Assembly: GCA_964627305.1 (NCBI GenBank)
Contig: CAZVHP010000005.1
Coordinates: forward strand, 162,458-226,457
DNA from: an uncultured Ignavibacteriales bacterium
GTDB lineage: Bacteria; Zixibacteria; MSB-5A5; GN15; FEB-12
Length of the DNA stretch: 64,000 nt
Direction of reading: 5' to 3'
The notes under the pieces were generated by a model that saw only the letters and a program-made list of their open reading frames with translations, searched no databases and was not told the DNA's origin. Of the stretch, positions 1 through 64,000 are shown in pieces. How positions within the stretch are numbered: position 1 is the stretch's first letter; every line of letters starts with the position of its first letter. Made by a program: the position numbers and the translations under genes.

Positions 1-855
1 GGCCGCCACCACCGGTGTGCCGAAGGCCGCTATCAGAGGCGTGATCACCAGCCTGGAACCGGAGAAGGACAACTCCCCGAGCCAGGCAGGAACACCGATC
101 CGGACAATCTGCCACATCGAACCCAGAGACACCGGGATCTTGCCAACAAGCCGCAGGCGGACGTTAGTGCGATGCCCGTAGAAGAGATACAGTCCCACTA
201 TGAGCGTAATCACGAAGCTTGTCACCGAGGCGACTGCGGCACCCTGAATGCCCATCGCAGGGAGTCCGGCGTAACCGAAGATGAAAAGCGGGTCCAGCAC
301 CAGATTGAGTAGATTGGACCCGATCATCAGTAGCATCGCCATCTGCGGGTTGGCTATAGAGCGCATGCCGGTGAAAATCGAGTAGGTGGCGAACATGACG
401 GGCAGGCCAACCAGCATCGTGGAGCCATACGTCACCCCCATCTGCAGGGCCTCTCCCCCCGCACCGAGCAATGTCAGGATGTGGCGAATCGAGAGGAAAC
501 CCGCTGCACCCAATATGGCACCGAAGAACAGCTTGAGTATGATGGTTTCCTTGATCGCCTTCTCGGTGCGGTCGTATTCCTTCTCGCCATAGCGTCGGGA
601 AATGACCGCGACTGAACCGGGCCCGACAAGCGAGTTGAACGAGAACACCATCCACTGCATGGTACCGAAGAACGTAATGGCGGCGACACCGGCTTCTCCA
701 TTCTCCAGCCGCGACACCCAGAAGGTGTCCACGAAGCGGTAGATGTTTTCGCTAAGGAAACCAAACATGGAAGGAAGCCCCATCCTGATGATGGCGCTGA
801 CAACCGACCCCTGAGTGTAGTCGGTCGGGACTCTCTGTGGTGCAATATTTCTCAT
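1..855 (-). CDS. MATE family efflux transporter, N-terminal 285 codons (gene continues past the window start)
   Basis: Absent from the ORF track because there is no stop in the window. Manual minus-strand translation from the ATG at 853-855 gives MRNIAPQRVPTDYTQGSVVSAIIRMGLPSMFGFLSENIYRFVDTFWVSRLENGEAGVAAITF... and stays open to position 1. It has multiple hydrophobic helices and a MATE-like N-terminal pattern (LP..xxxxxxxxxxxVDTFxV.RL). Confidence 0.7.
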   Translation of the reverse strand, partial: MRNIAPQRVPTDYTQGSVVSAIIRMGLPSMFGFLSENIYRFVDTFWVSRLENGEAGVAAITFFGTMQWMVFSFNSLVGPGSVAVISRRYGEKEYDRTEKAIKETIILKLFFGAILGAAGFLSIRHILTLLGAGGEALQMGVTYGSTMLVGLPVMFATYSIFTGMRSIANPQMAMLLMIGSNLLNLVLDPLFIFGYAGLPAMGIQGAAVASVTSFVITLIVGLYLFYGHRTNVRLRLVGKIPVSLGSMWQIVRIGVPAWLGELSFSGSRLVITPLIAAFGTPVVAA

Positions 856-1000
856 GCAAGGTGACCGAGCCGATAAGATAAAGTGCGCCTGATGTCTTCC
901 CAAGAGCAAAAATGGTCAACAGCCGGGAGGCGTTACGATAAGCCCCTGAATGCTGAGTACTGAGTTCGTCCTGTGCGGTCTCACGCGGCCGAAATGGTGC

Positions 1001-1028
1001 GGGAAAGGAAAACGCCCCGATCGGGGCG
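1001..1028 (-). terminator. Rho-independent terminator downstream of tRNA-Tyr
   Basis: Palindrome CGCCCCGATCGGGGCG (1013-1028), followed on the minus strand by UUUUCCUUUCCC. Confidence 0.5.
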
Positions 1029-1034
1029 CGAAAA

Positions 1035-1119
1035 TGGTGGTGGGGGGAGGATTCGAACCTCCGAAGGCTTCGCCGACAGATTTACAGTCTGTTCCCTTTG
1101 GCCGCTCGGGAACCCCACC
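1035..1119 (-). tRNA. tRNA-Tyr (anticodon GTA), long variable arm, CCA encoded
   Basis: The reverse complement reads GGTGGGGTTCCCGAGCGGCCAAAGGGAACAGACTGTAAATCTGTCGGCGAAGCCTTCGGAGGTTCGAATCCTCCCCCCACCACCA. The acceptor stem is GGTGGGG/CCCCACC, the anticodon stem is ACAGA/TCTGT with loop CTGTAAA, and there is a TTCGAAT T-loop. Confidence 0.93.
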
Positions 1120-1229
1120 GATGTCTTATCTAACCATCGGCCGCTAACCAGCCGCAGTTTAGACCTCCTAGTTAATGCAATCGCCATCAAAAAGCAATGG
1201 AAAAACTTGGCTCAGAAACCGGACGAGAC

Positions 1230-2480
1230 CTATTCCACGTCCCGGTAATACCATGCCGCGACGGACTTCGACACCAACAGGAGACTCATAGCCCCCAATG
1301 TCGCCCAGGCCGCCCCGGTAAGGCCCATTCTTGGTACGAGCAGGCCGTTGCCTGCGATGGCTACAACCATAGCGACGATTCCGACACTAATGATGGCCCC
1401 GTCGCGTCGACGAACGAAAAGGGCGTAGTGCGGCACATATGACAGGCACAAGGCAACCACCGAGGCCACCATGATATTGAAGACATCCGCCTCGGCGGCG
1501 TACTCCGGACGGTCAAGCAGGCTCAGTACCGGCCGAATAAGAAAGAGCGCGGCAGCCGCGAGTACAACCGACAACCCCACGACTCCCCGCACCAGCGACC
1601 GACGGTTTCTCTGATAGTCCTCCACAGCGCGCATCTGATAACTGCTGATGAGCCTCGGGAACAGGACCTGGCAGACGCCGGTAAAGACGATTACATGTAT
1701 GACATTTGCCATTCCTGCAAAAAAGGTATACACCCCGACTGCTTCCTCGCCGTGGAAGTGCTGGAGGAAGTAGCGATCGGCATAGTTGAGCAACTGAAAC
1801 GACAGCGTGGCCATCAGAAACGGCAGCGCCGTTTTCATTCCCCTGCGAATCCAGGCAAAGTCAACGGGTTGCTTCCTGGCGGCGTCCCAGGGGAGAGTGC
1901 GCAGATGCGAGACAGCTATCGCCAGTCCGACCACCGCCCCGGCCGCCCAGCAGGTCCAGACAAAGGGCAGGTGGCGCAGATCCGGCAACACCCAGGCCGT
2001 CGCAATTACCAGCCACGCCCACATACCGCTCCGTATGAATATGACGAGATTGGCAGCGGTTGACCTGGACAGCGTCACCAGCAGTTGCACGCTCTCGTGC
2101 GAGGCATGTTCGAGCACCAGCAGCAGGTAGAACCACCCCACATACTTCCACGGTATCACCCCTCCGGCGAAGATGAGAAGCAGGGCTGGGAGAACGACAG
2201 CGTACGCACACAGATGATACACCAACTGATTACGTATCAGCGCCGGTCGTCGTTCGGGAGTCGCGGCAAGGATCTCGCGGGAATTGAAGATATGGAAATC
2301 GGAACTGAGCAGATACAGCCCTATGGCAATGGTGATGTTGATCAACCCCCAGATTCCCACCTCGGCCACCTCGAAGTGGCGCGCCAGGAATACCAGCAGC
2401 AGGAACTTGCTGAGTTGTGTAAGACCACGCAAAGTGACGTTGCAGGTGCCGGTGCGCCACATGGCTGTCTCAATCCGCAC
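1230..2480 (-). CDS. Oligosaccharide/polysaccharide flippase (MOP superfamily, Wzx-like)
   Basis: 416-aa polytopic membrane protein with about 12 hydrophobic segments. It lies directly downstream of and overlaps rfbD in a dTDP-rhamnose cluster. The family call is made from architecture and context. Confidence 0.6.
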   Translation of the reverse strand: MRIETAMWRTGTCNVTLRGLTQLSKFLLLVFLARHFEVAEVGIWGLINITIAIGLYLLSSDFHIFNSREILAATPERRPALIRNQLVYHLCAYAVVLPALLLIFAGGVIPWKYVGWFYLLLVLEHASHESVQLLVTLSRSTAANLVIFIRSGMWAWLVIATAWVLPDLRHLPFVWTCWAAGAVVGLAIAVSHLRTLPWDAARKQPVDFAWIRRGMKTALPFLMATLSFQLLNYADRYFLQHFHGEEAVGVYTFFAGMANVIHVIVFTGVCQVLFPRLISSYQMRAVEDYQRNRRSLVRGVVGLSVVLAAAALFLIRPVLSLLDRPEYAAEADVFNIMVASVVALCLSYVPHYALFVRRRDGAIISVGIVAMVVAIAGNGLLVPRMGLTGAAWATLGAMSLLLVSKSVAAWYYRDVE

Positions 2481-3369
2481 GATCCCGCCCTATGAGGAAG
2501 TCATCCAATGCGGCCTGCCATTCGTCCATAACATCGAGTCCGGCCTGCCTCAGGCGCATGTTGTCCAGGGAAGAGTATTGAGGGCGCGGTGCCGGACGGG
2601 CAAGCTGTTCGGTGCTGCAGGGCCGGACCAGCACGGCGAGGCCCTGCCTGTCGAACATGCGACAGGCCCAACCGTACCAGGTCGTCTCTCCGTGACAGGT
2701 GGCGTGAACCACGCCCGTCAGTCGCTCATCCATAACCCGTAGAGTCTGGCGCACAAGCTGTGCGGTCGAGGTAGGATTGCCAACCTGATCATCGACTACC
2801 CTGATCGGCTCAACAAGCTGACCCTGAGCCTGTGCGATGAGTTGCTGCTGCGCGAGGCGCAGCATGGTACGAACAAAGTTCCGACCCTTGGGACCATACA
2901 GCCATGCCGTGCGAATGATCAGATGATTCTCCACTCCAAGGGCAACAGCCTCTTCCCCGCACAGTTTGGATTTGCCGTAGACACCCAGAGGAGACGGCCG
3001 GTCATCCTCAGTGTAAGCAGTCCCCTTGGTGCCATCGAAGACATAGTCAGTGGAGTAATACACGAGACGCGCCCCGATCTGGCGACAGGCAGCGGCAATT
3101 GCCCGGGTACCTTCGGCATTGACCTGCCAGGCCAGGTCCGGATCAGATTCCGCCCCGTCGACATTGGTGTACGCAGCGGCGTGCAGAACAAGCGACGGGC
3201 GCACCCGCCCGATCACCTCGCCGGCGGCATCAGGCATGGTTAGATTGAAGTCAGGCAGATCAACCCCAACCACTGACCGCCCAGCCCGCGAAAGCGCCCG
3301 AACAAGCTCAGAGCCAAGCTGCCCTTCGGAACCGGTGACGAGAATCTCAGAACCCACTGTCAATCTCAT
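2470..3369 (-). CDS. rfbD: dTDP-4-dehydrorhamnose reductase
   Basis: N-terminal ILVTGSEGQLGSEL Rossmann motif, YSTDYVFDG and YGKSK catalytic region, 299 aa, adjacent to rfbA and rfbC. Confidence 0.88.
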   Translation of the reverse strand: MRLTVGSEILVTGSEGQLGSELVRALSRAGRSVVGVDLPDFNLTMPDAAGEVIGRVRPSLVLHAAAYTNVDGAESDPDLAWQVNAEGTRAIAAACRQIGARLVYYSTDYVFDGTKGTAYTEDDRPSPLGVYGKSKLCGEEAVALGVENHLIIRTAWLYGPKGRNFVRTMLRLAQQQLIAQAQGQLVEPIRVVDDQVGNPTSTAQLVRQTLRVMDERLTGVVHATCHGETTWYGWACRMFDRQGLAVLVRPCSTEQLARPAPRPQYSSLDNMRLRQAGLDVMDEWQAALDDFLIGRDRAD

Positions 3370-4249
3370 CAGTGAGGCGCGTGAGGTAGTGCCGGTAATC
3401 GTTATCGCTCATATGCTCGATCAAGCGATCAAGTTGCGCGCGGCCAATAAACCCCATCCGGTAGGCCACTTCCTCAAGACAGGCAATCTTCAGCCCCTGG
3501 CGCTTCTCAATGGTGGCAATGAACTCGCTTGCTTCCAACAGGCTTTCATGGGTGCCGGTGTCCAGCCAGGCGATCCCCCGCCCCAGTCGCACGACCCGCA
3601 GCTTGCCACGCCGAAGGTACTCGCGGTTGACATCGGTTATCTCAAGCTCTCCCCGCACGGAGGGCTTAAGCTTACGCGCAATCGACACGACCTCACTGTC
3701 GTACAGATATAGCCCCGTCACCGCGTAGTTTGACGCCGGCCGGGAAGGCTTTTCGTCGATTGAAACCACACTCCCTGAGCGGTCATAACCAATCACGCCG
3801 TATCGTTGCGGCTGGTTGACCCAGTAACCAAAGACCAGTCCCCCGTCCGAGAAATGGCGGGCTTGTCTGATGAAGTCGTAGGCGCCATAGAAGATATTGT
3901 CGCCGAGTATGAGCGCCACCGGCTCCTCGCCAACAAAGTCCGCGCCGAGAATGAATGTCTGTGCGATCCCGCCCGGATGTGGTTGTACGGCGTAGGATAT
4001 GCTAACGCCGAGCTTGCTGCCATCCCCAAGAAGCTGCTGAAAACGCGGGGTATCGTCCGGCGTCGAAATCAGCAGAATGTCGCGGATGCCCATGAGCATG
4101 AGGGTAGAGAGCGGGTAGTAGATCATCGGCTTGTCATACACCGGCAGCAACTGCTTGCACACCACCATTGTGGCCGGGTGCAGTCGCGTACCCGCCCCGC
4201 CGGCCAGAACAATGCCGCGCCTCACTGTCTGCTCTGTGGTGTCGTTCAC
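3347..4249 (-). CDS. rfbA: Glucose-1-phosphate thymidylyltransferase
   Basis: GIVLAGGAGTRLHPAT...KQLLPVYDKPMIYYPLSTLMLMGIRDILLIS is a textbook RmlA N-terminus. Length is 300 aa. Confidence 0.92.
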   Translation of the reverse strand: MNDTTEQTVRRGIVLAGGAGTRLHPATMVVCKQLLPVYDKPMIYYPLSTLMLMGIRDILLISTPDDTPRFQQLLGDGSKLGVSISYAVQPHPGGIAQTFILGADFVGEEPVALILGDNIFYGAYDFIRQARHFSDGGLVFGYWVNQPQRYGVIGYDRSGSVVSIDEKPSRPASNYAVTGLYLYDSEVVSIARKLKPSVRGELEITDVNREYLRRGKLRVVRLGRGIAWLDTGTHESLLEASEFIATIEKRQGLKIACLEEVAYRMGFIGRAQLDRLIEHMSDNDYRHYLTRLTDEIDSGF

Positions 4250-4291
4250 CGGCCCACCATCGGCGAGAAACAGTCATCCATAGCCACTACC

Positions 4292-4861
4292 TCAGACTAC
4301 ACCATAATCGAAGTTGATCTCTGCATCCTTCAGAAACGGAGCGCTGCGATCCTTGTCGGAAAGAACCACATCTTCGATCGGCCACGCAATCTGGATATCC
4401 GGATCATTCCAGCGGATGGCCCGATCGTGCTTCGGAGAGTAGTAGCGGTCTACCTTGTATATCACCTCGGTACAAGGCGACAGCGTGCACAATCCATGAG
4501 CGAAGCCGCGTGCGATGAACACCTGCGTCTGGTCTGTCTCGGTCAGTTCGATACCGATCCACTGACCAAACGTCGGGCTGCCGCGTCTGATATCGACTGC
4601 CACGTCCAGCGCCGCACCCCGAACCACGCGAACTATCTTGGCTTGCGCCATCGGCTCAAGCTGATAGTGCAACCCTCGGACAGTCGCGGCACTCGTGCTG
4701 ACCGAATGATTGTCCTGTACCGGTGTGCAGTCGATTCCGGCTTCCTGCCACTGACGGGCCGACCACGTCTCACAAAACGACCCCCGATCGTCACGCACCA
4801 GCTTCGGCCTGACTATCAGGACACCGTCCAGTTTGGTCTTTGTCACCTCAAGAGACGCCAT
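4292..4861 (-). CDS. rfbC: dTDP-4-dehydrorhamnose 3,5-epimerase
   Basis: KLDGVLIVRPKLVRDDRGSFCETW...GLHYQ...KIVRVVRGAALDVAVDIR is RmlC-like. I start the gene at the internal ATG (4859-4861, MASLEVTK), because the 40-codon upstream extension of the track ORF has no homology-like content. Confidence 0.88.
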   Translation of the reverse strand: MASLEVTKTKLDGVLIVRPKLVRDDRGSFCETWSARQWQEAGIDCTPVQDNHSVSTSAATVRGLHYQLEPMAQAKIVRVVRGAALDVAVDIRRGSPTFGQWIGIELTETDQTQVFIARGFAHGLCTLSPCTEVIYKVDRYYSPKHDRAIRWNDPDIQIAWPIEDVVLSDKDRSAPFLKDAEINFDYGVV

Positions 4862-5119
4862 GATACTATCAGCTTGCGGCCCGAACCCGGCGCCTGCATT
4901 TCGTGTGCTCCATATGGTGGAAATATATAGCCGATCCCGGGACGATGCACAATGGTAAACTTCGCGGGGGCTTCGGAGCATAAGCAGTGAGAATGGCTGG
5001 GTAATTCGCGGAGTTTGGTTGACATGCGAACGTAGATTGTTGTATCTTCGTCGCGAATGACCCGGGCGAATTGACGGTTACAACATGAACACCTGAGTCT
5101 CCGACAGGAAACCTAAGAA

Positions 5120-6799
5120 GTGACAAAACGTACCGTATCGTTTGCCGACTTCCTTCCGTTCGACCACTCTCTCTACGTTGAGCTGCGTCGGAAGACCACC
5201 ATCCGTCTGCTGATTCTCTACCTTGGGCCTGTCCTGCTGCTCAGCGTCTTCTTCTTCATTCAGTATGACTCCATACTGGGCGAGAGCAAGCGCCTGCACC
5301 TGCAGGCCATTGCCGAAAGCCAGGCCAACACCCTTGATTTGTTTCTTTCGGAACGAGTAGTCAACCTGTCGAACTTGCTGAACGATCCGTCCTACCCCAT
5401 TCCCCCGACATCAGATCAGATAGACAGCCATCTCCGACGTTTGATGCGCAGCAGCGACGCCTTTGTTGATGTCGGTTTCTTCGACAACAATGGTATCCAG
5501 ATCGCTTACGCCGGTCCGTTTCCGGATTTGGAGCAGCGCAGTTATCTGCACGAGCGATGGTATGAACGCCTCCGAGAGGGCGGGCAACGATTCATTATTA
5601 CCGACATCTATCTGGGCTTTCGGCTGCGTCCTCACTTCACCATCGCCGTCAGCCGTGTGATCGGGGACCAGTTCTACGTCCTCAGAGCGACCCTCGAGCC
5701 TCAAAAGATCTACGATTATATCCGTTCACTCCGGGAGGACCGAGAGGTCTATACTTCGATTGTGAACAAAGACGGCCTGTACCAGTTGTCAGCCCCGGCG
5801 ATCGGTTCGCCGCTGGATACGGCATCGTTTGTGCCGCCGCTGGAGCCACCGGTCGGTGTCCAGTACGCCGAGATCAACGGACGGAAATCGATCTCCGCCC
5901 ATGCCTGGCTGAACACGGTCGAATGGGCACTCATTGTACAGGAACCGCCTACTGGGGGTCTGCCGACGCTTTCGGGGTTCCGGCTGATAATGCTGGCGAT
6001 TACCATCGTTATGAGCATCATTGGCACCGTTATCATCTTCTTCCGCGCCAAGCACACAACCGAAGTACAGATGGAGTCAGACCGCACCCGCGCCCAGTTG
6101 ACCCATGCAGCCAAGCTGGCCTCAGTGGGCGAGTTGGCGGCCGGAATCGCCCACGAGATCAACAATCCCCTGGCCTCGATCAGCGAGGAAGCCGGGCTGA
6201 TTCAGGACAAATCAAACCCTGCCTTCGGCAGAGACCTGACCACAGAGGAGCTTCAGGGGCACCTGGATTCGATCCAGCAGTCGGTCTATCGCTGCCGCGA
6301 TATCACTCACAAGCTGCTGGGATTCGTTCGCAAACACGATGTCGACCTGCGCCGCCATGACATTCACAAGCTGATCGACAGTGTCATCGACGGCCTGCTC
6401 CGCAACGAGCTCGCTGTGTCCAGCATCAAGGTGGAGCGCGACTACGCTCATGGCCTGCCGGAGATCACGACCGATGGCAATCAGCTCCAGCAGGTCTTCC
6501 TGAATATCATCAAGAATGCGATGGATGCCATCGGCGGCAAGGCCGGGCGAATCTCAATTCGCACCGAGAAGGAAGCCGACAACATCCTGATCACGATATC
6601 TGATACCGGCAAAGGGATGTCGCAGCCACAACTGGCCAACATCTTCCTGCCGTTCTTCACGACCAAGGAACCCGGCAAGGGAACCGGCCTTGGGCTTTCG
6701 ATAAGCTATGGAATCGTTGAGAGTCTGGGAGGGCATGTCAGTGTGAAGAGCACTCTCGGTGAGGGCAGCAGTTTCACGATATCCCTGCCGGCGAAATAG
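5120..6799 (+). CDS. Sensor histidine kinase with two TM helices flanking a roughly 240-aa extracytoplasmic (Cache-like) domain
   Basis: H-box AAGIAHEINNPL, then an N-box (NIIKNAMDA) and G-boxes (DTGKGM, GTGLGLS). TM segments lie near residues 25-50 and 290-310. GTG start. Confidence 0.85.
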   Translation: MTKRTVSFADFLPFDHSLYVELRRKTTIRLLILYLGPVLLLSVFFFIQYDSILGESKRLHLQAIAESQANTLDLFLSERVVNLSNLLNDPSYPIPPTSDQIDSHLRRLMRSSDAFVDVGFFDNNGIQIAYAGPFPDLEQRSYLHERWYERLREGGQRFIITDIYLGFRLRPHFTIAVSRVIGDQFYVLRATLEPQKIYDYIRSLREDREVYTSIVNKDGLYQLSAPAIGSPLDTASFVPPLEPPVGVQYAEINGRKSISAHAWLNTVEWALIVQEPPTGGLPTLSGFRLIMLAITIVMSIIGTVIIFFRAKHTTEVQMESDRTRAQLTHAAKLASVGELAAGIAHEINNPLASISEEAGLIQDKSNPAFGRDLTTEELQGHLDSIQQSVYRCRDITHKLLGFVRKHDVDLRRHDIHKLIDSVIDGLLRNELAVSSIKVERDYAHGLPEITTDGNQLQQVFLNIIKNAMDAIGGKAGRISIRTEKEADNILITISDTGKGMSQPQLANIFLPFFTTKEPGKGTGLGLSISYGIVESLGGHVSVKSTLGEGSSFTISLPAK

Positions 6800-6816
6800 A
6801 CATATATGAGGACATT

Positions 6817-7392
6817 ATGACCAAAGGAAAGACCGGCAACGATATTGACAACATGATCGTGCGGGACCTGATGATTCCCCTTGAGCAATACCCAGTGATA
6901 TCAACCGAGGCAACCCTGCTTGATGCCGTCATTGCGCTGGAGGAGTCACTGGAGGCGCTGGGGCCGAATCGTCAGCCACACCGCGCCGTCCTCGTCGCCG
7001 ACAAGAACAATCGCATAGTAGGCAAGATCGGCCAGTTGACTCTGCTCAAATCTCTTGAGCCACAGGTCGACCTGGCCGGCGATGAGGAGCGTCTGGCTCG
7101 GGCCGGCGTCAGCCCCGATCTGCTGACCACTGTCAAGAAACACGCACGGGACCTGGAACTCAATCTGTCGGACATCTGCTCCCGCGCCAGTGCCATCCGG
7201 GCTAAGGATGTCATGGTGCGTACGGCGCATTCCATCGACGCAGCCTCGCCACTTGCCGACGCCGTGCATCGGCTTGTTCAATGGCAGCAGTTGTCGTTGC
7301 TGGTTTCGGAGAAATCGCAGATAGTAGGCATCATCAGGCTGTCTGACCTGTTTGAGCTTATCGTGGACAAAATTCGGGAGCAGGCGTCTTGA
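6817..7392 (+). CDS. CBS domain pair protein
   Basis: 191 aa with two CBS-like repeats (VRDLMIP...VISTEATLLDAVIAL...AVLVADKNNRIVGKI and AKDVMVRTAHSIDAASPLADAVHRL...SLLVSEKSQIVGIIRLSDL). A GAGGA RBS precedes the ATG. Confidence 0.75.
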   Translation: MTKGKTGNDIDNMIVRDLMIPLEQYPVISTEATLLDAVIALEESLEALGPNRQPHRAVLVADKNNRIVGKIGQLTLLKSLEPQVDLAGDEERLARAGVSPDLLTTVKKHARDLELNLSDICSRASAIRAKDVMVRTAHSIDAASPLADAVHRLVQWQQLSLLVSEKSQIVGIIRLSDLFELIVDKIREQAS

Positions 7393-7411
7393 GGCCGCCG
7401 GGAGTGACACC

Positions 7412-9445
7412 ATGCCAAAAATTCTGATTGTTGACGACGAGCAAACCTTCCGAAGGAATCTTGCGGACCGCCTCAGGATGCGCGACTACCCGGTGATGGA
7501 TGTCGGTACCGGTGAAGAGGCGATTCAGGCGATCAGGCAGGACCCTGAGATAGACATTGTTCTGCTGGATTTGAAGATGCCCGGTATGCGGGGCGATCAG
7601 GTACTCAGGGAGATGAAGTCTTTCCGGCCGGAGCTTCAGGTGATCATGCTGACCGGCCACGGTTCACTGGATTCCGCCATGGAGATCGGCCGACTGGATG
7701 CCTACTCGTACCTGGCCAAACCGTGTGACCTGGAAAAGCTCCTTGAAGTAGTCAACCAGGCACGTGAGGACAAGGTGCATGTGATGGCCCGTCACGAGGT
7801 CCCGCATGTGGAGCGTGGATCGCTTTGGGCCTGGCTCAAAGGGTCACATAATTCGCGTCCGGGGATTATTCTCCTCGGAGTGTTGATTCTGCTAACGATG
7901 GCGCTCATCCCCACTCCGCAGCGATTGATGACTCTGCTGTCGGCACCGAAGACGGGGGCAATAACTGACGCCAACATGGGTTTTGCCAGCTACCGGAAGA
8001 TGCCCGACGGCCAGAACATAGCCGATTACTACGCCACCAAGTACGGAATCGGTGAGACCGTGACGGGCGATGATGGCAAGAGGGTGTTTATCCCGGCCAC
8101 TCCCGAGCAGGTTGCGTTCAAGGCACGAATCATGCTGGGGCTTCTGATCGTCGCCGCCTTGTTCTGGGCCTCCGGAGCTGTGCCGGTGGGAATCACGGCA
8201 CTGTTCGTCGGTGTCATCATGTACTTTTTCGGGATACTCAAGCCGGACGAGATAGCTGCTGCCTATGCCAAGGACGCAGTCATCTTCATTTTCGGGGTGC
8301 TGGCCATAGCATTGGCAATTAGTAAGACCGGACTTGACCGGAGAATCGGATTGCTGTTGCTGGGGCCGGCCAAAACATTGCCGCGGCTGTTGTTCATCTT
8401 CCTTCCCCTGCTGGCGATGGCGTGCTCGGTAGTTTCTGAGCACGCACTCGTGGCCTTCATTATGCCGCTGTTCATGATGGTCTATATGCTGTCCATCCGG
8501 GCCGCCGGGGTCAAGCAGGATAAAGCCCTTGCGGTGATGCTGGCCCTCATACTGTGTTACACCGCCAACTCGGGCGGGCCGGGGTCTCCGGCGGCAGGTG
8601 GGCGGAATGCCATCATGATGGGGATACTGCAGGACTACAATGTTGCACCCTCGTTCGGCGAATGGGTCATGTACGGTATGCCGTTCGTGCCGGTAATGGC
8701 CATTGTGGTCGGACTGTATTTCTATCTTGCCCTTGGTCGGAAGATCAAGGTGAAGAACCTCAATGTCTCCGCGATTGTCAAACAGGCCTCTGAGAAGATC
8801 GGCCCAATGACCCGCAACGAATACCTCACGGCCCTGGTGCTGGCCGGGGTGATAGCTCTGTGGATTGGCGCCAGCGACACTTTCGGTATGGGTGGACCGG
8901 TCATACTGGGGATTGTGACGCTGAATGTAATGCGTATTCTGAAGTGGCGCGATGTCGCCTCAATTCACTGGGAGGTGGTGGCTTTGTATGCCAGTGCCTC
9001 GGCGCTGGGAAAGGGTCTGGCCTCCACCGGCGCCGCGCTCTTCCTGGCCGACAGTTTCCTGTCAATTCTGCCTGATTTCTTCAGCCAGGGAACGGGGCTG
9101 GCGATGGCCGCGAGCCTGTTCACCGGGCTGGCGACCAATTTTATGAGCGATGGTGCCACAGTTTCTGCCATCGGCCCCATCACGGTACCAATGGCGACAA
9201 TTTCCGGCACGCACCCATGGATGGTTGGTTTTGCCACCGCGTTCGCATCTTCGTTCGCCCACATGCTGATTATCGGGACTCCGTCGAACGCCATCGCATA
9301 CGCAATGGCCAAAGACCAGCGAACCGGGGAACAACTGGTCACGCTGGGTGATTTCATGAAGCATGGAGCGGCGGTGCTCGTACTCTCGTTCCTCGTTCTG
9401 TGGTTCTGGCTGTTCCTTGGGTATTGGCAGTTTATCGGCTTTTGA
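7412..9445 (+). CDS. Response-regulator receiver domain fused to a DASS/SLC13-type anion:cation symporter
   Basis: The N-terminus MPKILIVDDEQ...DIVLLDLKMPGM...LTGHGS...KP is a REC domain. It is followed by about 520 aa of polytopic membrane domain carrying two DASS-type hairpin motifs (NSGGPGSPAAGGRNAIM and IIGTPSNAIAYA). The start is set at ATG 7412, preceded by GGGAG. Confidence 0.8.
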   Translation: MPKILIVDDEQTFRRNLADRLRMRDYPVMDVGTGEEAIQAIRQDPEIDIVLLDLKMPGMRGDQVLREMKSFRPELQVIMLTGHGSLDSAMEIGRLDAYSYLAKPCDLEKLLEVVNQAREDKVHVMARHEVPHVERGSLWAWLKGSHNSRPGIILLGVLILLTMALIPTPQRLMTLLSAPKTGAITDANMGFASYRKMPDGQNIADYYATKYGIGETVTGDDGKRVFIPATPEQVAFKARIMLGLLIVAALFWASGAVPVGITALFVGVIMYFFGILKPDEIAAAYAKDAVIFIFGVLAIALAISKTGLDRRIGLLLLGPAKTLPRLLFIFLPLLAMACSVVSEHALVAFIMPLFMMVYMLSIRAAGVKQDKALAVMLALILCYTANSGGPGSPAAGGRNAIMMGILQDYNVAPSFGEWVMYGMPFVPVMAIVVGLYFYLALGRKIKVKNLNVSAIVKQASEKIGPMTRNEYLTALVLAGVIALWIGASDTFGMGGPVILGIVTLNVMRILKWRDVASIHWEVVALYASASALGKGLASTGAALFLADSFLSILPDFFSQGTGLAMAASLFTGLATNFMSDGATVSAIGPITVPMATISGTHPWMVGFATAFASSFAHMLIIGTPSNAIAYAMAKDQRTGEQLVTLGDFMKHGAAVLVLSFLVLWFWLFLGYWQFIGF

Positions 9446-9462
9446 GATAAGGGATCGCAATC

Positions 9463-9951
9463 ATGTCGAATAGTATCAAGTTGCTTATTGTCGATGATGA
9501 AGTGAAGTTTCTGGAGTCAATCGCGCAACGACTTCAGATGCGCGACTTCGACGTCACTACCGCCACCAACGGTCCCGACGCAGTCGAGATCGCCAAGGAG
9601 GAGAAATTCGACCTGGCCCTGCTCGATCTGAAGATGCCCGGAATGGACGGCCAGCAGGTCCTGGAGATCCTCAAGAAAGAACACAGGTTTCTTGAGGTCA
9701 TCATTCTCACCGGTCACGGGTCGGTTGACTCTGCGGTGGAGTGCACAAAGCTCGGAGCGTTCTCCTACCTGCCCAAGCCGTACGAGCTGGACAAACTGCT
9801 CGAAGTGCTCCGCCAGGCTTATGAAGCGCGCCTGAACAAGAAGTTTCAGGCCGATAGCGCCCGTATGGAGAAGCTCGCCAAGATAGCCCAGGGATCCTCG
9901 CCACTGGGGATTCTTCGCGCCATGCGCGAACTGGACGACGACCAGAAGTGA
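9463..9951 (+). CDS. Stand-alone response regulator (receiver domain plus short helical tail)
   Basis: KLLIVDDE...DLALLDLKMPGMDG...LTGHGSVDSAVE...YLPKP. It has no DNA-binding output. It shares an extended C-terminal motif with the receiver at 7412. Confidence 0.85.
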   Translation: MSNSIKLLIVDDEVKFLESIAQRLQMRDFDVTTATNGPDAVEIAKEEKFDLALLDLKMPGMDGQQVLEILKKEHRFLEVIILTGHGSVDSAVECTKLGAFSYLPKPYELDKLLEVLRQAYEARLNKKFQADSARMEKLAKIAQGSSPLGILRAMRELDDDQK

Positions 9952-9957
9952 AATGGC

Positions 9958-9996
9958 GCCGGGCTGATCGCGATCAGGTCAGCCCGGCTTCTTTAT
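9958..9996 (+). terminator. Rho-independent terminator of the two-component/transporter operon
   Basis: GCCGGGCTGA-(11 nt)-TCAGCCCGGC, a 10-bp stem, followed by TTCTTTAT. Confidence 0.65.
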
Positions 9997-10061
9997 CAGC
10001 CTGTTAGTAACGGGACCTGCAAAGACCATTTCAGACACCAGCCCGACAACCCGAACGTCAC

Positions 10062-10085
10062 GAAAAATGCGACCGCATGGGTCGC
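10062..10085 (-). terminator. Rho-independent terminator downstream of tRNA-Phe
   Basis: Hairpin GCGACC-GCATG-GGTCGC (10069-10085), followed on the minus strand by AUUUUUCG. Confidence 0.5.
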
Positions 10086-10093
10086 GTTAGAAG

Positions 10094-10166
<73 letters not shown>

Positions 10167-10222
10167 GCTAAGATCGTTAAGGGCAGCAATCTATGTAGTT
10201 TTCGGTCGAAGTCAACCCTATT

Positions 10223-10612
10223 TTAACGCCCGCTCTGCAAATACTGCCTGGTGCTGCGCGACAACAGAGCATACAACGCACCCGCCGCAATCACCAACAG
10301 AACCACGCTCTCATAGCGCGTGATGTCAATCAGAGCAAAAAGCACGATGAGCGCGTTCACACCGATCAACCCGTACCAGCCCCACGTCCTCAACGCCCGA
10401 TAACCATAGACAACCACCATCAGCGCAATGCCGATTGCGGCGAACAGCATCGACTGGGCTAGTTCGTGATACTGGTTGTCCAGCACGCCCAGGATGATCT
10501 GCACCCCGCCATAGAGAATGAAGATCCCGGCGAAGATGAACCCCCACCAGGCAGCAAACCTGAACTCGATCGGTTGGTGGTCTGTCTTTTGTTCGGTGTT
10601 TTCCATGATCAT
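10223..10612 (-). CDS. Small integral membrane protein (about 4 TM), unknown function
   Basis: Hydrophobic segments (FAAWWGFIFAGIFILYGGVQIILGV, LFAAIGIALMVVVYGY, GWYGLIGVNALIVLFALI, VVLLVIAAGALYALL). The start is at ATG 10612, or 10606. The longer track ORF would overlap the ROK gene. Confidence 0.5.
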   Translation of the reverse strand: MIMENTEQKTDHQPIEFRFAAWWGFIFAGIFILYGGVQIILGVLDNQYHELAQSMLFAAIGIALMVVVYGYRALRTWGWYGLIGVNALIVLFALIDITRYESVVLLVIAAGALYALLSRSTRQYLQSGR

Positions 10613-10619
10613 CCTCTGG

Positions 10620-11591
10620 CTACAAGGCTTCTTCTCCCAATAGCCCGGCTCCGATGAACCCGGCATCATTGCCCAGCGACGCCTTCACAATCCGCAGTCG
10701 CTCCACAGCGGAGTCAAACGCGATCTTCCTGATAACCGCTGCGACCCCTTCCAAAAAACCACCACCACCGTCGACCACCCCCCCACCCAGAACTACGACC
10801 TCAGGATTCAAAAGATTCACTACTCCTGCCAAACCATAGCCTAAGTAGTGCGCCGTTTCGTCGAGCACCTCGCGCGCCACCTCATCCCCCTTCTTGAGAG
10901 CTGCGAACAACTTGCGAATCGTCAGGTTCTCCGGGTCTCCGTTCAGCACTTCTTCGAATGCCGGGGTCAGACCTCCTTTCAGGCGCTGCTTGACACGCTC
11001 CGTTATAGCCCGTGACGCGCAATAAGTCTCGATAGAACCGGGAACGCCGCTGTGAATCTCCTCGGCGTCAACATCGATTCCCATGTGCCCCAGCTCCCCG
11101 GCGGCACAAGTGGCGCCGTGCCAGACCTTGCCATCAATAATCACTGCCCCGCCTATGCCAGTACCAACCGTAACACAAATGACCGAACGAGCGCCATGAG
11201 CGGCCCCGAAACGCATTTCTGCCAGAGCCATGGCGTGGACGTCGTTGTCCACCCAAACAGGCATGTTGAGGCGGTCGCGCAGAGTCTCCCCTATCTCCAT
11301 CCCCTGCCAACCGGGGATATTCGGCGATGGACCGATCACTCTGCCGGTCCTGAAATCCACCGCCCCCGGGGTCCCGACCCCTAACCACCGCACCTCGTAG
11401 TCTTCTTCGGCAGCAGACAGCAGCAAGCGTTCGGCAATGTTTGTCACCATGTGCATCAGGGGTTTGGCCCCCTTCTCGCTCTGCGTTGGCCGCTGGTCTC
11501 TGAAGAGCACCTTCCCCGACTTGTCGGTGAGTCCGAATTTCACACTGGTTCCGCCAATGTCAATCCCGGCGTATACGTGGTTGTCCGACAT
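10620..11591 (-). CDS. ROK family sugar kinase (glucokinase-like)
   Basis: YAGIDIGGTSVKFGL N-terminal ATPase motif, VDNDVHAMALAE, GTGIGGAVIIDGKVWHG...AGELGH. The start is set at MSDNHVYAG (ATG 11589-11591). Confidence 0.85.
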   Translation of the reverse strand: MSDNHVYAGIDIGGTSVKFGLTDKSGKVLFRDQRPTQSEKGAKPLMHMVTNIAERLLLSAAEEDYEVRWLGVGTPGAVDFRTGRVIGPSPNIPGWQGMEIGETLRDRLNMPVWVDNDVHAMALAEMRFGAAHGARSVICVTVGTGIGGAVIIDGKVWHGATCAAGELGHMGIDVDAEEIHSGVPGSIETYCASRAITERVKQRLKGGLTPAFEEVLNGDPENLTIRKLFAALKKGDEVAREVLDETAHYLGYGLAGVVNLLNPEVVVLGGGVVDGGGGFLEGVAAVIRKIAFDSAVERLRIVKASLGNDAGFIGAGLLGEEAL

Positions 11592-11935
11592 ATCCCTGTT
11601 TTGGAAGTCCTTGTGGGTTTGTAGTTTATACTCCGGGCGTCGACTCTGTGGGCCCGCCTCATGCAACAGCCGGAATTATAGCCCCACCTCACAGATGGGT
11701 CAAGTTAAAAGGGTCAGCCTGAAGCGACGCCAGAGGTTCAGCGAGCAGAAGAGATGCACTCCTGTCGTGCCGTTCAGCCTCCGTATCGACAATGAACCTT
11801 GATCACCCGGCATGCTGCTCATAAGTCGATCAATCCGGGCAAGCCTATGAGACATGAGCGAGCGGCAGCTTATCAATGTGCTTTCCAGCGTCGACAAAGA
11901 AAAGGACCCAACACCCCAGCAATCGGGAGAGACCG

Positions 11936-12454
11936 ATGAAGATGACCACCATCTTGTTTGGCTTGATGCTTCTGATCACAGCGTGCAGCGATCATTCGGC
12001 TTCGACAGTCGAACTGAGGCATTTCCCGCTCGACGACCTCAGTAACCTGATCGCGCAGTCAGGCGTTGTCATCGACAGCGAGGTTAGCGCCGACGGTAAC
12101 GCGTCGCTGCGTATCGATGCCGAGCAACCGGTAACCATACGGCTGTACGAGCTTAGGGATGTTGAAGTGGATGATGCCACCCTGATGTATCAAGCTCGCG
12201 TCAGAACACATAGCATGCAGGGGGAAGTCTACCTTGAAATGTGGTGCGGCTTCAGCGGCCAGGGTGAGTTCTTCTCACGCGATCTGGAGACACCCCTGAC
12301 TGGAACCACCGACTGGTCGACCAAGTCGACCCCGTTCTATCTGCAGAAGGGCCAGAAGCCGGACTATATCAAGCTGAATCTGGTGATCAATGGCATTGGC
12401 CAGGCGTGGGTCGATGATATCCGACTGTTTGCGAGGCCACAACCAGCCACCTGA
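11936..12454 (+). CDS. Lipoprotein of unknown function
   Basis: MKMTTILFGLMLLITAC is a signal peptide with a lipobox (LITAC). The rest is predicted beta-rich with no recognisable catalytic motif. Confidence 0.55.
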   Translation: MKMTTILFGLMLLITACSDHSASTVELRHFPLDDLSNLIAQSGVVIDSEVSADGNASLRIDAEQPVTIRLYELRDVEVDDATLMYQARVRTHSMQGEVYLEMWCGFSGQGEFFSRDLETPLTGTTDWSTKSTPFYLQKGQKPDYIKLNLVINGIGQAWVDDIRLFARPQPAT

Positions 12455-12501
12455 GAAGTGGCTGACCTCCCTCAGATCGCCGGGTGAACTTCACAACAAC
12501 T

Positions 12502-12529
12502 AAGGCGGTCCCGACTTCGGGACCGCCTT
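12502..12529. terminator. Bidirectional hairpin terminator between convergent genes
   Basis: AAGGCGGTCCCG-ACTT-CGGGACCGCCTT, a 12-bp perfect stem. Confidence 0.6.
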
Positions 12530-12559
12530 CATTATCCAAACCTTACCAGTAGTTTCTGC

Positions 12560-13198
12560 TTACTTCTGACGGCGACGCCGAACAACACCGGCTGCTGCCA
12601 GACCAAGGCCCATCAGCAACATGGTCGACGGCTCCGGGACCACCGTATACTCGGTGTCGGGGCGAAGAATCTTGTTACCGATAGTGTCGTTGGCGGGGCC
12701 AACCATCGGATCGGGATCGTTGAAACCAGCGTTCCACATCGTTCCTGATACCTGTCCATTGGGGCTGCCACCCTTGGCGTAGAAGTCGCCCCAGGTAGGC
12801 ACGCGGTTGGAACGGAACGACCATTCCAGCTGGCCATCGTCGCCATAGTCGAGCTTCATCGCATTGGCAATTCCCTCGAAACTACCGAATTCCACCGAGC
12901 TGCTGTTGAAATCCCAGAAGTCGTTCTGAGTGTCCACATTGGGAGAAATCTCAAGCGTGAAGTGGCTGACCGCAGGTCTCTCGAGCGCACTGCCGTCCTC
13001 ACGAGACAGGTTGTAGACATACAGCCAGTTGGAACCCTCTTGCGTGACGGTCCAGGAAATCACGGCATTATTCGCCCAGTTCCCCGTGCCGACAAGTCCC
13101 CCACCGCTGATTGACAGGCTGCCCGTGTAGACCAAAGCATGTGCAGACAGCGGCACCACAAACATGATCAGCGCCAGTACCAGTAGTTTTTTCATCAT
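12560..13198 (-). CDS. PEP-CTERM sorting-domain secreted protein
   Basis: N-terminal signal peptide MMKKLLVLALIMFVVPLSAHA. The C-terminus VPEPSTMLLMGLGLAAAGVVRRRRQK has the PEP motif, a TM helix and a basic tail. Confidence 0.8.
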   Translation of the reverse strand: MMKKLLVLALIMFVVPLSAHALVYTGSLSISGGGLVGTGNWANNAVISWTVTQEGSNWLYVYNLSREDGSALERPAVSHFTLEISPNVDTQNDFWDFNSSSVEFGSFEGIANAMKLDYGDDGQLEWSFRSNRVPTWGDFYAKGGSPNGQVSGTMWNAGFNDPDPMVGPANDTIGNKILRPDTEYTVVPEPSTMLLMGLGLAAAGVVRRRRQK

Positions 13199-13439
13199 CT
13201 CGTGTTCCCTGTGTTCTATGGCCGTCAGGTGTACGGTGTCAGCACCCTGCAGCCGTGTTAGCTATAGTATTCCGCCCCGAAGATGAGCAAGGTTCATGCC
13301 TGAACCGCCACTTTGTTACGCATTACATAAGTGACTACCACTCAATATGATACATGAACCCAGCAGGAGATTGGAGATCACCGACTCCGAAACACGAAAC
13401 CACAATGCCTCTTTTGCGCAAACGGCTGCCTAACATTGA

Positions 13440-14894
13440 TCATGGAAGTCTATCTTTGAGGTACGCGATCAACTGCCTTCGCGGGATCGTTTCCTGAATC
13501 TCCTCGGCTTTCAACCACTCCTCGCGATCCTCGACCTGCTGTGCCTTCTCTCGTCCGGCGGCCAGATTCTTGACAGTCACCTGGCCGGCATCAAACTCAT
13601 CGGAGCCGATGATAACCGCAAACGGGATACCGACTTTGTCGGCATACTTGATCTGCTTGCTGAGATTCCTCGTGCCGCCCGAATAGATCTCCGCAGCGAT
13701 TCCTGCCGCGCGCAGATCATGCAGAATGGCCAGATAGTCGGCCAGTCGGTCTTTGTCCATCACCGTCACGATCGCCCGGCTCGTGCACGATCGAAGCTCC
13801 AGCGCGTTGAGTTCAATCAGAGCTGCCAGGAGGCGATCGATACCGATAGAGGAGCCGACCGCCGGCACTGGCTGGTTCAGGAACCGCTCGACCAGATTGT
13901 CGTAACGGCCGCCGGAGAAGATCGACCCGAAGGCCGGTAAATCGGTCAGGGTTGTCTCGAATACGGGGCCGGTATAATACCCAAGGCCACGGACGATGGT
14001 CAAATCGACCACCGTCTTGTCAAGGTCGACATTCATGGCACCAAGGTAGCCCTGAATCTCGCGAAGTTCGTCTATCCCCTGTCGCGATTCGTCAATGTCC
14101 GCCAGAAGTTCCAAAGCTCGGTCCAGCGGATCGCCCTTATGACTGTTATTGTCAGCGACTTCCAGAAAGCGCTCAATCCGGGCGATCTGACTGCTCTCGA
14201 GTTGCAGCCCGCGGATCTTGTCTCCCGACTGATCCACCCGCCCCGGTCCCAACTCCGCGACGACCGCCTCGTAGCCCTGTTTCTCGAGCTTATCGATAAC
14301 GCGGAACACATCGGGTCCTGTAGTCTCATCAATACCGGCGAACTCAATCAGCCCGTTGAGAATCCTGCGGTTGGAATAGCGGACCTGAAACCGCTCGATT
14401 CCGAGGTGCCGCAAAGTGGACACCATGGCGGCGATGATCTCGGCATCGGCCAAGAGGTTTCGCGTTCCTACGATATCAATATCGAACTGCATGAACTCCC
14501 GGTAACGCCCGGGGCCGGGTTTGTCGACTCGCCAGACATTGCCGTACTGGTAGCGCCGGAAGGGGAGCGGCAGCGTCGGCTGCGAGGCAACATAGCGGGC
14601 GAGCGAAAGGGTGAACTCGTAGCGAAGGGCCATATCCACCTCATCGGGACCGCGAAAGCCGAACAACTCGGCCAGCGAATCATCGGTGTAATGCGGCCCA
14701 AGCAGAGACTCTGCAAGCTCCAGCGAAGCTGTCTGCAGTGGGAGAAAGCCCATTAGCTCAACTGCTTCTCGAAGCCGTGACAACATCTTTTCGCGGGCCA
14801 GTTGCTCCGCGGGCGGATAATCTCGAAATCCCTTCACCAACTGCGGTTTGACCTTGTCACTACGGTTCCTGGCCATGACCTCCTCGACATTCAA
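13440..14894 (-). CDS. hisS: Histidine--tRNA ligase
   Basis: VKGFRDYPP...LRYEFTLSLARY...FRRYQYGNVWRVDKPGPGRYREFMQFDIDIVG are class II motifs. The C-terminal anticodon-binding domain includes KQIKYADKVGIPFAVIIGSDE. An alternative start is at 14876. Confidence 0.88.
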   Translation of the reverse strand: MNVEEVMARNRSDKVKPQLVKGFRDYPPAEQLAREKMLSRLREAVELMGFLPLQTASLELAESLLGPHYTDDSLAELFGFRGPDEVDMALRYEFTLSLARYVASQPTLPLPFRRYQYGNVWRVDKPGPGRYREFMQFDIDIVGTRNLLADAEIIAAMVSTLRHLGIERFQVRYSNRRILNGLIEFAGIDETTGPDVFRVIDKLEKQGYEAVVAELGPGRVDQSGDKIRGLQLESSQIARIERFLEVADNNSHKGDPLDRALELLADIDESRQGIDELREIQGYLGAMNVDLDKTVVDLTIVRGLGYYTGPVFETTLTDLPAFGSIFSGGRYDNLVERFLNQPVPAVGSSIGIDRLLAALIELNALELRSCTSRAIVTVMDKDRLADYLAILHDLRAAGIAAEIYSGGTRNLSKQIKYADKVGIPFAVIIGSDEFDAGQVTVKNLAAGREKAQQVEDREEWLKAEEIQETIPRRQLIAYLKDRLP

Positions 14895-15089
14895 TCAAAG
14901 GCTGTATTTGTGGATCATAGTTAAATCAAAACAGCTTTCAATGAAAGGCTTTTCTCAGCTAACATATCCCGACATCGATTGGCCAACAGGCAATTCCGGG
15001 GCTTGCTTTATCAGCACAATAGCATAGATTACGTGCCTTGCTGCGATTCCTGACTGTCGAATCTCAGACCTGCGAGAAGGACGCAAGAT

Positions 15090-16454
15090 ATGAACATCGC
15101 CGAACTGCTTGCCCAGTCTCTTACCGACCGCAAAGTGACCACTCAGGCTGATCAGATGGCGGTAGCCTCACGCGACGAATCAACCATGCCGGCCGTTGTG
15201 CCGGAAGCAGTGGTCTTAGCTGAAGCGACCGAAGATGTCATCGCCGTTGTCAGGTTATGTCGAGAACACGCTGTCCCAATCACTACGCGAGGCGCAGGCA
15301 GCGCTCTTGAGGGTTCGACGATTCCCTGCAAGGGGGGCATTGTGCTCGACCTCAGCCGCATGACGGGCATCCTTGAGTACTGGCCAGAAGACCTGCAGGT
15401 TCGTGTCCAGCCGGGGCTTGTCTACGACCATCTGAACGAACGCTTGAAACGCGACGGCCTATTCTTCCCACCCTCGCCGGGCGGGTCTGGTGACATCGCC
15501 ACTGTGGGCGGTATGGTTGCCACCAACGCCAGTGGTATTTACTCGGTGAAGTACGGCGGAACCAGGGAATATATCCTGCAACTGGATATTGTCACCGGCG
15601 AGGGCGAGCGGTTGACGATCGGCAATCGGGCGATCAAGCGGTCGTCCGGCTACAACCTCGTGGAATTGGTTGTCGGTTCGGAGGGTACGCTGGCCATCGT
15701 CACCGCTGTCACCCTCAAACTGGCCGGGTTGCCTGAAGGGCGGGAGAAGGCAGCCTATCGTTTTCCTGATGAAACGAAAGCAGCGGAGGCTGTGTCGCAC
15801 ATGCGGATGTACGGGCTGGACATCGCCGCTATCGAGTTTCTTGATCGCCAGCTCATTGCAGCTCTAAACAGATTGAAGGACTACGGCCTCGCAGAGGTCC
15901 CCTGCCTGTTCCTTGAGTTTCACGGCCCCAAGGAAGTGCTGAGATCAAGTGCCGATCTGGCTGCTGAGATCTGCGGCGAGCTTGGCGGCATAGCCTTCAC
16001 GCTCGCCCAGGGACAGAATCCCTGGGAGATACGTCATTGGGCAACTGACGCGGTTAAGCATCGGCAACCCGGCTTCACCATCATCCGCAACGATGTCGCC
16101 TTCCCCATCTCCAGATTACCCGAGATGGTTGCTTTCTGTCACGAGCTCGGGCAGCAGCATGGCCTGCTTATCCATACTTTTGGGCATGTCGGGCTGGGGT
16201 TGCTTCATGCGCTGATCCTTGCCAATAGGGAGAATGAAGACCAGTGGCAACAAGCTATGACGGTGAATGATCAGATAATCGAAAGAGCGCTGTCTCTGGA
16301 AGGCACTATCTCCGGTGAACACGGTGTCGGTCTGGGACACAAGAATTTGTTTGGCCGCGAACACAGTCCTCATGCCATAGAACTGATGCGCCGGATCAAG
16401 AATCAGTTTGACCCGGCGGGGATCCTTAACCCGGGGAAAATTTTCGACCTGTGA
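15090..16454 (+). CDS. FAD-linked oxidase (GlcD / D-lactate dehydrogenase family)
   Basis: FAD-binding PCMH-type region (PITTRGAGSALEGSTIP, GGMVATNASG, SSGYNLVELVVGSEGTLAIVT) and C-terminal GEHGVGLGHK...DPAGILNPGK. Confidence 0.82.
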   Translation: MNIAELLAQSLTDRKVTTQADQMAVASRDESTMPAVVPEAVVLAEATEDVIAVVRLCREHAVPITTRGAGSALEGSTIPCKGGIVLDLSRMTGILEYWPEDLQVRVQPGLVYDHLNERLKRDGLFFPPSPGGSGDIATVGGMVATNASGIYSVKYGGTREYILQLDIVTGEGERLTIGNRAIKRSSGYNLVELVVGSEGTLAIVTAVTLKLAGLPEGREKAAYRFPDETKAAEAVSHMRMYGLDIAAIEFLDRQLIAALNRLKDYGLAEVPCLFLEFHGPKEVLRSSADLAAEICGELGGIAFTLAQGQNPWEIRHWATDAVKHRQPGFTIIRNDVAFPISRLPEMVAFCHELGQQHGLLIHTFGHVGLGLLHALILANRENEDQWQQAMTVNDQIIERALSLEGTISGEHGVGLGHKNLFGREHSPHAIELMRRIKNQFDPAGILNPGKIFDL

Positions 16455-16546
16455 CAAGGTAATATCTTTCGGGCGAGCAAATCCCCGCATTGACTAAGTA
16501 CCTGCAACACAATATATTCAAATAGCAACTCTGGAACCGTCACCAG

Positions 16547-17263
16547 GTGCAAAACTATAATATGAATATGAAACCCATTGTGCTCACAGCGACCTTGCTT
16601 CTGGTGTCCGGAAGCATCTTGGGCGAACCGGTCCTGAAGATCGAACCAGAGGTGTTCCAGTTCGGCATGATCCCCCGCGAGGCCACTGTTGCTCACTATT
16701 TCTGGTTTGAGTCAGCCGGCACTGACACAGTTTTCATTGACAGCATCAAGACCGGGTGTGCCTGCGCGACGATGCCGATAGAGCAGGAACACCTTGCGCC
16801 CGGTGAGAAGATGCGGGTTGGCCTGTTCTGGGATGTCGGAAAACGGATTGGCTCGGTTTTGAGTCATCCCTATATTTTCTACAACGGCAAGGAGCTGCCC
16901 ACGTTTGCCGGCCTTCGGGGGCAATGTCTGCTGCACATGGACAGCCTGCGGCCGGTAACGGTGCGACCGCACCGCGTGGACTTCGTCCGCCTGCCCGCAA
17001 CCTCAAAGTCCATTGACGAGATCGAGTTAGCTTTCTTAAACCTCTCGGATGAGCGGCTGGACCTGACTGTTGTGGCGAACAGCGCCGAGGAACTGATCGA
17101 ACTGAGGCTTCCCAAATCGCTCAAAGCCGGCGCAAGTGTCACTGGCAGGGTGATTGTCCGGCCCGAGCATGCCGATGAACCATTTGAGCGGTCTTTTACG
17201 CTGGAATTCTCTGACGAGAACCGGACACGGCTTACAGTACCTGTCCGACGTAAGGTATATTAG
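16547..17263 (+). CDS. DUF1573 domain protein, paralogue 1
   Basis: Signal peptide, then FQFGMIPREATVAHYFWFESAGTDTVFIDSIKTGCACATMP (DUF1573 pattern with a Cys-x-Cys). The C-terminal module ends RLTVPVRRKVY. The start could also be ATG 16562 or 16568. Confidence 0.75.
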   Translation: MQNYNMNMKPIVLTATLLLVSGSILGEPVLKIEPEVFQFGMIPREATVAHYFWFESAGTDTVFIDSIKTGCACATMPIEQEHLAPGEKMRVGLFWDVGKRIGSVLSHPYIFYNGKELPTFAGLRGQCLLHMDSLRPVTVRPHRVDFVRLPATSKSIDEIELAFLNLSDERLDLTVVANSAEELIELRLPKSLKAGASVTGRVIVRPEHADEPFERSFTLEFSDENRTRLTVPVRRKVY

Positions 17264-17396
17264 ACTGTGTTTGCAAGGCTGAAAGAATACTGCAGTAGCC
17301 CCGACAGGTCCTTTGGCCGACCGCTTTCGGGGTTCGAATGTGCACGGAACTTGTATAATGATGACAACCCACATGAACCATGAAAGGTAGCCTACC

Positions 17397-18221
17397 GTGA
17401 ATCTGTCACGATACCGAATCGCCGTTTGTGTTCTGGTAGCATTACTGGGCGCCGCTTCGATGGCGACGGCGGCACCACGCCTGGATATCGAAGGAGACTC
17501 TTTCGATTTCGGCTTCGTACCGCAGAATTCCAAGATCACGCACTCCTTCTGGCTGAAATCGACAGGCGATGACACGCTGCGGATTGTCCGCGTGGTGCCT
17601 GGGTGAGGGTGCACGCAAGCGCCCTTGCAGAAGGACGCTATCGCTGTCGGTGACAGCGCAGAGCTTGAGATTATTTTCGACACGAGGCAGTACAACCGGA
17701 AGATGTCCAAACGACCGAAGATCATTACCAATATCGGTCCGCCGGACAAGCACGTTGCCATTAGTTGTACGCCGGTGGTGCGACCGGATTCGACATATCC
17801 GATCACCTTCAACCCGTACAAGCTTGATCTGACTCAGTTCGGCGAGAAGGTACGCGAGAATGTTACATTCGATATTACTAACGTCTCCGATCAGAAGGTC
17901 CAGTTCGAAGTCATTGCCACCCGCGATAATCTGTGGGAGATCGAGTTGCCGAAGTCGATTGATCCGGGAAAGACGAAGAAGGCAGTTCTCAAACTCACCA
18001 GGCAGGGTTTGGAGCAATCCTTCGAGAAGTCATTTACCATCCAGGTGAACGATGAGAACAAGAGCCGCTTCACAGTCCCGGTTAAGCGGTCAATCCATAC
18101 TGCTCGTCAGCACCGAGTCGTGACCCCCGCGACGACGACCAACCCGACAAGCGCGACTGGTACTGAGGGAAAAGCCGGCACCGGATCGACACAGAAAGAC
18201 AAGGGCAAAGGCGGCAAGTAG
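17397..18221 (+). CDS. DUF1573 domain protein, paralogue 2, with one in-frame TGA (17604-17606) at the conserved Cys position. Either a candidate selenoprotein or a recent pseudogene.
   Basis: Track ORFs 17397..17606 and 17625..18221 share a frame. The joined product reads ...FDFGFVPQNSKITHSFWLKSTGDDTLRIVRVVPG[TGA]GCTQAPLQKDAIAVGDSAELEIIFD... and is collinear with paralogues 1 and 3. Confidence 0.6.
17607..17658 (+). promoter_or_regulatory. Candidate SECIS-like hairpins downstream of the in-frame TGA
   Basis: GGGUGC-ACGCAA-GCGCCC (17607-17624), or alternatively GCAAG-CGCC-CUUGC (17615-17628), and CGCUGUC-GGU-GACAGCG (17642-17658). Folded by eye only. Confidence 0.3.
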
Positions 18222-18284
18222 GCGCGGGTCTCAAAGACAGGGTCCCTGCCTACCCAAAGGAATTCGGAAAACCTGGCAGAACTT

Positions 18285-18327
18285 GGCGCCACTCGACTCA
18301 GCAGTTGAGTGGCGCCATTCTTTGCTT
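18285..18327 (+). terminator. Rho-independent terminator after DUF1573 paralogue 2
   Basis: GGCGCCACTC-(12 nt)-GAGTGGCGCC, a 10-bp stem, followed by ATTCTTTGCTT. Confidence 0.6.
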
Positions 18328-18439
18328 CGCCGACCAGCGCCATGTCTTGCGCACTAATCTGCGCCGAGGCCTATGCCTCAACACACCATGGCGAGATCAC
18401 AACGGGTGATTTCGTGCCCGAGTATTCCGCAGGGGTGTC

Positions 18440-19909
18440 TTACTCGCCCTCGAACTCGGTGAAACCGCTCCTGAGGAGGTTCTCCCACGCTTGGTTGTAG
18501 ATCTCGCCATAGACGTTGGAGTGTACCAGACGGAAGTCGAAGTTTCCGGACCAGTCTTCGAAAATAAAGTACTTCCCCTCACGCATGCGGTGGTAGTACC
18601 ACACCTGATACGGATTGCCCGCTCGAGGAGCTTGCTTGTCCGTGATTTCATCGTAGAACCCGTAGGTCATCAGTACTCGTCCACGGTCGGTTGACCAGCC
18701 GTTGTCTCTGCCGGGATTGTTAGAGAACATCCTGTTCGCGTATCGCCAGAGCTGGATCGCCGCTATGCGGTTTTCGATCACGGAGGTTGCCGGATCTTCA
18801 TCGTTTTCAATCCAGAACTGCCTCAGGAAGTTCTGCTTTCCTTCGTCATTCAACCCCTTGAGGATTTCTCGCTGCTCCTCGCCTATGGACCAGTAGCTAA
18901 CCTGCACCTTCTGTTCGACACTCAGCGTGTCGTAGGGGTCCAGCACAGCTCCGGGGGTCCTGGCAAACTGCACGAACTGCTGCGATACAATTCGCACCGG
19001 TACCATAACCGTGTCACTCTGCCCACCCTCAAGGTCGCTGGCAACAATGCGAATCCTGTAACCTCCGGACGGCCACGAACTGATATTCAGTGTCTGGGCG
19101 ATTGAGGCATTCTGGCCCGGCACATCCATGACACGACCACCGAAGTTCTGATAAAACACGCCATCATCCCCATAGGCCTCAAAGGAAATGCGCCAGCGTG
19201 TCGTCCGATCCTCGTCATAGTCGAGGTTGTACACTTCGCCGAAGATGTAAGCAATTGAGTCTCTGTCGGCGTAGGTACCCGTGGGATTCGGGATGACAAG
19301 ATAACCATTGCGAAGCAACCTCTGATTAGGCCCGTCGTAACCCGGGCCGGCGTAGCTGATTCTGAAGGCTGTCTGCACACCCGCCAGTTCAAGCCGGTCG
19401 CGCTGAGACGGTTCCACCAGGATTTCGGACAGGAAGTATTCGCCATCACGCTTGGACACGGCATCGATAACAGTCACGCGAGCAGCGTACGTGCCGGGCT
19501 TAACCGTCAGCGCCAGCTTGTCAAAGACCATGTGGTCTTCGATTGCAGCCTCTGCCGAATCACTCACCTTGAGCGAGAAGTACGTGTTTGCCGAATCGAT
19601 GACCCAGCCGTCTTCGTCGTATAGATCGACCTGGGCAAACACTCGTCCGTACCAGGACGAATCGACTGAATCCGGACGGAAGAAATCAAACTGATTCCGA
19701 TTCATTCCGAACGGAAACTCGACCACGGCTACACTGTCATACACGGGGTTGTTATAGACCACAGCTGAGGCGTACACGCCTATCTTGCTTTTCTCCGATG
19801 CTGACACAGCCGAGGCTGCACAAAGCAGAACCAGCATCGACAGCAGAACTGAAGGCCTGAGTCTTGAAAGGATAGCCTTGTAGGTCGCATTGAGTATCAG
19901 CTTCTTCAT
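18440..19909 (-). CDS. GWxTD domain-containing secreted protein
   Basis: The C-terminal region GRDNGWSTDRGRVLMTYGFYDEI...NPYQVWYYH matches the GWxTD domain pattern. The start is set at MKKLILNA (ATG 19907-19909) with a signal peptide, because the longer track ORF overlaps the upstream gene. Confidence 0.75.
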   Translation of the reverse strand: MKKLILNATYKAILSRLRPSVLLSMLVLLCAASAVSASEKSKIGVYASAVVYNNPVYDSVAVVEFPFGMNRNQFDFFRPDSVDSSWYGRVFAQVDLYDEDGWVIDSANTYFSLKVSDSAEAAIEDHMVFDKLALTVKPGTYAARVTVIDAVSKRDGEYFLSEILVEPSQRDRLELAGVQTAFRISYAGPGYDGPNQRLLRNGYLVIPNPTGTYADRDSIAYIFGEVYNLDYDEDRTTRWRISFEAYGDDGVFYQNFGGRVMDVPGQNASIAQTLNISSWPSGGYRIRIVASDLEGGQSDTVMVPVRIVSQQFVQFARTPGAVLDPYDTLSVEQKVQVSYWSIGEEQREILKGLNDEGKQNFLRQFWIENDEDPATSVIENRIAAIQLWRYANRMFSNNPGRDNGWSTDRGRVLMTYGFYDEITDKQAPRAGNPYQVWYYHRMREGKYFIFEDWSGNFDFRLVHSNVYGEIYNQAWENLLRSGFTEFEGE

Positions 19910-19925
19910 TGTTCCCTTCCAGTAA

Positions 19926-21266
19926 TCAAAAATCCGGACGTTGCCCCCGACCGTCATAGGGGTACTGCAGACGGTAGTCGCCATCAAGATTGAGATCGAC
20001 AAAGGTGAATTTGCGATAGATGCCGTCGCGGTAATAGTGCCACTCCTGATACGGCACACTCGACAGCGAATAAGGGTAGTCATCGATCTCATCAGGCTCA
20101 CCGTGGCTGATGTAGATGCGTCCCCTGTCGGTCTTCCATCCCTCGCGGGTCATATGTCCGAAGCTCTCGTTGGCAACTCGCACGCGCCGGTAGAACTCGG
20201 TCTTGATCTCATTGGTGGTACTTCCGGGCGTCGGGTCAAGCTTGTTCCAGAACTCGTTGAACGCGGTCCGTCGTTCTTCGACAGTCTCAGCCTTCTTGAG
20301 TTCGTCTACTTCCTTGCGACTGGCAATGTATGAGATCTGCTCCACCAGCGTCTCATAGTCCTGATCCATGAGGCTTTCGACGGACCAGTAAACAGCGAAC
20401 TCTGCTCGCTGCCTGTCAAGCGTTCGGAGTCGACGGCCGAGCAATGACACCTCCAGTTCGTATTCTCCCGGGTCGAAGCCATCAACCGTGATGTTGCGCA
20501 GTTGCCGAGTAATCGGCTCGGTCAATTCGGTATGGAGCGAGTCTCGGTAGACCATGGAGCGGTTCTTCTTGCGTATCAGGGTCTCGACAACGACACTTTC
20601 GATGTCGGAGCTTCCGCGATAGATTTCGACATAGAACAACAGGGGATTGTCACCATCGCCCCCATAGCCATGATTCAAAGAAGGGACGACTACCATATTG
20701 CCCTTGTGAAATGCGCTGTGCTCGGCCTGCGTGGAATCCCAGGAACCAACGGCCTGGACCATCTCTATATCTGAAAGTCGGGGCGGCTTATCCCACCGCG
20801 GTGTCAAATCAACCTCGAAGTCGTGAGTATGAGTCGGCCCGCCATCGAGACTGCGGAGGGTTGCCCTGATCTTGTACCTCCCGGGCTGCAGAAGGAAGTT
20901 TGCCTGGTCAGTGCGATAGTCGAGGGCCGAGCGACCGGCGTCGGCCACCCGCACCGTTCCCTCCTTGGTGTATACATCGCCGGGCTGACCGCTTCTGCCC
21001 TGAACGTCTATCCTGACGTAGTAACGAGCCTGATCTACCCTGTCCTGCTTCTTGAACTTCAGCGCGTTGTTGAAGAACTGGAAATACACTTCAAGCCGAA
21101 CGAGCGAAGAATCCAGCGTGGAGAACTGCGCCCAGTCGACCAGAAACTTGGCGTTGTTGTCCGGTGTCTTCGTGACGATGCGCCCGGCCTGCGCCGACGT
21201 TCCCGCCAATCCCACGACCAGTAACGTCACCAACACCAATCTGAGTAGAGTATTCTTCATAGACAT
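19926..21266 (-). CDS. GWxTD domain-containing secreted protein
   Basis: Signal peptide (LVLVTLLVVGLAGTSAQA) and C-terminal REGWKTDRGRIYISHGEPDEIDDYP...VPYQEWHYY. Confidence 0.78.
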   Translation of the reverse strand: MSMKNTLLRLVLVTLLVVGLAGTSAQAGRIVTKTPDNNAKFLVDWAQFSTLDSSLVRLEVYFQFFNNALKFKKQDRVDQARYYVRIDVQGRSGQPGDVYTKEGTVRVADAGRSALDYRTDQANFLLQPGRYKIRATLRSLDGGPTHTHDFEVDLTPRWDKPPRLSDIEMVQAVGSWDSTQAEHSAFHKGNMVVVPSLNHGYGGDGDNPLLFYVEIYRGSSDIESVVVETLIRKKNRSMVYRDSLHTELTEPITRQLRNITVDGFDPGEYELEVSLLGRRLRTLDRQRAEFAVYWSVESLMDQDYETLVEQISYIASRKEVDELKKAETVEERRTAFNEFWNKLDPTPGSTTNEIKTEFYRRVRVANESFGHMTREGWKTDRGRIYISHGEPDEIDDYPYSLSSVPYQEWHYYRDGIYRKFTFVDLNLDGDYRLQYPYDGRGQRPDF

Positions 21267-21441
21267 CTAATCCGTTAAACGCGTTCAGCCGCCAAGCCGT
21301 TTCAATAAACGGCACTGCGGCAGACCACGCAACCTCTAACTAATGACGAGACGTGCGCCGATTGTATGCATAGCAAACACTGCTCGCGGTGGATCGGGCC
21401 AGGAATTGCGATGATATTAGATAATAACGGTGGTCGGACTG

Positions 21442-22692
21442 CTACTCGTAGCGCAGCGCTTCGATCGGATCGAGCCAAGCCGCCTTCGCTGCCGGATAGA
21501 TACCTGACACCAACCCCACCGATACCGAAACGGCAAATCCAACGATGATCCAGAAGAGCGATATCGATAATGGAAAACCGAGTGCGGCATTGAGGCCAAT
21601 TCCCCCCAGAACACCGATAATCACACCGACTATGCCACCAACGGCCGATAACGTGGTGGCCTCGGTAAGGAACTGCAGGATAATATTGGAGCGCTTGGCT
21701 CCAATAGCCTTCCGGATTCCTATCTCGCGGGTGCGTTCTGTCACCGAGACCAGCATGATGTTCATCACGCCTATGCCACCGACCATCAGTCCGACTGAGG
21801 TGATGATGATCATGGCCAGGTAGATGTATCTGGTGATGTTCGAGACCTGTTCCTTGATGCTGTCCTGCGTGGACAGGTGGAAATTATTCTCGCTTCCGAA
21901 CGGCACCCGACGGTAGACCCGCAGCGCCCCAATGATCTCTTCCTTTGCCTGATCAATCAGTTCAAAGCTCTTCGCTCTGGCCATCAGAGAGAGAGCCTCG
22001 TCCCAGGGGTGAAGCTTCTCGAATGTCGACAGCGGTATGGCGACTTTGTTGTTCTCGTACGAGTTGCCGAAATTGGAACTGATCTCCTCAAGTACTCCAA
22101 TCACGCTGAACCGGTTGCCGTTAACACGTACTTCCTTGTCGATAGGGTTTTCGTCCTCAAAGAGGGTTTTGGCCACATCGTGGCCGAGTACTACCACCAT
22201 CGCCCGCTGTTGCTCATCGATGTCCGTAATGAAACGCCCCGCACTGACGTTCTTGTCCTTCACCTTCAGAAAGTCCGGCCAGGTGCCCATCAACCCGATA
22301 TTGGTAGCCTTCCTGTTCTTGTACTTAGCGACATTGCCGCCCGGCGCCCAGTAATGATTCATCGGCGCCACCCCTTCTACCGATGGGCAGTTGTCTCTGA
22401 TGGCAACGGCCTCCCCCACTGTGATTTCGGGACGATTCCGCTCCGCCTCGGTCAGGCTGCTCCAGTCCACATCGTGCCCGAAACGCTCGATATCAATAAT
22501 GTTGCTGCCGATGCTGTCGATCTCCTGTGCCATGGCACCGTCCAGACCATTGATGATGGAGGCCAGTCCAATGACCGAACTGACGCCAATGAGCACCCCA
22601 AGAATAGTCAGAAAAGATCGTAGCTTGTTGCTCCTCAGCGACGACAGGGCCATCAGGACAGCATCCTTGATTTCGACACTGGTCAGCATCAT
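21442..22692 (-). CDS. ABC transporter permease, MacB/FtsX type
   Basis: N-terminal TM (LRSNKLRSFLTILGVLIGVSSV), a large periplasmic domain, and a C-terminal FtsX module ([18 protein letters not shown]). Confidence 0.85.
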   Translation of the reverse strand: MMLTSVEIKDAVLMALSSLRSNKLRSFLTILGVLIGVSSVIGLASIINGLDGAMAQEIDSIGSNIIDIERFGHDVDWSSLTEAERNRPEITVGEAVAIRDNCPSVEGVAPMNHYWAPGGNVAKYKNRKATNIGLMGTWPDFLKVKDKNVSAGRFITDIDEQQRAMVVVLGHDVAKTLFEDENPIDKEVRVNGNRFSVIGVLEEISSNFGNSYENNKVAIPLSTFEKLHPWDEALSLMARAKSFELIDQAKEEIIGALRVYRRVPFGSENNFHLSTQDSIKEQVSNITRYIYLAMIIITSVGLMVGGIGVMNIMLVSVTERTREIGIRKAIGAKRSNIILQFLTEATTLSAVGGIVGVIIGVLGGIGLNAALGFPLSISLFWIIVGFAVSVSVGLVSGIYPAAKAAWLDPIEALRYE

Positions 22693-22707
22693 AACACTGT
22701 CCCCTGA

Positions 22708-23931
22708 TTACTCATAGCTAAGTGCCTTGATTGGGTCAAGCCGTGCCGCTTTCATCGCCGGATAAATCCCGAATATCACACCAATCCCGATTGAGATCGA
22801 CAGCCCCATTGTGATTGCGAGCGCTGATGGTGAGATGTCGACATCGATCATGCCGACTAGTGATTTCGCAACAAGGAAGCCGGCAATGATGCCGATCAAC
22901 CCTCCCGAGAGCGTGGTCATCAGCGCCTCGAACAGAAACTGCAGGAGAATGTGGCTCTGCCTCGCTCCGACCGACTTGCGTATCCCGATCTCGCGTGTAC
23001 GTTCAGTCACCGATACCATCATGATGTTCATGACGACGATTCCGCCGACGACTACTGACACTGAAGAGATCCCTACCAGTCCCATACGGAACATACGGGT
23101 CACGTTGTTGAGAAACTCAAGAATATTGTCAGCCGTCAGAATGGCGAAATCGTCCGGTTTGTCATACGGCACCTGCCGCTTGGCCCGCAGCACCATGCGC
23201 ACCTCATCCATAGCCTGATCCATCGTTTCCAGGGAGGCCGCTTTAATGAAGTAGTTCAGCCGCGATCCCTGAAATCCATAGTGCTTGGTGAAGGTCTCAA
23301 AGGGAATGACGACGAAATTGTCACGCTGATTGCCCATCATCGAGCCCTGCTTCTTTGCGACACCAATGATGGTGTGCTTGACGCCGTCGATACGAAGCTC
23401 TCTGCCGATCGGGTCCAACCCCTCATACAATCGTTCCCTGATGGCGTCACCAATAAAAACTACTCGCCGACGATAGAAATCGTCTTCAAACGAGTGGAAA
23501 CGTCCTTCAGCCACCTCAACATCGACAATATCGATGTACTCGGCGGTGGTACCGAGAATATTGATGTTCTTAATGTTCTGTCCGCGATAACGAACATTGT
23601 CGGTAGCTGTACTGGCCGAATACGCAACTGTCTCGCACAGGTCGCACCCGGCCCTGATCAGATCGCCGGTTTCACGGTCGAAGGCCTTGCGCTTGGACAC
23701 CTCCAGCCACTGCTCGTGAGAAGTTACAATGCCCCATTTCTGCACAATAAATGTGGTGGGACCCAACCGACCCAAATCGGCTTCTATGGCCCCCATGATC
23801 CCCTCCAGGGCTGAGATAATTGTCATCACAGAGGTGAACCCCACTACCACCCCCAGAAGCGTCAGCCCTGAGCGGAGTTTGTTCGCCCACAGTGCGTGCC
23901 AGGCCAGCCCGATGAGTGGTAGAACGATCAT
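22708..23931 (-). CDS. ABC transporter permease, MacB/FtsX type (second paralogue)
   Basis: Same architecture as the adjacent permease: [22 protein letters not shown] ... [18 protein letters not shown]. Confidence 0.85.
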
Positions 23932-24638
23932 CCCGAGGTACCGTTTCGCTCCCCCACAGCGACTTGTTCATCAGAAGCAAGCTCACCATCGAGGATCGAC
24001 AGCACGCGATGGGCATGCAAGGCAATGTCCCGCTCGTGCGTCACCAGGATAATGGTATTGCCCCTGTCGTGGAGCAGGTTAAACAGCCTCATCATCTCCT
24101 GAGAGGTTTTGCTGTCAAGATTTCCGGTGGGCTCGTCGGCCAGCAGCAGCGACGGGTTATTTACCAGCGCTCTGGCAACCGCAACTCGCTGGCGTTGCCC
24201 GCCAGATAGCTCACTGGGCTTGTGGTACATTCTGTCGGCAAGTTCCACCTTCTCCAGAGCCTCCTCAGCCAGCCGCCGTCTCTCAACGGCACTGGTGCCA
24301 TTGTAGATCAACGGCAGCTCAACGTTGTGCAACGCCGTTGCCCGGGGCAGGAGGTTGAACGTCTGAAACACGAAGCCAATCTCGCGGTTGCGGATATTGG
24401 CCAACTCGTCGTCATTCATGTGGCTGACAGGCTTCCCGTTGAGCCTGTATTCACCCCTGGTCGGCGTGTCAAGACAACCAACGAGATTCATGAGGGTTGA
24501 CTTGCCTGAACCCGACGGCCCCATGATTGCCACGTACTCCCCTTTCTCAATCCGCATACTGACCCCGCGCAGTGCATGCACCTCCTCGGAACCCATAACA
24601 TAGGTTCTCCACAAGTTCTCAGTTTCTATCAGTGCCAT
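23928..24638 (-). CDS. ABC transporter ATP-binding protein (MacB/LolD-like)
   Basis: Walker [10 protein letters not shown], signature [15 protein letters not shown], Walker [13 protein letters not shown]. Confidence 0.92.
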
Positions 24639-24640
24639 GC

Positions 24641-25963
24641 TCAGACTCCGCTGCTGCTTTGTCGAGGTTGCGGTTTGACCGCCTCGCCATCATTAATCGT
24701 TCGCAGCACCCGGTAAGGACCGGAGATCACCGAGTCGCCATCGACCAGGCCGCTGCTAACCTCTATATACCGGCTGTCGGCAATACCCGTCTCAACCGGC
24801 ACGAAGACTGCTTTGCCGTCGCGAATCACAAACACGCCGCGGACATCCTCGCGCTTTTCATCATCATCGCCGGTTGGTCCAAGTTCTCCCTCTATGTCAT
24901 CAGAGGCGTGCACTCCCGAGGTTGACTGGTCGGTCCCCGCGCCTGATCTGGCGCGCTCCAGCGAATCCAGATCAATCGTCCGCATGACCACAGCACTATA
25001 GGGGATACTGACAACATCTGGTCTCTCGCTGGCGATTATATCAACGGTAGCCGACATCCCGGTGCGAATCTCAACATCGCGATCCTGGAACATCACTTTG
25101 ACGCGGAAATCCGTACTCTGGTCCTGAGAGCCGAAACCGGAAATCATAGCCGTATTCCCGACATCGACCACCTCGCCGCGGAACGTGGTGTCCGGGAAGG
25201 CATCGACCTCAATTTTTGCCTGCTGGCCGGGGCGTACTTTGGTTATCTCGGTTTCATCGACTCTGACCTCGACCTCAAAAACATCAAGATTAGACACCGT
25301 CATCAACGTCCGCCCCTGGGTAAAGGCTGTCTGGGCGGCCGCGATCTCGCCGACCTCGCAGTCTACCATAGTCACTACTCCGTCCATCGGGGAGTGAATA
25401 CGGGTCTTGCGAAGATTGTCCAGCGACTTGCTGTACATCGCCTGCATCTGGCTGGCCTGCGCTTGCATGGCCTCGTAATTGGCCCTGGCGTTCAGGTAGG
25501 CATACCGAGCGTTCTTGAAAGCCTGTTCAGAAGCTCCCTCCAGCTCAAACAGGCGCTTCTGCCGCTCATACTCCTCTTCGGCCTGCTCCAACTGAGCTTT
25601 GGCACCGTCGCGACGGGCAATGATCTCATCAACCCGGTATCGCGCCTGCTCCGCATCAGACTGGGCCTGCACTGTGTCCAGAAGGATCAGCAGATCGCCG
25701 GCGTTGACCCGGTCACCCTCGCGAACAAACAGCCCGATAATCTCACCATTGATCTCACTGGTGATATCGACCGCCGTTCGAGGCTGTATGCGACCCGAGG
25801 CGGACACGGTTGACACAATCGACCGCGTCTTGGCCACCTCCGCCTGAACAACCACGGAGGAATCCGTGCTGATCGCAAAATTCGCCACCACGATCGCCAC
25901 GACAACGATTGCCCCCAGTATGATCCACAGCAGCTTCTTTCTACTCCCCGACTTGTTCGCCAT
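24641..25963 (-). CDS. Efflux periplasmic adaptor (MacA/HlyD family membrane fusion protein)
   Basis: N-terminal TM anchor, a lipoyl-like/alpha-hairpin region with long coiled-coil heptads ([39 protein letters not shown]), and beta-barrel motifs. It sits between TolC and the ABC genes. Confidence 0.82.
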
Positions 25964-26039
25964 ATACCACTAACCTGCCCTTCACACTCAGACGCGACAA
26001 CGCTATGTGACCTCACACGCGTAACTCACGTCCTTTATA

Positions 26040-27464
26040 TCACATTTTACCCATTGCGTTCTCGAGTTTCGCCACTGCCAAATTCAGATCGAAATCTGCC
26101 TGAATGCTGGCCACCAGGGCCTGACGCAGAGATACCTGGGCATCGAGCAGGTCCAGTATGGTCGCAGCGCCGAGTGTATATCTCTCCTGCGTGATACGAA
26201 GGTCCTCCTGGGCCGCCTCAACATTCTCCGACGTCACCTGCTGTTTCTTCTCAAGCTGACGGATCTCAAGGAATGCCGTCTTGATATCACGCGAGACCAG
26301 ATTGCGCATATCCGAGAGCTGCGCCCGGGCATTGTTTCGTGCCACTTTGGCATAGCTCAGATTGCGTTCCCGACTAAAGCCGTCGAAGATGTTCCAGGTG
26401 ACCCGGAATCCAACCGTGGTGCTTCTTTCGGAAAAGTCAAAGGTGACCGTATCGCCACGAGTGCCGCTGGAATACCCAAGATTGGCATACCCGATCACGC
26501 TTGGCAGATACTCGGACTGACGGGCGCGGACCGATTGCCGGGAAGCGTCAAAGTACTTCTCAGCGGCCAGCAAACCGGGCTGGTGCGCCATCCCGAACGC
26601 GATCGCTTCTTCAAGTGATGTATCATAACGACGCTCCAGATACTCAGTTGAGAACTCAACATCGGAGGCCGGGTCAATGCCAACGGTATAAGCCAGAAGC
26701 GCACGGGACGTCACGACAGAGTTCTCCGCAGTCAGCAGATTGAGTTGGTCATTCCCGTACTGTACCTTCTGCTTGAGCAGGTCGGACCGCGAGGCTGAAC
26801 CAAGGTCGAACTTGGACTGGATGAGTTTCAGCTGCTCTTCGCTTCGCTTGACGGCATCGTGCTGAACCTCCAGATTTTCCATCGAGGCAAGGTACGCGTA
26901 GTACACGGCCTTGACCGAGTAGATCAGATCCTGTTCGGAAGCCATCACATCCAGTCTGGCCTGCTCACGCTGGGCACGGGCCGAAGCGTAGCTGAAGAAG
27001 TTCGACAGTCGAAACAGCGACATGCTGGCGTCGAAAGACAGGCTCTTGCCCGTTCTGTCCTGATCGCCGAGATCCTGCTCGACAATTCGATAGCCACTGA
27101 TAGAGTCACGCGGCAACGGATAATTCACTGCCTCTCCACTGCGAAGATCAACGAACGAGATCGTGTCCATGTAGAACCCGGCCACGGTCGGCACCTCGAC
27201 CTCGGATTTCACATCGCGCGATTTGGAGTCAGAGTACGAGTAGGAGGCGCTTACCTGCGGCAGGAATGCGCCCAGGGCAGCGCGCTTATCCGCTGAGGCC
27301 ATAGCCTCACTACCTCTGGCAGCTATGATGGAAGCCCTGTTTTTCAGGGCAAGTTCAATGCAGTCATCCAGCGTCAGCGGCTCGGATGAGGCCGATACTG
27401 CAGTCAATGCGATCGTTAGCAGGATGGTGGCGACCAGAAGGGCCATCAACGGCTTCATAAACAA
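26040..27464 (-). CDS. TolC family outer-membrane efflux protein
   Basis: Signal peptide, LTLDDCIELALKNRASIIAA start, and two TolC-type repeats. Length 474 aa. Confidence 0.85.
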   Translation of the reverse strand: MFMKPLMALLVATILLTIALTAVSASSEPLTLDDCIELALKNRASIIAARGSEAMASADKRAALGAFLPQVSASYSYSDSKSRDVKSEVEVPTVAGFYMDTISFVDLRSGEAVNYPLPRDSISGYRIVEQDLGDQDRTGKSLSFDASMSLFRLSNFFSYASARAQREQARLDVMASEQDLIYSVKAVYYAYLASMENLEVQHDAVKRSEEQLKLIQSKFDLGSASRSDLLKQKVQYGNDQLNLLTAENSVVTSRALLAYTVGIDPASDVEFSTEYLERRYDTSLEEAIAFGMAHQPGLLAAEKYFDASRQSVRARQSEYLPSVIGYANLGYSSGTRGDTVTFDFSERSTTVGFRVTWNIFDGFSRERNLSYAKVARNNARAQLSDMRNLVSRDIKTAFLEIRQLEKKQQVTSENVEAAQEDLRITQERYTLGAATILDLLDAQVSLRQALVASIQADFDLNLAVAKLENAMGKM

Positions 27465-27470
27465 ACTCCT

Positions 27471-28214
27471 CTACATTAGTATCTGCCCGATGGCTGTCAC
27501 GACGATGTGCAGGATTGACAGCAACCCGACAGACAGGACCGACAGCAGATAACCTTTGTTTCGCGGCATGTCATATATTATGGACAAACCAATCCCCACA
27601 ACGATTATCTCCCAGATGTTGAAAACCCCGACTTTCGACAGAGCCACATAGAGCACATGCTGAGGCCCAAGATTTGGTACGAGCGCCGCCAACGAAAGCG
27701 ACACCATGACACTCCCCTTTGCCAAAGCCAGCGGGATGAGGACCAGCATACCGACCGCGTAGAGAAACGCTCCATACAACATGACTGACCACACCTGCTT
27801 GAAGCGGGCATTGCCGGCCATGACGAAATTGCCGAAGAACAGCGCCAGCAGAGCCGTCAGCAATGGTCCGAGAACCATCGCCAGGGTGCCCCCTGCGAGT
27901 GTCTGGATCTTCATCACAGTGCGAATCTGTTCACCCGGTGGCCACATCCCCTGCAACTCCAGTTGATTGCGCACCTGAGGCATCTCCAGTTGCATCTGTA
28001 CCAACATATCGCCCAGTGCCAGGAAGAAGACGGCGACCACAATCAGCAGCGCCAGCAGGGGAATGAGAACTCTGGGACGATTCCTGACACCTTGAAACAA
28101 CTCGGTTGGACGATAGAATACGTCAACCAGCCCTCGAAGGCTCCCCACTGTCTCTGTTTCAGCCTGCGGCCCGGCCGCAGGTGGCATAACCTGCTCCATC
28201 TTGTTATCCCTCAT
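27471..28214 (-). CDS. Yip1-domain-like integral membrane protein
   Basis: Soluble N-terminus (LVDVFYRPTELFQGV) followed by 5 hydrophobic helices. First gene of the efflux operon. The family call is tentative. Confidence 0.5.
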   Translation of the reverse strand: MRDNKMEQVMPPAAGPQAETETVGSLRGLVDVFYRPTELFQGVRNRPRVLIPLLALLIVVAVFFLALGDMLVQMQLEMPQVRNQLELQGMWPPGEQIRTVMKIQTLAGGTLAMVLGPLLTALLALFFGNFVMAGNARFKQVWSVMLYGAFLYAVGMLVLIPLALAKGSVMVSLSLAALVPNLGPQHVLYVALSKVGVFNIWEIIVVGIGLSIIYDMPRNKGYLLSVLSVGLLSILHIVVTAIGQILM

Positions 28215-28348
28215 GCGTCTTACTAACGTGAACCGAAGCGAAATGTTTCACCCGGAAACTTCGCCGTCGGCCCGTTTCAGGTTCTACTCGGCCTGAGTCA
28301 CCGATATTCACTGCAAAATAGAGAAACTGGATATCGGATAGCAACTGG

Positions 28349-28388
28349 CAAAAGAGACAGGGTGCTATCGGACTGACGATGACACCCT
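28349..28388 (-). terminator. Putative terminator downstream of hppA
   Basis: AGGGTG...CACCCT stem (28359-28388), followed on the minus strand by GUCUCUUUUGCC. Confidence 0.4.
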
Positions 28389-28426
28389 AAATTCACAGAT
28401 CATAACCTGTATAGCGATCGGCAGAC

Positions 28427-30418
28427 TTAGTTAAACAGGGCCGGGCCAATCACCAGAGATACGATAGCCATAAGCTTGATGAGAATGTTCATCGAGGGGC
28501 CGGAAGTGTCCTTGAAGGGATCACCAACGGTATCGCCAACGACCGCCGCCTTATGGGCGTCAGAGCCCTTGCCGCCATGCAGACCGGCTTCGATCGACTT
28601 CTTGGCGTTATCCCAGGCACCGCCGGCGTTGGCCATCATCAGGGCCATCATCACACCGGACATTGTGGCACCACCGAGAAATCCACCCAGAGCCTCTTTG
28701 CCCAGCAGCGATCCGACAATGATAGGCGAGAACACAGCCACCAATCCGGGGGCCACCATCTGGGCCAAAGCGCCGGTTGTGGCAATATCAACGCACCGCT
28801 CGGTATCCGGCTTGGCTTTGCCTTCCATCAGGCCCTTGATTTCCTTAAACTGACGGCGCACTTCCTCAACCATCTTCTGCGCCGCCTTGCCGACAGCGGT
28901 CATCGTCAGAGCCGCTACGAAGAATGGCAGTACACCACCGATGAAGAAGCCAATCACAACATTGACGCTCAGCATATTGATGCTCTCAAGGCCGACACTG
29001 GTGGCATAGGCTGAGAAGAGAGCCAGCGCGGTCAAGGCGGCAGAACCAATGGCGAAACCCTTGCCGATGGCGGCCGTGGTGTTGCCGAGAGCGTCGAGAG
29101 CATCGGTAATCTTGCGGACATCCGGGCCGAGCCCACTCATTTCGGAGATGCCGCCCGCATTGTCTGCGATTGGGCCGTAGGCGTCGACTGACATGGTAAC
29201 ACCGATAGTGGCCAACATGCCAACACCGGCGATGCCGATACCGTACAGACCGGCCAGCGAGTATCCGGCAAAGATGGCACCGCAGATGACGATGACGGGC
29301 ATAAGCACCGACTCCATACCGACAGCGAGACCACTGATAATGTTTGTGGCCGCACCGGTTTCCGAGGATCGTGCGATTCTTCGCACCGGGCCGGCTGCCG
29401 TATAGTATTCAGTGAGCAGACCAAGTACAATACCAGCCAGATTACCGGCAAGAATGGCATAGAAGACCTTGTTGTCTACACCGAGTTTGTCAATAATGAA
29501 GTATGCCGCAATGAGCATGACTACCGCGCCCACATAGGTAACCAGGCGCAGGGTCGCAGCCGGGTTCATGGTGGAGAACAACCGCACCGACAGCACCCCG
29601 AGCATCGAGGCCAGCGCGCCAAACGCGACGATCAGCAGCGGCAACTGCATGTAGGCCTCTCTGGCGGTGTTGGGAATCGCCATTGAGGTGGCACCAATAG
29701 CCATAGTGGCGATAACCGAACCGACATACGATTCGAACAGGTCGGCCCCCATGCCGGCGGTATCACCCACGTTGTCGCCGACGTTGTCGGCGATCACAGC
29801 CGGGTTGCGCGGATCATCCTCAGGGATACCGGCCTCTACCTTACCTACCAGATCAGCGCCGACATCAGCGGCCTTGGTATAGATACCGCCACCAACACGA
29901 GCGAAAAGCGCGATTGACGAAGCTCCCATGGCGAAACCGTTGATGATCCACTGCTGATCGGGGTTTCCAAAGAAGTAGTAGGCTACGCCGACACCGATCA
30001 ATCCGAGCGAAGCAACGGACATTCCCATCACAGCGCCACCCGAAAAGGCGATCGAGAGCGCCTGAGGCTGACCAGATTCCTTGGCCGCATTGCAGGTACG
30101 AACATTCGCCCTGGTAGCAGCCTTCATGCCAATGAAGCCGGCAAGCATCGAGCAGGCAGCACCGCCCAGAAAAGCCAGCGCCGAATACTGGCCGATTTTC
30201 CAGAAGAGCAGTACCGCGACGACGATCACGAATACTATCAGGATGGAATACTCGCGCCTGAGAAACACCATGGCGCCCTTGTGAATCTGTTCCGAGATCT
30301 CTTTCATCAGGTCACTGCCCGCGGACCGTGATCGGATCCACATGAACAGCCCAAGAGCGAACACCAAGCCCGCCACCCCGATGATTGCAGCTAAAATACC
30401 ATAGTTCATCAGCAGCAA
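28427..30418 (-). CDS. hppA: Membrane-bound ion-translocating pyrophosphatase
   Basis: 663-aa polytopic protein with hallmark motifs [40 protein letters not shown] and [15 protein letters not shown]. Confidence 0.93.
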
Positions 30419-30617
30419 CTCCCGTTTGAATTAGGTATGTTTGAACGTGTAGTGTGCAAGCGTATAACCCTGTTTAATTTAAGACGGGAATATAGGTTAG
30501 CCCCAGGACAAGGGCAAGCCAAAATTGACTTTTGGATAGACCTTAGCCCCATTACAGCAATGGCCCGGCACGAGCCGGGCCAGCTTATGGACAAAACGGA
30601 CGATTTGCAGTAAAGGC

Positions 30618-31997
30618 CTATTGGGACAAGCGAGTAACCTCAACCACAATGGATGGGAAGCCGTACAGGGGGTCGTTCGATCGCGACCAGTTGGTCATGT
30701 AGTAATTCTGGACAACCAGCCCCCCCTCCTTGTACTGGAGCTGGGAACGATACTGCGGCAGCGAACCGGCCAGTAGTATCAAGGGGAAGTTGGCATCCGA
30801 ATCGAAATTGATCGGCTCCAGCGTAATCATGGCGGAACCGCGAGAGACACCGTCCACCAAGACCAACTGGGCAGGAGAGCATGGAGTGTTGAAGAAATCC
30901 ATGCCCGGATACGGCGGAACACGGTCGCTCATCGAATAGGAGTTGTCATCATCGGGACCGTCGATTATGTCAAAGAATCCGGTGCTGATCAGTCGCCCCG
31001 AACTGGCACCGGGGATCCAGCTATTCTGGCCAACATCCACCGGCCATCCCGGAAAATTCATAGCAGCACCGCAGTTCTCAGGGATAGCATCCGACACGGC
31101 CCATCCGCGATAACGCCACCCGAAGTCGGCAGAGTAGTCGATGAAGAGCGTATCCAAAAGCAGATACTCACCATAGACAGTAATGGTGGAGTCGCTGGCA
31201 ACGGTGTATACGAGATCGAAGGTTCTATTGTAGATAAACGGAGGAGAGGTAGCGACCTTCACTTCGGCATCATAGCGCACGACGGTCCGAGGTACGGTAT
31301 CCCAGAAACCGAAAACAGTATCCACAATCTCGGTTCTGATGTTGTAAATCGACTCGACATACGTGGTGAATGTCGTATCCCCGACAAAGGTATCCAATAC
31401 CAGAGTCCAGCTGGACAGGGCCAGCGTATCGCGAACAACACCGCGCCTCTCTCGGTAGCTCGTGAACCATAGGCCGGAGCCGTCGTTCTCGTCGCGGTTG
31501 CCATCGGAAGGCGTTTCAAGATTGAACATGGCCGTATTGAACCATAGTGAATCAGATAAGGGGAAACGCAGCTTGATGGGGTTTTCATAGAACGTAGTAA
31601 CGGTATCCCATAGCATGACCGGGCCGGGGCCGATCGAAGGAACATCCGTCTGCTCGACACTCACCAGCATCACTTCGTAGTTGAGCACATCCTCCTCAAG
31701 AAGGAACCTGCCCCCATCGGCGCGATCGGAGCCGTCCGCGTTGAGGAACACCCGTCGGTCGAAGTCATAGCCGAACCGGCCCAACGACACAGCACTGACA
31801 GCCCAATTGCTGAAGCTCTCAGCTACCCACAACTCGTAGACCATCCCGTCCGGCAGGGTGGGCAGTCTTTGCGGCTGAAGATTCAGTTCGGTGCTGCTGG
31901 CGGGGACGAAGACATCGTCAGGCTGATCGCACCCCCAGATCAGACCGAGCGACAGTAGTAACAAACAACCGACCAACCACTTAAAACGATTTGGCAT
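30618..31997 (-). CDS. Lipoprotein of unknown function
   Basis: MPNRFKWLVGCLLLLSLGLIWGC is a signal peptide with a lipobox. I recognise no catalytic motif. Confidence 0.5.
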   Translation of the reverse strand: MPNRFKWLVGCLLLLSLGLIWGCDQPDDVFVPASSTELNLQPQRLPTLPDGMVYELWVAESFSNWAVSAVSLGRFGYDFDRRVFLNADGSDRADGGRFLLEEDVLNYEVMLVSVEQTDVPSIGPGPVMLWDTVTTFYENPIKLRFPLSDSLWFNTAMFNLETPSDGNRDENDGSGLWFTSYRERRGVVRDTLALSSWTLVLDTFVGDTTFTTYVESIYNIRTEIVDTVFGFWDTVPRTVVRYDAEVKVATSPPFIYNRTFDLVYTVASDSTITVYGEYLLLDTLFIDYSADFGWRYRGWAVSDAIPENCGAAMNFPGWPVDVGQNSWIPGASSGRLISTGFFDIIDGPDDDNSYSMSDRVPPYPGMDFFNTPCSPAQLVLVDGVSRGSAMITLEPINFDSDANFPLILLAGSLPQYRSQLQYKEGGLVVQNYYMTNWSRSNDPLYGFPSIVVEVTRLSQ

Positions 31998-32226
31998 CTA
32001 CCTTTTCCTCCTCCGACCGACGGTGGTCGGATAACCACTATTCAACCAATAATCGCGAAGTATAACACCGCTTCTTAGCAACTGTCAACCCCATTTTGTA
32101 AGCCGTTTCGGCCTTTAGTGACAGGACGACCCTGAGGACCGTCTTATCTAAAGAAAACTGCAAGGGCAGTCGATAATTGGGAAAAGCATGCTTTCTGTTT
32201 AGCCTTCAGATGAAAGGTATGATCCA

Positions 32227-34401
32227 GTGAAGAGCTGCTCCCGCTGCGGACAAGAGATTCCTCTCACCAATTCCAGATATTGCCCGAACTGCGGCAACGA
32301 GTTAGACAGCCGGCCCTATTCTGAGTCCCCAACTGACTATGATGATCTTGAGTTCCAGGTCACTGAGGCTGCCGAGGATGACCGGCATCTGGTCGGACAG
32401 GACACCGTGCCCGAGCCGATCGGTGAGGAGTTGGGCGTTCTTCCGCCCCATGAGGAGATCTCCGAGCCGCAATCGTACCATGAAGACCGCCGGCCCGGGG
32501 ACGTGCCTATCAACGACCTGAACCCGGCAGAGGGTCTGGCACCCATTCTGTCCGAGCCGTCTGGGTCCAGCCAACAGGAGCAACCACCGCTGCTGTCATC
32601 TGACTCTCCGTTTGACTCTGAGGAGCTGAGCGAAACTTCTCGTCAGCAACTCAAGAAACTGAGTGAAGACGAGATCAAGCAGATCAACCAGCAAATGTAT
32701 GCCAGGGAACAAGTGCCGGATCCGTCCGCCGCCGCCCTGAGCGAACAGCAGAAACAAGAGCTGGTAACCAAACTCAAAGGTATTGAACGCCCCTTCGGCA
32801 ATGAACCAATCAGGCCGGGCGATGCCTCGTCGCCTGCGCCCCCGGATAGATCCAGTGTCGACAGGAACTCGTCCACGACGGAATCAGTCGCCCCAGCCCA
32901 ACCAGCCGAAGACCGGTCAGGTGTTAAAATGGCAACCCACGGCCAGGGAACTGCCTTCTTCTGGAAGAACTACATCCAGATCATGAGCAATCAATCGCTG
33001 AAGTCTGAGGACACAATTACCATAGGCAATCGCATATACTCTCTGAGGCCGAAGCAGATCAACATGCCCATGGTCATTGGTGGGGGTAGTGCTGTTGTTG
33101 CGCTCCTGCTGATTCTGATCGCAGTAGCCGTGTTCTCAGGCGGCGACTCCGGCACGGGCAAGATATTCGGCATCGCTTTGGATGCCTATGATCAGCCGTA
33201 TGTCCAATCCGCCATCATACGTTTCCCCGAACTGGGGCGGGAACTACGCTCCGACGCACAGGGTTTCTTCGCTCTTGACGGCCTGAACACCGGGACCTAC
33301 AAGATTGAGTATGTCATCGGCGCGCAAATCGTAAGGACTGATTTTGCCACGGTTGTCAACGACAAGATCACCACAGTGGCACTGCGGCCGGAGTATGCAA
33401 ATGACGACAGCGGGGACCAAGAGCTGTCTGACTCCGATATGGATTCGGAGTCTCACGCCGCGGATCGCACAACGCTTGTTTCCGCCCCGAAACAGAAGCC
33501 CAGTCAAGGTACTCGCTCGTCCAACCGTCCGGGAAGTCTCGTCCTCTCGGCCAATGTCGACAATGCGCGGCTGAGCATCGACGGTGACATCCTTGGCGTC
33601 GGCAATCTCACATATACAGGCATCAAGGCCGGCAAGCGCCGCTGGGAAGTCAGTGCTGATGGATACAAGACAGCCAGCGGTAGTCTCACCCTGGCCTCGG
33701 GCGACCAGCAGACTATCAAGGTAACCCTTCAGCCGCTCGAAAGAGAGAAGCCCCCGGCCGAACGCGCTATGGACCTCCTGGTTGAAGGCCAGGAAGCGCT
33801 CAAAGCGGATGATTACATGCTGGCCACAGAGCAGTTGAAGAAAGCTATCAAGCTCGACCCCTCTTTGGCTGAGGCCCATTTCGAACTCGGAGAGGCAATG
33901 CGCTACGCGGCCGAGCACGAAGCAGCCTACGATCACTATCTGAAGGCAGCCGATATTTTCCGCTTACGGCAGCAGCGTAATGCGGCCCTGACCGCTCTGA
34001 ACCGAGCGATCGAACTCAATGGCAGCCGTACCGATGCCTATGTCGGGCGAGCCGGAGTGTATCTTGACAATAACTCCGTGCAAATCGCAATCGATGATCT
34101 GGAGACGGCCGAGAAGATCGACAAAAATGACCCACAGGTTCAGTATGGCCTCGGGGAAGCCTACTACACACTCGCTGACTACAAGAAGGCCACCAAGTAC
34201 TTCGACAAAGCTCGCAAGCTGTCACCGCAGGATCCGCTGCCCTATCAGGCGCTCATGCTTTGCTATGCTGCCCGTGAGGATCACAAGAGGGTTCGCAGAA
34301 CGCACGAGGAGTTCATGTCGATTGCGTCTGATCAGGACGTCAAGCGCTTCCGTACCGACAATGCGTACAGCTCGGTGTGGAAGGTGGTCGATTCGGAATA
34401 A
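32227..34401 (+). CDS. Multidomain membrane protein: N-terminal zinc ribbon, disordered linker, TM helix, CarboxypepD_reg-like and PEGA-like beta-sandwich domains, C-terminal TPR repeats
   Basis: CSRCGQEIPLTNSRYCPNCGNEL (zinc ribbon); TM VIGGGSAVVALLLILIAVAVF; GKIFGIALDAYDQP...GFFALDGLNTGTYKIEY; LVLSANVDNARLSIDGD...YKTASGSLTL; TPR-like AEAHFELGEAMRY.../QVQYGLGEAYYTLADYKKATKYFDKARKLSP. GTG start. Confidence 0.65.
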   Translation: MKSCSRCGQEIPLTNSRYCPNCGNELDSRPYSESPTDYDDLEFQVTEAAEDDRHLVGQDTVPEPIGEELGVLPPHEEISEPQSYHEDRRPGDVPINDLNPAEGLAPILSEPSGSSQQEQPPLLSSDSPFDSEELSETSRQQLKKLSEDEIKQINQQMYAREQVPDPSAAALSEQQKQELVTKLKGIERPFGNEPIRPGDASSPAPPDRSSVDRNSSTTESVAPAQPAEDRSGVKMATHGQGTAFFWKNYIQIMSNQSLKSEDTITIGNRIYSLRPKQINMPMVIGGGSAVVALLLILIAVAVFSGGDSGTGKIFGIALDAYDQPYVQSAIIRFPELGRELRSDAQGFFALDGLNTGTYKIEYVIGAQIVRTDFATVVNDKITTVALRPEYANDDSGDQELSDSDMDSESHAADRTTLVSAPKQKPSQGTRSSNRPGSLVLSANVDNARLSIDGDILGVGNLTYTGIKAGKRRWEVSADGYKTASGSLTLASGDQQTIKVTLQPLEREKPPAERAMDLLVEGQEALKADDYMLATEQLKKAIKLDPSLAEAHFELGEAMRYAAEHEAAYDHYLKAADIFRLRQQRNAALTALNRAIELNGSRTDAYVGRAGVYLDNNSVQIAIDDLETAEKIDKNDPQVQYGLGEAYYTLADYKKATKYFDKARKLSPQDPLPYQALMLCYAAREDHKRVRRTHEEFMSIASDQDVKRFRTDNAYSSVWKVVDSE

Positions 34402-34423
34402 AGTTCCAGGAGTACGTTATACT

Positions 34424-34726
34424 ATGCACCACAAGATCAACTGCTGGCAATTCAACAATTGCGGTCGCGAGCCCGGCGGACTGATGGCCGAACACGACGG
34501 CGTGTGCCCGGTGGCAACAGCCATGAAGTTTGACGGACTGAACGGCGGCCAGAAGGCTGGACGCGTGTGCTGGCTGGTCAAGGCCCAGAGCCACGATCAC
34601 GCTCGTCAAATGCGCTGCTTCGGCAGGAGTTGTCACACCTGTGACTTCTATCGTCGAGTCATGTTCGAAGAGGCCGATGTCGCCATAGCCAGATTCAGCA
34701 GTGAAATGGCCAGGCTGGGCGAGTAG
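34424..34726 (+). CDS. Small Cys-rich protein resembling the 'two-CW' domain
   Basis: MHHKINCWQFNNCGREPGG...GVCPVAT...NGGQKAGRVCWLV...CFGRSCHTCDFY carries 8 Cys and two CW dipeptides. An AGGAG RBS lies 11 nt upstream. Only the last 100 codons of track ORF 34019..34726 are taken. Confidence 0.6.
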   Translation: MHHKINCWQFNNCGREPGGLMAEHDGVCPVATAMKFDGLNGGQKAGRVCWLVKAQSHDHARQMRCFGRSCHTCDFYRRVMFEEADVAIARFSSEMARLGE

Positions 34727-34949
34727 TCTCGCTCTCACAAATCAGACGACGCTTTCCGACGACGACGCTACAACACATATGTTAGAACACATGTGGCGTC
34801 GTCACCTGACGCTCTTTCCACACCACGGACGTTGCCTCTGCTGCGGCAGCAGATTACCACCTCCACGACAATTCACTTGCCCGCGGAACTCTGTCGGTCT
34901 ATCCTTCGTACCAAATCACAGAACACCAGGCACAACCGATGGAGGAACC

Positions 34950-36893
34950 ATGTTTCGGAGATCCAATACGTTACTGATCGCAGCAGTTGTGATCCTCATG
35001 ACAGGTTTGGCTGCAGCGCAAACCAGCGGCGAAGCCACCTCACTACTTCACAAGGGCAAGTACGTTCCCGACATAGCTACGTTCCTGCAAATCGGTGCCA
35101 ACTCGCCGGCGGGAGTTTGCTGGGATGACGGAACGATCTTTATCACATCAGGTGCCTCGGGAGCCACTCAGGTGTATCGGCTCACTCCTGAAGGCTGGCC
35201 CTATCAGCTGACGATGTTCGAAGACGGGATTAGTTTCTTCGAACTTAGCCATGCGGGCCATCTTGCCATCGTCGGCGCAGATGTTGGCGGATCGGAGCAG
35301 TCGCAGTTGTACCTCATGGACACCCAGACCGGCCGCATTCTGCAGCTGACCCACTATGAGGACATCCAGTTCGGCTCAGTGGTGTGGTCACGGGACGATT
35401 CGAAGATCTACTTTCGATCCAATGAAGAGAACGGTCGTGATTTCCATATCTACGAAATGGACATTGCTACTGGCGAACACAAGAAGATCTTCGGCGATAC
35501 CAGCGGCGTGCACGGCTATCTGGCTATCGCCAATATCAACCATGACAATACCAGGATGATTATCTACCGCTTCAACAGCAATGTCGACAACGAACTATAT
35601 TTGCTGGACGTGGCCAGCGGTCAATACCAACGGCTGACCGAGGACGATAGCGACGTCATGTACATGTCCCCAACACTCATGCCCGATGGCCGCACGATAT
35701 GGTTGGTGTGCAACGACAACGAGGACGGCATGGGCCGTCTGGCCAGGCTGACTGTCGGCAGCACGAAGATCGAGTTCGTCGATGATGGTTGGCTGGATCC
35801 CCGCTGGGAAGTCGAGGGTGTCGCCTTCTCCCGCGACTACAGGATTATGATTGCCGGCATCAACGAGGAGGGTTATGTCCGACTGCGTATTCGTGAAGTG
35901 GAGACAGGCAAACAGCTGCCCTCTCCCCCGTTGGACGGCATTATGGGCGGCGGCCTGACAGACAGGGCCGGCAACATCGTGCTCTCGTTCAACGGCCCCA
36001 CGCGCGCACCTGACGTGTGGCGATGGAACCCGTACACCGAAGAGCTTACGCAGCTTACGTTCTCCAGCTATGCCGGTATCGACCAGAGCATCTTCTCCGA
36101 CCCGACGCTGGTGAAGTTCGAGAGCTTCGATAACCTCGAGATCCCCGCCCTGCTCTACCTCCCCCCTGGGTACACCGAGGGTGAGCCGATACCCTTCATA
36201 GTCCATGCCCATGGTGGCCCTGAGAGTCAGTTCCAGCCGTACTTCCAGCGCAATATCCAGTACCTGATACTCAATGGCTACGGTCTGCTGGCTGTCAACC
36301 CACGTGGTTCGAGCGGTTATGGCCGGGACTACCTGAACCTTGACAACTACAAGAACCGCAAGCATTCGCTGTACGACTACAAGGCCGCTGTCGACTGGCT
36401 CATCGACAACGGATACACCGAGCAGGGAATGATCGGCATCAGGGGCGCATCGTATGGCGGCTACGTCGTACTGGGCATGATTACCGAGTATCCAGACCTC
36501 TTCTCTGCAGCGGTCAACGTTGTCGGAATTGCCAATTTCGAGACCTTCCTCAAGAATACAGCCGACTATCGACGCGCACTGCGCGAATCCGAATACGGTC
36601 CCCTCTCGGACACCGCCTTTCTGCGTGAGATATCCCCCATCCACAAGGCGCACTTGATCAAAACGCCGCTGCTGGTGGTGCACGGAGAAAACGATCCCCG
36701 CGTCCCGGTCAGCGAGGCACGTCAGATCATATCCGCCGTGAGCGAAAACGGTGGCATTGTGGATTCGTTGATCTTCCCCGATGAAGGTCACGGTACCAGT
36801 AAGCGTGTCAATATAATCGCCGAGTACCGCAAGCAGGTCGAATTCTTCGATCGCCACCTGAAGAAGTTAACCGTGGAGAAATCGGAGGGATAG
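34950..36893 (+). CDS. S9 family serine peptidase (prolyl oligopeptidase / acylaminoacyl-peptidase type) with N-terminal beta-propeller
   Basis: Signal peptide MFRRSNTLLIAAVVILMTGLAAAQ and a catalytic triad context of GIRGASYGGY (Ser), HGENDPRV (Asp) and FPDEGHG (His). The start at ATG 34950 is preceded by GGAGGA. Confidence 0.85.
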   Translation: MFRRSNTLLIAAVVILMTGLAAAQTSGEATSLLHKGKYVPDIATFLQIGANSPAGVCWDDGTIFITSGASGATQVYRLTPEGWPYQLTMFEDGISFFELSHAGHLAIVGADVGGSEQSQLYLMDTQTGRILQLTHYEDIQFGSVVWSRDDSKIYFRSNEENGRDFHIYEMDIATGEHKKIFGDTSGVHGYLAIANINHDNTRMIIYRFNSNVDNELYLLDVASGQYQRLTEDDSDVMYMSPTLMPDGRTIWLVCNDNEDGMGRLARLTVGSTKIEFVDDGWLDPRWEVEGVAFSRDYRIMIAGINEEGYVRLRIREVETGKQLPSPPLDGIMGGGLTDRAGNIVLSFNGPTRAPDVWRWNPYTEELTQLTFSSYAGIDQSIFSDPTLVKFESFDNLEIPALLYLPPGYTEGEPIPFIVHAHGGPESQFQPYFQRNIQYLILNGYGLLAVNPRGSSGYGRDYLNLDNYKNRKHSLYDYKAAVDWLIDNGYTEQGMIGIRGASYGGYVVLGMITEYPDLFSAAVNVVGIANFETFLKNTADYRRALRESEYGPLSDTAFLREISPIHKAHLIKTPLLVVHGENDPRVPVSEARQIISAVSENGGIVDSLIFPDEGHGTSKRVNIIAEYRKQVEFFDRHLKKLTVEKSEG

Positions 36894-36931
36894 TATAGTA
36901 CAGTACCGATAGCACCCCGGTAACCTAAGAT

Positions 36932-36976
36932 ACAAGTTCGGCCGGTCGGAGACCTTCTCCGACCGGCCGAACTTGT
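36932..36976. terminator. Long perfect hairpin between convergent genes (bidirectional terminator)
   Basis: ACAAGTTCGGCCGGTCGGAGA-CCT-TCTCCGACCGGCCGAACTTGT, a 21-bp perfect stem. Confidence 0.65.
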
Positions 36977-37012
36977 GCCGGTTGACGTCAAAGTTCAGTC
37001 GCAAGCAACTGG

Positions 37013-37429
37013 CTACTCGCCAATCACCTTCACCAGAACCCGCTTATCGCGGTTGCCGTCGAACTCCCCGTAGAAGATCTGCTCCCAGGGCCCGAAGTCG
37101 AGCTTTCCCTCGGTGACGGCCACCACCACCTCCCGCCCCATGATCTGCCGCTTCATGTGAGCGTCGGCGTTGTCTTCACCGACATTGTGGCGATACATCG
37201 ACACCGGTTCGTGCGGAGCCAACTTCTCCAGCCACACCTCGTAATCGTGGTGCAGCCCGGACTCGTCATCATTGACAAAGACGCTGGCGGTGATGTGCAT
37301 GGCATTGACCAGCACCAGTCCCTCGGTGACTTTGCTCTCGGCCAGCACCTTCTCGACGTGAGGTGTGATATTGATGAACCCGCGTCGTCCCTTCACATGG
37401 AATGTCAGATACTTACGGTGGCTTTTCAT
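37013..37429 (-). CDS. YjbQ/UPF0047 family protein (secondary thiamine-phosphate synthase-like)
   Basis: [25 protein letters not shown]...[25 protein letters not shown]...[19 protein letters not shown] matches the YjbQ pattern. The start is at the internal ATG (37427-37429). Confidence 0.78.
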
Positions 37430-37584
37430 AATCGTCTCCCTTATTGTCTTCCTTGTGACCAGCACCAGGCAACTGCTGTGCCGCACAGGAGAAACACAAC
37501 GACCGCACATGGCCGCTGCGGAGCCCGTCAGAAACTACTGGAAATGATTAGGATGTAACTGCCATCTGCCCGAACACCACCAGG

Positions 37585-38067
37585 TCAGGATGCCAGGTCA
37601 TCAATCCAGGCGTTGACAGAGAAACGATCCAGCAACTCTGCCTGCAGCAACTTGGCGTCGGCTCTGCTGGCAAAACTGCCGATCCGGATACGGTAGTACG
37701 TCTCGCCGCCTACCTGTGCCGTCGTCACAAACGGATCATATCCGCGCTGCCGGTAGAGCTCTATCAACTCACTGGCATAATCCATATCGATGGTGGCCGC
37801 AACCTGAACCGTGAAACCCTCGTCTGCGGGAGCCTGCGGCATCGGTGTTGATGGACGCGGTTCTCTGGGGACGGCCTGGGCGTCGGCCTGCCTTTTAGCC
37901 ACGGTGACAGTGTCGGCTGGGGTTGTTGCTCCAGGCAGTGTATCGCCGGCCTTTCGTTCGAGCAGCTCCATTTCCAGCTTGGCGGCCTCTTCCTTCTTCT
38001 CCTTGGAGCATCCCAATCCCAGCATCATGACGCCAACAGCAAGCAACGTAAGCGCAAACAGCCTCAT
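37585..38067 (-). CDS. SPOR domain lipoprotein
   Basis: Signal peptide with lipobox (MMLGLGCS). The C-terminal FTVQVAATIDMDYASELIELYRQRGYDPFVT...YYRIRIGSFASRADAKLLQAEL is a SPOR fold pattern. Confidence 0.75.
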   Translation of the reverse strand: MRLFALTLLAVGVMMLGLGCSKEKKEEAAKLEMELLERKAGDTLPGATTPADTVTVAKRQADAQAVPREPRPSTPMPQAPADEGFTVQVAATIDMDYASELIELYRQRGYDPFVTTAQVGGETYYRIRIGSFASRADAKLLQAELLDRFSVNAWIDDLAS

Positions 38068-38302
38068 GTCTCCTCCAGCGAGCAGCGACCGGATGCCCCA
38101 GCGCCAGCCCTGTCTAATTGTCCTTCACCGATTCGTCAGCAGAAATGTGTCAGGTCCTTCTAACATTCTGCACCACAACGATATTAACACCCCTCAGGGG
38201 GAGTTGTCAACCTAAAATCCGACTGAGAATTTAGCACGATTTCTTGTTGAATCATGTATAACAAATGAATACTATGCCAAAACCTTGAGAAGACAGACGA
38301 TC

Positions 38303-39292
38303 ATGCGAGCTTACGAAGACATACTGCAACTTGTCGGCCATACCCCCCTGTTGAGGCTGAAGACCGGGATACCAGACCCGGGACCACGGGCATACGTCAA
38401 ACTCGAATTCTTCAACCCAACCGGTTCGATCAAAGACCGGATGACGTTCCACATTCTCAGGAAGGCCCTCGCCGAAGGACACCTGAAGCCGGGCGACACG
38501 GTCATCGACAACACCTCCGGCAATACCGGATCAGCCCTCGCCATGATGGCTTCCGTGATGGGCCTGAAAGCCATCCTGACAACGCCGGAGAAAACCAGCA
38601 AAGAGAAGACGGACCTGATTCACTCCTACGGTGCCGAGGTGATCGTCACGCCCTCCGACCTCCCGCATGAACACCCGGAGGGATGCTTCATGGTGGCCCG
38701 TCGACTGGCCCAAGAGAACGGCTATTTCGACCTGAACCAGTACCACAGCCCGGAGAACATCGAGGCCCACTACGTAAGCACGGGACCCGAGATCTGGGAA
38801 GATACTCGCGGCAGCATTACTCACTTCGTGTGCGGCATTGGTACCGGCGGAACCTTCTCCGGGACTGCCCGTTTCCTGAAAGAGAAGAATCCGCACATCA
38901 GGTGCATCGCGGTCGACCCGGAGGGATCAGTGTTGGCGGACTACATCAAGGATCGACGGGAAGTCGAGGGCCACGCATACAAGGTTGAGGGCATCGGGTC
39001 CGATGTCATCACGCGCGCCCTGTTGCCCGAGCTGGTCGATGAAGTAATCACGGTCTCGGACCGTGACTCCTTTGAACGCGCCCGGCTGGTGGCCCGCAAC
39101 GAGGGCCTTCTCGGCGGCGGGTCATCGGGATCAGTGGCGTTTGCCATGGAACAGGTCGCCCGCAGCGTGAGCGAACGGTCCGTCATTATCGGGATTTTCG
39201 CCGATGCCGGAATCCGCTACCTGAGCAAGTGCTATAATGATGACTGGATGCGGGCGCAGGGATACCTGCCGGCACTGGAACTGGAAAAGTGA
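38303..39292 (+). CDS. PLP-dependent cysteine synthase family protein (CysK/CysM/CBS-like)
   Basis: HTPLLRL...KLEFFNPTGSIKDRM (PLP Lys), SGNTGSALA, GIGTGGTFSG. Start at ATG 38303. Confidence 0.85.
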   Translation: MRAYEDILQLVGHTPLLRLKTGIPDPGPRAYVKLEFFNPTGSIKDRMTFHILRKALAEGHLKPGDTVIDNTSGNTGSALAMMASVMGLKAILTTPEKTSKEKTDLIHSYGAEVIVTPSDLPHEHPEGCFMVARRLAQENGYFDLNQYHSPENIEAHYVSTGPEIWEDTRGSITHFVCGIGTGGTFSGTARFLKEKNPHIRCIAVDPEGSVLADYIKDRREVEGHAYKVEGIGSDVITRALLPELVDEVITVSDRDSFERARLVARNEGLLGGGSSGSVAFAMEQVARSVSERSVIIGIFADAGIRYLSKCYNDDWMRAQGYLPALELEK

Positions 39293-39294
39293 TC

Positions 39295-40011
39295 ATGACA
39301 ACGAACCTGAGTACAACATTCACAATCACTATGGCGCTGATGCTTCTGCTCACCAGTGCCATTCACGCGGCGGGTCAGGAGTATTCACGGGACGACCTGG
39401 TGTTTCAGCCACAGGTATTCGAGTACGGGAGTATCGGTATCGACTACTCCGTTCATCATGACTTTCACCTGATCAACCAAGGCAGGATGCCCGTTAGAAT
39501 TCTGGACACCGAGATTGACTGCGATTGCACTACCCTGCGACTTTCCGACAGCGTCGCGGCACCGGGGGACACCATCGTCCTCAAGACAAAGCTCAAAACG
39601 AGCAATCTCTATGGCCCGACAGGCAAATCTGTTATTGTTGTTACCGATCACCCCCTTCTCGAGCGAATCGAGTATCGGTTTCCGGCCGAGGTTGGTCAGT
39701 GGAGCCAGGGGTTCAAGCCCCTGCCACTCGGTCTGATGTTCCTGCCGGGAGCCAAGCCCCAGGAAGTCCGTATCTGGAACCGGCACTTCCCCAGAGCGAC
39801 AATGGAAATCGCCGATCAATACGACAGCACTTTCACCGTGGAGCTGGTCAAGGCCAGTGTAGCAAAGGGTGAGATGCTGACGCTTAGTGTATCACCGAAC
39901 AAGGACTTGCCACCCGGCACGCACACTTCGAACTTCACTCTCAGCATTGTACGTGAGGGTAAGGAAACGCCCGTCCGTCTGACGATTCCGGTCAAAGCGG
40001 TCAAATACTAA
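39295..40011 (+). CDS. DUF1573 domain protein, paralogue 3
   Basis: Signal peptide, FEYGSIGIDYSVHHDFHLINQGRMPVRILDTEIDCDCTTLRL, and a C-terminal module ending RLTIPVKAVKY. The start overlaps the cysteine-synthase stop (GTGATCATG). Confidence 0.75.
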   Translation: MTTNLSTTFTITMALMLLLTSAIHAAGQEYSRDDLVFQPQVFEYGSIGIDYSVHHDFHLINQGRMPVRILDTEIDCDCTTLRLSDSVAAPGDTIVLKTKLKTSNLYGPTGKSVIVVTDHPLLERIEYRFPAEVGQWSQGFKPLPLGLMFLPGAKPQEVRIWNRHFPRATMEIADQYDSTFTVELVKASVAKGEMLTLSVSPNKDLPPGTHTSNFTLSIVREGKETPVRLTIPVKAVKY

Positions 40012-40159
40012 GCGCTCTCAGCGCTAATCACATTGGAAATCAATGCCGCGAGTGCACTTAGCTGCTGAATTAGTTCCGGGAGAACTCTGTGGGCATGGCA
40101 ATACACAACTACACATTAGAATAGTGTGAGAAAACGACGATATTTTGTTGTAAAACGGC

Positions 40160-40188
40160 TTGACAAGTCCGGTTTGTGCAGCAATATT
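40160..40188 (+). promoter_or_regulatory. Sigma70-like promoter (TTGACA-17 nt-AATATT) in an otherwise gene-less spacer
   Basis: TTGACA at 40160-40165, a 17-nt spacer, then AATATT at 40183-40188. Confidence 0.4.
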
Positions 40189-40194
40189 GAAAAC

Positions 40195-40272
40195 TGACGA
40201 GGGTGACTCTCTGCTGTCCCTGGGTAGTTTCCTAGCCCCCTCTACCCAACCAGAGGAGCGCCCTCTTTTTTT
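40195..40272 (+). ncRNA. Candidate small RNA (about 75-80 nt) between the promoter-like element and a T-tract terminator
   Basis: Internal hairpin GGGTAG-(14 nt)-CTACCC (40222-40247). Terminal hairpin AGAGG-AGCGC-CCTCT (40252-40266) followed by T7. There is no plausible ORF and no plus-strand gene downstream. Confidence 0.35.
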
Positions 40273-40413
40273 ATGCCAGTTTGCCGGGTTAGACCGCACA
40301 GTATACGTATAGACGAGTACGCATTGTGCTTGCAGATGATCACTAACGTGGTGCCGAAACAGTCCTGAGTTGCAGTTGCGGTTACAGCTGCAGCTCAATC
40401 CAACTCACACGGT

Positions 40414-40452
40414 AGAAACAAAACGCCGCCGGAACAACAGCTCCGGCGGCGT
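40414..40452 (-). terminator. Rho-independent terminator of the ferredoxin gene
   Basis: ACGCCGCCGGA-(8 nt)-TCCGGCGGCGT, an 11-bp stem, followed on the minus strand by UUUGUUUCU. Confidence 0.7.
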
Positions 40453-40482
40453 ATACAGCGTTTGTAAACGCTGAATGATCGA

Positions 40483-40668
40483 TCAAGCCTTCTCTATGCA
40501 GTCAACCGGGCAGACCTCAATGCAGTGCGGACCATCATCCTGGTCTTCGCATTCATTGCACGTATCCGGGTTGATGACGTAGATATCACCTTCCTCGATA
40601 GACTCGGTCGGACATTCCGGGAGGCACAGGCCGCAGGCCGTGCACTCGTCGGTGATCTTCATCGCCAT
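40483..40668 (-). CDS. Small 2x[4Fe-4S]-type ferredoxin (YfhL-like)
   Basis: MAMKITDECTACGLCLPECPTESI...NPDTCNECEDQDDGPHCIEVCPVDCI has two Cys clusters. A strong GGAGGA RBS precedes the internal ATG (40666-40668). Confidence 0.85.
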   Translation of the reverse strand: MAMKITDECTACGLCLPECPTESIEEGDIYVINPDTCNECEDQDDGPHCIEVCPVDCIEKA

Positions 40669-41094
40669 GGTGTTATCCTCCAGTTCGAAACGGTTGTCGC
40701 CGCACGCGGATTTTTTCAGGGCGCAATATATAGGATAAACGGGTGAACACAAGGGAATATTTGAAGAAAGTACCTATCAGTCCAAATTCGTAACACACAG
40801 GCGCACTGTGTCTTACAAAAAATTACCTTTACGTAAAGGTGGGCATTGTTACCCATCCGGGACACCATGCCATGCGCGTTGTCTTCGCAACCGTTGAGAC
40901 AGAGTTAACGTGACTCCTGACCGATGTCCCCTGATCGAGGTGCGATCGCATCCAGGCAGAGCTGAGGCTGCGCGAACCACCACACCGCGGTCGCCGTGTC
41001 TGTGCGATGTGTTTCATGCGAACGGCCGCCCGCGATGAGCGGACGGCCGTTGCAAAATGTAAGTGGGAAAACCCACTGATTCGAAGCTACAGGT

Positions 41095-44000
41095 CTACGG
41101 ACAAGGCAGTGGCGCCGGTCCTCCGCTGAAGAGGTACGCCACCAGATACGTCATATCCGAGATATTGATCACCATATCCGCGTTGACATCAGCCTCCGGG
41201 AAGCATGGCGGCGCAGCGCCTCCGCTAAACAGGAACGCCACCAGATAGGTCATATCTGAGATGTTGATCAGGTCGAGCGGATCGTAGTCGACGTTCCCTC
41301 GAATCGGAGGAATGCAGCACCCTCCGGTATCAGCCGGACAGATTATCAGGGCAGCATCGATCAACACAATGATCGGCCCTCCCTGATACTGCACGGGGAT
41401 GAATATCGGATCAAGCGGGTTCTGGCTTTCAAAAGTGAAGATACCATCTGCGAACCACTGGTTCGGATAGTCAACAAGCTGCCAGGTTGCCGGGGTCGGA
41501 CACGGGAACATGGCCGGAATGGCCGTGTAAATGTCATGCCAGTTGGTGCCGTGCGGACCGGAGACAAGCGAAGCATCGTCATGCACTGTCGGACCGTGTG
41601 CTGAACCCGGGGGCGGGTCTCCCTCCGATTTGTCAAAGAACGGATCGGAGATGCAGATCTGGGTCGACGTTGTACACACGCCGGCTGAGGTCACATAGTG
41701 CCCTCCTAACCACTGGCACATCGGCTCCTCATCGAGCAGTTCATAGAACCCGAGCAGAAGGATGACATCCTGGCTGGAAAGGATGGAGTCGCGCAGCAAA
41801 TAGTAATCCGGACCTATGACCGGTGTGATGGTGTACTCCTGGTCAAGACCCACCATCGTCAGCCAGTTGTTGGCGCCCATGACCATGTCTGCAAACGACG
41901 TCCCGGGCACAATACCGTCGGTATTGCATGCGGCCGCAAGCTGCGAGATGAACGGAACCACGTTGCTCGTGTCGTGGTCGTCCCAGATGCCGGCGGGGTC
42001 ATAGGATGAGACCAACGGGTAGCCATCATTGGCCGGCGGGCTTATCGGACTCGGGTAGAACGGCCGCGGATCAACCGGGTTCGGTTCGAACTTCGAGTCA
42101 AACCACCAGAAGCAGTTGGCCAGTGACACCGGGCCACACCAACTGAAGTTGCCCGTGAAAGGCGACCACCAGGTACCGCGCTTCTGATCGAAATCAGGCA
42201 TGCCGTTCGGGCAGTAGTCGAGATAACCCTGCTTGAAGTACTCGCAGGTATCATCCGGCTGCGGGCACTCGCACGGATAGCAATTGATCACCAGAAGGTA
42301 GGGACCGACCGTTTCCATACTTCCCGCCACCCGGATGTTCAAAGTGGTACCCGGCAGATGGCAGTTGACGGTCGGATCGAGACAGTCGTACTGAGAATCC
42401 GTACCGACCGCATCCGGGAAGACGCCATTGTAGTCGTCGTTGCTGTAGATCATTGTCTGACACGTGGCATCCCATATCTCCAGATAAGTGTTCAATCCGC
42501 CACCATAGGCATACTGCCCGGGAGTGGCATCACCGAACAACCGCACGTGCAGACAATAGCACGTGTCCTCAGGAAGTGTGACAACCCACCAGTCCTCATC
42601 CAGCGGGTGGGATATCCAACCGCAATAGGCCGTCTCGCAGGATGCGGGATTGGCTTGGTGGCAGACGTCATTCGGTTCCATCTCCTGTCCCCCGCCAACC
42701 TTGTCCGGCGGTGGATTTTCCCAGCAATCCCATGGCTCCTCGCCGGTGGTCACTGCCACACAGGCCGAGAACTCAGAGGTGTTGCCGTTCACATCGGTCG
42801 TTGTCGCAGTCACGGAATCTCCCGCCGTCAGAGCGGCGGTCGTGAAAACCCAATTGCCCATAGCATCCGGCGTGGCAAACCCAAGGTAGACAGCCCCCTC
42901 GCCATAGCCAGTGGGATCCAGTGCTGCCTTGAAAAGCTCGACCGTGGCCTGGTTGGGCGGGGTGTCGATGTCAATCGTACCACCGATGTTGGTCGTACCG
43001 GAAGTAATGACGGCTCCAAAGATGACGGGGAAATTCAGTTCCTCATTGGCCCGGGTATCCAGATCCCCCGGATCATTGGGCGTGACACCGTCGTTGTTCA
43101 GATCGATACCCAGCCCCCCGTTGTCGAATATGGCATTCTGGGTAATGGTGTTGCGGTCAGCGTTGATGTTGTCCAGCGGGTGCTCCCAGACAGTAACACC
43201 GGCCCCGATGTTATACGCTATGCGGTTGTTCTCAATGCGGTTATCAATAGCGTAACCCCACTGAGAGGGGCCGTACTCACCGACAGCCACACCTGCGAAC
43301 ATATTGGGCAGCGGTGCACCGGTCAGATCCAGTCCGATGCTGTTACCCATGATCATGTTCTGATACGTGAATATCGGTGGTGCCGGGTACGGCTCGTTGT
43401 CGAAACCCTGGATCCCGATGCCATCGTAGCCGTTGGCGCAGATGAGATTGTCCAGTACGTGGTTGTCGTGGGTCCCCTCGGAAAGACAGACACCCTCATG
43501 ATCATTGCCGATCCCCAACGTCCCTGATATGTCGGTGCCGATGTAGTTTGCCAAGACATGGTTGTCGAACACGTCGCCAGGAACCTTTGGCCCCTCGATA
43601 TGAACCCCTTCAGCATAGTTGCCACTGATGAGATTGGCATCAATGATCGTCTGACTGGTTGTTCCTCCCGGCTGGTTGCCCACATAGATGCCAGCCCACA
43701 ACGAGGCTTGGTTGCGGCCATTGCCCATATCTGCGGTGCCGGATAGATCAGTGCCGACAAAACAACAGTAGATGATGTTATTGGCAATGAAGGGCTCGAA
43801 AGATCCGGATTCGACGCAGATGCCGTCCTGCTCGAAGTTGTTGATACACAGCCCCTGAATGTGATTGTTCGAGGAGACCACCCACAGACCATGCGCCGGC
43901 CCGGCCGCCATGCCGTTGATCTCTATCAGGAGCACGGCAGTTGAGGGCGGGTTGGTGCCAGCGGTGGCGCCGCCGGGCTGTGACAGACCGTCGATAAACA

Positions 44001-44298
44001 CTCCCGCGGGATCGGTCAGTGGTGGCAGCTGCGCCAGCGGCATGATCACATGTGGACCCGGCGGCGTAATATTGAACGTGATGATGTCGTTGCCGGGGTT
44101 GGCGTTGGCAGAGTTGATGGCGTCGCGAAGGCTCCCTGGACCAGCATCGGCCGTGTTTGTCACGACGAAAATGGCACGCGAGTCGGTGGCTTCCTGTCCC
44201 TGACTCTCAGCACTTCTGCTGTCCTGCGACGCGTGAACAAGGCACGTTACCAGCAACAGCAAGGCCCCCAAAGTCACGAGTATGACTTTTGGTCGCAT
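41095..44298 (-). CDS. Large secreted multidomain protein: signal peptide, right-handed parallel beta-helix repeats, PPC (pre-peptidase C-terminal)-like domain, papain-like cysteine-peptidase-like domain, two dockerin-like Ca-binding repeats
   Basis: VVTNTADAGPGSLRDAINSANANPGNDIITFNI plus many NxxxGxxI-type beta-helix turns; EPNDVCHQANP...GWISHPLDEDWWVV (PPC-like); WCGPVSLANCFWW ... GGHYVTSAG (Cys/His dyad-like); C-terminal GNVDYDPLDLINISDMTYLVAFLFSGG...ADVNADMVINISDMTYLVAYLFSGGPAP. Confidence 0.7.
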   Translation of the reverse strand: MRPKVILVTLGALLLLVTCLVHASQDSRSAESQGQEATDSRAIFVVTNTADAGPGSLRDAINSANANPGNDIITFNITPPGPHVIMPLAQLPPLTDPAGVFIDGLSQPGGATAGTNPPSTAVLLIEINGMAAGPAHGLWVVSSNNHIQGLCINNFEQDGICVESGSFEPFIANNIIYCCFVGTDLSGTADMGNGRNQASLWAGIYVGNQPGGTTSQTIIDANLISGNYAEGVHIEGPKVPGDVFDNHVLANYIGTDISGTLGIGNDHEGVCLSEGTHDNHVLDNLICANGYDGIGIQGFDNEPYPAPPIFTYQNMIMGNSIGLDLTGAPLPNMFAGVAVGEYGPSQWGYAIDNRIENNRIAYNIGAGVTVWEHPLDNINADRNTITQNAIFDNGGLGIDLNNDGVTPNDPGDLDTRANEELNFPVIFGAVITSGTTNIGGTIDIDTPPNQATVELFKAALDPTGYGEGAVYLGFATPDAMGNWVFTTAALTAGDSVTATTTDVNGNTSEFSACVAVTTGEEPWDCWENPPPDKVGGGQEMEPNDVCHQANPASCETAYCGWISHPLDEDWWVVTLPEDTCYCLHVRLFGDATPGQYAYGGGLNTYLEIWDATCQTMIYSNDDYNGVFPDAVGTDSQYDCLDPTVNCHLPGTTLNIRVAGSMETVGPYLLVINCYPCECPQPDDTCEYFKQGYLDYCPNGMPDFDQKRGTWWSPFTGNFSWCGPVSLANCFWWFDSKFEPNPVDPRPFYPSPISPPANDGYPLVSSYDPAGIWDDHDTSNVVPFISQLAAACNTDGIVPGTSFADMVMGANNWLTMVGLDQEYTITPVIGPDYYLLRDSILSSQDVILLLGFYELLDEEPMCQWLGGHYVTSAGVCTTSTQICISDPFFDKSEGDPPPGSAHGPTVHDDASLVSGPHGTNWHDIYTAIPAMFPCPTPATWQLVDYPNQWFADGIFTFESQNPLDPIFIPVQYQGGPIIVLIDAALIICPADTGGCCIPPIRGNVDYDPLDLINISDMTYLVAFLFSGGAAPPCFPEADVNADMVINISDMTYLVAYLFSGGPAPLPCP

Positions 44299-44634
44299 TG
44301 CACTCCTCCTGTGTAGATTTGTTTTCTCTCGTCAGCCGTGCGTTTCGGCTGCGAAGTAGTTCATGATACTCGGCTTGTCGCAATCAGATGAGAACCCAGA
44401 GCCGGCCCGCCCGTCTGGGTCAACAGCCAACGGGTACAGTGTTGTGCCGGCATCAATCAACAAGCAGGAAGCAGTAGTCCACAATGAAAAGTCCGTATCC
44501 CTGCATACGTAATATATGCCGCCAACCACAGAGCGTCAAGACAATTGTGGACTCGGGGGGCCGTGTTTTGAAGGTTGCAGAAGAAGTCGGGTTGTTGAAG
44601 CGTTTTGTGAAGAAACCTATGACCTGGGTTGAAA

Positions 44635-44709
<75 letters not shown>

Positions 44710-44721
44710 CAATAACATGAG

Positions 44722-44798
<77 letters not shown>

Positions 44799-44866
44799 TT
44801 TTTTACATAAGTGCCTCACGGCGTGGTTGAAATATATTACTGGTGGCTTGTCTGTCAACTGAATTC

Positions 44867-46798
44867 TTAGCGGCCGCTGGTGCCGCGACTCTGCTGCATC
44901 CTCTGGCGAGCCTTTGCTACCTCGGCTTCAACCAGCGAATCCAGCCGCGGCCAATACCACGGCGCCAGTTGCTTCACCCATGTTTCATGCACAGCCGCCT
45001 TGACGGTATCCGAGAAGAACCTCGCGTATAGATACAGGTCCTTGTGTGCCTCGAAGACCATCGAATCCTGCGCCACCGCCTGATTCATGAGCTCCATAGC
45101 CCGGTCGTGCTGACCCGCCCGCATGTACAGCGACCCCATCTGGTAGAGAAGCTGCTCGTAAGGCTCGCCCTCGACGTATTGACGAGCAGAGGCGAACTCG
45201 CGCAGGGCCTCGGCAGCGGACCCGGCGTTGGAGAGCTCTATGCCGCGCTTATAATGCTGCACGAACTCGACCGGATAGTCCGGCTCCAGGGGACCCGTGA
45301 GGGGCCTGACTTTCTTGTGAGCAACAATCAGACTCCCATCGCCGGGTCGACTCTGCGGATCCGGCTGATAGTACCACCCGACAGAACGGTAGGCCTCGCG
45401 GAACGGCCGATACAGAAGCAGTGCCTGTTCGGCGGGGGCTGACGGTTTGATGTCGGTCGAGAACACGATATAGTCCGGCGCCCTTTGCAACAGATAGCGA
45501 GTGTTGTGGCTGCGTTCTTTCCAGGTGCTGGCCAGTCCCGGAACAGGTGGTTCGGAATGACGCGCAATAGTGGAGTCGGTCAGCCCAACCAGATCGACCA
45601 CGTCATGCCCCACCAAGGTGTAGCCGAAAATGCCGATCGTGGGAATCGCCACAGAAAAGCCGCTGGAGTCTGACTGCTTCAGTTGCGTCGCCATGAATTC
45701 CATCTTGCGGATGAATCCCCGCTCAAGCTCATTGTATTGCAGTACGAAGTCGCGGGGCAACCAGACAGTCAACACAACCAACACCAGACCCACAACGGTG
45801 TACGCTATGAGTCGTACCCGACGCAGCCAATGCGTCGTGATCAGGTGCAACGATACCATGTGAAGAACTGCGTACATGGCCACGAACGGCAGGAAGAACC
45901 GATGAACCTGCAGTACATCTCCCCCAACCAGCACGATATAGGCCGTGTACAGAAAGGTGAACAGCCAGACGACTCGCATTGGCTGACCGAGTCGCTGCCA
46001 GAACAACAGCGGGACTACCAGCCCGGCACCATAGAATCCGTAGTGAGCACAGAAGCGACCCACGTACTCAAGACCACTCTCCAGCTGACCGGCGGAGAAC
46101 CCCGTTTTGGCATAGAACGGATTGGGGAGAATAGAGCCATAGTAGGCCAGCTTGAAGCCGACCATCGGTAGGCTGGCGATTAGCGCGACTGCCGCAGCCG
46201 TAACCGTAAAACGCGGGAAACGGCGACAGATGACCGCCTCACAGACAATCAGCAGCCCGGTGATCAGTGCCCCTTCGGGCCGTAACCAGACCGCCCATGT
46301 CAGGGTCAGCACGAGAAGCCAACTACGCTGCAGGAACAGCAGCAGCGATGCCACTGTCATAAACGCAAATGCCGCCGTCTCCAGGCCGGCAGGCGACCAG
46401 TAGGCGAGCGACATGTTCAATCCCACCAGCAGCGGCACCAGAACCGCGAAGAGCCGTTCTCGTTCGGGAAGCATCCTCAGAGCCATCATCAGCGACAGGA
46501 TCACTATTCCCGCCCCCATCGCAAACCCGAGCAGCTGCGACGCAATAATGTAATCCAGGCCCAGTGACCCGATGAAAACCATCAGGATCACCCAGCCGAA
46601 ATTGGTGAATCCCTCAACCCGCTCACCGACATTGAACACCAGCCCGTCGCCATTGAGGTAGTTGGCAACATAGCGGTAGGAAATGTAGGCGTCATCCTGA
46701 ACGAAATTGAGGGACACCGCCAGATAGACGAACCCGCCTAACGCCAGAAGAACGGCAATCCAATACGGGGCACTCTGTCGTGAGAGACGCAATATCAT
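44867..46798 (-). CDS. Polytopic membrane protein of GT-C glycosyltransferase-like architecture with C-terminal soluble TPR-like domain
   Basis: N-terminal loop motif VQDDAYISYRYVANYLNGDGLVFNVGERVEGFTNFGW followed by more than 10 TM helices. The C-terminal roughly 200 aa are soluble with TPR-like helices (YEQLLYQMGSLYMRAGQHDRAMELMNQAVAQD). The function is inferred from architecture only. Confidence 0.5.
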   Translation of the reverse strand: MILRLSRQSAPYWIAVLLALGGFVYLAVSLNFVQDDAYISYRYVANYLNGDGLVFNVGERVEGFTNFGWVILMVFIGSLGLDYIIASQLLGFAMGAGIVILSLMMALRMLPERERLFAVLVPLLVGLNMSLAYWSPAGLETAAFAFMTVASLLLFLQRSWLLVLTLTWAVWLRPEGALITGLLIVCEAVICRRFPRFTVTAAAVALIASLPMVGFKLAYYGSILPNPFYAKTGFSAGQLESGLEYVGRFCAHYGFYGAGLVVPLLFWQRLGQPMRVVWLFTFLYTAYIVLVGGDVLQVHRFFLPFVAMYAVLHMVSLHLITTHWLRRVRLIAYTVVGLVLVVLTVWLPRDFVLQYNELERGFIRKMEFMATQLKQSDSSGFSVAIPTIGIFGYTLVGHDVVDLVGLTDSTIARHSEPPVPGLASTWKERSHNTRYLLQRAPDYIVFSTDIKPSAPAEQALLLYRPFREAYRSVGWYYQPDPQSRPGDGSLIVAHKKVRPLTGPLEPDYPVEFVQHYKRGIELSNAGSAAEALREFASARQYVEGEPYEQLLYQMGSLYMRAGQHDRAMELMNQAVAQDSMVFEAHKDLYLYARFFSDTVKAAVHETWVKQLAPWYWPRLDSLVEAEVAKARQRMQQSRGTSGR

Positions 46799-46874
46799 CT
46801 GCAGTCAACGAGTTTCGGTAGCATCAGTCAGATCCCCAGACTCACATCACGGGAGCCATCGTAAGAGTGGGCAA

Positions 46875-48350
46875 CTATGTCGGGGTCACCAACTGGCCGA
46901 AGAGCTCCTGATATCTGGCTGCCGACGACGCCCACGAAAAGTCCTGCTTCATCCCCGACTTCATCAGACGCGTCCATGCCCGTTTGCGTGTGAACAGCTC
47001 TGAGGCCCGGTCAACCGCAGCGAGCATGGCTTCCGGTGTGTAGTCTGTGAACACGAAGCCGGTTCCTTCCCCTGTATCGGGATTGTAATCATCCACCGTA
47101 TCGGCCAGCCCGCCAACGAGGTGCACGATGGGCACAGTCCCGTACTTCAGCGAGTACATCTGATTCAGGCCGCATGGCTCGAATCTGGACGGCATCAGGA
47201 AGATATCAGACCCGGCCTCAATCCAGTGGGCCAGATCGTCATCGAAGGTGAGCCACACTTTCAGTTTGTCCGGATACTGCTTCTGGAGTCTCAGCAACTG
47301 ATCATGGTAGCGTTGTTCGCCGGTGCCCAGAACAAGCATCTGTATATCTCGTCCGAACAACCGATCGGCCGCGGCGTCAATCAGATCGAGTCCTTTCTGA
47401 TCGACCAGGCGGGAAATCATACCGATAACCGGGGTGCGTTCGCGTACCGGCAGCCCGGCGCGGTTGAGAAGCTCAACCTGCGTAGACCGCTTTCCGGAAA
47501 GGTTTGGAAGGTGATAGCGATACGGGATTACTCGATCGCGTGAGGGCGACCAGACGGTATAGTCTACGCCATTGAGGATCCCGACAACGTCATTGGCCCG
47601 GTTCCGTAGTACTCCCTCCATGCCGCAGCCAAACTCCGGGTCCGACTGGATCTCGCGGGCGTAGTTTGGCGAAACGGTCGTTATGCGATCAGCGAACATG
47701 ATGGCACCCTTCAGAAAGTTCACCTTCTCGTAGAACTCCAGCGGGCCGGTGGCGTAGAAAAGCTCCTCAGGAAGCGACAGGTTGGTGAAGCGTTCCCGCG
47801 GGAAGACACCCTGATACGCCAGGTTGTGAATGGTCAGTACTGACTTCACGCCCCTGAAGAAGCTATCGGAGGCGTAGACCGTGCGCAGCAGAACCGGAAT
47901 GATGCCGGCCTGCCAGTCGTGAACATGGATGATATCAGGTTTCCAGCCGAGCTCCCTGAGCGATTCCATCACGGCGCGAGCAAAGAAGCTGTAACGCAGG
48001 TCGTTGTCGACATAGTCAGTACCAGTACGTGGATCTACATAGATACCGTCACGGCCAAAAAGCGGCTCGTTGTGGACGAAGTAGTGTGTCAGAGGCAGCT
48101 TTCGATCCCGCACCGATTCGAGCTGTGCGCCTTGGTTCTTCCCCGCCACCGGAATGGTAACGGTCCAGTCGAGCTTCTGCGTGCGGTGTGCCTGCAAGTC
48201 AACAGACTTGTATTGAGGGAGAAAGACAACAACCTCGTGGCCCAGTCTCGCCAATTCCTTTGGCAGGGCGCCGACCACATCCCCGAGCCCACCGGTCTTG
48301 GCGAACGGCGTTGCCTCGGAGGCGGCAACAAGTATTCTCATTCTATCCAT
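46875..48350 (-). CDS. glgA: Glycogen/starch synthase
   Basis: MRILVAASEATPFAKTGGLGDVVGALPKEL (KTGGL motif), HDWQAG, and a GT5-type C-terminus (SRFEPCGLNQMYSLKYGT). Confidence 0.92.
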   Translation of the reverse strand: MDRMRILVAASEATPFAKTGGLGDVVGALPKELARLGHEVVVFLPQYKSVDLQAHRTQKLDWTVTIPVAGKNQGAQLESVRDRKLPLTHYFVHNEPLFGRDGIYVDPRTGTDYVDNDLRYSFFARAVMESLRELGWKPDIIHVHDWQAGIIPVLLRTVYASDSFFRGVKSVLTIHNLAYQGVFPRERFTNLSLPEELFYATGPLEFYEKVNFLKGAIMFADRITTVSPNYAREIQSDPEFGCGMEGVLRNRANDVVGILNGVDYTVWSPSRDRVIPYRYHLPNLSGKRSTQVELLNRAGLPVRERTPVIGMISRLVDQKGLDLIDAAADRLFGRDIQMLVLGTGEQRYHDQLLRLQKQYPDKLKVWLTFDDDLAHWIEAGSDIFLMPSRFEPCGLNQMYSLKYGTVPIVHLVGGLADTVDDYNPDTGEGTGFVFTDYTPEAMLAAVDRASELFTRKRAWTRLMKSGMKQDFSWASSAARYQELFGQLVTPT

Positions 48351-49389
48351 CGCTTCCTGCTGATGCTGGGGTTGACTTCGATTGTGCGCTTGTGCCGTTA
48401 AGCTCCTTCAGAAACGCGGCGGCCTCCTCCGGAGTTGTCGGGTTAATGTAGAATCCTGACCCCCACTCAAACCCCGCCATCTTGGTCAGCTTGGGAATAA
48501 TCTCAAAATGCCAATGGTAGTACTCGTGATGCTCCTTTGTGATAGGGGCAGTGTGCAGCACGTAATTGAAGGGGGGATCATTCAGGGCCTCCTTCAGGCG
48601 ACGAAGCGTGTCCTTCATGGCTCGTGCCAGTACTGCGTAGTCAGCGTCGCTCATCTCAAGAAAACTCGACTGATGCGTCTTGGGAATCAACCAGGTCTCG
48701 AACGGGAAACGCGAGGCAAAGGGCTGAATGGTGATAAACGAATCATAGTCGGCCACCAGCCGCTCCTCGTCGTCGAGCTCCTGCCGGACAATATCACAGA
48801 AGATGCACCGCTCTTTGTACTCGAAATACCGCCGGGCACCGACTATTTCCTCGATCACTTTTTTGGGTATTATTGGTGTGGCAATAAGCTGACTATGTGA
48901 ATGTTCCAGCGATGCGCCCGCGGCTTCTCCATGATTCTTGAAGATGAGCACGTACTGGAAGCGCCGATCACGCTCAAGGTCAACGATGCGCTCGCGGTAT
49001 GCCCAGAACACGTTGCGCACCTGCTCGTCGGACATATCGACCAAATCATGCGCGTGCTCCGGGGTCTCTATGAAGACCTCGTGAGCGCCGATCCCGTTCA
49101 TCTTGTCATACAGCCCATCACCCACCCGATTGAGATCACCCTCGACGCGCAACGCCGGGTACTTATTGGAAATGACGCGCAATGACCACCCCGGCCGGTT
49201 TGGCTCCGTTCCGGGCGTGCGATACGACAGGATCTCCGGCGGAGTGCTGTCCTCGTGCCCCGGACAGAACGGACACAGCTTGGCTTGCGTCCGTTTCGAC
49301 ACACTTCGAAACGAAGATGGTCTCCTCCCCCGCTCGGTCGAAATAATGACCCACCGTCCCGTGATGGGGTCCTTCCGAAGTTCGGGCAT
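48343..49389 (-). CDS. galT: Galactose-1-phosphate uridylyltransferase family (HIT-type nucleotidyltransferase)
   Basis: RKDPITGRWVIISTERGRRP, zinc-site CPFCPGHE and active site HSHSQLIA. It overlaps the glgA start by 8 nt. Confidence 0.8.
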   Translation of the reverse strand: MPELRKDPITGRWVIISTERGRRPSSFRSVSKRTQAKLCPFCPGHEDSTPPEILSYRTPGTEPNRPGWSLRVISNKYPALRVEGDLNRVGDGLYDKMNGIGAHEVFIETPEHAHDLVDMSDEQVRNVFWAYRERIVDLERDRRFQYVLIFKNHGEAAGASLEHSHSQLIATPIIPKKVIEEIVGARRYFEYKERCIFCDIVRQELDDEERLVADYDSFITIQPFASRFPFETWLIPKTHQSSFLEMSDADYAVLARAMKDTLRRLKEALNDPPFNYVLHTAPITKEHHEYYHWHFEIIPKLTKMAGFEWGSGFYINPTTPEEAAAFLKELNGTSAQSKSTPASAGSDG

Positions 49390-49467
49390 AGCTACTCCAC
49401 TTTCATGCTATGTAACGCACCGTCGGTAGCCTTGTCAAGCAGGATGCCGACGCGCTTGCCAGAGAAG

Positions 49468-50739
49468 CTAAAGCGCAATTACCCCCTCGTCGCTCACTTC
49501 TCCCTGATACAGCTGCCGGAGCAGCTCGATATCGTGTTCGGTCAGTTTGACACTGCGCCGGGCACAGGTCCGCTGGGTGGTATCGATTGCCTTGTCAATG
49601 TTATAGCGATCCCACTGCCCCCCGCTTCCCCAGCTGAAAGAAGGGACCTCTTTATCGGCCACAAGGATGCCGCCGAATATGTTGCAGCAGACGCCGATCG
49701 AAATGCCCGTATTCAGCAGTGTCCCTATTCCGAATTTAGTGTGATCCCCGATGAACGAACCGACCTTGATGCTGCCGGTGTCAACAGACTCGCCGCCTAC
49801 TGTGACGCGGATATTCGAGTAGTTGTTCTTCAAATCCGAATTGGTCGTCATGGCCCCGAAATTCACCCAGGAACCTACGTAGCTGTGGCCGATGAAGCCG
49901 GCGTGGTACTTGTTCACAAATGACTCAAACACCGATTCTTCCAGCTCCCCCCCCACTCGGCAGGTGTGCCCAACCGAGCTGGCCGTGATCTTACCGGCCA
50001 GCACAACTGAGTTCGGGCCGATGTAGGTCGGCCCGAAGACTGCAGCATGCGGTTCTATGCGGGTCCCCTTGCCAATGCACACCGGGCCATTGGTGGCATC
50101 AATAACCGCTCCCGGCAACACCTCCACGCGATCTCCCAGAGAGATGAAGCTGGCGTTGACCAGGTGGGCACCATCGTGAACGACAGCCTTGGTGTGACCC
50201 ATTCGCGGCGGATTCAGGAACTTGAAGTCCAGCTCAATCTCTTTCTCAATGTCCGCGACGACTTCCCACAGGCGCTCGTAAAGAGTCGCGCTGGTGTCGC
50301 GCTGTACGATCATCTCGGCGTGCTCCTCGACCGCATTGACAAACGCACCCGGCGTGAACACCGATGGTAAGGATTCCGAGTGCTTTGCATCGAGAAACAA
50401 CGCCACAGACTGATCTCCATTAACGAAGCGTGTGCTGATTCTGGCCTGGTTGATCTGCTCCGGCAGGTCGCCGAAATCCCGAATTCGCCCGTTGAGAAAC
50501 AGAACGCCCCCGTTACCCTTCTTGATTATGTTCACCGGATAGTCTGGATGGGTATGGGCATAGGTGACCGATAGTTGTTCGCGTACTACCAGTGCCATCT
50601 CGGCCTGTGGCCAGTGGCGCTCAATCCGCTTGTAGATCGGGGCGATCCCTGACCTGAGCGAGAACACCGGGCGCATATAGGTCGCAGGAAAGAACTGGCG
50701 AAAACGTTCGTCTTCATACAGACAGATCTGTGGGGTCAT
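49468..50739 (-). CDS. Sugar nucleotidyltransferase-like protein with C-terminal left-handed beta-helix (GlmU/GlgC-like architecture, degenerate N-terminal motif)
   Basis: The C-terminal hexapeptide-repeat region is visible (IGKGTRIEPHAAVFGPTYIGPNSVVLAGKI...VGGELEESVF...IGHSYVGSWVNFGAMTTNSDL). The N-terminus lacks the canonical GGxGxRL loop. Confidence 0.5.
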   Translation of the reverse strand: MTPQICLYEDERFRQFFPATYMRPVFSLRSGIAPIYKRIERHWPQAEMALVVREQLSVTYAHTHPDYPVNIIKKGNGGVLFLNGRIRDFGDLPEQINQARISTRFVNGDQSVALFLDAKHSESLPSVFTPGAFVNAVEEHAEMIVQRDTSATLYERLWEVVADIEKEIELDFKFLNPPRMGHTKAVVHDGAHLVNASFISLGDRVEVLPGAVIDATNGPVCIGKGTRIEPHAAVFGPTYIGPNSVVLAGKITASSVGHTCRVGGELEESVFESFVNKYHAGFIGHSYVGSWVNFGAMTTNSDLKNNYSNIRVTVGGESVDTGSIKVGSFIGDHTKFGIGTLLNTGISIGVCCNIFGGILVADKEVPSFSWGSGGQWDRYNIDKAIDTTQRTCARRSVKLTEHDIELLRQLYQGEVSDEGVIAL

Positions 50740-51055
50740 AGAATAGCCTTATAGCTGTCCAGGCGGGTTACGTGGCCCTCGTCATGTTCTCAATATCGAC
50801 CATAAGCGCTTAGACCTAAACTACTTAATTTATCGGAAACTGATACCACAGAGCAAGTACTTTCGGGCCCTGTAGTGAGTTATTTATCTCACGGGCACGC
50901 GCTACGGCAAACACGGGAATTTGCGGAAACTTTTGTGGCACAAAGTGCTTTGAGATAGAACAAAGACGACTATTTTTGAATCATCTGCCCGTCAAAGGGT
51001 ATCAAAGATGGTAATGGGCAGAATGAAGTAACAAGACAAGTGAGGTGACAACAAA

Positions 51056-51388
51056 GTGTTAGCAGTGTCGAATTCAGCGAGTCAGGAGCTCTCCAAGGTC
51101 CTGGAGCAGGATATGGCCCGGGACAAAGTATTGGTCATCTACTTCCAGGGTTATGGCTGAGGTGGTCCCGTTCTGGGAATGGCTCTGGATGAGTCAAAGG
51201 ACCAACTCGAGGCGCTCGAATCCAACGGCATCACAGCCTATATTGACCCACGACTAAAAGAGCAGCTTGATCAGATGGGCGATATTTTTGTCGACTACCA
51301 AGATCACGGCATCGGCGCCCGCGGCTTCTCAATCCGTGTGGGTCAGGATGGCGACTGTTCTGCCAAGGGCTGTGAAGGTTGCGGCTAA
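51056..51388 (+). CDS. HesB/IscA-like protein with in-frame TGA (51158-51160) at the IscA Cys35-equivalent position; candidate selenoprotein
   Basis: Manual translation from GTG 51056 (GAGGTG RBS 8 nt upstream) gives VLAVSNSASQELSKVLEQDMARDKVLVIYFQGYG[TGA]GGPVLGMALDESKDQLEALESNGITAYIDPRLKEQLDQMGDIFVDYQDHGIGARGFSIRVGQDGDCSAKGCEGCG. The track shows only the 69-aa C-terminal piece (51179..51388). Confidence 0.65.
51168..51182 (+). promoter_or_regulatory. Candidate SECIS-like hairpin after the HesB-like TGA
   Basis: CCGUUC-UGG-GAAUGG, 6 bp including one G-U, beginning 7 nt after the TGA. Folded by eye only. Confidence 0.3.
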
Positions 51389-51418
51389 GGCAAAACTCAG
51401 ATGGCGATCGATCGATCA

Positions 51419-51450
51419 AGGCCCGGAGCCGACTCCGGGCCTGTTTGCTT
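51419..51450 (+). terminator. Rho-independent terminator after the HesB-like gene
   Basis: AGGCCCGGAG-CCGA-CTCCGGGCCT, a 10-bp stem, followed by GTTTGCTT. Confidence 0.65.
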
Positions 51451-51529
51451 CGTCCGATTCGCCTGCCTGATCACCGGCCCAATCCGGCATGATCCTCGCC
51501 GCGCCCGCAGCCCACGGGCAACTTCAGTC

Positions 51530-52255
51530 TCACTGTGTCAGCACCTCCGGCTTTGTCAGCCGGGGGACGGTTTCGATGAGCAGACGGCAGGTCAACTCCG
51601 AGGCGTGTTCCAGAAACAGCACGAACTCCCCGGCTGCACCGCCCTCGGATGAGTCAGAGATAACCCTGACAACCACAAATGGGACACGGTTCATGACGCA
51701 TACCTGACCGACAGCGCCCCCCTCCATCTCCGTGGCAACCGCCCCGAACTCGCGCTGCAGGTACCGAATTCGCCGCGCATCCGCGATAAATGAATCGCCG
51801 GTGGCAATGGTCCCGACCAGGAGCTGTGAGTCCACCTCTCCCCGTTCCTCAAGCCCCTCCCAGGCTTCGCAGACAGTTCTCACCAGTCGGGGATCGGCTT
51901 CAAACATGCGGGTAAGCTCCGGGATTTCGCCGGGGCGCCGACCGAACGCTGTCAGGTCGATATCGTGCTGCACGACGAAGCTGGAAACAACCACATCTCC
52001 CTGACACAGATTCGGAACCAGGGCGCCCGCCAGTCCGGTGAAGACAACCGAGTTGACCCCGAACCGATCAATCAGAATCTGGGTGGCAACCGCGGCGTTG
52101 ACTTTTTCCACGCCGGTGCGAAGCAGGATGGCTTTGCGTTGCTCAAACGTGCCCAGATAGAAGGTGATTCCCGACTGGACGACGGTCTGCTCAATGTCAG
52201 CGTGCTGCAACAGCCGCTGAAGTTCCTCCTCGAGAGCACTAATGAGTCCGATCAT
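51530..52255 (-). CDS. mtnN: 5'-methylthioadenosine/S-adenosylhomocysteine nucleosidase
   Basis: MIGLISALEEE..., GVEKVNAAVATQILIDRFGVNSVVFTGLAGAL, ATGDSF, AVATEMEGGAVGQVC. The start is set at the internal ATG (52253-52255). Confidence 0.85.
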   Translation of the reverse strand: MIGLISALEEELQRLLQHADIEQTVVQSGITFYLGTFEQRKAILLRTGVEKVNAAVATQILIDRFGVNSVVFTGLAGALVPNLCQGDVVVSSFVVQHDIDLTAFGRRPGEIPELTRMFEADPRLVRTVCEAWEGLEERGEVDSQLLVGTIATGDSFIADARRIRYLQREFGAVATEMEGGAVGQVCVMNRVPFVVVRVISDSSEGGAAGEFVLFLEHASELTCRLLIETVPRLTKPEVLTQ

Positions 52256-52314
52256 ATCAATTTCCCCGGAAAGTTGGTTTGTCGATGTATCGGCCATTCT
52301 GCGTGATGGCTCGA

Positions 52315-53079
52315 CTATCGCGGCCGACGAGCAGCAAGGACCAGATCGCGGGATTTCCGACCAAAACGCCGGGTGAAGAGCAGATTACCAAACTTCTGTA
52401 TCGGCGAGAATCCCGCCCCCTCAGCGGCGGCGATCAGGTACTCCGGGTCGAAATTGTCGAACTCATGACGAAAGACTTCGAATGCCGGCGGCCTCTGGTT
52501 CAGATCGAGCCTTGTCACATATACTGACAAGCGGCGCCCGCGGCGTTCGCTGAATCGTTCGTAAACGATGCCTTCGTTCTCGGTAGCCTTGATGGGCATG
52601 ACCTGTCCCTCCCCTATCACGCTGTAATTGAGGGCCTGCAGCACCAGCCAGCCGCCCGGGCGGAGCACGCGCAGGAAGCTACGACAGGCCCTGCGAACAC
52701 CGTCCCGACTCCCAACACCGGTTATCGCGTTGGCAAGGCACACGACCAAATCGAACTGCTCTGTCATGTGTCGCGGCAAGGACTCGAAACGTCCGGTGAC
52801 CCACGTCACCGGCAAGCCCTCCGCATCGGGGTGATCCTTCGCTACCTGAATCATGGACGTCTGGCAGTCAAGCCCCACGGCCTCCACTTCCTGCCGGGCA
52901 AACAGCCGGGTGGTCAGGCCGCTCGCGCAGCCGGCATCGAGCACACGAGCTGGGTGAAAGCGATCGATCATCGCCTGCACTTCCCGTGCATGGTGCGTTT
53001 CACGAGCCGCGGCGTTGGTGATCAGATCGTATTCATCAGCGTAGACTTCGAAGGCGGAAGGTTGCCTGCTTCTGGTCAT
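52315..53079 (-). CDS. Class I SAM-dependent methyltransferase
   Basis: Motif I VLDAGCASGLTT, the post-I acidic residue (GLD), and LRPGGWLVLQ. Start at ATG 53077-53079. Confidence 0.8.
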   Translation of the reverse strand: MTRSRQPSAFEVYADEYDLITNAAARETHHAREVQAMIDRFHPARVLDAGCASGLTTRLFARQEVEAVGLDCQTSMIQVAKDHPDAEGLPVTWVTGRFESLPRHMTEQFDLVVCLANAITGVGSRDGVRRACRSFLRVLRPGGWLVLQALNYSVIGEGQVMPIKATENEGIVYERFSERRGRRLSVYVTRLDLNQRPPAFEVFRHEFDNFDPEYLIAAAEGAGFSPIQKFGNLLFTRRFGRKSRDLVLAARRPR

Positions 53080-53117
53080 GATTGGTCCGTTCTGTTGAAG
53101 GATCGCGTTGTCGGCTG

Positions 53118-53897
53118 TCACACACCGAGTACTTCGCGTTCGTGCTCGAAGCGAGAAGGCTTCAGCTTGATCAACCACCCCTCGCCATAGGTATCCTGGA
53201 GAGCGGCACCGGGATGGTCAACGACCCGTTCGTTGACTTCGACAACCGTGCCGGACAGGGGTGACTGCACCGGATGCGAGCGCATATCAGAGGTGAATAT
53301 CTGCATAAACACGCTGCCCTGACGGATCTCATCGCCGACAGTTGGCAAATAGACGTTCTGCACCTTGCCGATGGTCGACACGAACGCGTGCTCCACACCA
53401 AGCAGTACCAGACCGTCGGTCTGCATCACCATCCAGCAATGATCGCCAACCGAGGTGAGCCTGCCGGTCAGGCCATCGGAGGTTCTGTCAGTCGCATCGG
53501 ATTTGCCATCGACACAATCTGAGCCCCGCACCAGTTCGGCGGCACGGCCAACAACCGCCAGCAGTTCCTTTCGGGAAAATGGCTTGGCGATATAGTCGAA
53601 CGCCCCCAGTTGAGTCGCCTGCAGGGCGGTGTTGATTGTGGCATAGCCCGTAATCATGATGACCGGTATGCAGGGATGGGCCTCGCGTACTTTGCGCATA
53701 AACTCCAGGCCATCGATCTCCGGCATCATCAAGTCGGTCAGGACAATATCGATCTTCTCCCGGTCAATCACATCCAGCCCGTCCTGAGCCGACAGCACCG
53801 TCCTGATCTGGTACTCTTCTTTGCCGAGATGCTTGCTGACGCTGTCGAGCACGATTTGCTCGTCATCGACAACCAGTATGGTCATGTCGCTGGCCAT
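53118..53897 (-). CDS. Response-regulator receiver domain fused to a glycine-cleavage-H-like (GcvH-like) domain lacking the lipoyl-lysine
   Basis: REC: ILVVDDEQ...DIVLTDLMMPEIDG...ITGYAT...KP. C-terminal: GDHCWMVMQTDGLVLLGVEHAFVSTIGKVQNVYLPTVGDEIRQGSVFMQIFTSDMRSHPVQSPLSGTVVEVNERVVDHPGAALQDTYGEGWLIKLK follows the GcvH pattern, but FTSDM replaces ESVKA. Confidence 0.75.
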   Translation of the reverse strand: MASDMTILVVDDEQIVLDSVSKHLGKEEYQIRTVLSAQDGLDVIDREKIDIVLTDLMMPEIDGLEFMRKVREAHPCIPVIMITGYATINTALQATQLGAFDYIAKPFSRKELLAVVGRAAELVRGSDCVDGKSDATDRTSDGLTGRLTSVGDHCWMVMQTDGLVLLGVEHAFVSTIGKVQNVYLPTVGDEIRQGSVFMQIFTSDMRSHPVQSPLSGTVVEVNERVVDHPGAALQDTYGEGWLIKLKPSRFEHEREVLGV

Positions 53898-53918
53898 CGC
53901 CGTACCTCCATATACAAT

Positions 53919-55751
53919 CTATGCCGTAGCGGTTGGCAGAACAATCCTAAAAACAGCACCCCCGGCTCGTCCCATATCGATCTCGATCTCACCCTTATGC
54001 CGCTCGACAATACCCCAGCTCACCGCGAGACCCAAACCGTTGGTCCCCTTGGTCGAGAAGAATGGTTCGAACACCTTGTCGATCAGGTTTTCCGGAATTC
54101 CCGGACCGGTGTCCTCAACCGAGATCACACAGCGTCGGGCTCGCCTGTCGTAGTCGATGCCAATGTATATAGTTCCCTTGCCCTTCATGGCGTCGGAAGC
54201 GTTGAGCATGAGATTCAGCAGTACCTGGCTCAATTGGTGCGTGTCCCCCATGATATCAGGGATCTTCCCGCCAATCTCCTTCTCGATTCTGATATTGTGA
54301 AACTGCGGCAACCGTTCCACCAGAGACAGAGCCTGGTCGACCACCTCTGTCGGCTTCAGTCGGCTGAGCCTGGGTGCATCCTGCCGGGCGAAGTCCAGAA
54401 GATTCCTGACGATGTCGCGGCAGCGCAGAGTCTCTCTGATGATGACTTTCAGATCGACCTGGTGCGGCGAATCCTCGGGAATGTCATCGAGCATATCCTC
54501 AGCGTAGGCGAGAATACCGGTCAGGGGGTTATTGATTTCGTGCGCCACGCCGGCCGCCAGCTTTCCCAACGCTCCCAGTTTCTCTGCCTGTACCAGTTGA
54601 TCGCGAAGCTCCCGCTCGCGGCTGATATCGCGCATGATGGTACAGGTACCGGTGACAGTGCCTTCATAGTCGAACAACGGAAAGCGGACGGTCTGGAAGT
54701 AATGCGCCCGGCCATCAATCTCCACCTGCTCCTCATACGTGTGGTAGCTGTTGTCCCGGAGCACCTCCAGATCGTGCTGCTTGATTGTCCGAGCGAGGCT
54801 TTCGGGCAGGATGTCCTCGGGTCTCTTGCCCACGAAATCTTCCGGCGCACGGTGAAACGCCCTGGCGATGACCGGATTGACAATCAGGTAGCGACCCTCG
54901 AGGTCCTTGATGGAGATCCAGTCATGAGCCGAGTCAATGAAACTGCGGAAGCGATACTCGGCGCTTTGGATTTCTCGCTGCAGTCTCACTTGTTCGGTTA
55001 TCCGGTGCCAGGTGGCCAGCACCGTCTCGACCTCTCCCTCGCTGTTGAGCAGGGGCTTGCGCGTGACCTCCCAGTAGGCCTCATTGGGGGGGGCGGTGTA
55101 CCAGACCATCATCTGCGGCCGAGCATCGCGAATCACATCATCGAAACCCGGCTCGGACCGTCGACACTGCTCGGCCAGAGGTGTGTGGGCGAGAATCTCC
55201 TGACACGTCATCCCGACAACATCACGTTCGGCACGGCCGACGAATTCAGCGAAGCTCCTGTTGATGCGCAGAATCTCCCTGTCACGCCCCAGTACTACTG
55301 CCAGATCAGGCAGGCTGTCGAACAATTGCTGGAGGAACTGCCGCTCGGACTCAATCTTTCGTTCCAGCTCCGTCTTTTCGATAAGCTGTCTTTTCTGCTC
55401 TTCCTGGGCGTTGAGCAGATCCCAGAAGATGTGGGCGGTGGCGTGGTCGATCAGCTTGGTACCCGAGGGAATAATCCGATATAGCTCATCCAGTACTTCA
55501 TCGCGTCCGGTCAGCTCAATGAAAAGCTCTGCGTTCGGCAGCCACATTGCCTCTGCAAAGTCCGTGGTTGTGTAGATTGCGTTTTCTCTTGCGAACTGCA
55601 TACCGGGGGCATCATTGTCGGGATCGTGCACACATCGCACGTCAAGCGGCAACTCGCGCAGGAAACCGCCCAGCGCCAACCTGACGATCGCCCGGCAACC
55701 CCGTCCGCCCCCAATGATCACTGTTCGCAGCGGCTTGCGTTCCATCGCCAC
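53919..55751 (-). CDS. PAS-domain sensor histidine kinase with N-terminal Rossmann-like domain
   Basis: N-terminal RTVIIGGGRGCRAIV, two PAS-like segments, H-box AAGVAHEINNPL, and N/G boxes LNLMLNASDAM, DTGPGI, GLGLAVS. Confidence 0.85.
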   Translation of the reverse strand: MAMERKPLRTVIIGGGRGCRAIVRLALGGFLRELPLDVRCVHDPDNDAPGMQFARENAIYTTTDFAEAMWLPNAELFIELTGRDEVLDELYRIIPSGTKLIDHATAHIFWDLLNAQEEQKRQLIEKTELERKIESERQFLQQLFDSLPDLAVVLGRDREILRINRSFAEFVGRAERDVVGMTCQEILAHTPLAEQCRRSEPGFDDVIRDARPQMMVWYTAPPNEAYWEVTRKPLLNSEGEVETVLATWHRITEQVRLQREIQSAEYRFRSFIDSAHDWISIKDLEGRYLIVNPVIARAFHRAPEDFVGKRPEDILPESLARTIKQHDLEVLRDNSYHTYEEQVEIDGRAHYFQTVRFPLFDYEGTVTGTCTIMRDISRERELRDQLVQAEKLGALGKLAAGVAHEINNPLTGILAYAEDMLDDIPEDSPHQVDLKVIIRETLRCRDIVRNLLDFARQDAPRLSRLKPTEVVDQALSLVERLPQFHNIRIEKEIGGKIPDIMGDTHQLSQVLLNLMLNASDAMKGKGTIYIGIDYDRRARRCVISVEDTGPGIPENLIDKVFEPFFSTKGTNGLGLAVSWGIVERHKGEIEIDMGRAGGAVFRIVLPTATA

Positions 55752-55795
55752 TTGTCCTCACTTGACTGGTGCCGGATGTATGACACCTTCACCAC

Positions 55796-56761
55796 TCAGG
55801 ACGAGGGGAAGTCGGCATCCAGCATATCGGTATAGTCTTCAATCACCTGTGCCATGCTCTCATAGTATCCGGTGGGCTGAATGGTGAAATGCTTCAAAAT
55901 GCGAGCCAGCCGGTCGGTGACATACGGGTATATCTTCTGCAAGTTCATGATCCGATATTCATAGAACGCTCCGGCGTCGGCGCGCGACAGACTCTTCTTG
56001 ATCTCTTCGGGGATATCCCGGCTGTCCAGCACTGACTTGAACGAGAGTATCCCCTTGGCGAGCGCATAGTTGAAGATATTCCCGATACTCCAGACATCGA
56101 AGTCCGCCACATTCTGGTTCAGGTCGAAATCGATCCACCGGAAGCAACCGGAATCCGAATCCATGATTATGTGATCGTTGCGAATATCGCCATGACACGT
56201 CCCGTTCTGGTGCAGAAACTCAATGGCCTCCAGACACGGCAGCAGCTTGCGAAGAATCCACGGGAGGTCCTGGAAGAAATACTGACGGTGCGTCTTGTTG
56301 ATGTTGTGAATCATGTTGAACAGGCTCTGCCCCCGGATGAAGTCAATCACACGAACGTGGTTACCGGCAGCATCGGTGGTCGTGTATCCCTGCATGAAGC
56401 GATGATCCCCGCGCACCAGGTCAAGCACCTGCGCTTCCTTCTCGGGACTGCGGTAGCAGTGAACGCGAAATACACCGATGTGCACGTGGAAGTCCTCGTG
56501 GAACTCTGTCTTGAGGATCTTCTGCTGACCATTGTCAAGCTGATATGCTCCCAGCACCCAGTACTTCGGCTGGTCACCAATGCCGAACCGTGTTTCATAC
56601 TTGTGGCCGGTTATGAGGAACTGCCGACCATCGAGACAGAGTACATCGCCACGCGTGATCCGCATGGTATCGGTGGTGTCCTCGATGATGTTGGGCGGCG
56701 GCACCATCGCCCAGCCCGTCAACTCCCTGATGCGCTCCGTAAGCTGCTTTTTGTCCATCAT
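55796..56761 (-). CDS. Protein-kinase-like fold protein with atypical catalytic motifs
   Basis: The catalytic-loop-like HGDIRNDHII and IDFD (in place of DFG) are present. A candidate beta3 Lys lies in QKILKTEF. There is no GxGxxG loop. Confidence 0.55.
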   Translation of the reverse strand: MMDKKQLTERIRELTGWAMVPPPNIIEDTTDTMRITRGDVLCLDGRQFLITGHKYETRFGIGDQPKYWVLGAYQLDNGQQKILKTEFHEDFHVHIGVFRVHCYRSPEKEAQVLDLVRGDHRFMQGYTTTDAAGNHVRVIDFIRGQSLFNMIHNINKTHRQYFFQDLPWILRKLLPCLEAIEFLHQNGTCHGDIRNDHIIMDSDSGCFRWIDFDLNQNVADFDVWSIGNIFNYALAKGILSFKSVLDSRDIPEEIKKSLSRADAGAFYEYRIMNLQKIYPYVTDRLARILKHFTIQPTGYYESMAQVIEDYTDMLDADFPSS

Positions 56762-56954
56762 AGACAGGCCTCGACAACGCCGGTTGGTTCAGGATTCGGT
56801 CGGCCGGGTTTGCCGGTAAGCTATGGCCGTTGGTTACTGGCCGCAAGGTTTAAACACCAGCGACGCAACCATAACTCGTGGTCGGCACAGAAGAGCGGCT
56901 GACCCGACCGGATCAGCCGCCGCATAACACCCAATGTGCTTCAATCGCCCCGGA

Positions 56955-57410
56955 TCAGCATGGGCACGGCGACGGTCCGCCGCTGAACAGAAAAGCGATC
57001 AGGTAGGTCATATCTGTGATATTGATGAGGCCGTCGCAGTTGACATCACCGTGCGCATGAAGACACGGTGCAAGACCACCACTGAAGAGGTACGCGATCA
57101 GGTAGGTCATATCTGTGATATTGATGAGGCCGTCGCAGTTCATGTCACCACGGAGAGTGCACCCACCGGAGCCGGCGGCGAAGACTTGCCAAAACCCCTG
57201 ATTGAGTGCGTAGCTGGCAGAACCGACCGTCCCCACCGCCGCCTGACCGACCGTTCCTGAAAGCGAATAGCTCGCCGATGACATACTGCCCCCACCGCTT
57301 CCGATCACGTACCAGTCGATCGTTTCACCGGTCTTGCTCTCCGCCTGCGCAGAGCCGATCAGCATCAGCAGACATGCAACGATAGCACCAGCGTTCAGAA
57401 TATGCGTCAC
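56955..57410 (-). CDS. Small secreted protein with two dockerin-like repeats
   Basis: Signal peptide (ACLLMLIGSAQA), a Gly/Ser-rich module SGGGSMSSASYSLSGTVGQAAVGTVGSASYALNQGFWQ, then GDMNCDGLINITDMTYLIAYLFSGG and GDVNCDGLINITDMTYLIAFLFSGGPSPCPC. Confidence 0.75.
   Translation of the reverse strand: MTHILNAGAIVACLLMLIGSAQAESKTGETIDWYVIGSGGGSMSSASYSLSGTVGQAAVGTVGSASYALNQGFWQVFAAGSGGCTLRGDMNCDGLINITDMTYLIAYLFSGGLAPCLHAHGDVNCDGLINITDMTYLIAFLFSGGPSPCPC
56995..57140 (-). repeat. Intragenic direct repeat: two identical 47-nt copies, 99 nt apart
   Basis: GCGATCAGGTAGGTCATATCTGTGATATTGATGAGGCCGTCGCAGTT occurs at 56995-57041 and 57094-57140. It encodes the two dockerin-like repeats. Confidence 0.9.
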
Positions 57411-57422
57411 AACCCGCTCCTC

Positions 57423-58703
57423 TTACCTCGACGTTAGCTCACCCGTAATTCTACTATCGGCCTTTTCTGCTGCCAGAAGCACCCTGACCAACTGAGAAAG
57501 CTCCGACACCTGCTCCTGCAGTTCGTCCAACTTCAGGCTCATCTGCTCCATCTGCCGGACTTTGCTGGCCAGTTCCTGCTGGGTCCGGTCCAACTCCTTG
57601 ATCGCCGCCAGGGCAACACCGGCAGGGTCAATCGAGGAAATCGCGGTGCTGTCCTGACCCACACCGAAGGCGGCGCGGAAGTCCTGTGCCGTCGGCCCGA
57701 TATGCGTAATCTCAGGGGTCTGGCTCTTGTAGTTCCATCTCAATATATCCACACTCTGCAGTTGTAGCAAGATCTCCCGACCGCTCACCCTGGCGAAATT
57801 CTCCTTGAGGTTCCTGTCAGAGGCGTTCGTCCAGTCACCACCTTCGGACAGGTACGCCCCGACAATCGTGTTGATCAGTTTGTCGGGTTCGTATGATGCT
57901 GTCCCACCCGTGTTCGTAACGAAGATGCCGCCGTCAGCGCGAATGACCACCTGTTCGGCACCACCGGTGCCGATGAAATCCCCTCACGTGACGCAGTCAT
58001 TGGCAGCAAGTACAATGCAGCCATCGTGCGCCGCATTGCCGTTGTTGCCCATCGCTAACGACATCAGTCCGGCCGCCTGACATCCCTTGCCTCCCGGGAC
58101 CGATGAATACGCACCGGCGGCAACATTGTTGGTACCCGCCAGCACGCCGGAGTAGTCGCCGTAGGCATAGTTATCGAATCCGCCGATGACGGCTGAGTTG
58201 TCACCCAAAGTGCTGTTGCCGGCTCCGGCACAGAAGGCGGACTTGCCGGGATTGTAGTTGGAACTGCCCACAGTCAGCTTATCGCTGATGACCAGATCGC
58301 CCTTGATCGATCCCGCCAGAGCGCCATCCACCGAGGCCACCTTGAACGCAAATGGCACGGTCACAAGCTGGGCTCGCGGCGAGAGTTCTGCCGCACCGTT
58401 GACGCTGACTCCGAGCCAGCACAAACTGTCTGCGAAGAGGCCGACGTCCAGTGGAGTGAGTGCTCCCAGACGGGTGCTGAACAAACCATCAGCAATCTGC
58501 ATACCGCTTTGCGTTTCCTGCCAAATGGCCGTGCCACCAACAGGATCGTTATACAATGAAAAAGTCAGGTTGTGATTGCCGCTGACCGGATCGCCGCTGC
58601 TGTCATACAGCATCCCTTGGTAGGAGATCTGTGCCGGTACCCCGGCATAGATGTTGAGGGCCAGCAGGACAACACCGCCCAGGGCCAGAAGAATCGCTCG
58701 CAT
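57423..58703 (-). CDS. Tail-fibre-type surface protein (YadA-head-like repeats plus C-terminal S74 intramolecular-chaperone domain) with one in-frame TGA (57984-57986)
   Basis: Track ORFs 57984..58703 and 57423..57950 share a frame. The junction reads ...NAAHDGCIVLAANDCVT[TGA]GDFIGTGGAEQVVIRADGGIFVTNTGG. The C-terminal SDRNLKENF...HIGPTAQDF...IDPAGVALAAIKEL plus a coiled coil is the S74 chaperone pattern. The N-terminal piece has the signal peptide and the C-terminal piece has none. Confidence 0.55.
57955..57973 (-). promoter_or_regulatory. Candidate SECIS-like hairpin after the tail-fibre TGA
   Basis: On the minus strand UCGGCACC-GGU-GGUGCCGA, an 8-bp perfect stem with a GGU triloop, beginning 10 nt after the TGA. 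Folded by eye only. Confidence 0.3.
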
Positions 58704-58920
58704 GTTATGCCTCCATAGGTGATGAATCTCGATGACCCTGAGGTCAGGGCCATGTGGTGTAATGTTCGGTCGTAGTCGTGGCGGGCTATACTCGGCGGCT
58801 CAACCGATGTCAGGCCGGCGCACAGTCACTGGCAGTAGATCTGTGTGAATCTCGGTCGGACGTCAGGAAACGGTTGCGGTAATTCCGATACTCAACTGCC
58901 TTCGACCCGAGCAGCCAGGA

Positions 58921-60108
58921 TCAAAACGTCAGCGAGACGCCAGCAGCGGCCGTGACATCTTCGTAGTCATACAAGATGTGGTTGGACGAGTTGCTGGTGT
59001 AGTCAACACTGACACTCAGCCGAAGAATGCTGCCTGCCACTGAACAGGGACGTTCGACACTCACGTAGGTGCGGCGCTGGTTGTCGACGCGTTCAACGAA
59101 CGTCCAGAAGTCTACCATAACCGATCCTCGCTGCTCGGCACGAATCTCCCACGCCGGCAAATACTCCCGGTGCCAGTACCCCGCACCCCAGGTCAGGATG
59201 ATCCGGGGAATCATGAAGGTCTTGATGTTGACGGAGAAGGAGTAGCCCTCCCAGACCGAAGACCACGGCGACACAACATCCGAGTTAATCCCCTGAACGG
59301 TCTTGCTGCCGGATTGGGGTAGCTTCCGCCACGTAACCGTGGCGCTGATCCCGGTTCTGTCACCAAGTGGCCGCGAGAACCGCTTTGACATGTACAGCAG
59401 ACTAAGGGCTTCAGAGTCGTCGGCTTCGGTCGGCGTGAGGAAGCTCGCCTGAACGACACTCGGATCTGACAGTGTATCACCGGTGATACGGTGGACAAAC
59501 AGCCCCGTCATGAAGGTTGCCCTCGTCAGGGAGACACCAAACTCCCCGTCTATGACATTGCGGCCAGGAAGCGTCCAGTTCAGCCCCCCGAACACATCGT
59601 ACTCGCTGCGATCAAGATCATCAGAATTCCCATAGGCCGTCCGGCGCACACTTCCCCCGGCCCTCAGGCGCAGGTTGTCGGCAGGAGCTGTCCCGGCGGT
59701 AACGGTCAGCGCTCCATCGCTGTTGCTGTACTCGTCGAACGCATCCCGATATTCCTGGTGATCAAGGCGGCCTTCCATGACAACCGATACTCCGTCATCG
59801 GACTGGCGTGGAATAAACGACACGGCCACTCCCCCGCGAAAGTTGGACAAGTCCTCAAGTTCCGTCAGACCGCTGTCGAGACCGTAGTAGAACGTATACT
59901 GCCCAGTGAGCGAAATCTCCATAGTGGGCACCGGGTACAACCGGAGCGCCGCGCGCGGGTTGGTGTACCATGCAGCAGCCTCACCGGCGTTCTTCAGCAG
60001 GTTGGAGGTATGGGCCTGATCGAGACCGAATTCCAGTTCGGCTCCGGTTGCTTTGCCCGAGGAGCAGACCAGCAAGGCTACCGAGAGAAGTATTGCGATA
60101 CATCTCAT
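58921..60108 (-). CDS. Outer-membrane beta-barrel-like protein, unknown function
   Basis: Signal peptide (LLVCSSGKATGA), alternating amphipathic beta-strand pattern with frequent aromatic girdle residues, and a C-terminal ...AAGVSLTF ending in Phe. Confidence 0.5.
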   Translation of the reverse strand: MRCIAILLSVALLVCSSGKATGAELEFGLDQAHTSNLLKNAGEAAAWYTNPRAALRLYPVPTMEISLTGQYTFYYGLDSGLTELEDLSNFRGGVAVSFIPRQSDDGVSVVMEGRLDHQEYRDAFDEYSNSDGALTVTAGTAPADNLRLRAGGSVRRTAYGNSDDLDRSEYDVFGGLNWTLPGRNVIDGEFGVSLTRATFMTGLFVHRITGDTLSDPSVVQASFLTPTEADDSEALSLLYMSKRFSRPLGDRTGISATVTWRKLPQSGSKTVQGINSDVVSPWSSVWEGYSFSVNIKTFMIPRIILTWGAGYWHREYLPAWEIRAEQRGSVMVDFWTFVERVDNQRRTYVSVERPCSVAGSILRLSVSVDYTSNSSNHILYDYEDVTAAAGVSLTF

Positions 60109-60117
60109 CCGGCGGCC

Positions 60118-60558
60118 TCAGAAGCAGATGCCACCGACACAAACCTTGCCGGAGGCGCCCGCAGCTATGCCGTTTCCGGGGCCGAAATCCTCCCCGGCGT
60201 AGAAACCACCCCGGAACGTGCCAAGATCGCGCACCGTACTTTGGCGCAGCTTGAAGCGTTCCTGCCGCGAAAGTCCAGCCAGCAAATCAGCCGACTTCAC
60301 CTCGACAGCGTCAAACATACCGGCGATCTGAGTGCCACCTGCGGCTAGGAACGGAGTCTCACCGGACCTGCCGCCGGAGAACTCATCGGGGATGCCATCG
60401 TTGTTGCTGTCGGTCAGGTTGTCGTTGATGCCATCGCCGTCTAAGTCCACGAACCGAGCGGCTACAGACCCGGCATTCGGACTGCCGACTGGACACACGA
60501 ACAGAAACAGCAGGAAAGTCAGAATTGCGGTTGCATACCTCGCCATCATCCACTCCAC
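60118..60558 (-). CDS. Small secreted protein with Asp-rich Ca-binding-like repeats
   Basis: Signal peptide, DLDGDGINDNLTDSNNDGIPDEF (TSP3/EF-hand-like DxDxDG repeats), and a Cys-containing C-terminus VCVGGICF. Confidence 0.5.
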   Translation of the reverse strand: MEWMMARYATAILTFLLFLFVCPVGSPNAGSVAARFVDLDGDGINDNLTDSNNDGIPDEFSGGRSGETPFLAAGGTQIAGMFDAVEVKSADLLAGLSRQERFKLRQSTVRDLGTFRGGFYAGEDFGPGNGIAAGASGKVCVGGICF

Positions 60559-60659
60559 GATACTGAGGCCCGGGCAAGGACGTTAACCTGTCTTCGTTGC
60601 GACCGGGCCAGATTCACGTACTCAGCTAGCTCAGCGATCTATTCAGAGACCCGCTCAGA

Positions 60660-62042
60660 TCAGAAGCACACGGGAGCAGGCCCGCCACTGAAAAGAAAGC
60701 TGATCAAGTACGTCATGTCACTAACATTTACTACCGTATCATTGTTGACGTCGGCAGCACCGGGGAACAGAGGCGCCGGACCGCCACTGAAGAGATACGA
60801 GACCAGAAATGTCATGTCCGAGACGTTGACCCCGTCATTCTGGCCGTTGACATCGCCACACAGGTACGTGGTCACCGACTTGGTCTCCGTCCAGCCGGAC
60901 TCTTCCTCCCATTGATCGCGAGCTTTGACCATAACCTCGAAACTGCCCGAACCTGGGAACTCATAGGTGTGCTCGCACACGGTATTCGAAGCAAATGGGC
61001 CAACCCAGCCGCTTGTCTCTCCGTTGCCGTAATCAAACATGAAATGAACTTCGTTGCCGTCGGGATCGGCGGCGTAGGTCTGGAAAGTCAACGTCTCCCC
61101 TGCCGCCAGCGTAGTCTTGTCAAGATTCAGGGTACCAGGAGTCTCAGGTGGCGAGTTCTGCTGGTTGCTGATGGTAACGGTTACTTTGATTTCATTAGTG
61201 CCGACCCAGTCAGTTTGAAGTGTCATGTCCAGATCGTGCACGCTGCTGCGCTGACCGGCGGCAAGGATGGCATTTCGGTAACTTGTCTCGTTGAAGTCAC
61301 TGGCCCCGACGACAACACCATGCCCACCATCGAAATACACTGTGGGAAAGCCAGCGAGATTGAACTCTTCGACGCGCTCAGCCGCGAGCGGGTTCTTGTC
61401 ATCGACCAGCGCGACATAATACATCGGATAGTCACCCGAGCCTTTGATAGAGCGGAGACGACCGGCGGCATAGGGACAATATCCACACCAGGTAGCTGTG
61501 GCCTGCTCCAGAAATACACCATGATTGCAGCCGCCAAAGGCGGTATCGCGCGCCACCTGCCCCGGAGCGGCTTCGGCGGCGGCGTCAACCCAGTACGCCG
61601 TGAACGGATAGCCCGCAGGTGGATAGGAGTAGCCCGTGTGCGCGGTGGCGTTGAAGACCGCGGCGACGGCAACAATGTTCGTTTGCTGAATATTCCCGAA
61701 CCCGGCCACAGCCGAATTCCAGTTGGCTTCGTACGTCACGGTGTCGAATTGCGAGAGACTCAGGACCTCGGTAAGTGCGAAATCAAGAAACGGCATCTCG
61801 TAGGGGCTACCCCAGGCGTCAAACCAGTTCTTTGATGACTGGTACTCGGCTACGTACACCTTCAGCGTACCTTGGTAATCGCCGGATCGTTCAGCCACCG
61901 ACCCTTGAGCAGTCGGACGATTCGCGTCTGCTGGGTCAAGATCCGGACGCATCTCGAAATCCTGGGCGGTAAACGCTGTCACACCCAGCAGGGCGATCGC
62001 TGCCGCCACTGCCAAGACATAAGACTTAGCATTGTGCATCAT
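60660..62042 (-). CDS. Secreted thioredoxin-like (CGYC) / PKD-like / dockerin-like protein
   Basis: Signal peptide; ATWCGYCPYAAGRL...FNLAGFPTVYFDGG (Trx fold with a cis-Pro); PKD-like DPDGNEVHFMFDYGNGETSGW; C-terminal GDVNGQNDGVNVSDMTFLVSYLFSGGPAP and ADVNNDTVVNVSDMTYLISFLFSGGPAPVCF. Confidence 0.7.
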   Translation of the reverse strand: MMHNAKSYVLAVAAAIALLGVTAFTAQDFEMRPDLDPADANRPTAQGSVAERSGDYQGTLKVYVAEYQSSKNWFDAWGSPYEMPFLDFALTEVLSLSQFDTVTYEANWNSAVAGFGNIQQTNIVAVAAVFNATAHTGYSYPPAGYPFTAYWVDAAAEAAPGQVARDTAFGGCNHGVFLEQATATWCGYCPYAAGRLRSIKGSGDYPMYYVALVDDKNPLAAERVEEFNLAGFPTVYFDGGHGVVVGASDFNETSYRNAILAAGQRSSVHDLDMTLQTDWVGTNEIKVTVTISNQQNSPPETPGTLNLDKTTLAAGETLTFQTYAADPDGNEVHFMFDYGNGETSGWVGPFASNTVCEHTYEFPGSGSFEVMVKARDQWEEESGWTETKSVTTYLCGDVNGQNDGVNVSDMTFLVSYLFSGGPAPLFPGAADVNNDTVVNVSDMTYLISFLFSGGPAPVCF

Positions 62043-62452
62043 GGAATGATTCTCCCTCTATAGAGTATAGGCGTGTATTTGGCAGACCGACCAACATGTG
62101 GAATATACTGGATGTGCCTTCTATGTCAACTAATTTTATCCACATTGTCAGAATACCCACACTACCTAAGTTGTGTAGCATAAGCGACTTCGACGGCTTA
62201 ATCACTACTAACAAGTACGCTTTTGCGTGCCCTGCTGCTCTGTACCTCACCGACAACAGCCCCGGTGAACGGTTTCGAGTGCCCCGGTCAACGTCGTCCT
62301 CACCGTCCCCGGCTGTGACCGACTGAAATGAGGAGCTCTCGCGACTTATCAGCAACGCATCCGTTCGGCACGGCTGGTCTCCCACGCTATCCGGCTCAGT
62401 CGCGGTGGAGATTGAGAGTTGACAAATCTGTGTCTCCTTGTTTTTTGCGACA

Positions 62453-63997
62453 ATGCCTACGAGTGCCACCAGCATCATCCGACAAGCGATACGAGCTCAC
62501 CCGCTAATCTTTGTGTTGATGGTGGCAATCGGTATCCGTCTGGTGGCGGTGCTCTTTTCCAGGGGTTTTCTCCATTCGGATGATCATTACGATACCATCG
62601 CCCCGGCCTGGGACTGGATCGCCAATGGGATGACAGGCGAGAACGGATACCTCCGCTGGAAGGGCAGCAGTTCTTCGCTGACTGTAAATCGGTTTCCGCT
62701 GTATGTCCTGACTCTTTGGGCGTTAATCAAATCGTTTATGATTCTCGGGTTAACTTCCCTTGACGCCATCATGTATGGTATCCGGGCTGTCCATGCGGCG
62801 GTATCGCTGATTCCTGTGTGGGCAGGATTCTCGATCACACGTCTGGTGACGCGCTCCGACCGCTGGGCAGTGGCCGCCGGGTTGATCATGGCCCTGCACT
62901 TCGCCATGCCGTTCCTCGGTGTCCGAAATCTGATTGAAGTTGTCGGCGGCAGTATCTGGATGCTGGCCTTGTACCACCTCTATCGTTGGGAACAAAAAAG
63001 ACAGGTAAGGTCACTGTACCTTGCTGGGATATGTGCCGGCCTCGCGTGGATGATTCGGTTCCAGATTGCACTTGCCGTGCTGCCGGTGCCTGTGGTGCTA
63101 TGGTGGAGAGACGGTAACCCGCGGGCGGCGATCCACTTCTCAATGGCTGTTGGCATCATGATTCTGGCGTCGGCTTTCGCAGACTGGGCCATCCTTGGGC
63201 GTTTCGCGGGTTCAACCATCAACATCGTGATGAACACCGGACTGGGCGGCTCAATGTACCAGACCATCCCCTTGATGTATACGGTGGTTCTACTGGGGCT
63301 GCTGATCCCGCCGGTCTCGTTTGTGGCGCTGTGGCTTTGGGCACGACGGTCGTTTCGGAGTACTCATCTGCTGCTGCTCGCCAGTTCCCTGTCCTTCTTC
63401 ATCTTTCATGCATTGCACGACAATCAGCAGGAGCGCTTTTTGCTTCCGATGCTGCCCCAGGTACTGCTCATGACGGTGCTGGCCCTCTACCACAAGGTTC
63501 GTGACGACGGGTATCTGTTTCGACACATGTCCCTTACCCGTGCGACATTGGTCTGGGTGCTTGGTGTAAACCTGATCGTGCTGATATTCCTGACACCTGC
63601 CTATGGTCACAAGGGTTTGATCGAGCCGTTGGTTGCGCTGGGGCAAATGGACCCCGAACCTCGCGTTCTGATTGTGCAACCCAATGTGCGCCACTGGCCA
63701 CCGCGCGAATACGCTGACGCCGGTGTCAAGACTGTGGTCGTTCGCCGTTGGGATGCTCTCCATACGGATGAAGTTCGAAGGCAAAACTACGACTACATCA
63801 TCGTCTACCCCGTTCCACCCTCAGCACACAGGGCACATGTTGACTCGATCGAAAGTGTCCTCGGCCCCACGACACCAGCATGGCACATCGAACCATCCGC
63901 GTATGACTGGCTCCTGGCCCGCCTCAACCCCAGGCACAACAGAAGCTATGAGGGCTGGGTCCTGCGTCCTGCGACTGCGGCCGAAAGTGGCCGTTAA
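62453..63997 (+). CDS. Polytopic membrane glycosyltransferase-like protein (GT-C fold, mannosyltransferase/PIG-B-like)
   Basis: A first-loop acidic motif FLHSDDHYDTIAPAWDW after TM1, then about 10 further TM helices and a soluble C-terminal tail. Start at ATG 62453 (the track uses TTG 62438). Confidence 0.5.
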   Translation: MPTSATSIIRQAIRAHPLIFVLMVAIGIRLVAVLFSRGFLHSDDHYDTIAPAWDWIANGMTGENGYLRWKGSSSSLTVNRFPLYVLTLWALIKSFMILGLTSLDAIMYGIRAVHAAVSLIPVWAGFSITRLVTRSDRWAVAAGLIMALHFAMPFLGVRNLIEVVGGSIWMLALYHLYRWEQKRQVRSLYLAGICAGLAWMIRFQIALAVLPVPVVLWWRDGNPRAAIHFSMAVGIMILASAFADWAILGRFAGSTINIVMNTGLGGSMYQTIPLMYTVVLLGLLIPPVSFVALWLWARRSFRSTHLLLLASSLSFFIFHALHDNQQERFLLPMLPQVLLMTVLALYHKVRDDGYLFRHMSLTRATLVWVLGVNLIVLIFLTPAYGHKGLIEPLVALGQMDPEPRVLIVQPNVRHWPPREYADAGVKTVVVRRWDALHTDEVRRQNYDYIIVYPVPPSAHRAHVDSIESVLGPTTPAWHIEPSAYDWLLARLNPRHNRSYEGWVLRPATAAESGR

Positions 63998-64000
63998 CCC

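Follow-up and report, generated by a model that had tools for sequence, protein, structure and literature searches.

A conserved in-frame UGA and a SECIS-like stem-loop point to selenocysteine in an S74-chaperoned surface fibre

To our knowledge, the great majority of bacterial selenoproteins are redox enzymes or resemble thioredoxin, and nearly all of them were found through the Cys that their homologues carry at the selenocysteine (Sec) position. In SelB/SECIS recoding of the Escherichia coli fdhF type, the minimal element lies 11 nt from the UGA and requires a G-U in its loop. In phage Qbeta, the leaky UGA of the A1 protein is read as Trp, so that a short and an extended structural product are made; unlike the gene described below, this system has no requirement for a SECIS-like hairpin, and the comparison bears only on read-through as a rival explanation. 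The bacterial SECIS consensus consists of a stem of 4–16 bp with a loop of 3–9 nt (PMC13188914, Fig. 2 legend), at least one G within the first two bases of the loop, mostly G then G or U, a distance of 16–37 nt from the UGA to the loop, and a minimum free energy of −7.5 kcal/mol or lower (PMC13188914). DUF1573 proteins with a UGC motif form one of the catalogued selenoprotein families (PMC13188914).

Fibres with an S74 domain are the other described systems close to this locus. S74 domains are intramolecular chaperones for the chain to which they are fused, S74 fibres need the domain to fold, and SDxxxK is the S74 catalytic motif; in the S74 subgroup of the mosaic adhesive trimer (MAT) fibres of Bdellovibrio, self-cleavage at SDxxxK exposes the tip (PMC10769870). 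In the literature, no in-frame UGA is reported for MAT or phage S74 proteins, and an S74 fibre family with Sec is absent from the 2026 selenoprotein catalogue. The nearest likeness in that catalogue is to envelope selenoproteins, for example a TonB-dependent receptor of the FCYXU type (CxxU) and a GSU2204/MtrB-like outer-membrane protein. They show that Sec is possible in exported proteins without a thioredoxin fold, but their folds and families are unrelated to the fibre.

Herein, we analyzed a window of 64,000 nt, that is, the whole stretch of DNA under study. Translation of the minus strand revealed that the ORFs 58703..57984 and 57983..57423 form one frame, with the TGA at 57986..57984 as the sole interruption. 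The first ORF starts with ATG, encodes 239 aa and terminates at this TGA, and the codon at 57983 starts an in-frame stretch of 186 codons through to the TAA at 57425..57423. The recoded CDS (57423..58703, minus strand) thus has 426 sense positions plus the terminal TAA, a single internal stop on translation, and the UGA, the proposed Sec codon, at position 240. The architecture of two orthologous loci, L001 and L002, was identical. Read from the sequence, a GGAGG ribosome-binding site is located at 58710..58714 on the same strand, 6 nt before the ATG at 58703.

The domains of the product were assigned by profiles, alignments and the AF2 monomer model of a homologue, P0009 (mean pLDDT 75.6); all coordinates are on the minus strand. 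Residues 1–21 (MRAILLALGGVVLLALNIYAG, 58641..58703) resemble a signal peptide, as judged from their sequence, and an equivalent hydrophobic N-terminus was present in both orthologues. A beta-rich N-terminal module with the I-x-YQG-x-L motif follows (residues about 22–125, 58329..58640, by profile and alignment), in which ISYQGML matches the family consensus YQGxL (PxxxxYQGxL); the corresponding module of P0009 is modelled with pLDDT 85–97. Gly/Asn-rich beta-helix repeats of the GGxxNxA type, defined by the repeat consensus of the homologue alignment, occupy residues about 140–235 (57999..58286), and homologues of the fibre protein had matches to PF05658 (YadA head) or PF21300. The Peptidase_S74 intramolecular chaperone, a self-cleaving domain (57666..57821), was matched by Pfam PF13884 at residues 295–346 of the fused protein (E 6.3e-9, 36.4 bits against a cutoff of 22). 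Its S-D-x-x-x-K motif reads S295-D-R-N-L-K300, with Ser295 at 57819..57821 and Lys300 at 57804..57806; among 32 homologues, W291 and K300 were invariant and S295 nearly so. A long helix or coiled coil with a heptad-like sequence closes the chaperone domain (residues about 365–412, 57468..57611), and the equivalent segment of P0009 is one helix (residues 438–489). The sequence features listed in an earlier note on this DNA were all present.

The order of signal peptide, beta-rich N-domain and beta-helix, seen in the sequence and in the P0009 model, agrees with the MAT layout, whose N-domain spans about 130 aa. As in MAT fibres and phage S74 spikes and fibres (K1F endosialidase, T5 pb1), a putative signal peptide precedes a beta-rich N-domain and a beta-helix, which would be trimeric, and an S74 domain with SDxxxK stands at the C-terminus. 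Unlike MAT fibres, it has about 426 aa instead of about 1000 aa and comes from a Zixibacteria/Ignavibacteria-type MAG, not from a predator. NCBIfam NF053851 (Bdello_MAT_N) matched residues 13–83 with E 1.5e-7 and 31.4 bits, below its cutoff of 60; by profile comparison, the fibre protein is related to the Bdellovibrio MAT family (NF053851) but is not filed as a member. The genes near the fibre encode dockerin/PKD surface proteins, a kinase-like protein, a histidine kinase and a response regulator. These neighbours rule out a prophage tail fibre, the setting being chromosomal with no phage genes nearby.

Public gene calls divide the CDS into two hypothetical proteins of 239 and 175 aa, and database clusters contain only the split pieces. 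Such calls, together with the purifying selection found on both parts, would agree with a true stop and two polypeptides, the downstream one being re-initiated at a non-canonical start soon after the UGA. The TGA column was identical in six independent assemblies (the window, L001, L002, L162, L163 and L164), which derive from different samples and represent three species with 71–76% amino-acid identity; a neutral codon would be expected to be identical in all three about 1.4% of the time. Synonymous divergence between the species was saturated (dS 1.1–1.9). The dN/dS values were 0.09–0.13 upstream of the TGA and 0.12–0.16 downstream, and 0.04 in the first 22 codons after it. No ATG, GTG or TTG downstream of the TGA was conserved, the first one lying 11, 21 and 71 codons on in the three species, yet selection is strong directly after the stop. 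Re-initiation was therefore rejected.

The GTG at 57948..57950, which gene callers use as the downstream start, is the only canonical one in the window allele and is not a real start. It is GTT in L001 and L002, and the 11 codons ahead of it are conserved as protein. The earlier note had found no obvious ribosome-binding site for it, and indeed no purine-rich stretch precedes it. Another GTG overlaps the stop (GUGA) but lies in a different frame that closes after 17 codons, by which both a frameshift and a start at this GUGA were rejected. Furthermore, the downstream piece has no signal peptide, in agreement with the earlier note, and S74 chaperones act on their own fused chain. We consider two separate polypeptides very unlikely. 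All three species retain the TGA, the reading frame and the protein encoded beyond it, with a dN/dS of 0.04 in the 22 codons after the TGA and without a conserved start. These comparisons establish that the two ORFs are one gene whose downstream frame is translated, and the same proposal of the earlier note is upheld. Every public record presents the gene as a pair of "hypothetical proteins", so that the annotation is wrong both for the fibre and for the conserved five-gene surface cluster that surrounds it.

A single internal stop is also the commonest sign of a pseudogene or of an assembly or sequencing error. However, the six assemblies share the same TGA, and the window's own allele was present on at least 24 contigs. 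Additional disabling mutations, which the earlier note had named as a finding that would speak against its proposal, were not found: no further stop or frameshift occurs downstream of the TGA in any of the three species, and the frame stays intact at dN/dS 0.12–0.16 while synonymous sites are saturated. We put the probability of decay or error close to nil, and on the evidence of these alignments both are excluded.

The junction reads ...AANDCVT-TGA-GDFIGTGGAEQVVIRADGGIF, and the peptide would be ...LAANDCVT-U-GDFIGTGGAEQVVIR if the UGA is Sec. Alignment revealed that the block H.G..V.A.. followed by ..RA.GG.. is common to the junction and about 70 uninterrupted homologues, which bears out the order that the earlier note had described for intact proteins. 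The sequence C-V-T-UGA (57984..57995, minus strand) creates C-x-x-U, from Cys237 to position 240. The note had drawn attention to this CxxU-like arrangement, and TGC..TGA was kept in 6/6 assemblies. It had also known of no homologue with a conserved Cys at the UGA column, and the same held for the about 70 aligned homologues, which carry T, Q, G, I, L, P, D or a gap. In homologues the column belongs to a variable, often gapped loop, and in the P0009 model the equivalent residue, Q320, lies within a segment (315–332) with pLDDT below 50. The alignment of this column, suggested earlier as a check, gave a divided answer: distant homologues have unrelated residues or gaps, and the true orthologues all have TGA.

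Among 161 homologous loci, the in-frame UGA was confined to this orthologue group. Cys237, at −3, occurred only in the TGA-bearing orthologues, and the nearest intact homologues hold Ser. Protein-seeded scans of genome and metagenome contigs returned only relatives of at most 50% identity, except L006, which is the L002 contig; neither a closer orthologue with a sense codon nor a Cys form was found in these scans. An exact degenerate-pattern scan for the GGAEQVVIRADGGI coding motif, a pattern that does match the window and the fetched loci, gave no match in metagenome contigs, a collection evidently without these samples.

If a near-cognate tRNA for Trp, Cys or Arg decoded the UGA, in programmed or leaky read-through that the stem-loop might aid, a major product of 239 aa and a minor full-length product bearing the chaperone would result, and their ratio could matter for assembly. 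In homologues the UGA column is a variable loop where many residues, or none, are tolerated, so that whichever amino acid is inserted would suffice. The lack of a Cys homologue is in line with read-through; conservation of the UGA and translation of the frame behind it fit read-through as well as they fit Sec. However, read-through does not explain why the Cys at −3 co-occurs with the UGA, and the major product would be without the domain that S74 fibres need for folding. We know of no established bacterial mechanism of hairpin-stimulated read-through.

Downstream of the UGA, we found the hairpin UCGGCACC-GGU-GGUGCCGA (57955..57973, minus strand), a candidate for the SelB-binding part of a bacterial SECIS. 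It begins 10 nt past the TGA and has 8 perfect pairs and a GGU loop, exactly as had been noted before. The energies of the hairpin alone were −13.2, −10.5 and −11.0 kcal/mol in the three species, and 0/200 shuffles of the window hairpin (−13.2 kcal/mol) folded equally well. Compared with the SECIS consensus, the 3-nt loop and 8-bp stem in 6/6 sequences, the invariant G-G-U, the 18 nt from UGA to loop (a 10-nt spacer plus an 8-nt arm) and the range of −10.5 to −13.2 kcal/mol all agree. Among 427 codons aligned in the three species, four or more identical ones in a row occur at the hairpin alone. The hairpin is conserved at synonymous sites and also codes for the conserved peptide IGTGGA. The two changes in its 3′ arm yield G-U pairs. 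Among about 90 homologous junctions, it ranks in the top few.

RNAalifold analysis of the six sequences predicted an extended stem-loop from the UGA onwards (57939..57987, minus strand). Its 17 pairs are distributed over three helical segments, the basal one of which contains the UGA. All 102 of the 102 pair cells were standard pairs, versus 29–70% when the partners were slid. Six pairs vary and all are still paired, five by one-sided changes and one by a two-sided change; the shuffle control for covariation was not significant (98/500), the six sequences holding too little variation. The folding z-scores of 63-nt stretches were unremarkable (−0.5 to −1.3), and only the apical hairpin stood out. 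Rfam gave no match in the region at the gathering threshold, and at E up to 10 only a chance-level match to Streptomyces-metK (E 2.4). An intrinsic terminator was rejected, as no U-run follows the hairpin. The arrangement resembles that of the fdhF type in that a stem-loop starts at the UGA and an apical hairpin, with a small loop beginning G-G-U, follows about 10–11 nt after the UGA. It differs in having no evident bulged U in the upper stem and no Cys homologue, and its decoding is predicted.

A second in-frame UGA was found in a DUF1573/OS_HP2 gene (17391..18221, plus strand), which matched Pfam at 1.9e-25 and NCBIfam NF041425, "OS_HP2 family (seleno)protein", at 7.7e-22. Its TGA lies in VPG-U-GC-T, at a column with Cys in 99 homologues and TGA in 21 forms. 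The sequence AVGDS, encoded by the hairpin GCUGUC-GGU-GACAGC, was present in 21/21 TGA forms versus 11/99 Cys forms (Fisher 9e-16), and both TGA and hairpin are kept in the same sister species as the fibre TGA. When both strands of the window (128 kb) were searched, exactly two GGT-triloop hairpins of at least 6 bp were found, each sitting just 3′ of the fibre or the DUF1573 TGA; the chance of this is about 4e-4 to 8e-4. The two genes belong to the same organism, encode secreted proteins and share UGA-GG followed by a perfect hairpin with a GGU triloop closed by C-G. They differ in that the Sec of the DUF1573 protein, in a U-G-C motif, replaces the Cys of the 99 homologues, whereas the fibre has C-x-x-U.

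The use of Sec by the organism is thus indirectly supported by the DUF1573/OS_HP2 gene of the window and of the sister species. The scanned window ORFs included none of selA, selB, selC and selD, and the window has no tRNA-Sec. With at least one catalogued selenoprotein gene in the organism, a UGA with a consensus-type SECIS hairpin at canonical spacing would be expected to recruit SelB, which speaks against read-through; we regard read-through as unlikely.

In the databases, part of the DUF1573 entries have W in the TGA column, and the gene caller therefore applied a UGA-reassigned code. A genome that reads every UGA as Trp or Gly (codes 4 and 25) would account for such entries. However, UGA ends 9 of the 24 long ORFs in the window, including both genes flanking the fibre, only two in-frame UGAs in the 64 kb have protein-level support, and the G+C content is 54–59%. 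Scans of codon usage and of GC by position for further in-frame UGA cases in the window returned only the DUF1573 gene. The probability of reassignment is negligible.

The SECIS-consensus hairpin, its conservation at synonymous sites, and the selenoprotein gene of the same organism, which carries the window's only other such hairpin, make Sec the best option. Selenocysteine is the probable reading of the UGA at position 240, where it would complete a C-x-x-U motif close to the tip of a trimeric fibre that is MAT-like and has an S74 chaperone. Since three diverged species keep both the UGA and the RNA stem-loop directly behind it, the surface fibre gene is most likely a new kind of selenoprotein and not a broken gene. 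Of the three readings that the earlier note had left undecided, the pseudogene is gone, Sec has moved to the front, and read-through stays as its main rival. Some observations count against Sec. The fibre protein has no homologue with Cys at the UGA column, and nearly all accepted selenoprotein families known to us do have such Cys forms; no sel genes occur among the scanned window ORFs; covariation in the stem-loop is weak; Rfam has no match in the region; the in-frame UGA is confined to three species; and the hairpin lies 10 nt from the UGA in the fibre gene but 35 nt from it in the DUF1573 gene.

If Sec is inserted, the one gene would yield a secreted, trimeric, tail-fibre-like surface protein. 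Its signal peptide would be followed by the MAT-like beta-rich N-domain and the Gly/Asn beta-helix, and the S74 chaperone at the C-terminus would cut itself off at Ser295. At the UGA, the stem-loop would present to the ribosome the 8-bp hairpin, its GGU loop starting 18 nt downstream. SelB with Sec-tRNA would bind the hairpin and deliver Sec in competition with release factor 2. The resulting C-V-T-U would stand 55 residues before the self-cleavage site, which would place it in the distal end of the mature fibre, presumably at its tip. When no Sec is inserted, translation would end at the UGA and the product would lack the chaperone needed to trimerise, so completion of the fibre would depend on selenium. 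C-x-x-U may have a selenylsulfide or other chemical function. Were its role non-enzymatic, the motif might act as a selenylsulfide staple or link between chains, capture a thiol or metal ligand on a target surface, or serve as a switch by which selenium supply decides whether the fibre is completed.

Tentatively, Sec may have arisen here without a Cys ancestor, together with the new Cys at −3, where a variable loop would lie exposed at the distal end of the fibre, and with a non-enzymatic role; the fibres would then be a bacterial family of structural or adhesive selenoproteins listed in no catalogue. Should this be true, searches for Cys/Sec pairs miss part of the selenoproteome, and structural or adhesive proteins can acquire Sec de novo. 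Selenium availability may also control a cell-surface structure in Zixibacteria/Ignavibacteria-type sediment bacteria. Two further cysteines inside the repeats, Cys158 and Cys208, are specific to the orthologue group, and the homologues hold V/I and N, respectively, in these columns.

The upstream ORF of the fibre gene (58703..57984, minus strand; 239 aa) starts with ATG, carries GGAGG 6 nt before the start and terminates at the TGA at 57986..57984, past which the same frame continues for 186 codons up to the TAA at 57425..57423. The N-terminus, as read from the translation, is hydrophobic and signal-like. In the fused translation, Pfam matched Peptidase_S74 at residues 295–346 (E 6.3e-9, above the Pfam cutoff), and the catalytic motif S295-D-R-N-L-K300 was on nearly invariant and invariant columns of the family alignment. 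The earlier note on this DNA, which had described two ORFs sharing a frame and separated by one TGA, an S74 domain downstream of it, and an 8-bp hairpin with a GGU loop beginning 10 nt past it (57973..57955, minus strand), was correct on all points. All public records enter the gene as two hypothetical proteins.

A protein search with the 239-aa product revealed two orthologue clusters with 76% and 71% identity, both exactly 239 aa long. Their contigs, from two sister species, were syntenic with the window and shared the gene order PKD/dockerin, small protein, ~395-aa protein, fibre, dockerin protein, kinase-like protein and PAS histidine kinase. Both orthologues had one TGA at the same column as the window, followed by an uninterrupted in-frame S74 part with no further stop or frameshift; the earlier note had named additional disabling mutations there as a refutation. 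Three more assemblies from other samples had the same TGA, and CACGTGAGGGGA and ATCGGCACCGGTGGTG were unchanged in all six independent sequences. In a set of 161 homologous genomic and metagenomic loci, the TGA occurred in this orthologue group only. In a homologous S74 fibre locus (L118, about 833..1285, plus strand), the FVWAD motif had lost its conserved Trp (TGG to TAG), which is probably a pseudogene or error unrelated to the UGA case.

Synonymous sites were saturated between the three species (dS 1.1–1.9), and the dN/dS of the fibre was 0.09–0.13 before the TGA and 0.12–0.16 after it. This downstream constraint, together with the recurrence of the same TGA in six independent sequences, argues against a pseudogene or error. 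Genome-wide UGA reassignment was ruled out, since UGA terminates 9 of the 24 long ORFs in the window, including both genes flanking the fibre. Pseudogene, error and code change are, even jointly, hardly credible. The GTG at 57950 that gene callers take as a start corresponded to GTT in the two sister species. The nearest canonical start after the stop was 11, 21 and 71 codons downstream in the three species, and the dN/dS of the first 22 codons past the TGA was 0.04. Because the GTG is not conserved, no start is shared and dN/dS past the UGA is low, these comparisons indicate that the post-UGA sequence is read in the same frame and extends the upstream protein. Translation as two separate polypeptides is thus very improbable. 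The single-gene argument of the earlier note held, with the TGA under selection and the frame and downstream constraint kept in three species.

The hairpin caps an extended stem-loop of 49 nt (57987..57939, minus strand; RNAalifold, six sequences), which starts at the UGA and holds it within its basal helix. Across 427 aligned codons, only 32% of the conserved, degenerate codons were identical in all three species, and the only run of at least four identical codons, ATC GGC ACC GGT GGT, made up the hairpin's 5′ arm and loop. The 3′ arm carried two substitutions, GCC to GTC and GCC to GCT, each of which left a G-U pair. All 102 pair cells of the stem-loop were standard pairs, compared with 29–70% with slid partners; six pairs varied and all remained paired, one having changed on both sides. 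The covariation shuffle test was not significant (98/500), as variation among the six sequences was too small. An Rfam search of the element gave no match. The published bacterial SECIS consensus comprises a loop of 3–9 nt, a stem of 4–16 bp, a G in the first two loop positions, a UGA-to-loop distance of 16–37 nt and an energy of −7.5 kcal/mol or lower (PMC13188914); the fibre hairpin, which alone reached −13.2, −10.5 and −11.0 kcal/mol in the three species, agrees with it on every count. When ~90 homologous junctions were compared, the three TGA-bearing sequences were within the top four SECIS-type hairpins, and ~5% of the TGA-free control junctions approached them.

Neither sel genes nor tRNA-Sec were found within the 64-kb window. 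A DUF1573 gene in the window served as an internal positive control for Sec use (pieces 17391..17603 and 17607..18221, plus strand; Pfam 1.9e-25; NCBIfam NF041425 'OS_HP2 family (seleno)protein', 7.7e-22), with the TGA at 17604..17606 in VPG-U-GC-T and a hairpin at 17642..17658. Gene callers split it into two. The 'UGC' form of DUF1573 is catalogued as a selenoprotein family (PMC13188914 Table 1; PMC9312934). At the Sec column, 99 of 120 homologues had Cys, 4 had W and 17 ended just past the column. The four W entries (P0129, P0132, P0140 and P0173) read VPGWGCT with Trp exactly at the Sec column, most likely a TGA translated by a caller that used a code with UGA=Trp; some public protein sets would thus conceal selenoproteins as W. 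AVGDS, equivalent to the hairpin GCUGUC-GGU-GACAGC, was encoded by 21/21 TGA forms versus 11/99 Cys forms (Fisher 9e-16, a contrast weakened since TGA forms may share phylogeny). The TGA and hairpin were invariant in the fibre gene's sister species, and a more distant relative (L032, 16509..17135, plus strand) had the TGA with GCUGUC-GGC-GACAGC. These gene comparisons indicate that the lineage uses Sec. The L032 form adjoins a Cys paralogue, and L045 (13375..13157, minus strand) has a TGA form whose hairpin differs (UUCCCC-CGGGC-GGGGAA), with a similar spacing of about 35 nt; both loci are from other genomes of Ignavibacteria/Zixibacteria type. The DUF1573 GGU loop begins 42 nt past the UGA, slightly beyond the consensus distance, and a second hairpin (17605..17626) begins inside the UGA.

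Exactly two perfect-type GGT-triloop hairpins of at least 6 bp were present on both strands of the window, one behind the fibre TGA and one 35 nt past the DUF1573 TGA. Shuffled sequence gives ~1.9, so the count is unremarkable; the chance of both being placed behind TGAs was roughly 4e-4 to 8e-4. Both UGAs are directly followed by GG.

The earlier note had suggested looking for Cys or TGA at the UGA column. TGA was found in all orthologues, but ~70 uninterrupted homologues showed no conserved Cys, the column being a variable, often gapped loop with T, Q, G, I, L, P or D. Such a Cys-free column would be unusual for a selenoprotein and equally compatible with read-through by any amino acid. However, every TGA-bearing orthologue had a Cys three residues before the UGA (C-V/A-T-U), where the nearest intact homologues had Ser, as expected had a C-x-x-U pair evolved jointly. 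Read-through by a standard tRNA is unlikely, and the fibre UGA is probably decoded as Sec. Cys158 (58230..58232, minus strand) and Cys208 (58080..58082, minus strand), also confined to the TGA-bearing group, stand in for a core V/I and for the Asn conserved in a GGxxNxA repeat; the two may be joined in a second disulfide that arose together with C-x-x-U.

The fibre begins with a putative signal peptide, followed by a beta-rich N-domain that bears YQGxL, beta-helix repeats of GGxxNxA type, the S74 chaperone and a C-terminal long helix, in agreement with the S74 subgroup of Bdellovibrio mosaic adhesive trimer (MAT) fibres and with phage S74 tail spikes. In these proteins, the chaperone enforces trimerisation, self-cleaves at the SDxxxK serine and bares the binding tip (PMC10769870). 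The NCBIfam MAT N-domain model matched residues 13–83 below its cutoff, and the fibre was therefore treated as MAT-like, not as a member. Position 240, 55 residues ahead of the cleavage serine, would fall in the mature fibre's distal region. In the AF2 model of an intact homologue (P0009), the equivalent loop (residues 315–332) had pLDDT <50. We propose that SelB loaded with Sec-tRNA would bind the GGU hairpin once the ribosome is at the UGA, Sec being inserted in competition with RF2. Full-length chains would bear the chaperone, trimerise and self-cleave, and chains stopped at the UGA, without it, should fail to assemble. Any chemical role of C-x-x-U is likewise putative. The mechanism is already known; what is new is the protein family and the lack of a Cys counterpart. 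No tail-fibre, S74 or adhesin-type family is listed in the 2026 prokaryotic selenoprotein catalogue, and full-text searches turned up no link between selenoproteins and tail-fibre or S74 domains.

The fibre neighbourhood is chromosomal, with other exported proteins carrying dockerin and PKD domains and no phage genes among its neighbours. The surrounding cluster (55796..62042, minus strand), conserved in three species, may encode a surface apparatus. It includes a PKD and dockerin protein (60660..62042), a 146-aa Asp/Gly/Asn-rich protein, the fibre, a kinase-like protein, a 395-aa protein with no family match, and a 151-aa dockerin protein whose N-terminus is weakly like a CPR pilus protein (PamT, E 2e-4). 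The lineage's taxonomic label is uncertain: the only NCBI genome with a fibre orthologue is labelled 'uncultured Ignavibacteriales bacterium', and named fibre and DUF1573 homologues nearly all carry a Zixibacteria label.

Elsewhere in the window, one gene joins a response-regulator receiver domain to a glycine-cleavage H-protein (lipoyl-type) domain, an unusual output domain (53118..53897, minus strand; also conserved in the sister-species locus L001), and an N-terminal receiver domain is fused to a Na/sulfate-symporter/CitMHS-type transporter (7352..9445, plus strand). At 18440..21266 (minus strand), a GWxTD-domain ORF (19926..21266), which stops at TGA with 57 open codons beyond, overlaps by 176 nt in a different frame a 553-aa ORF (18440..20101; GTG start, no family match); a wrongly called start of the second ORF, or a frameshift, may explain this.
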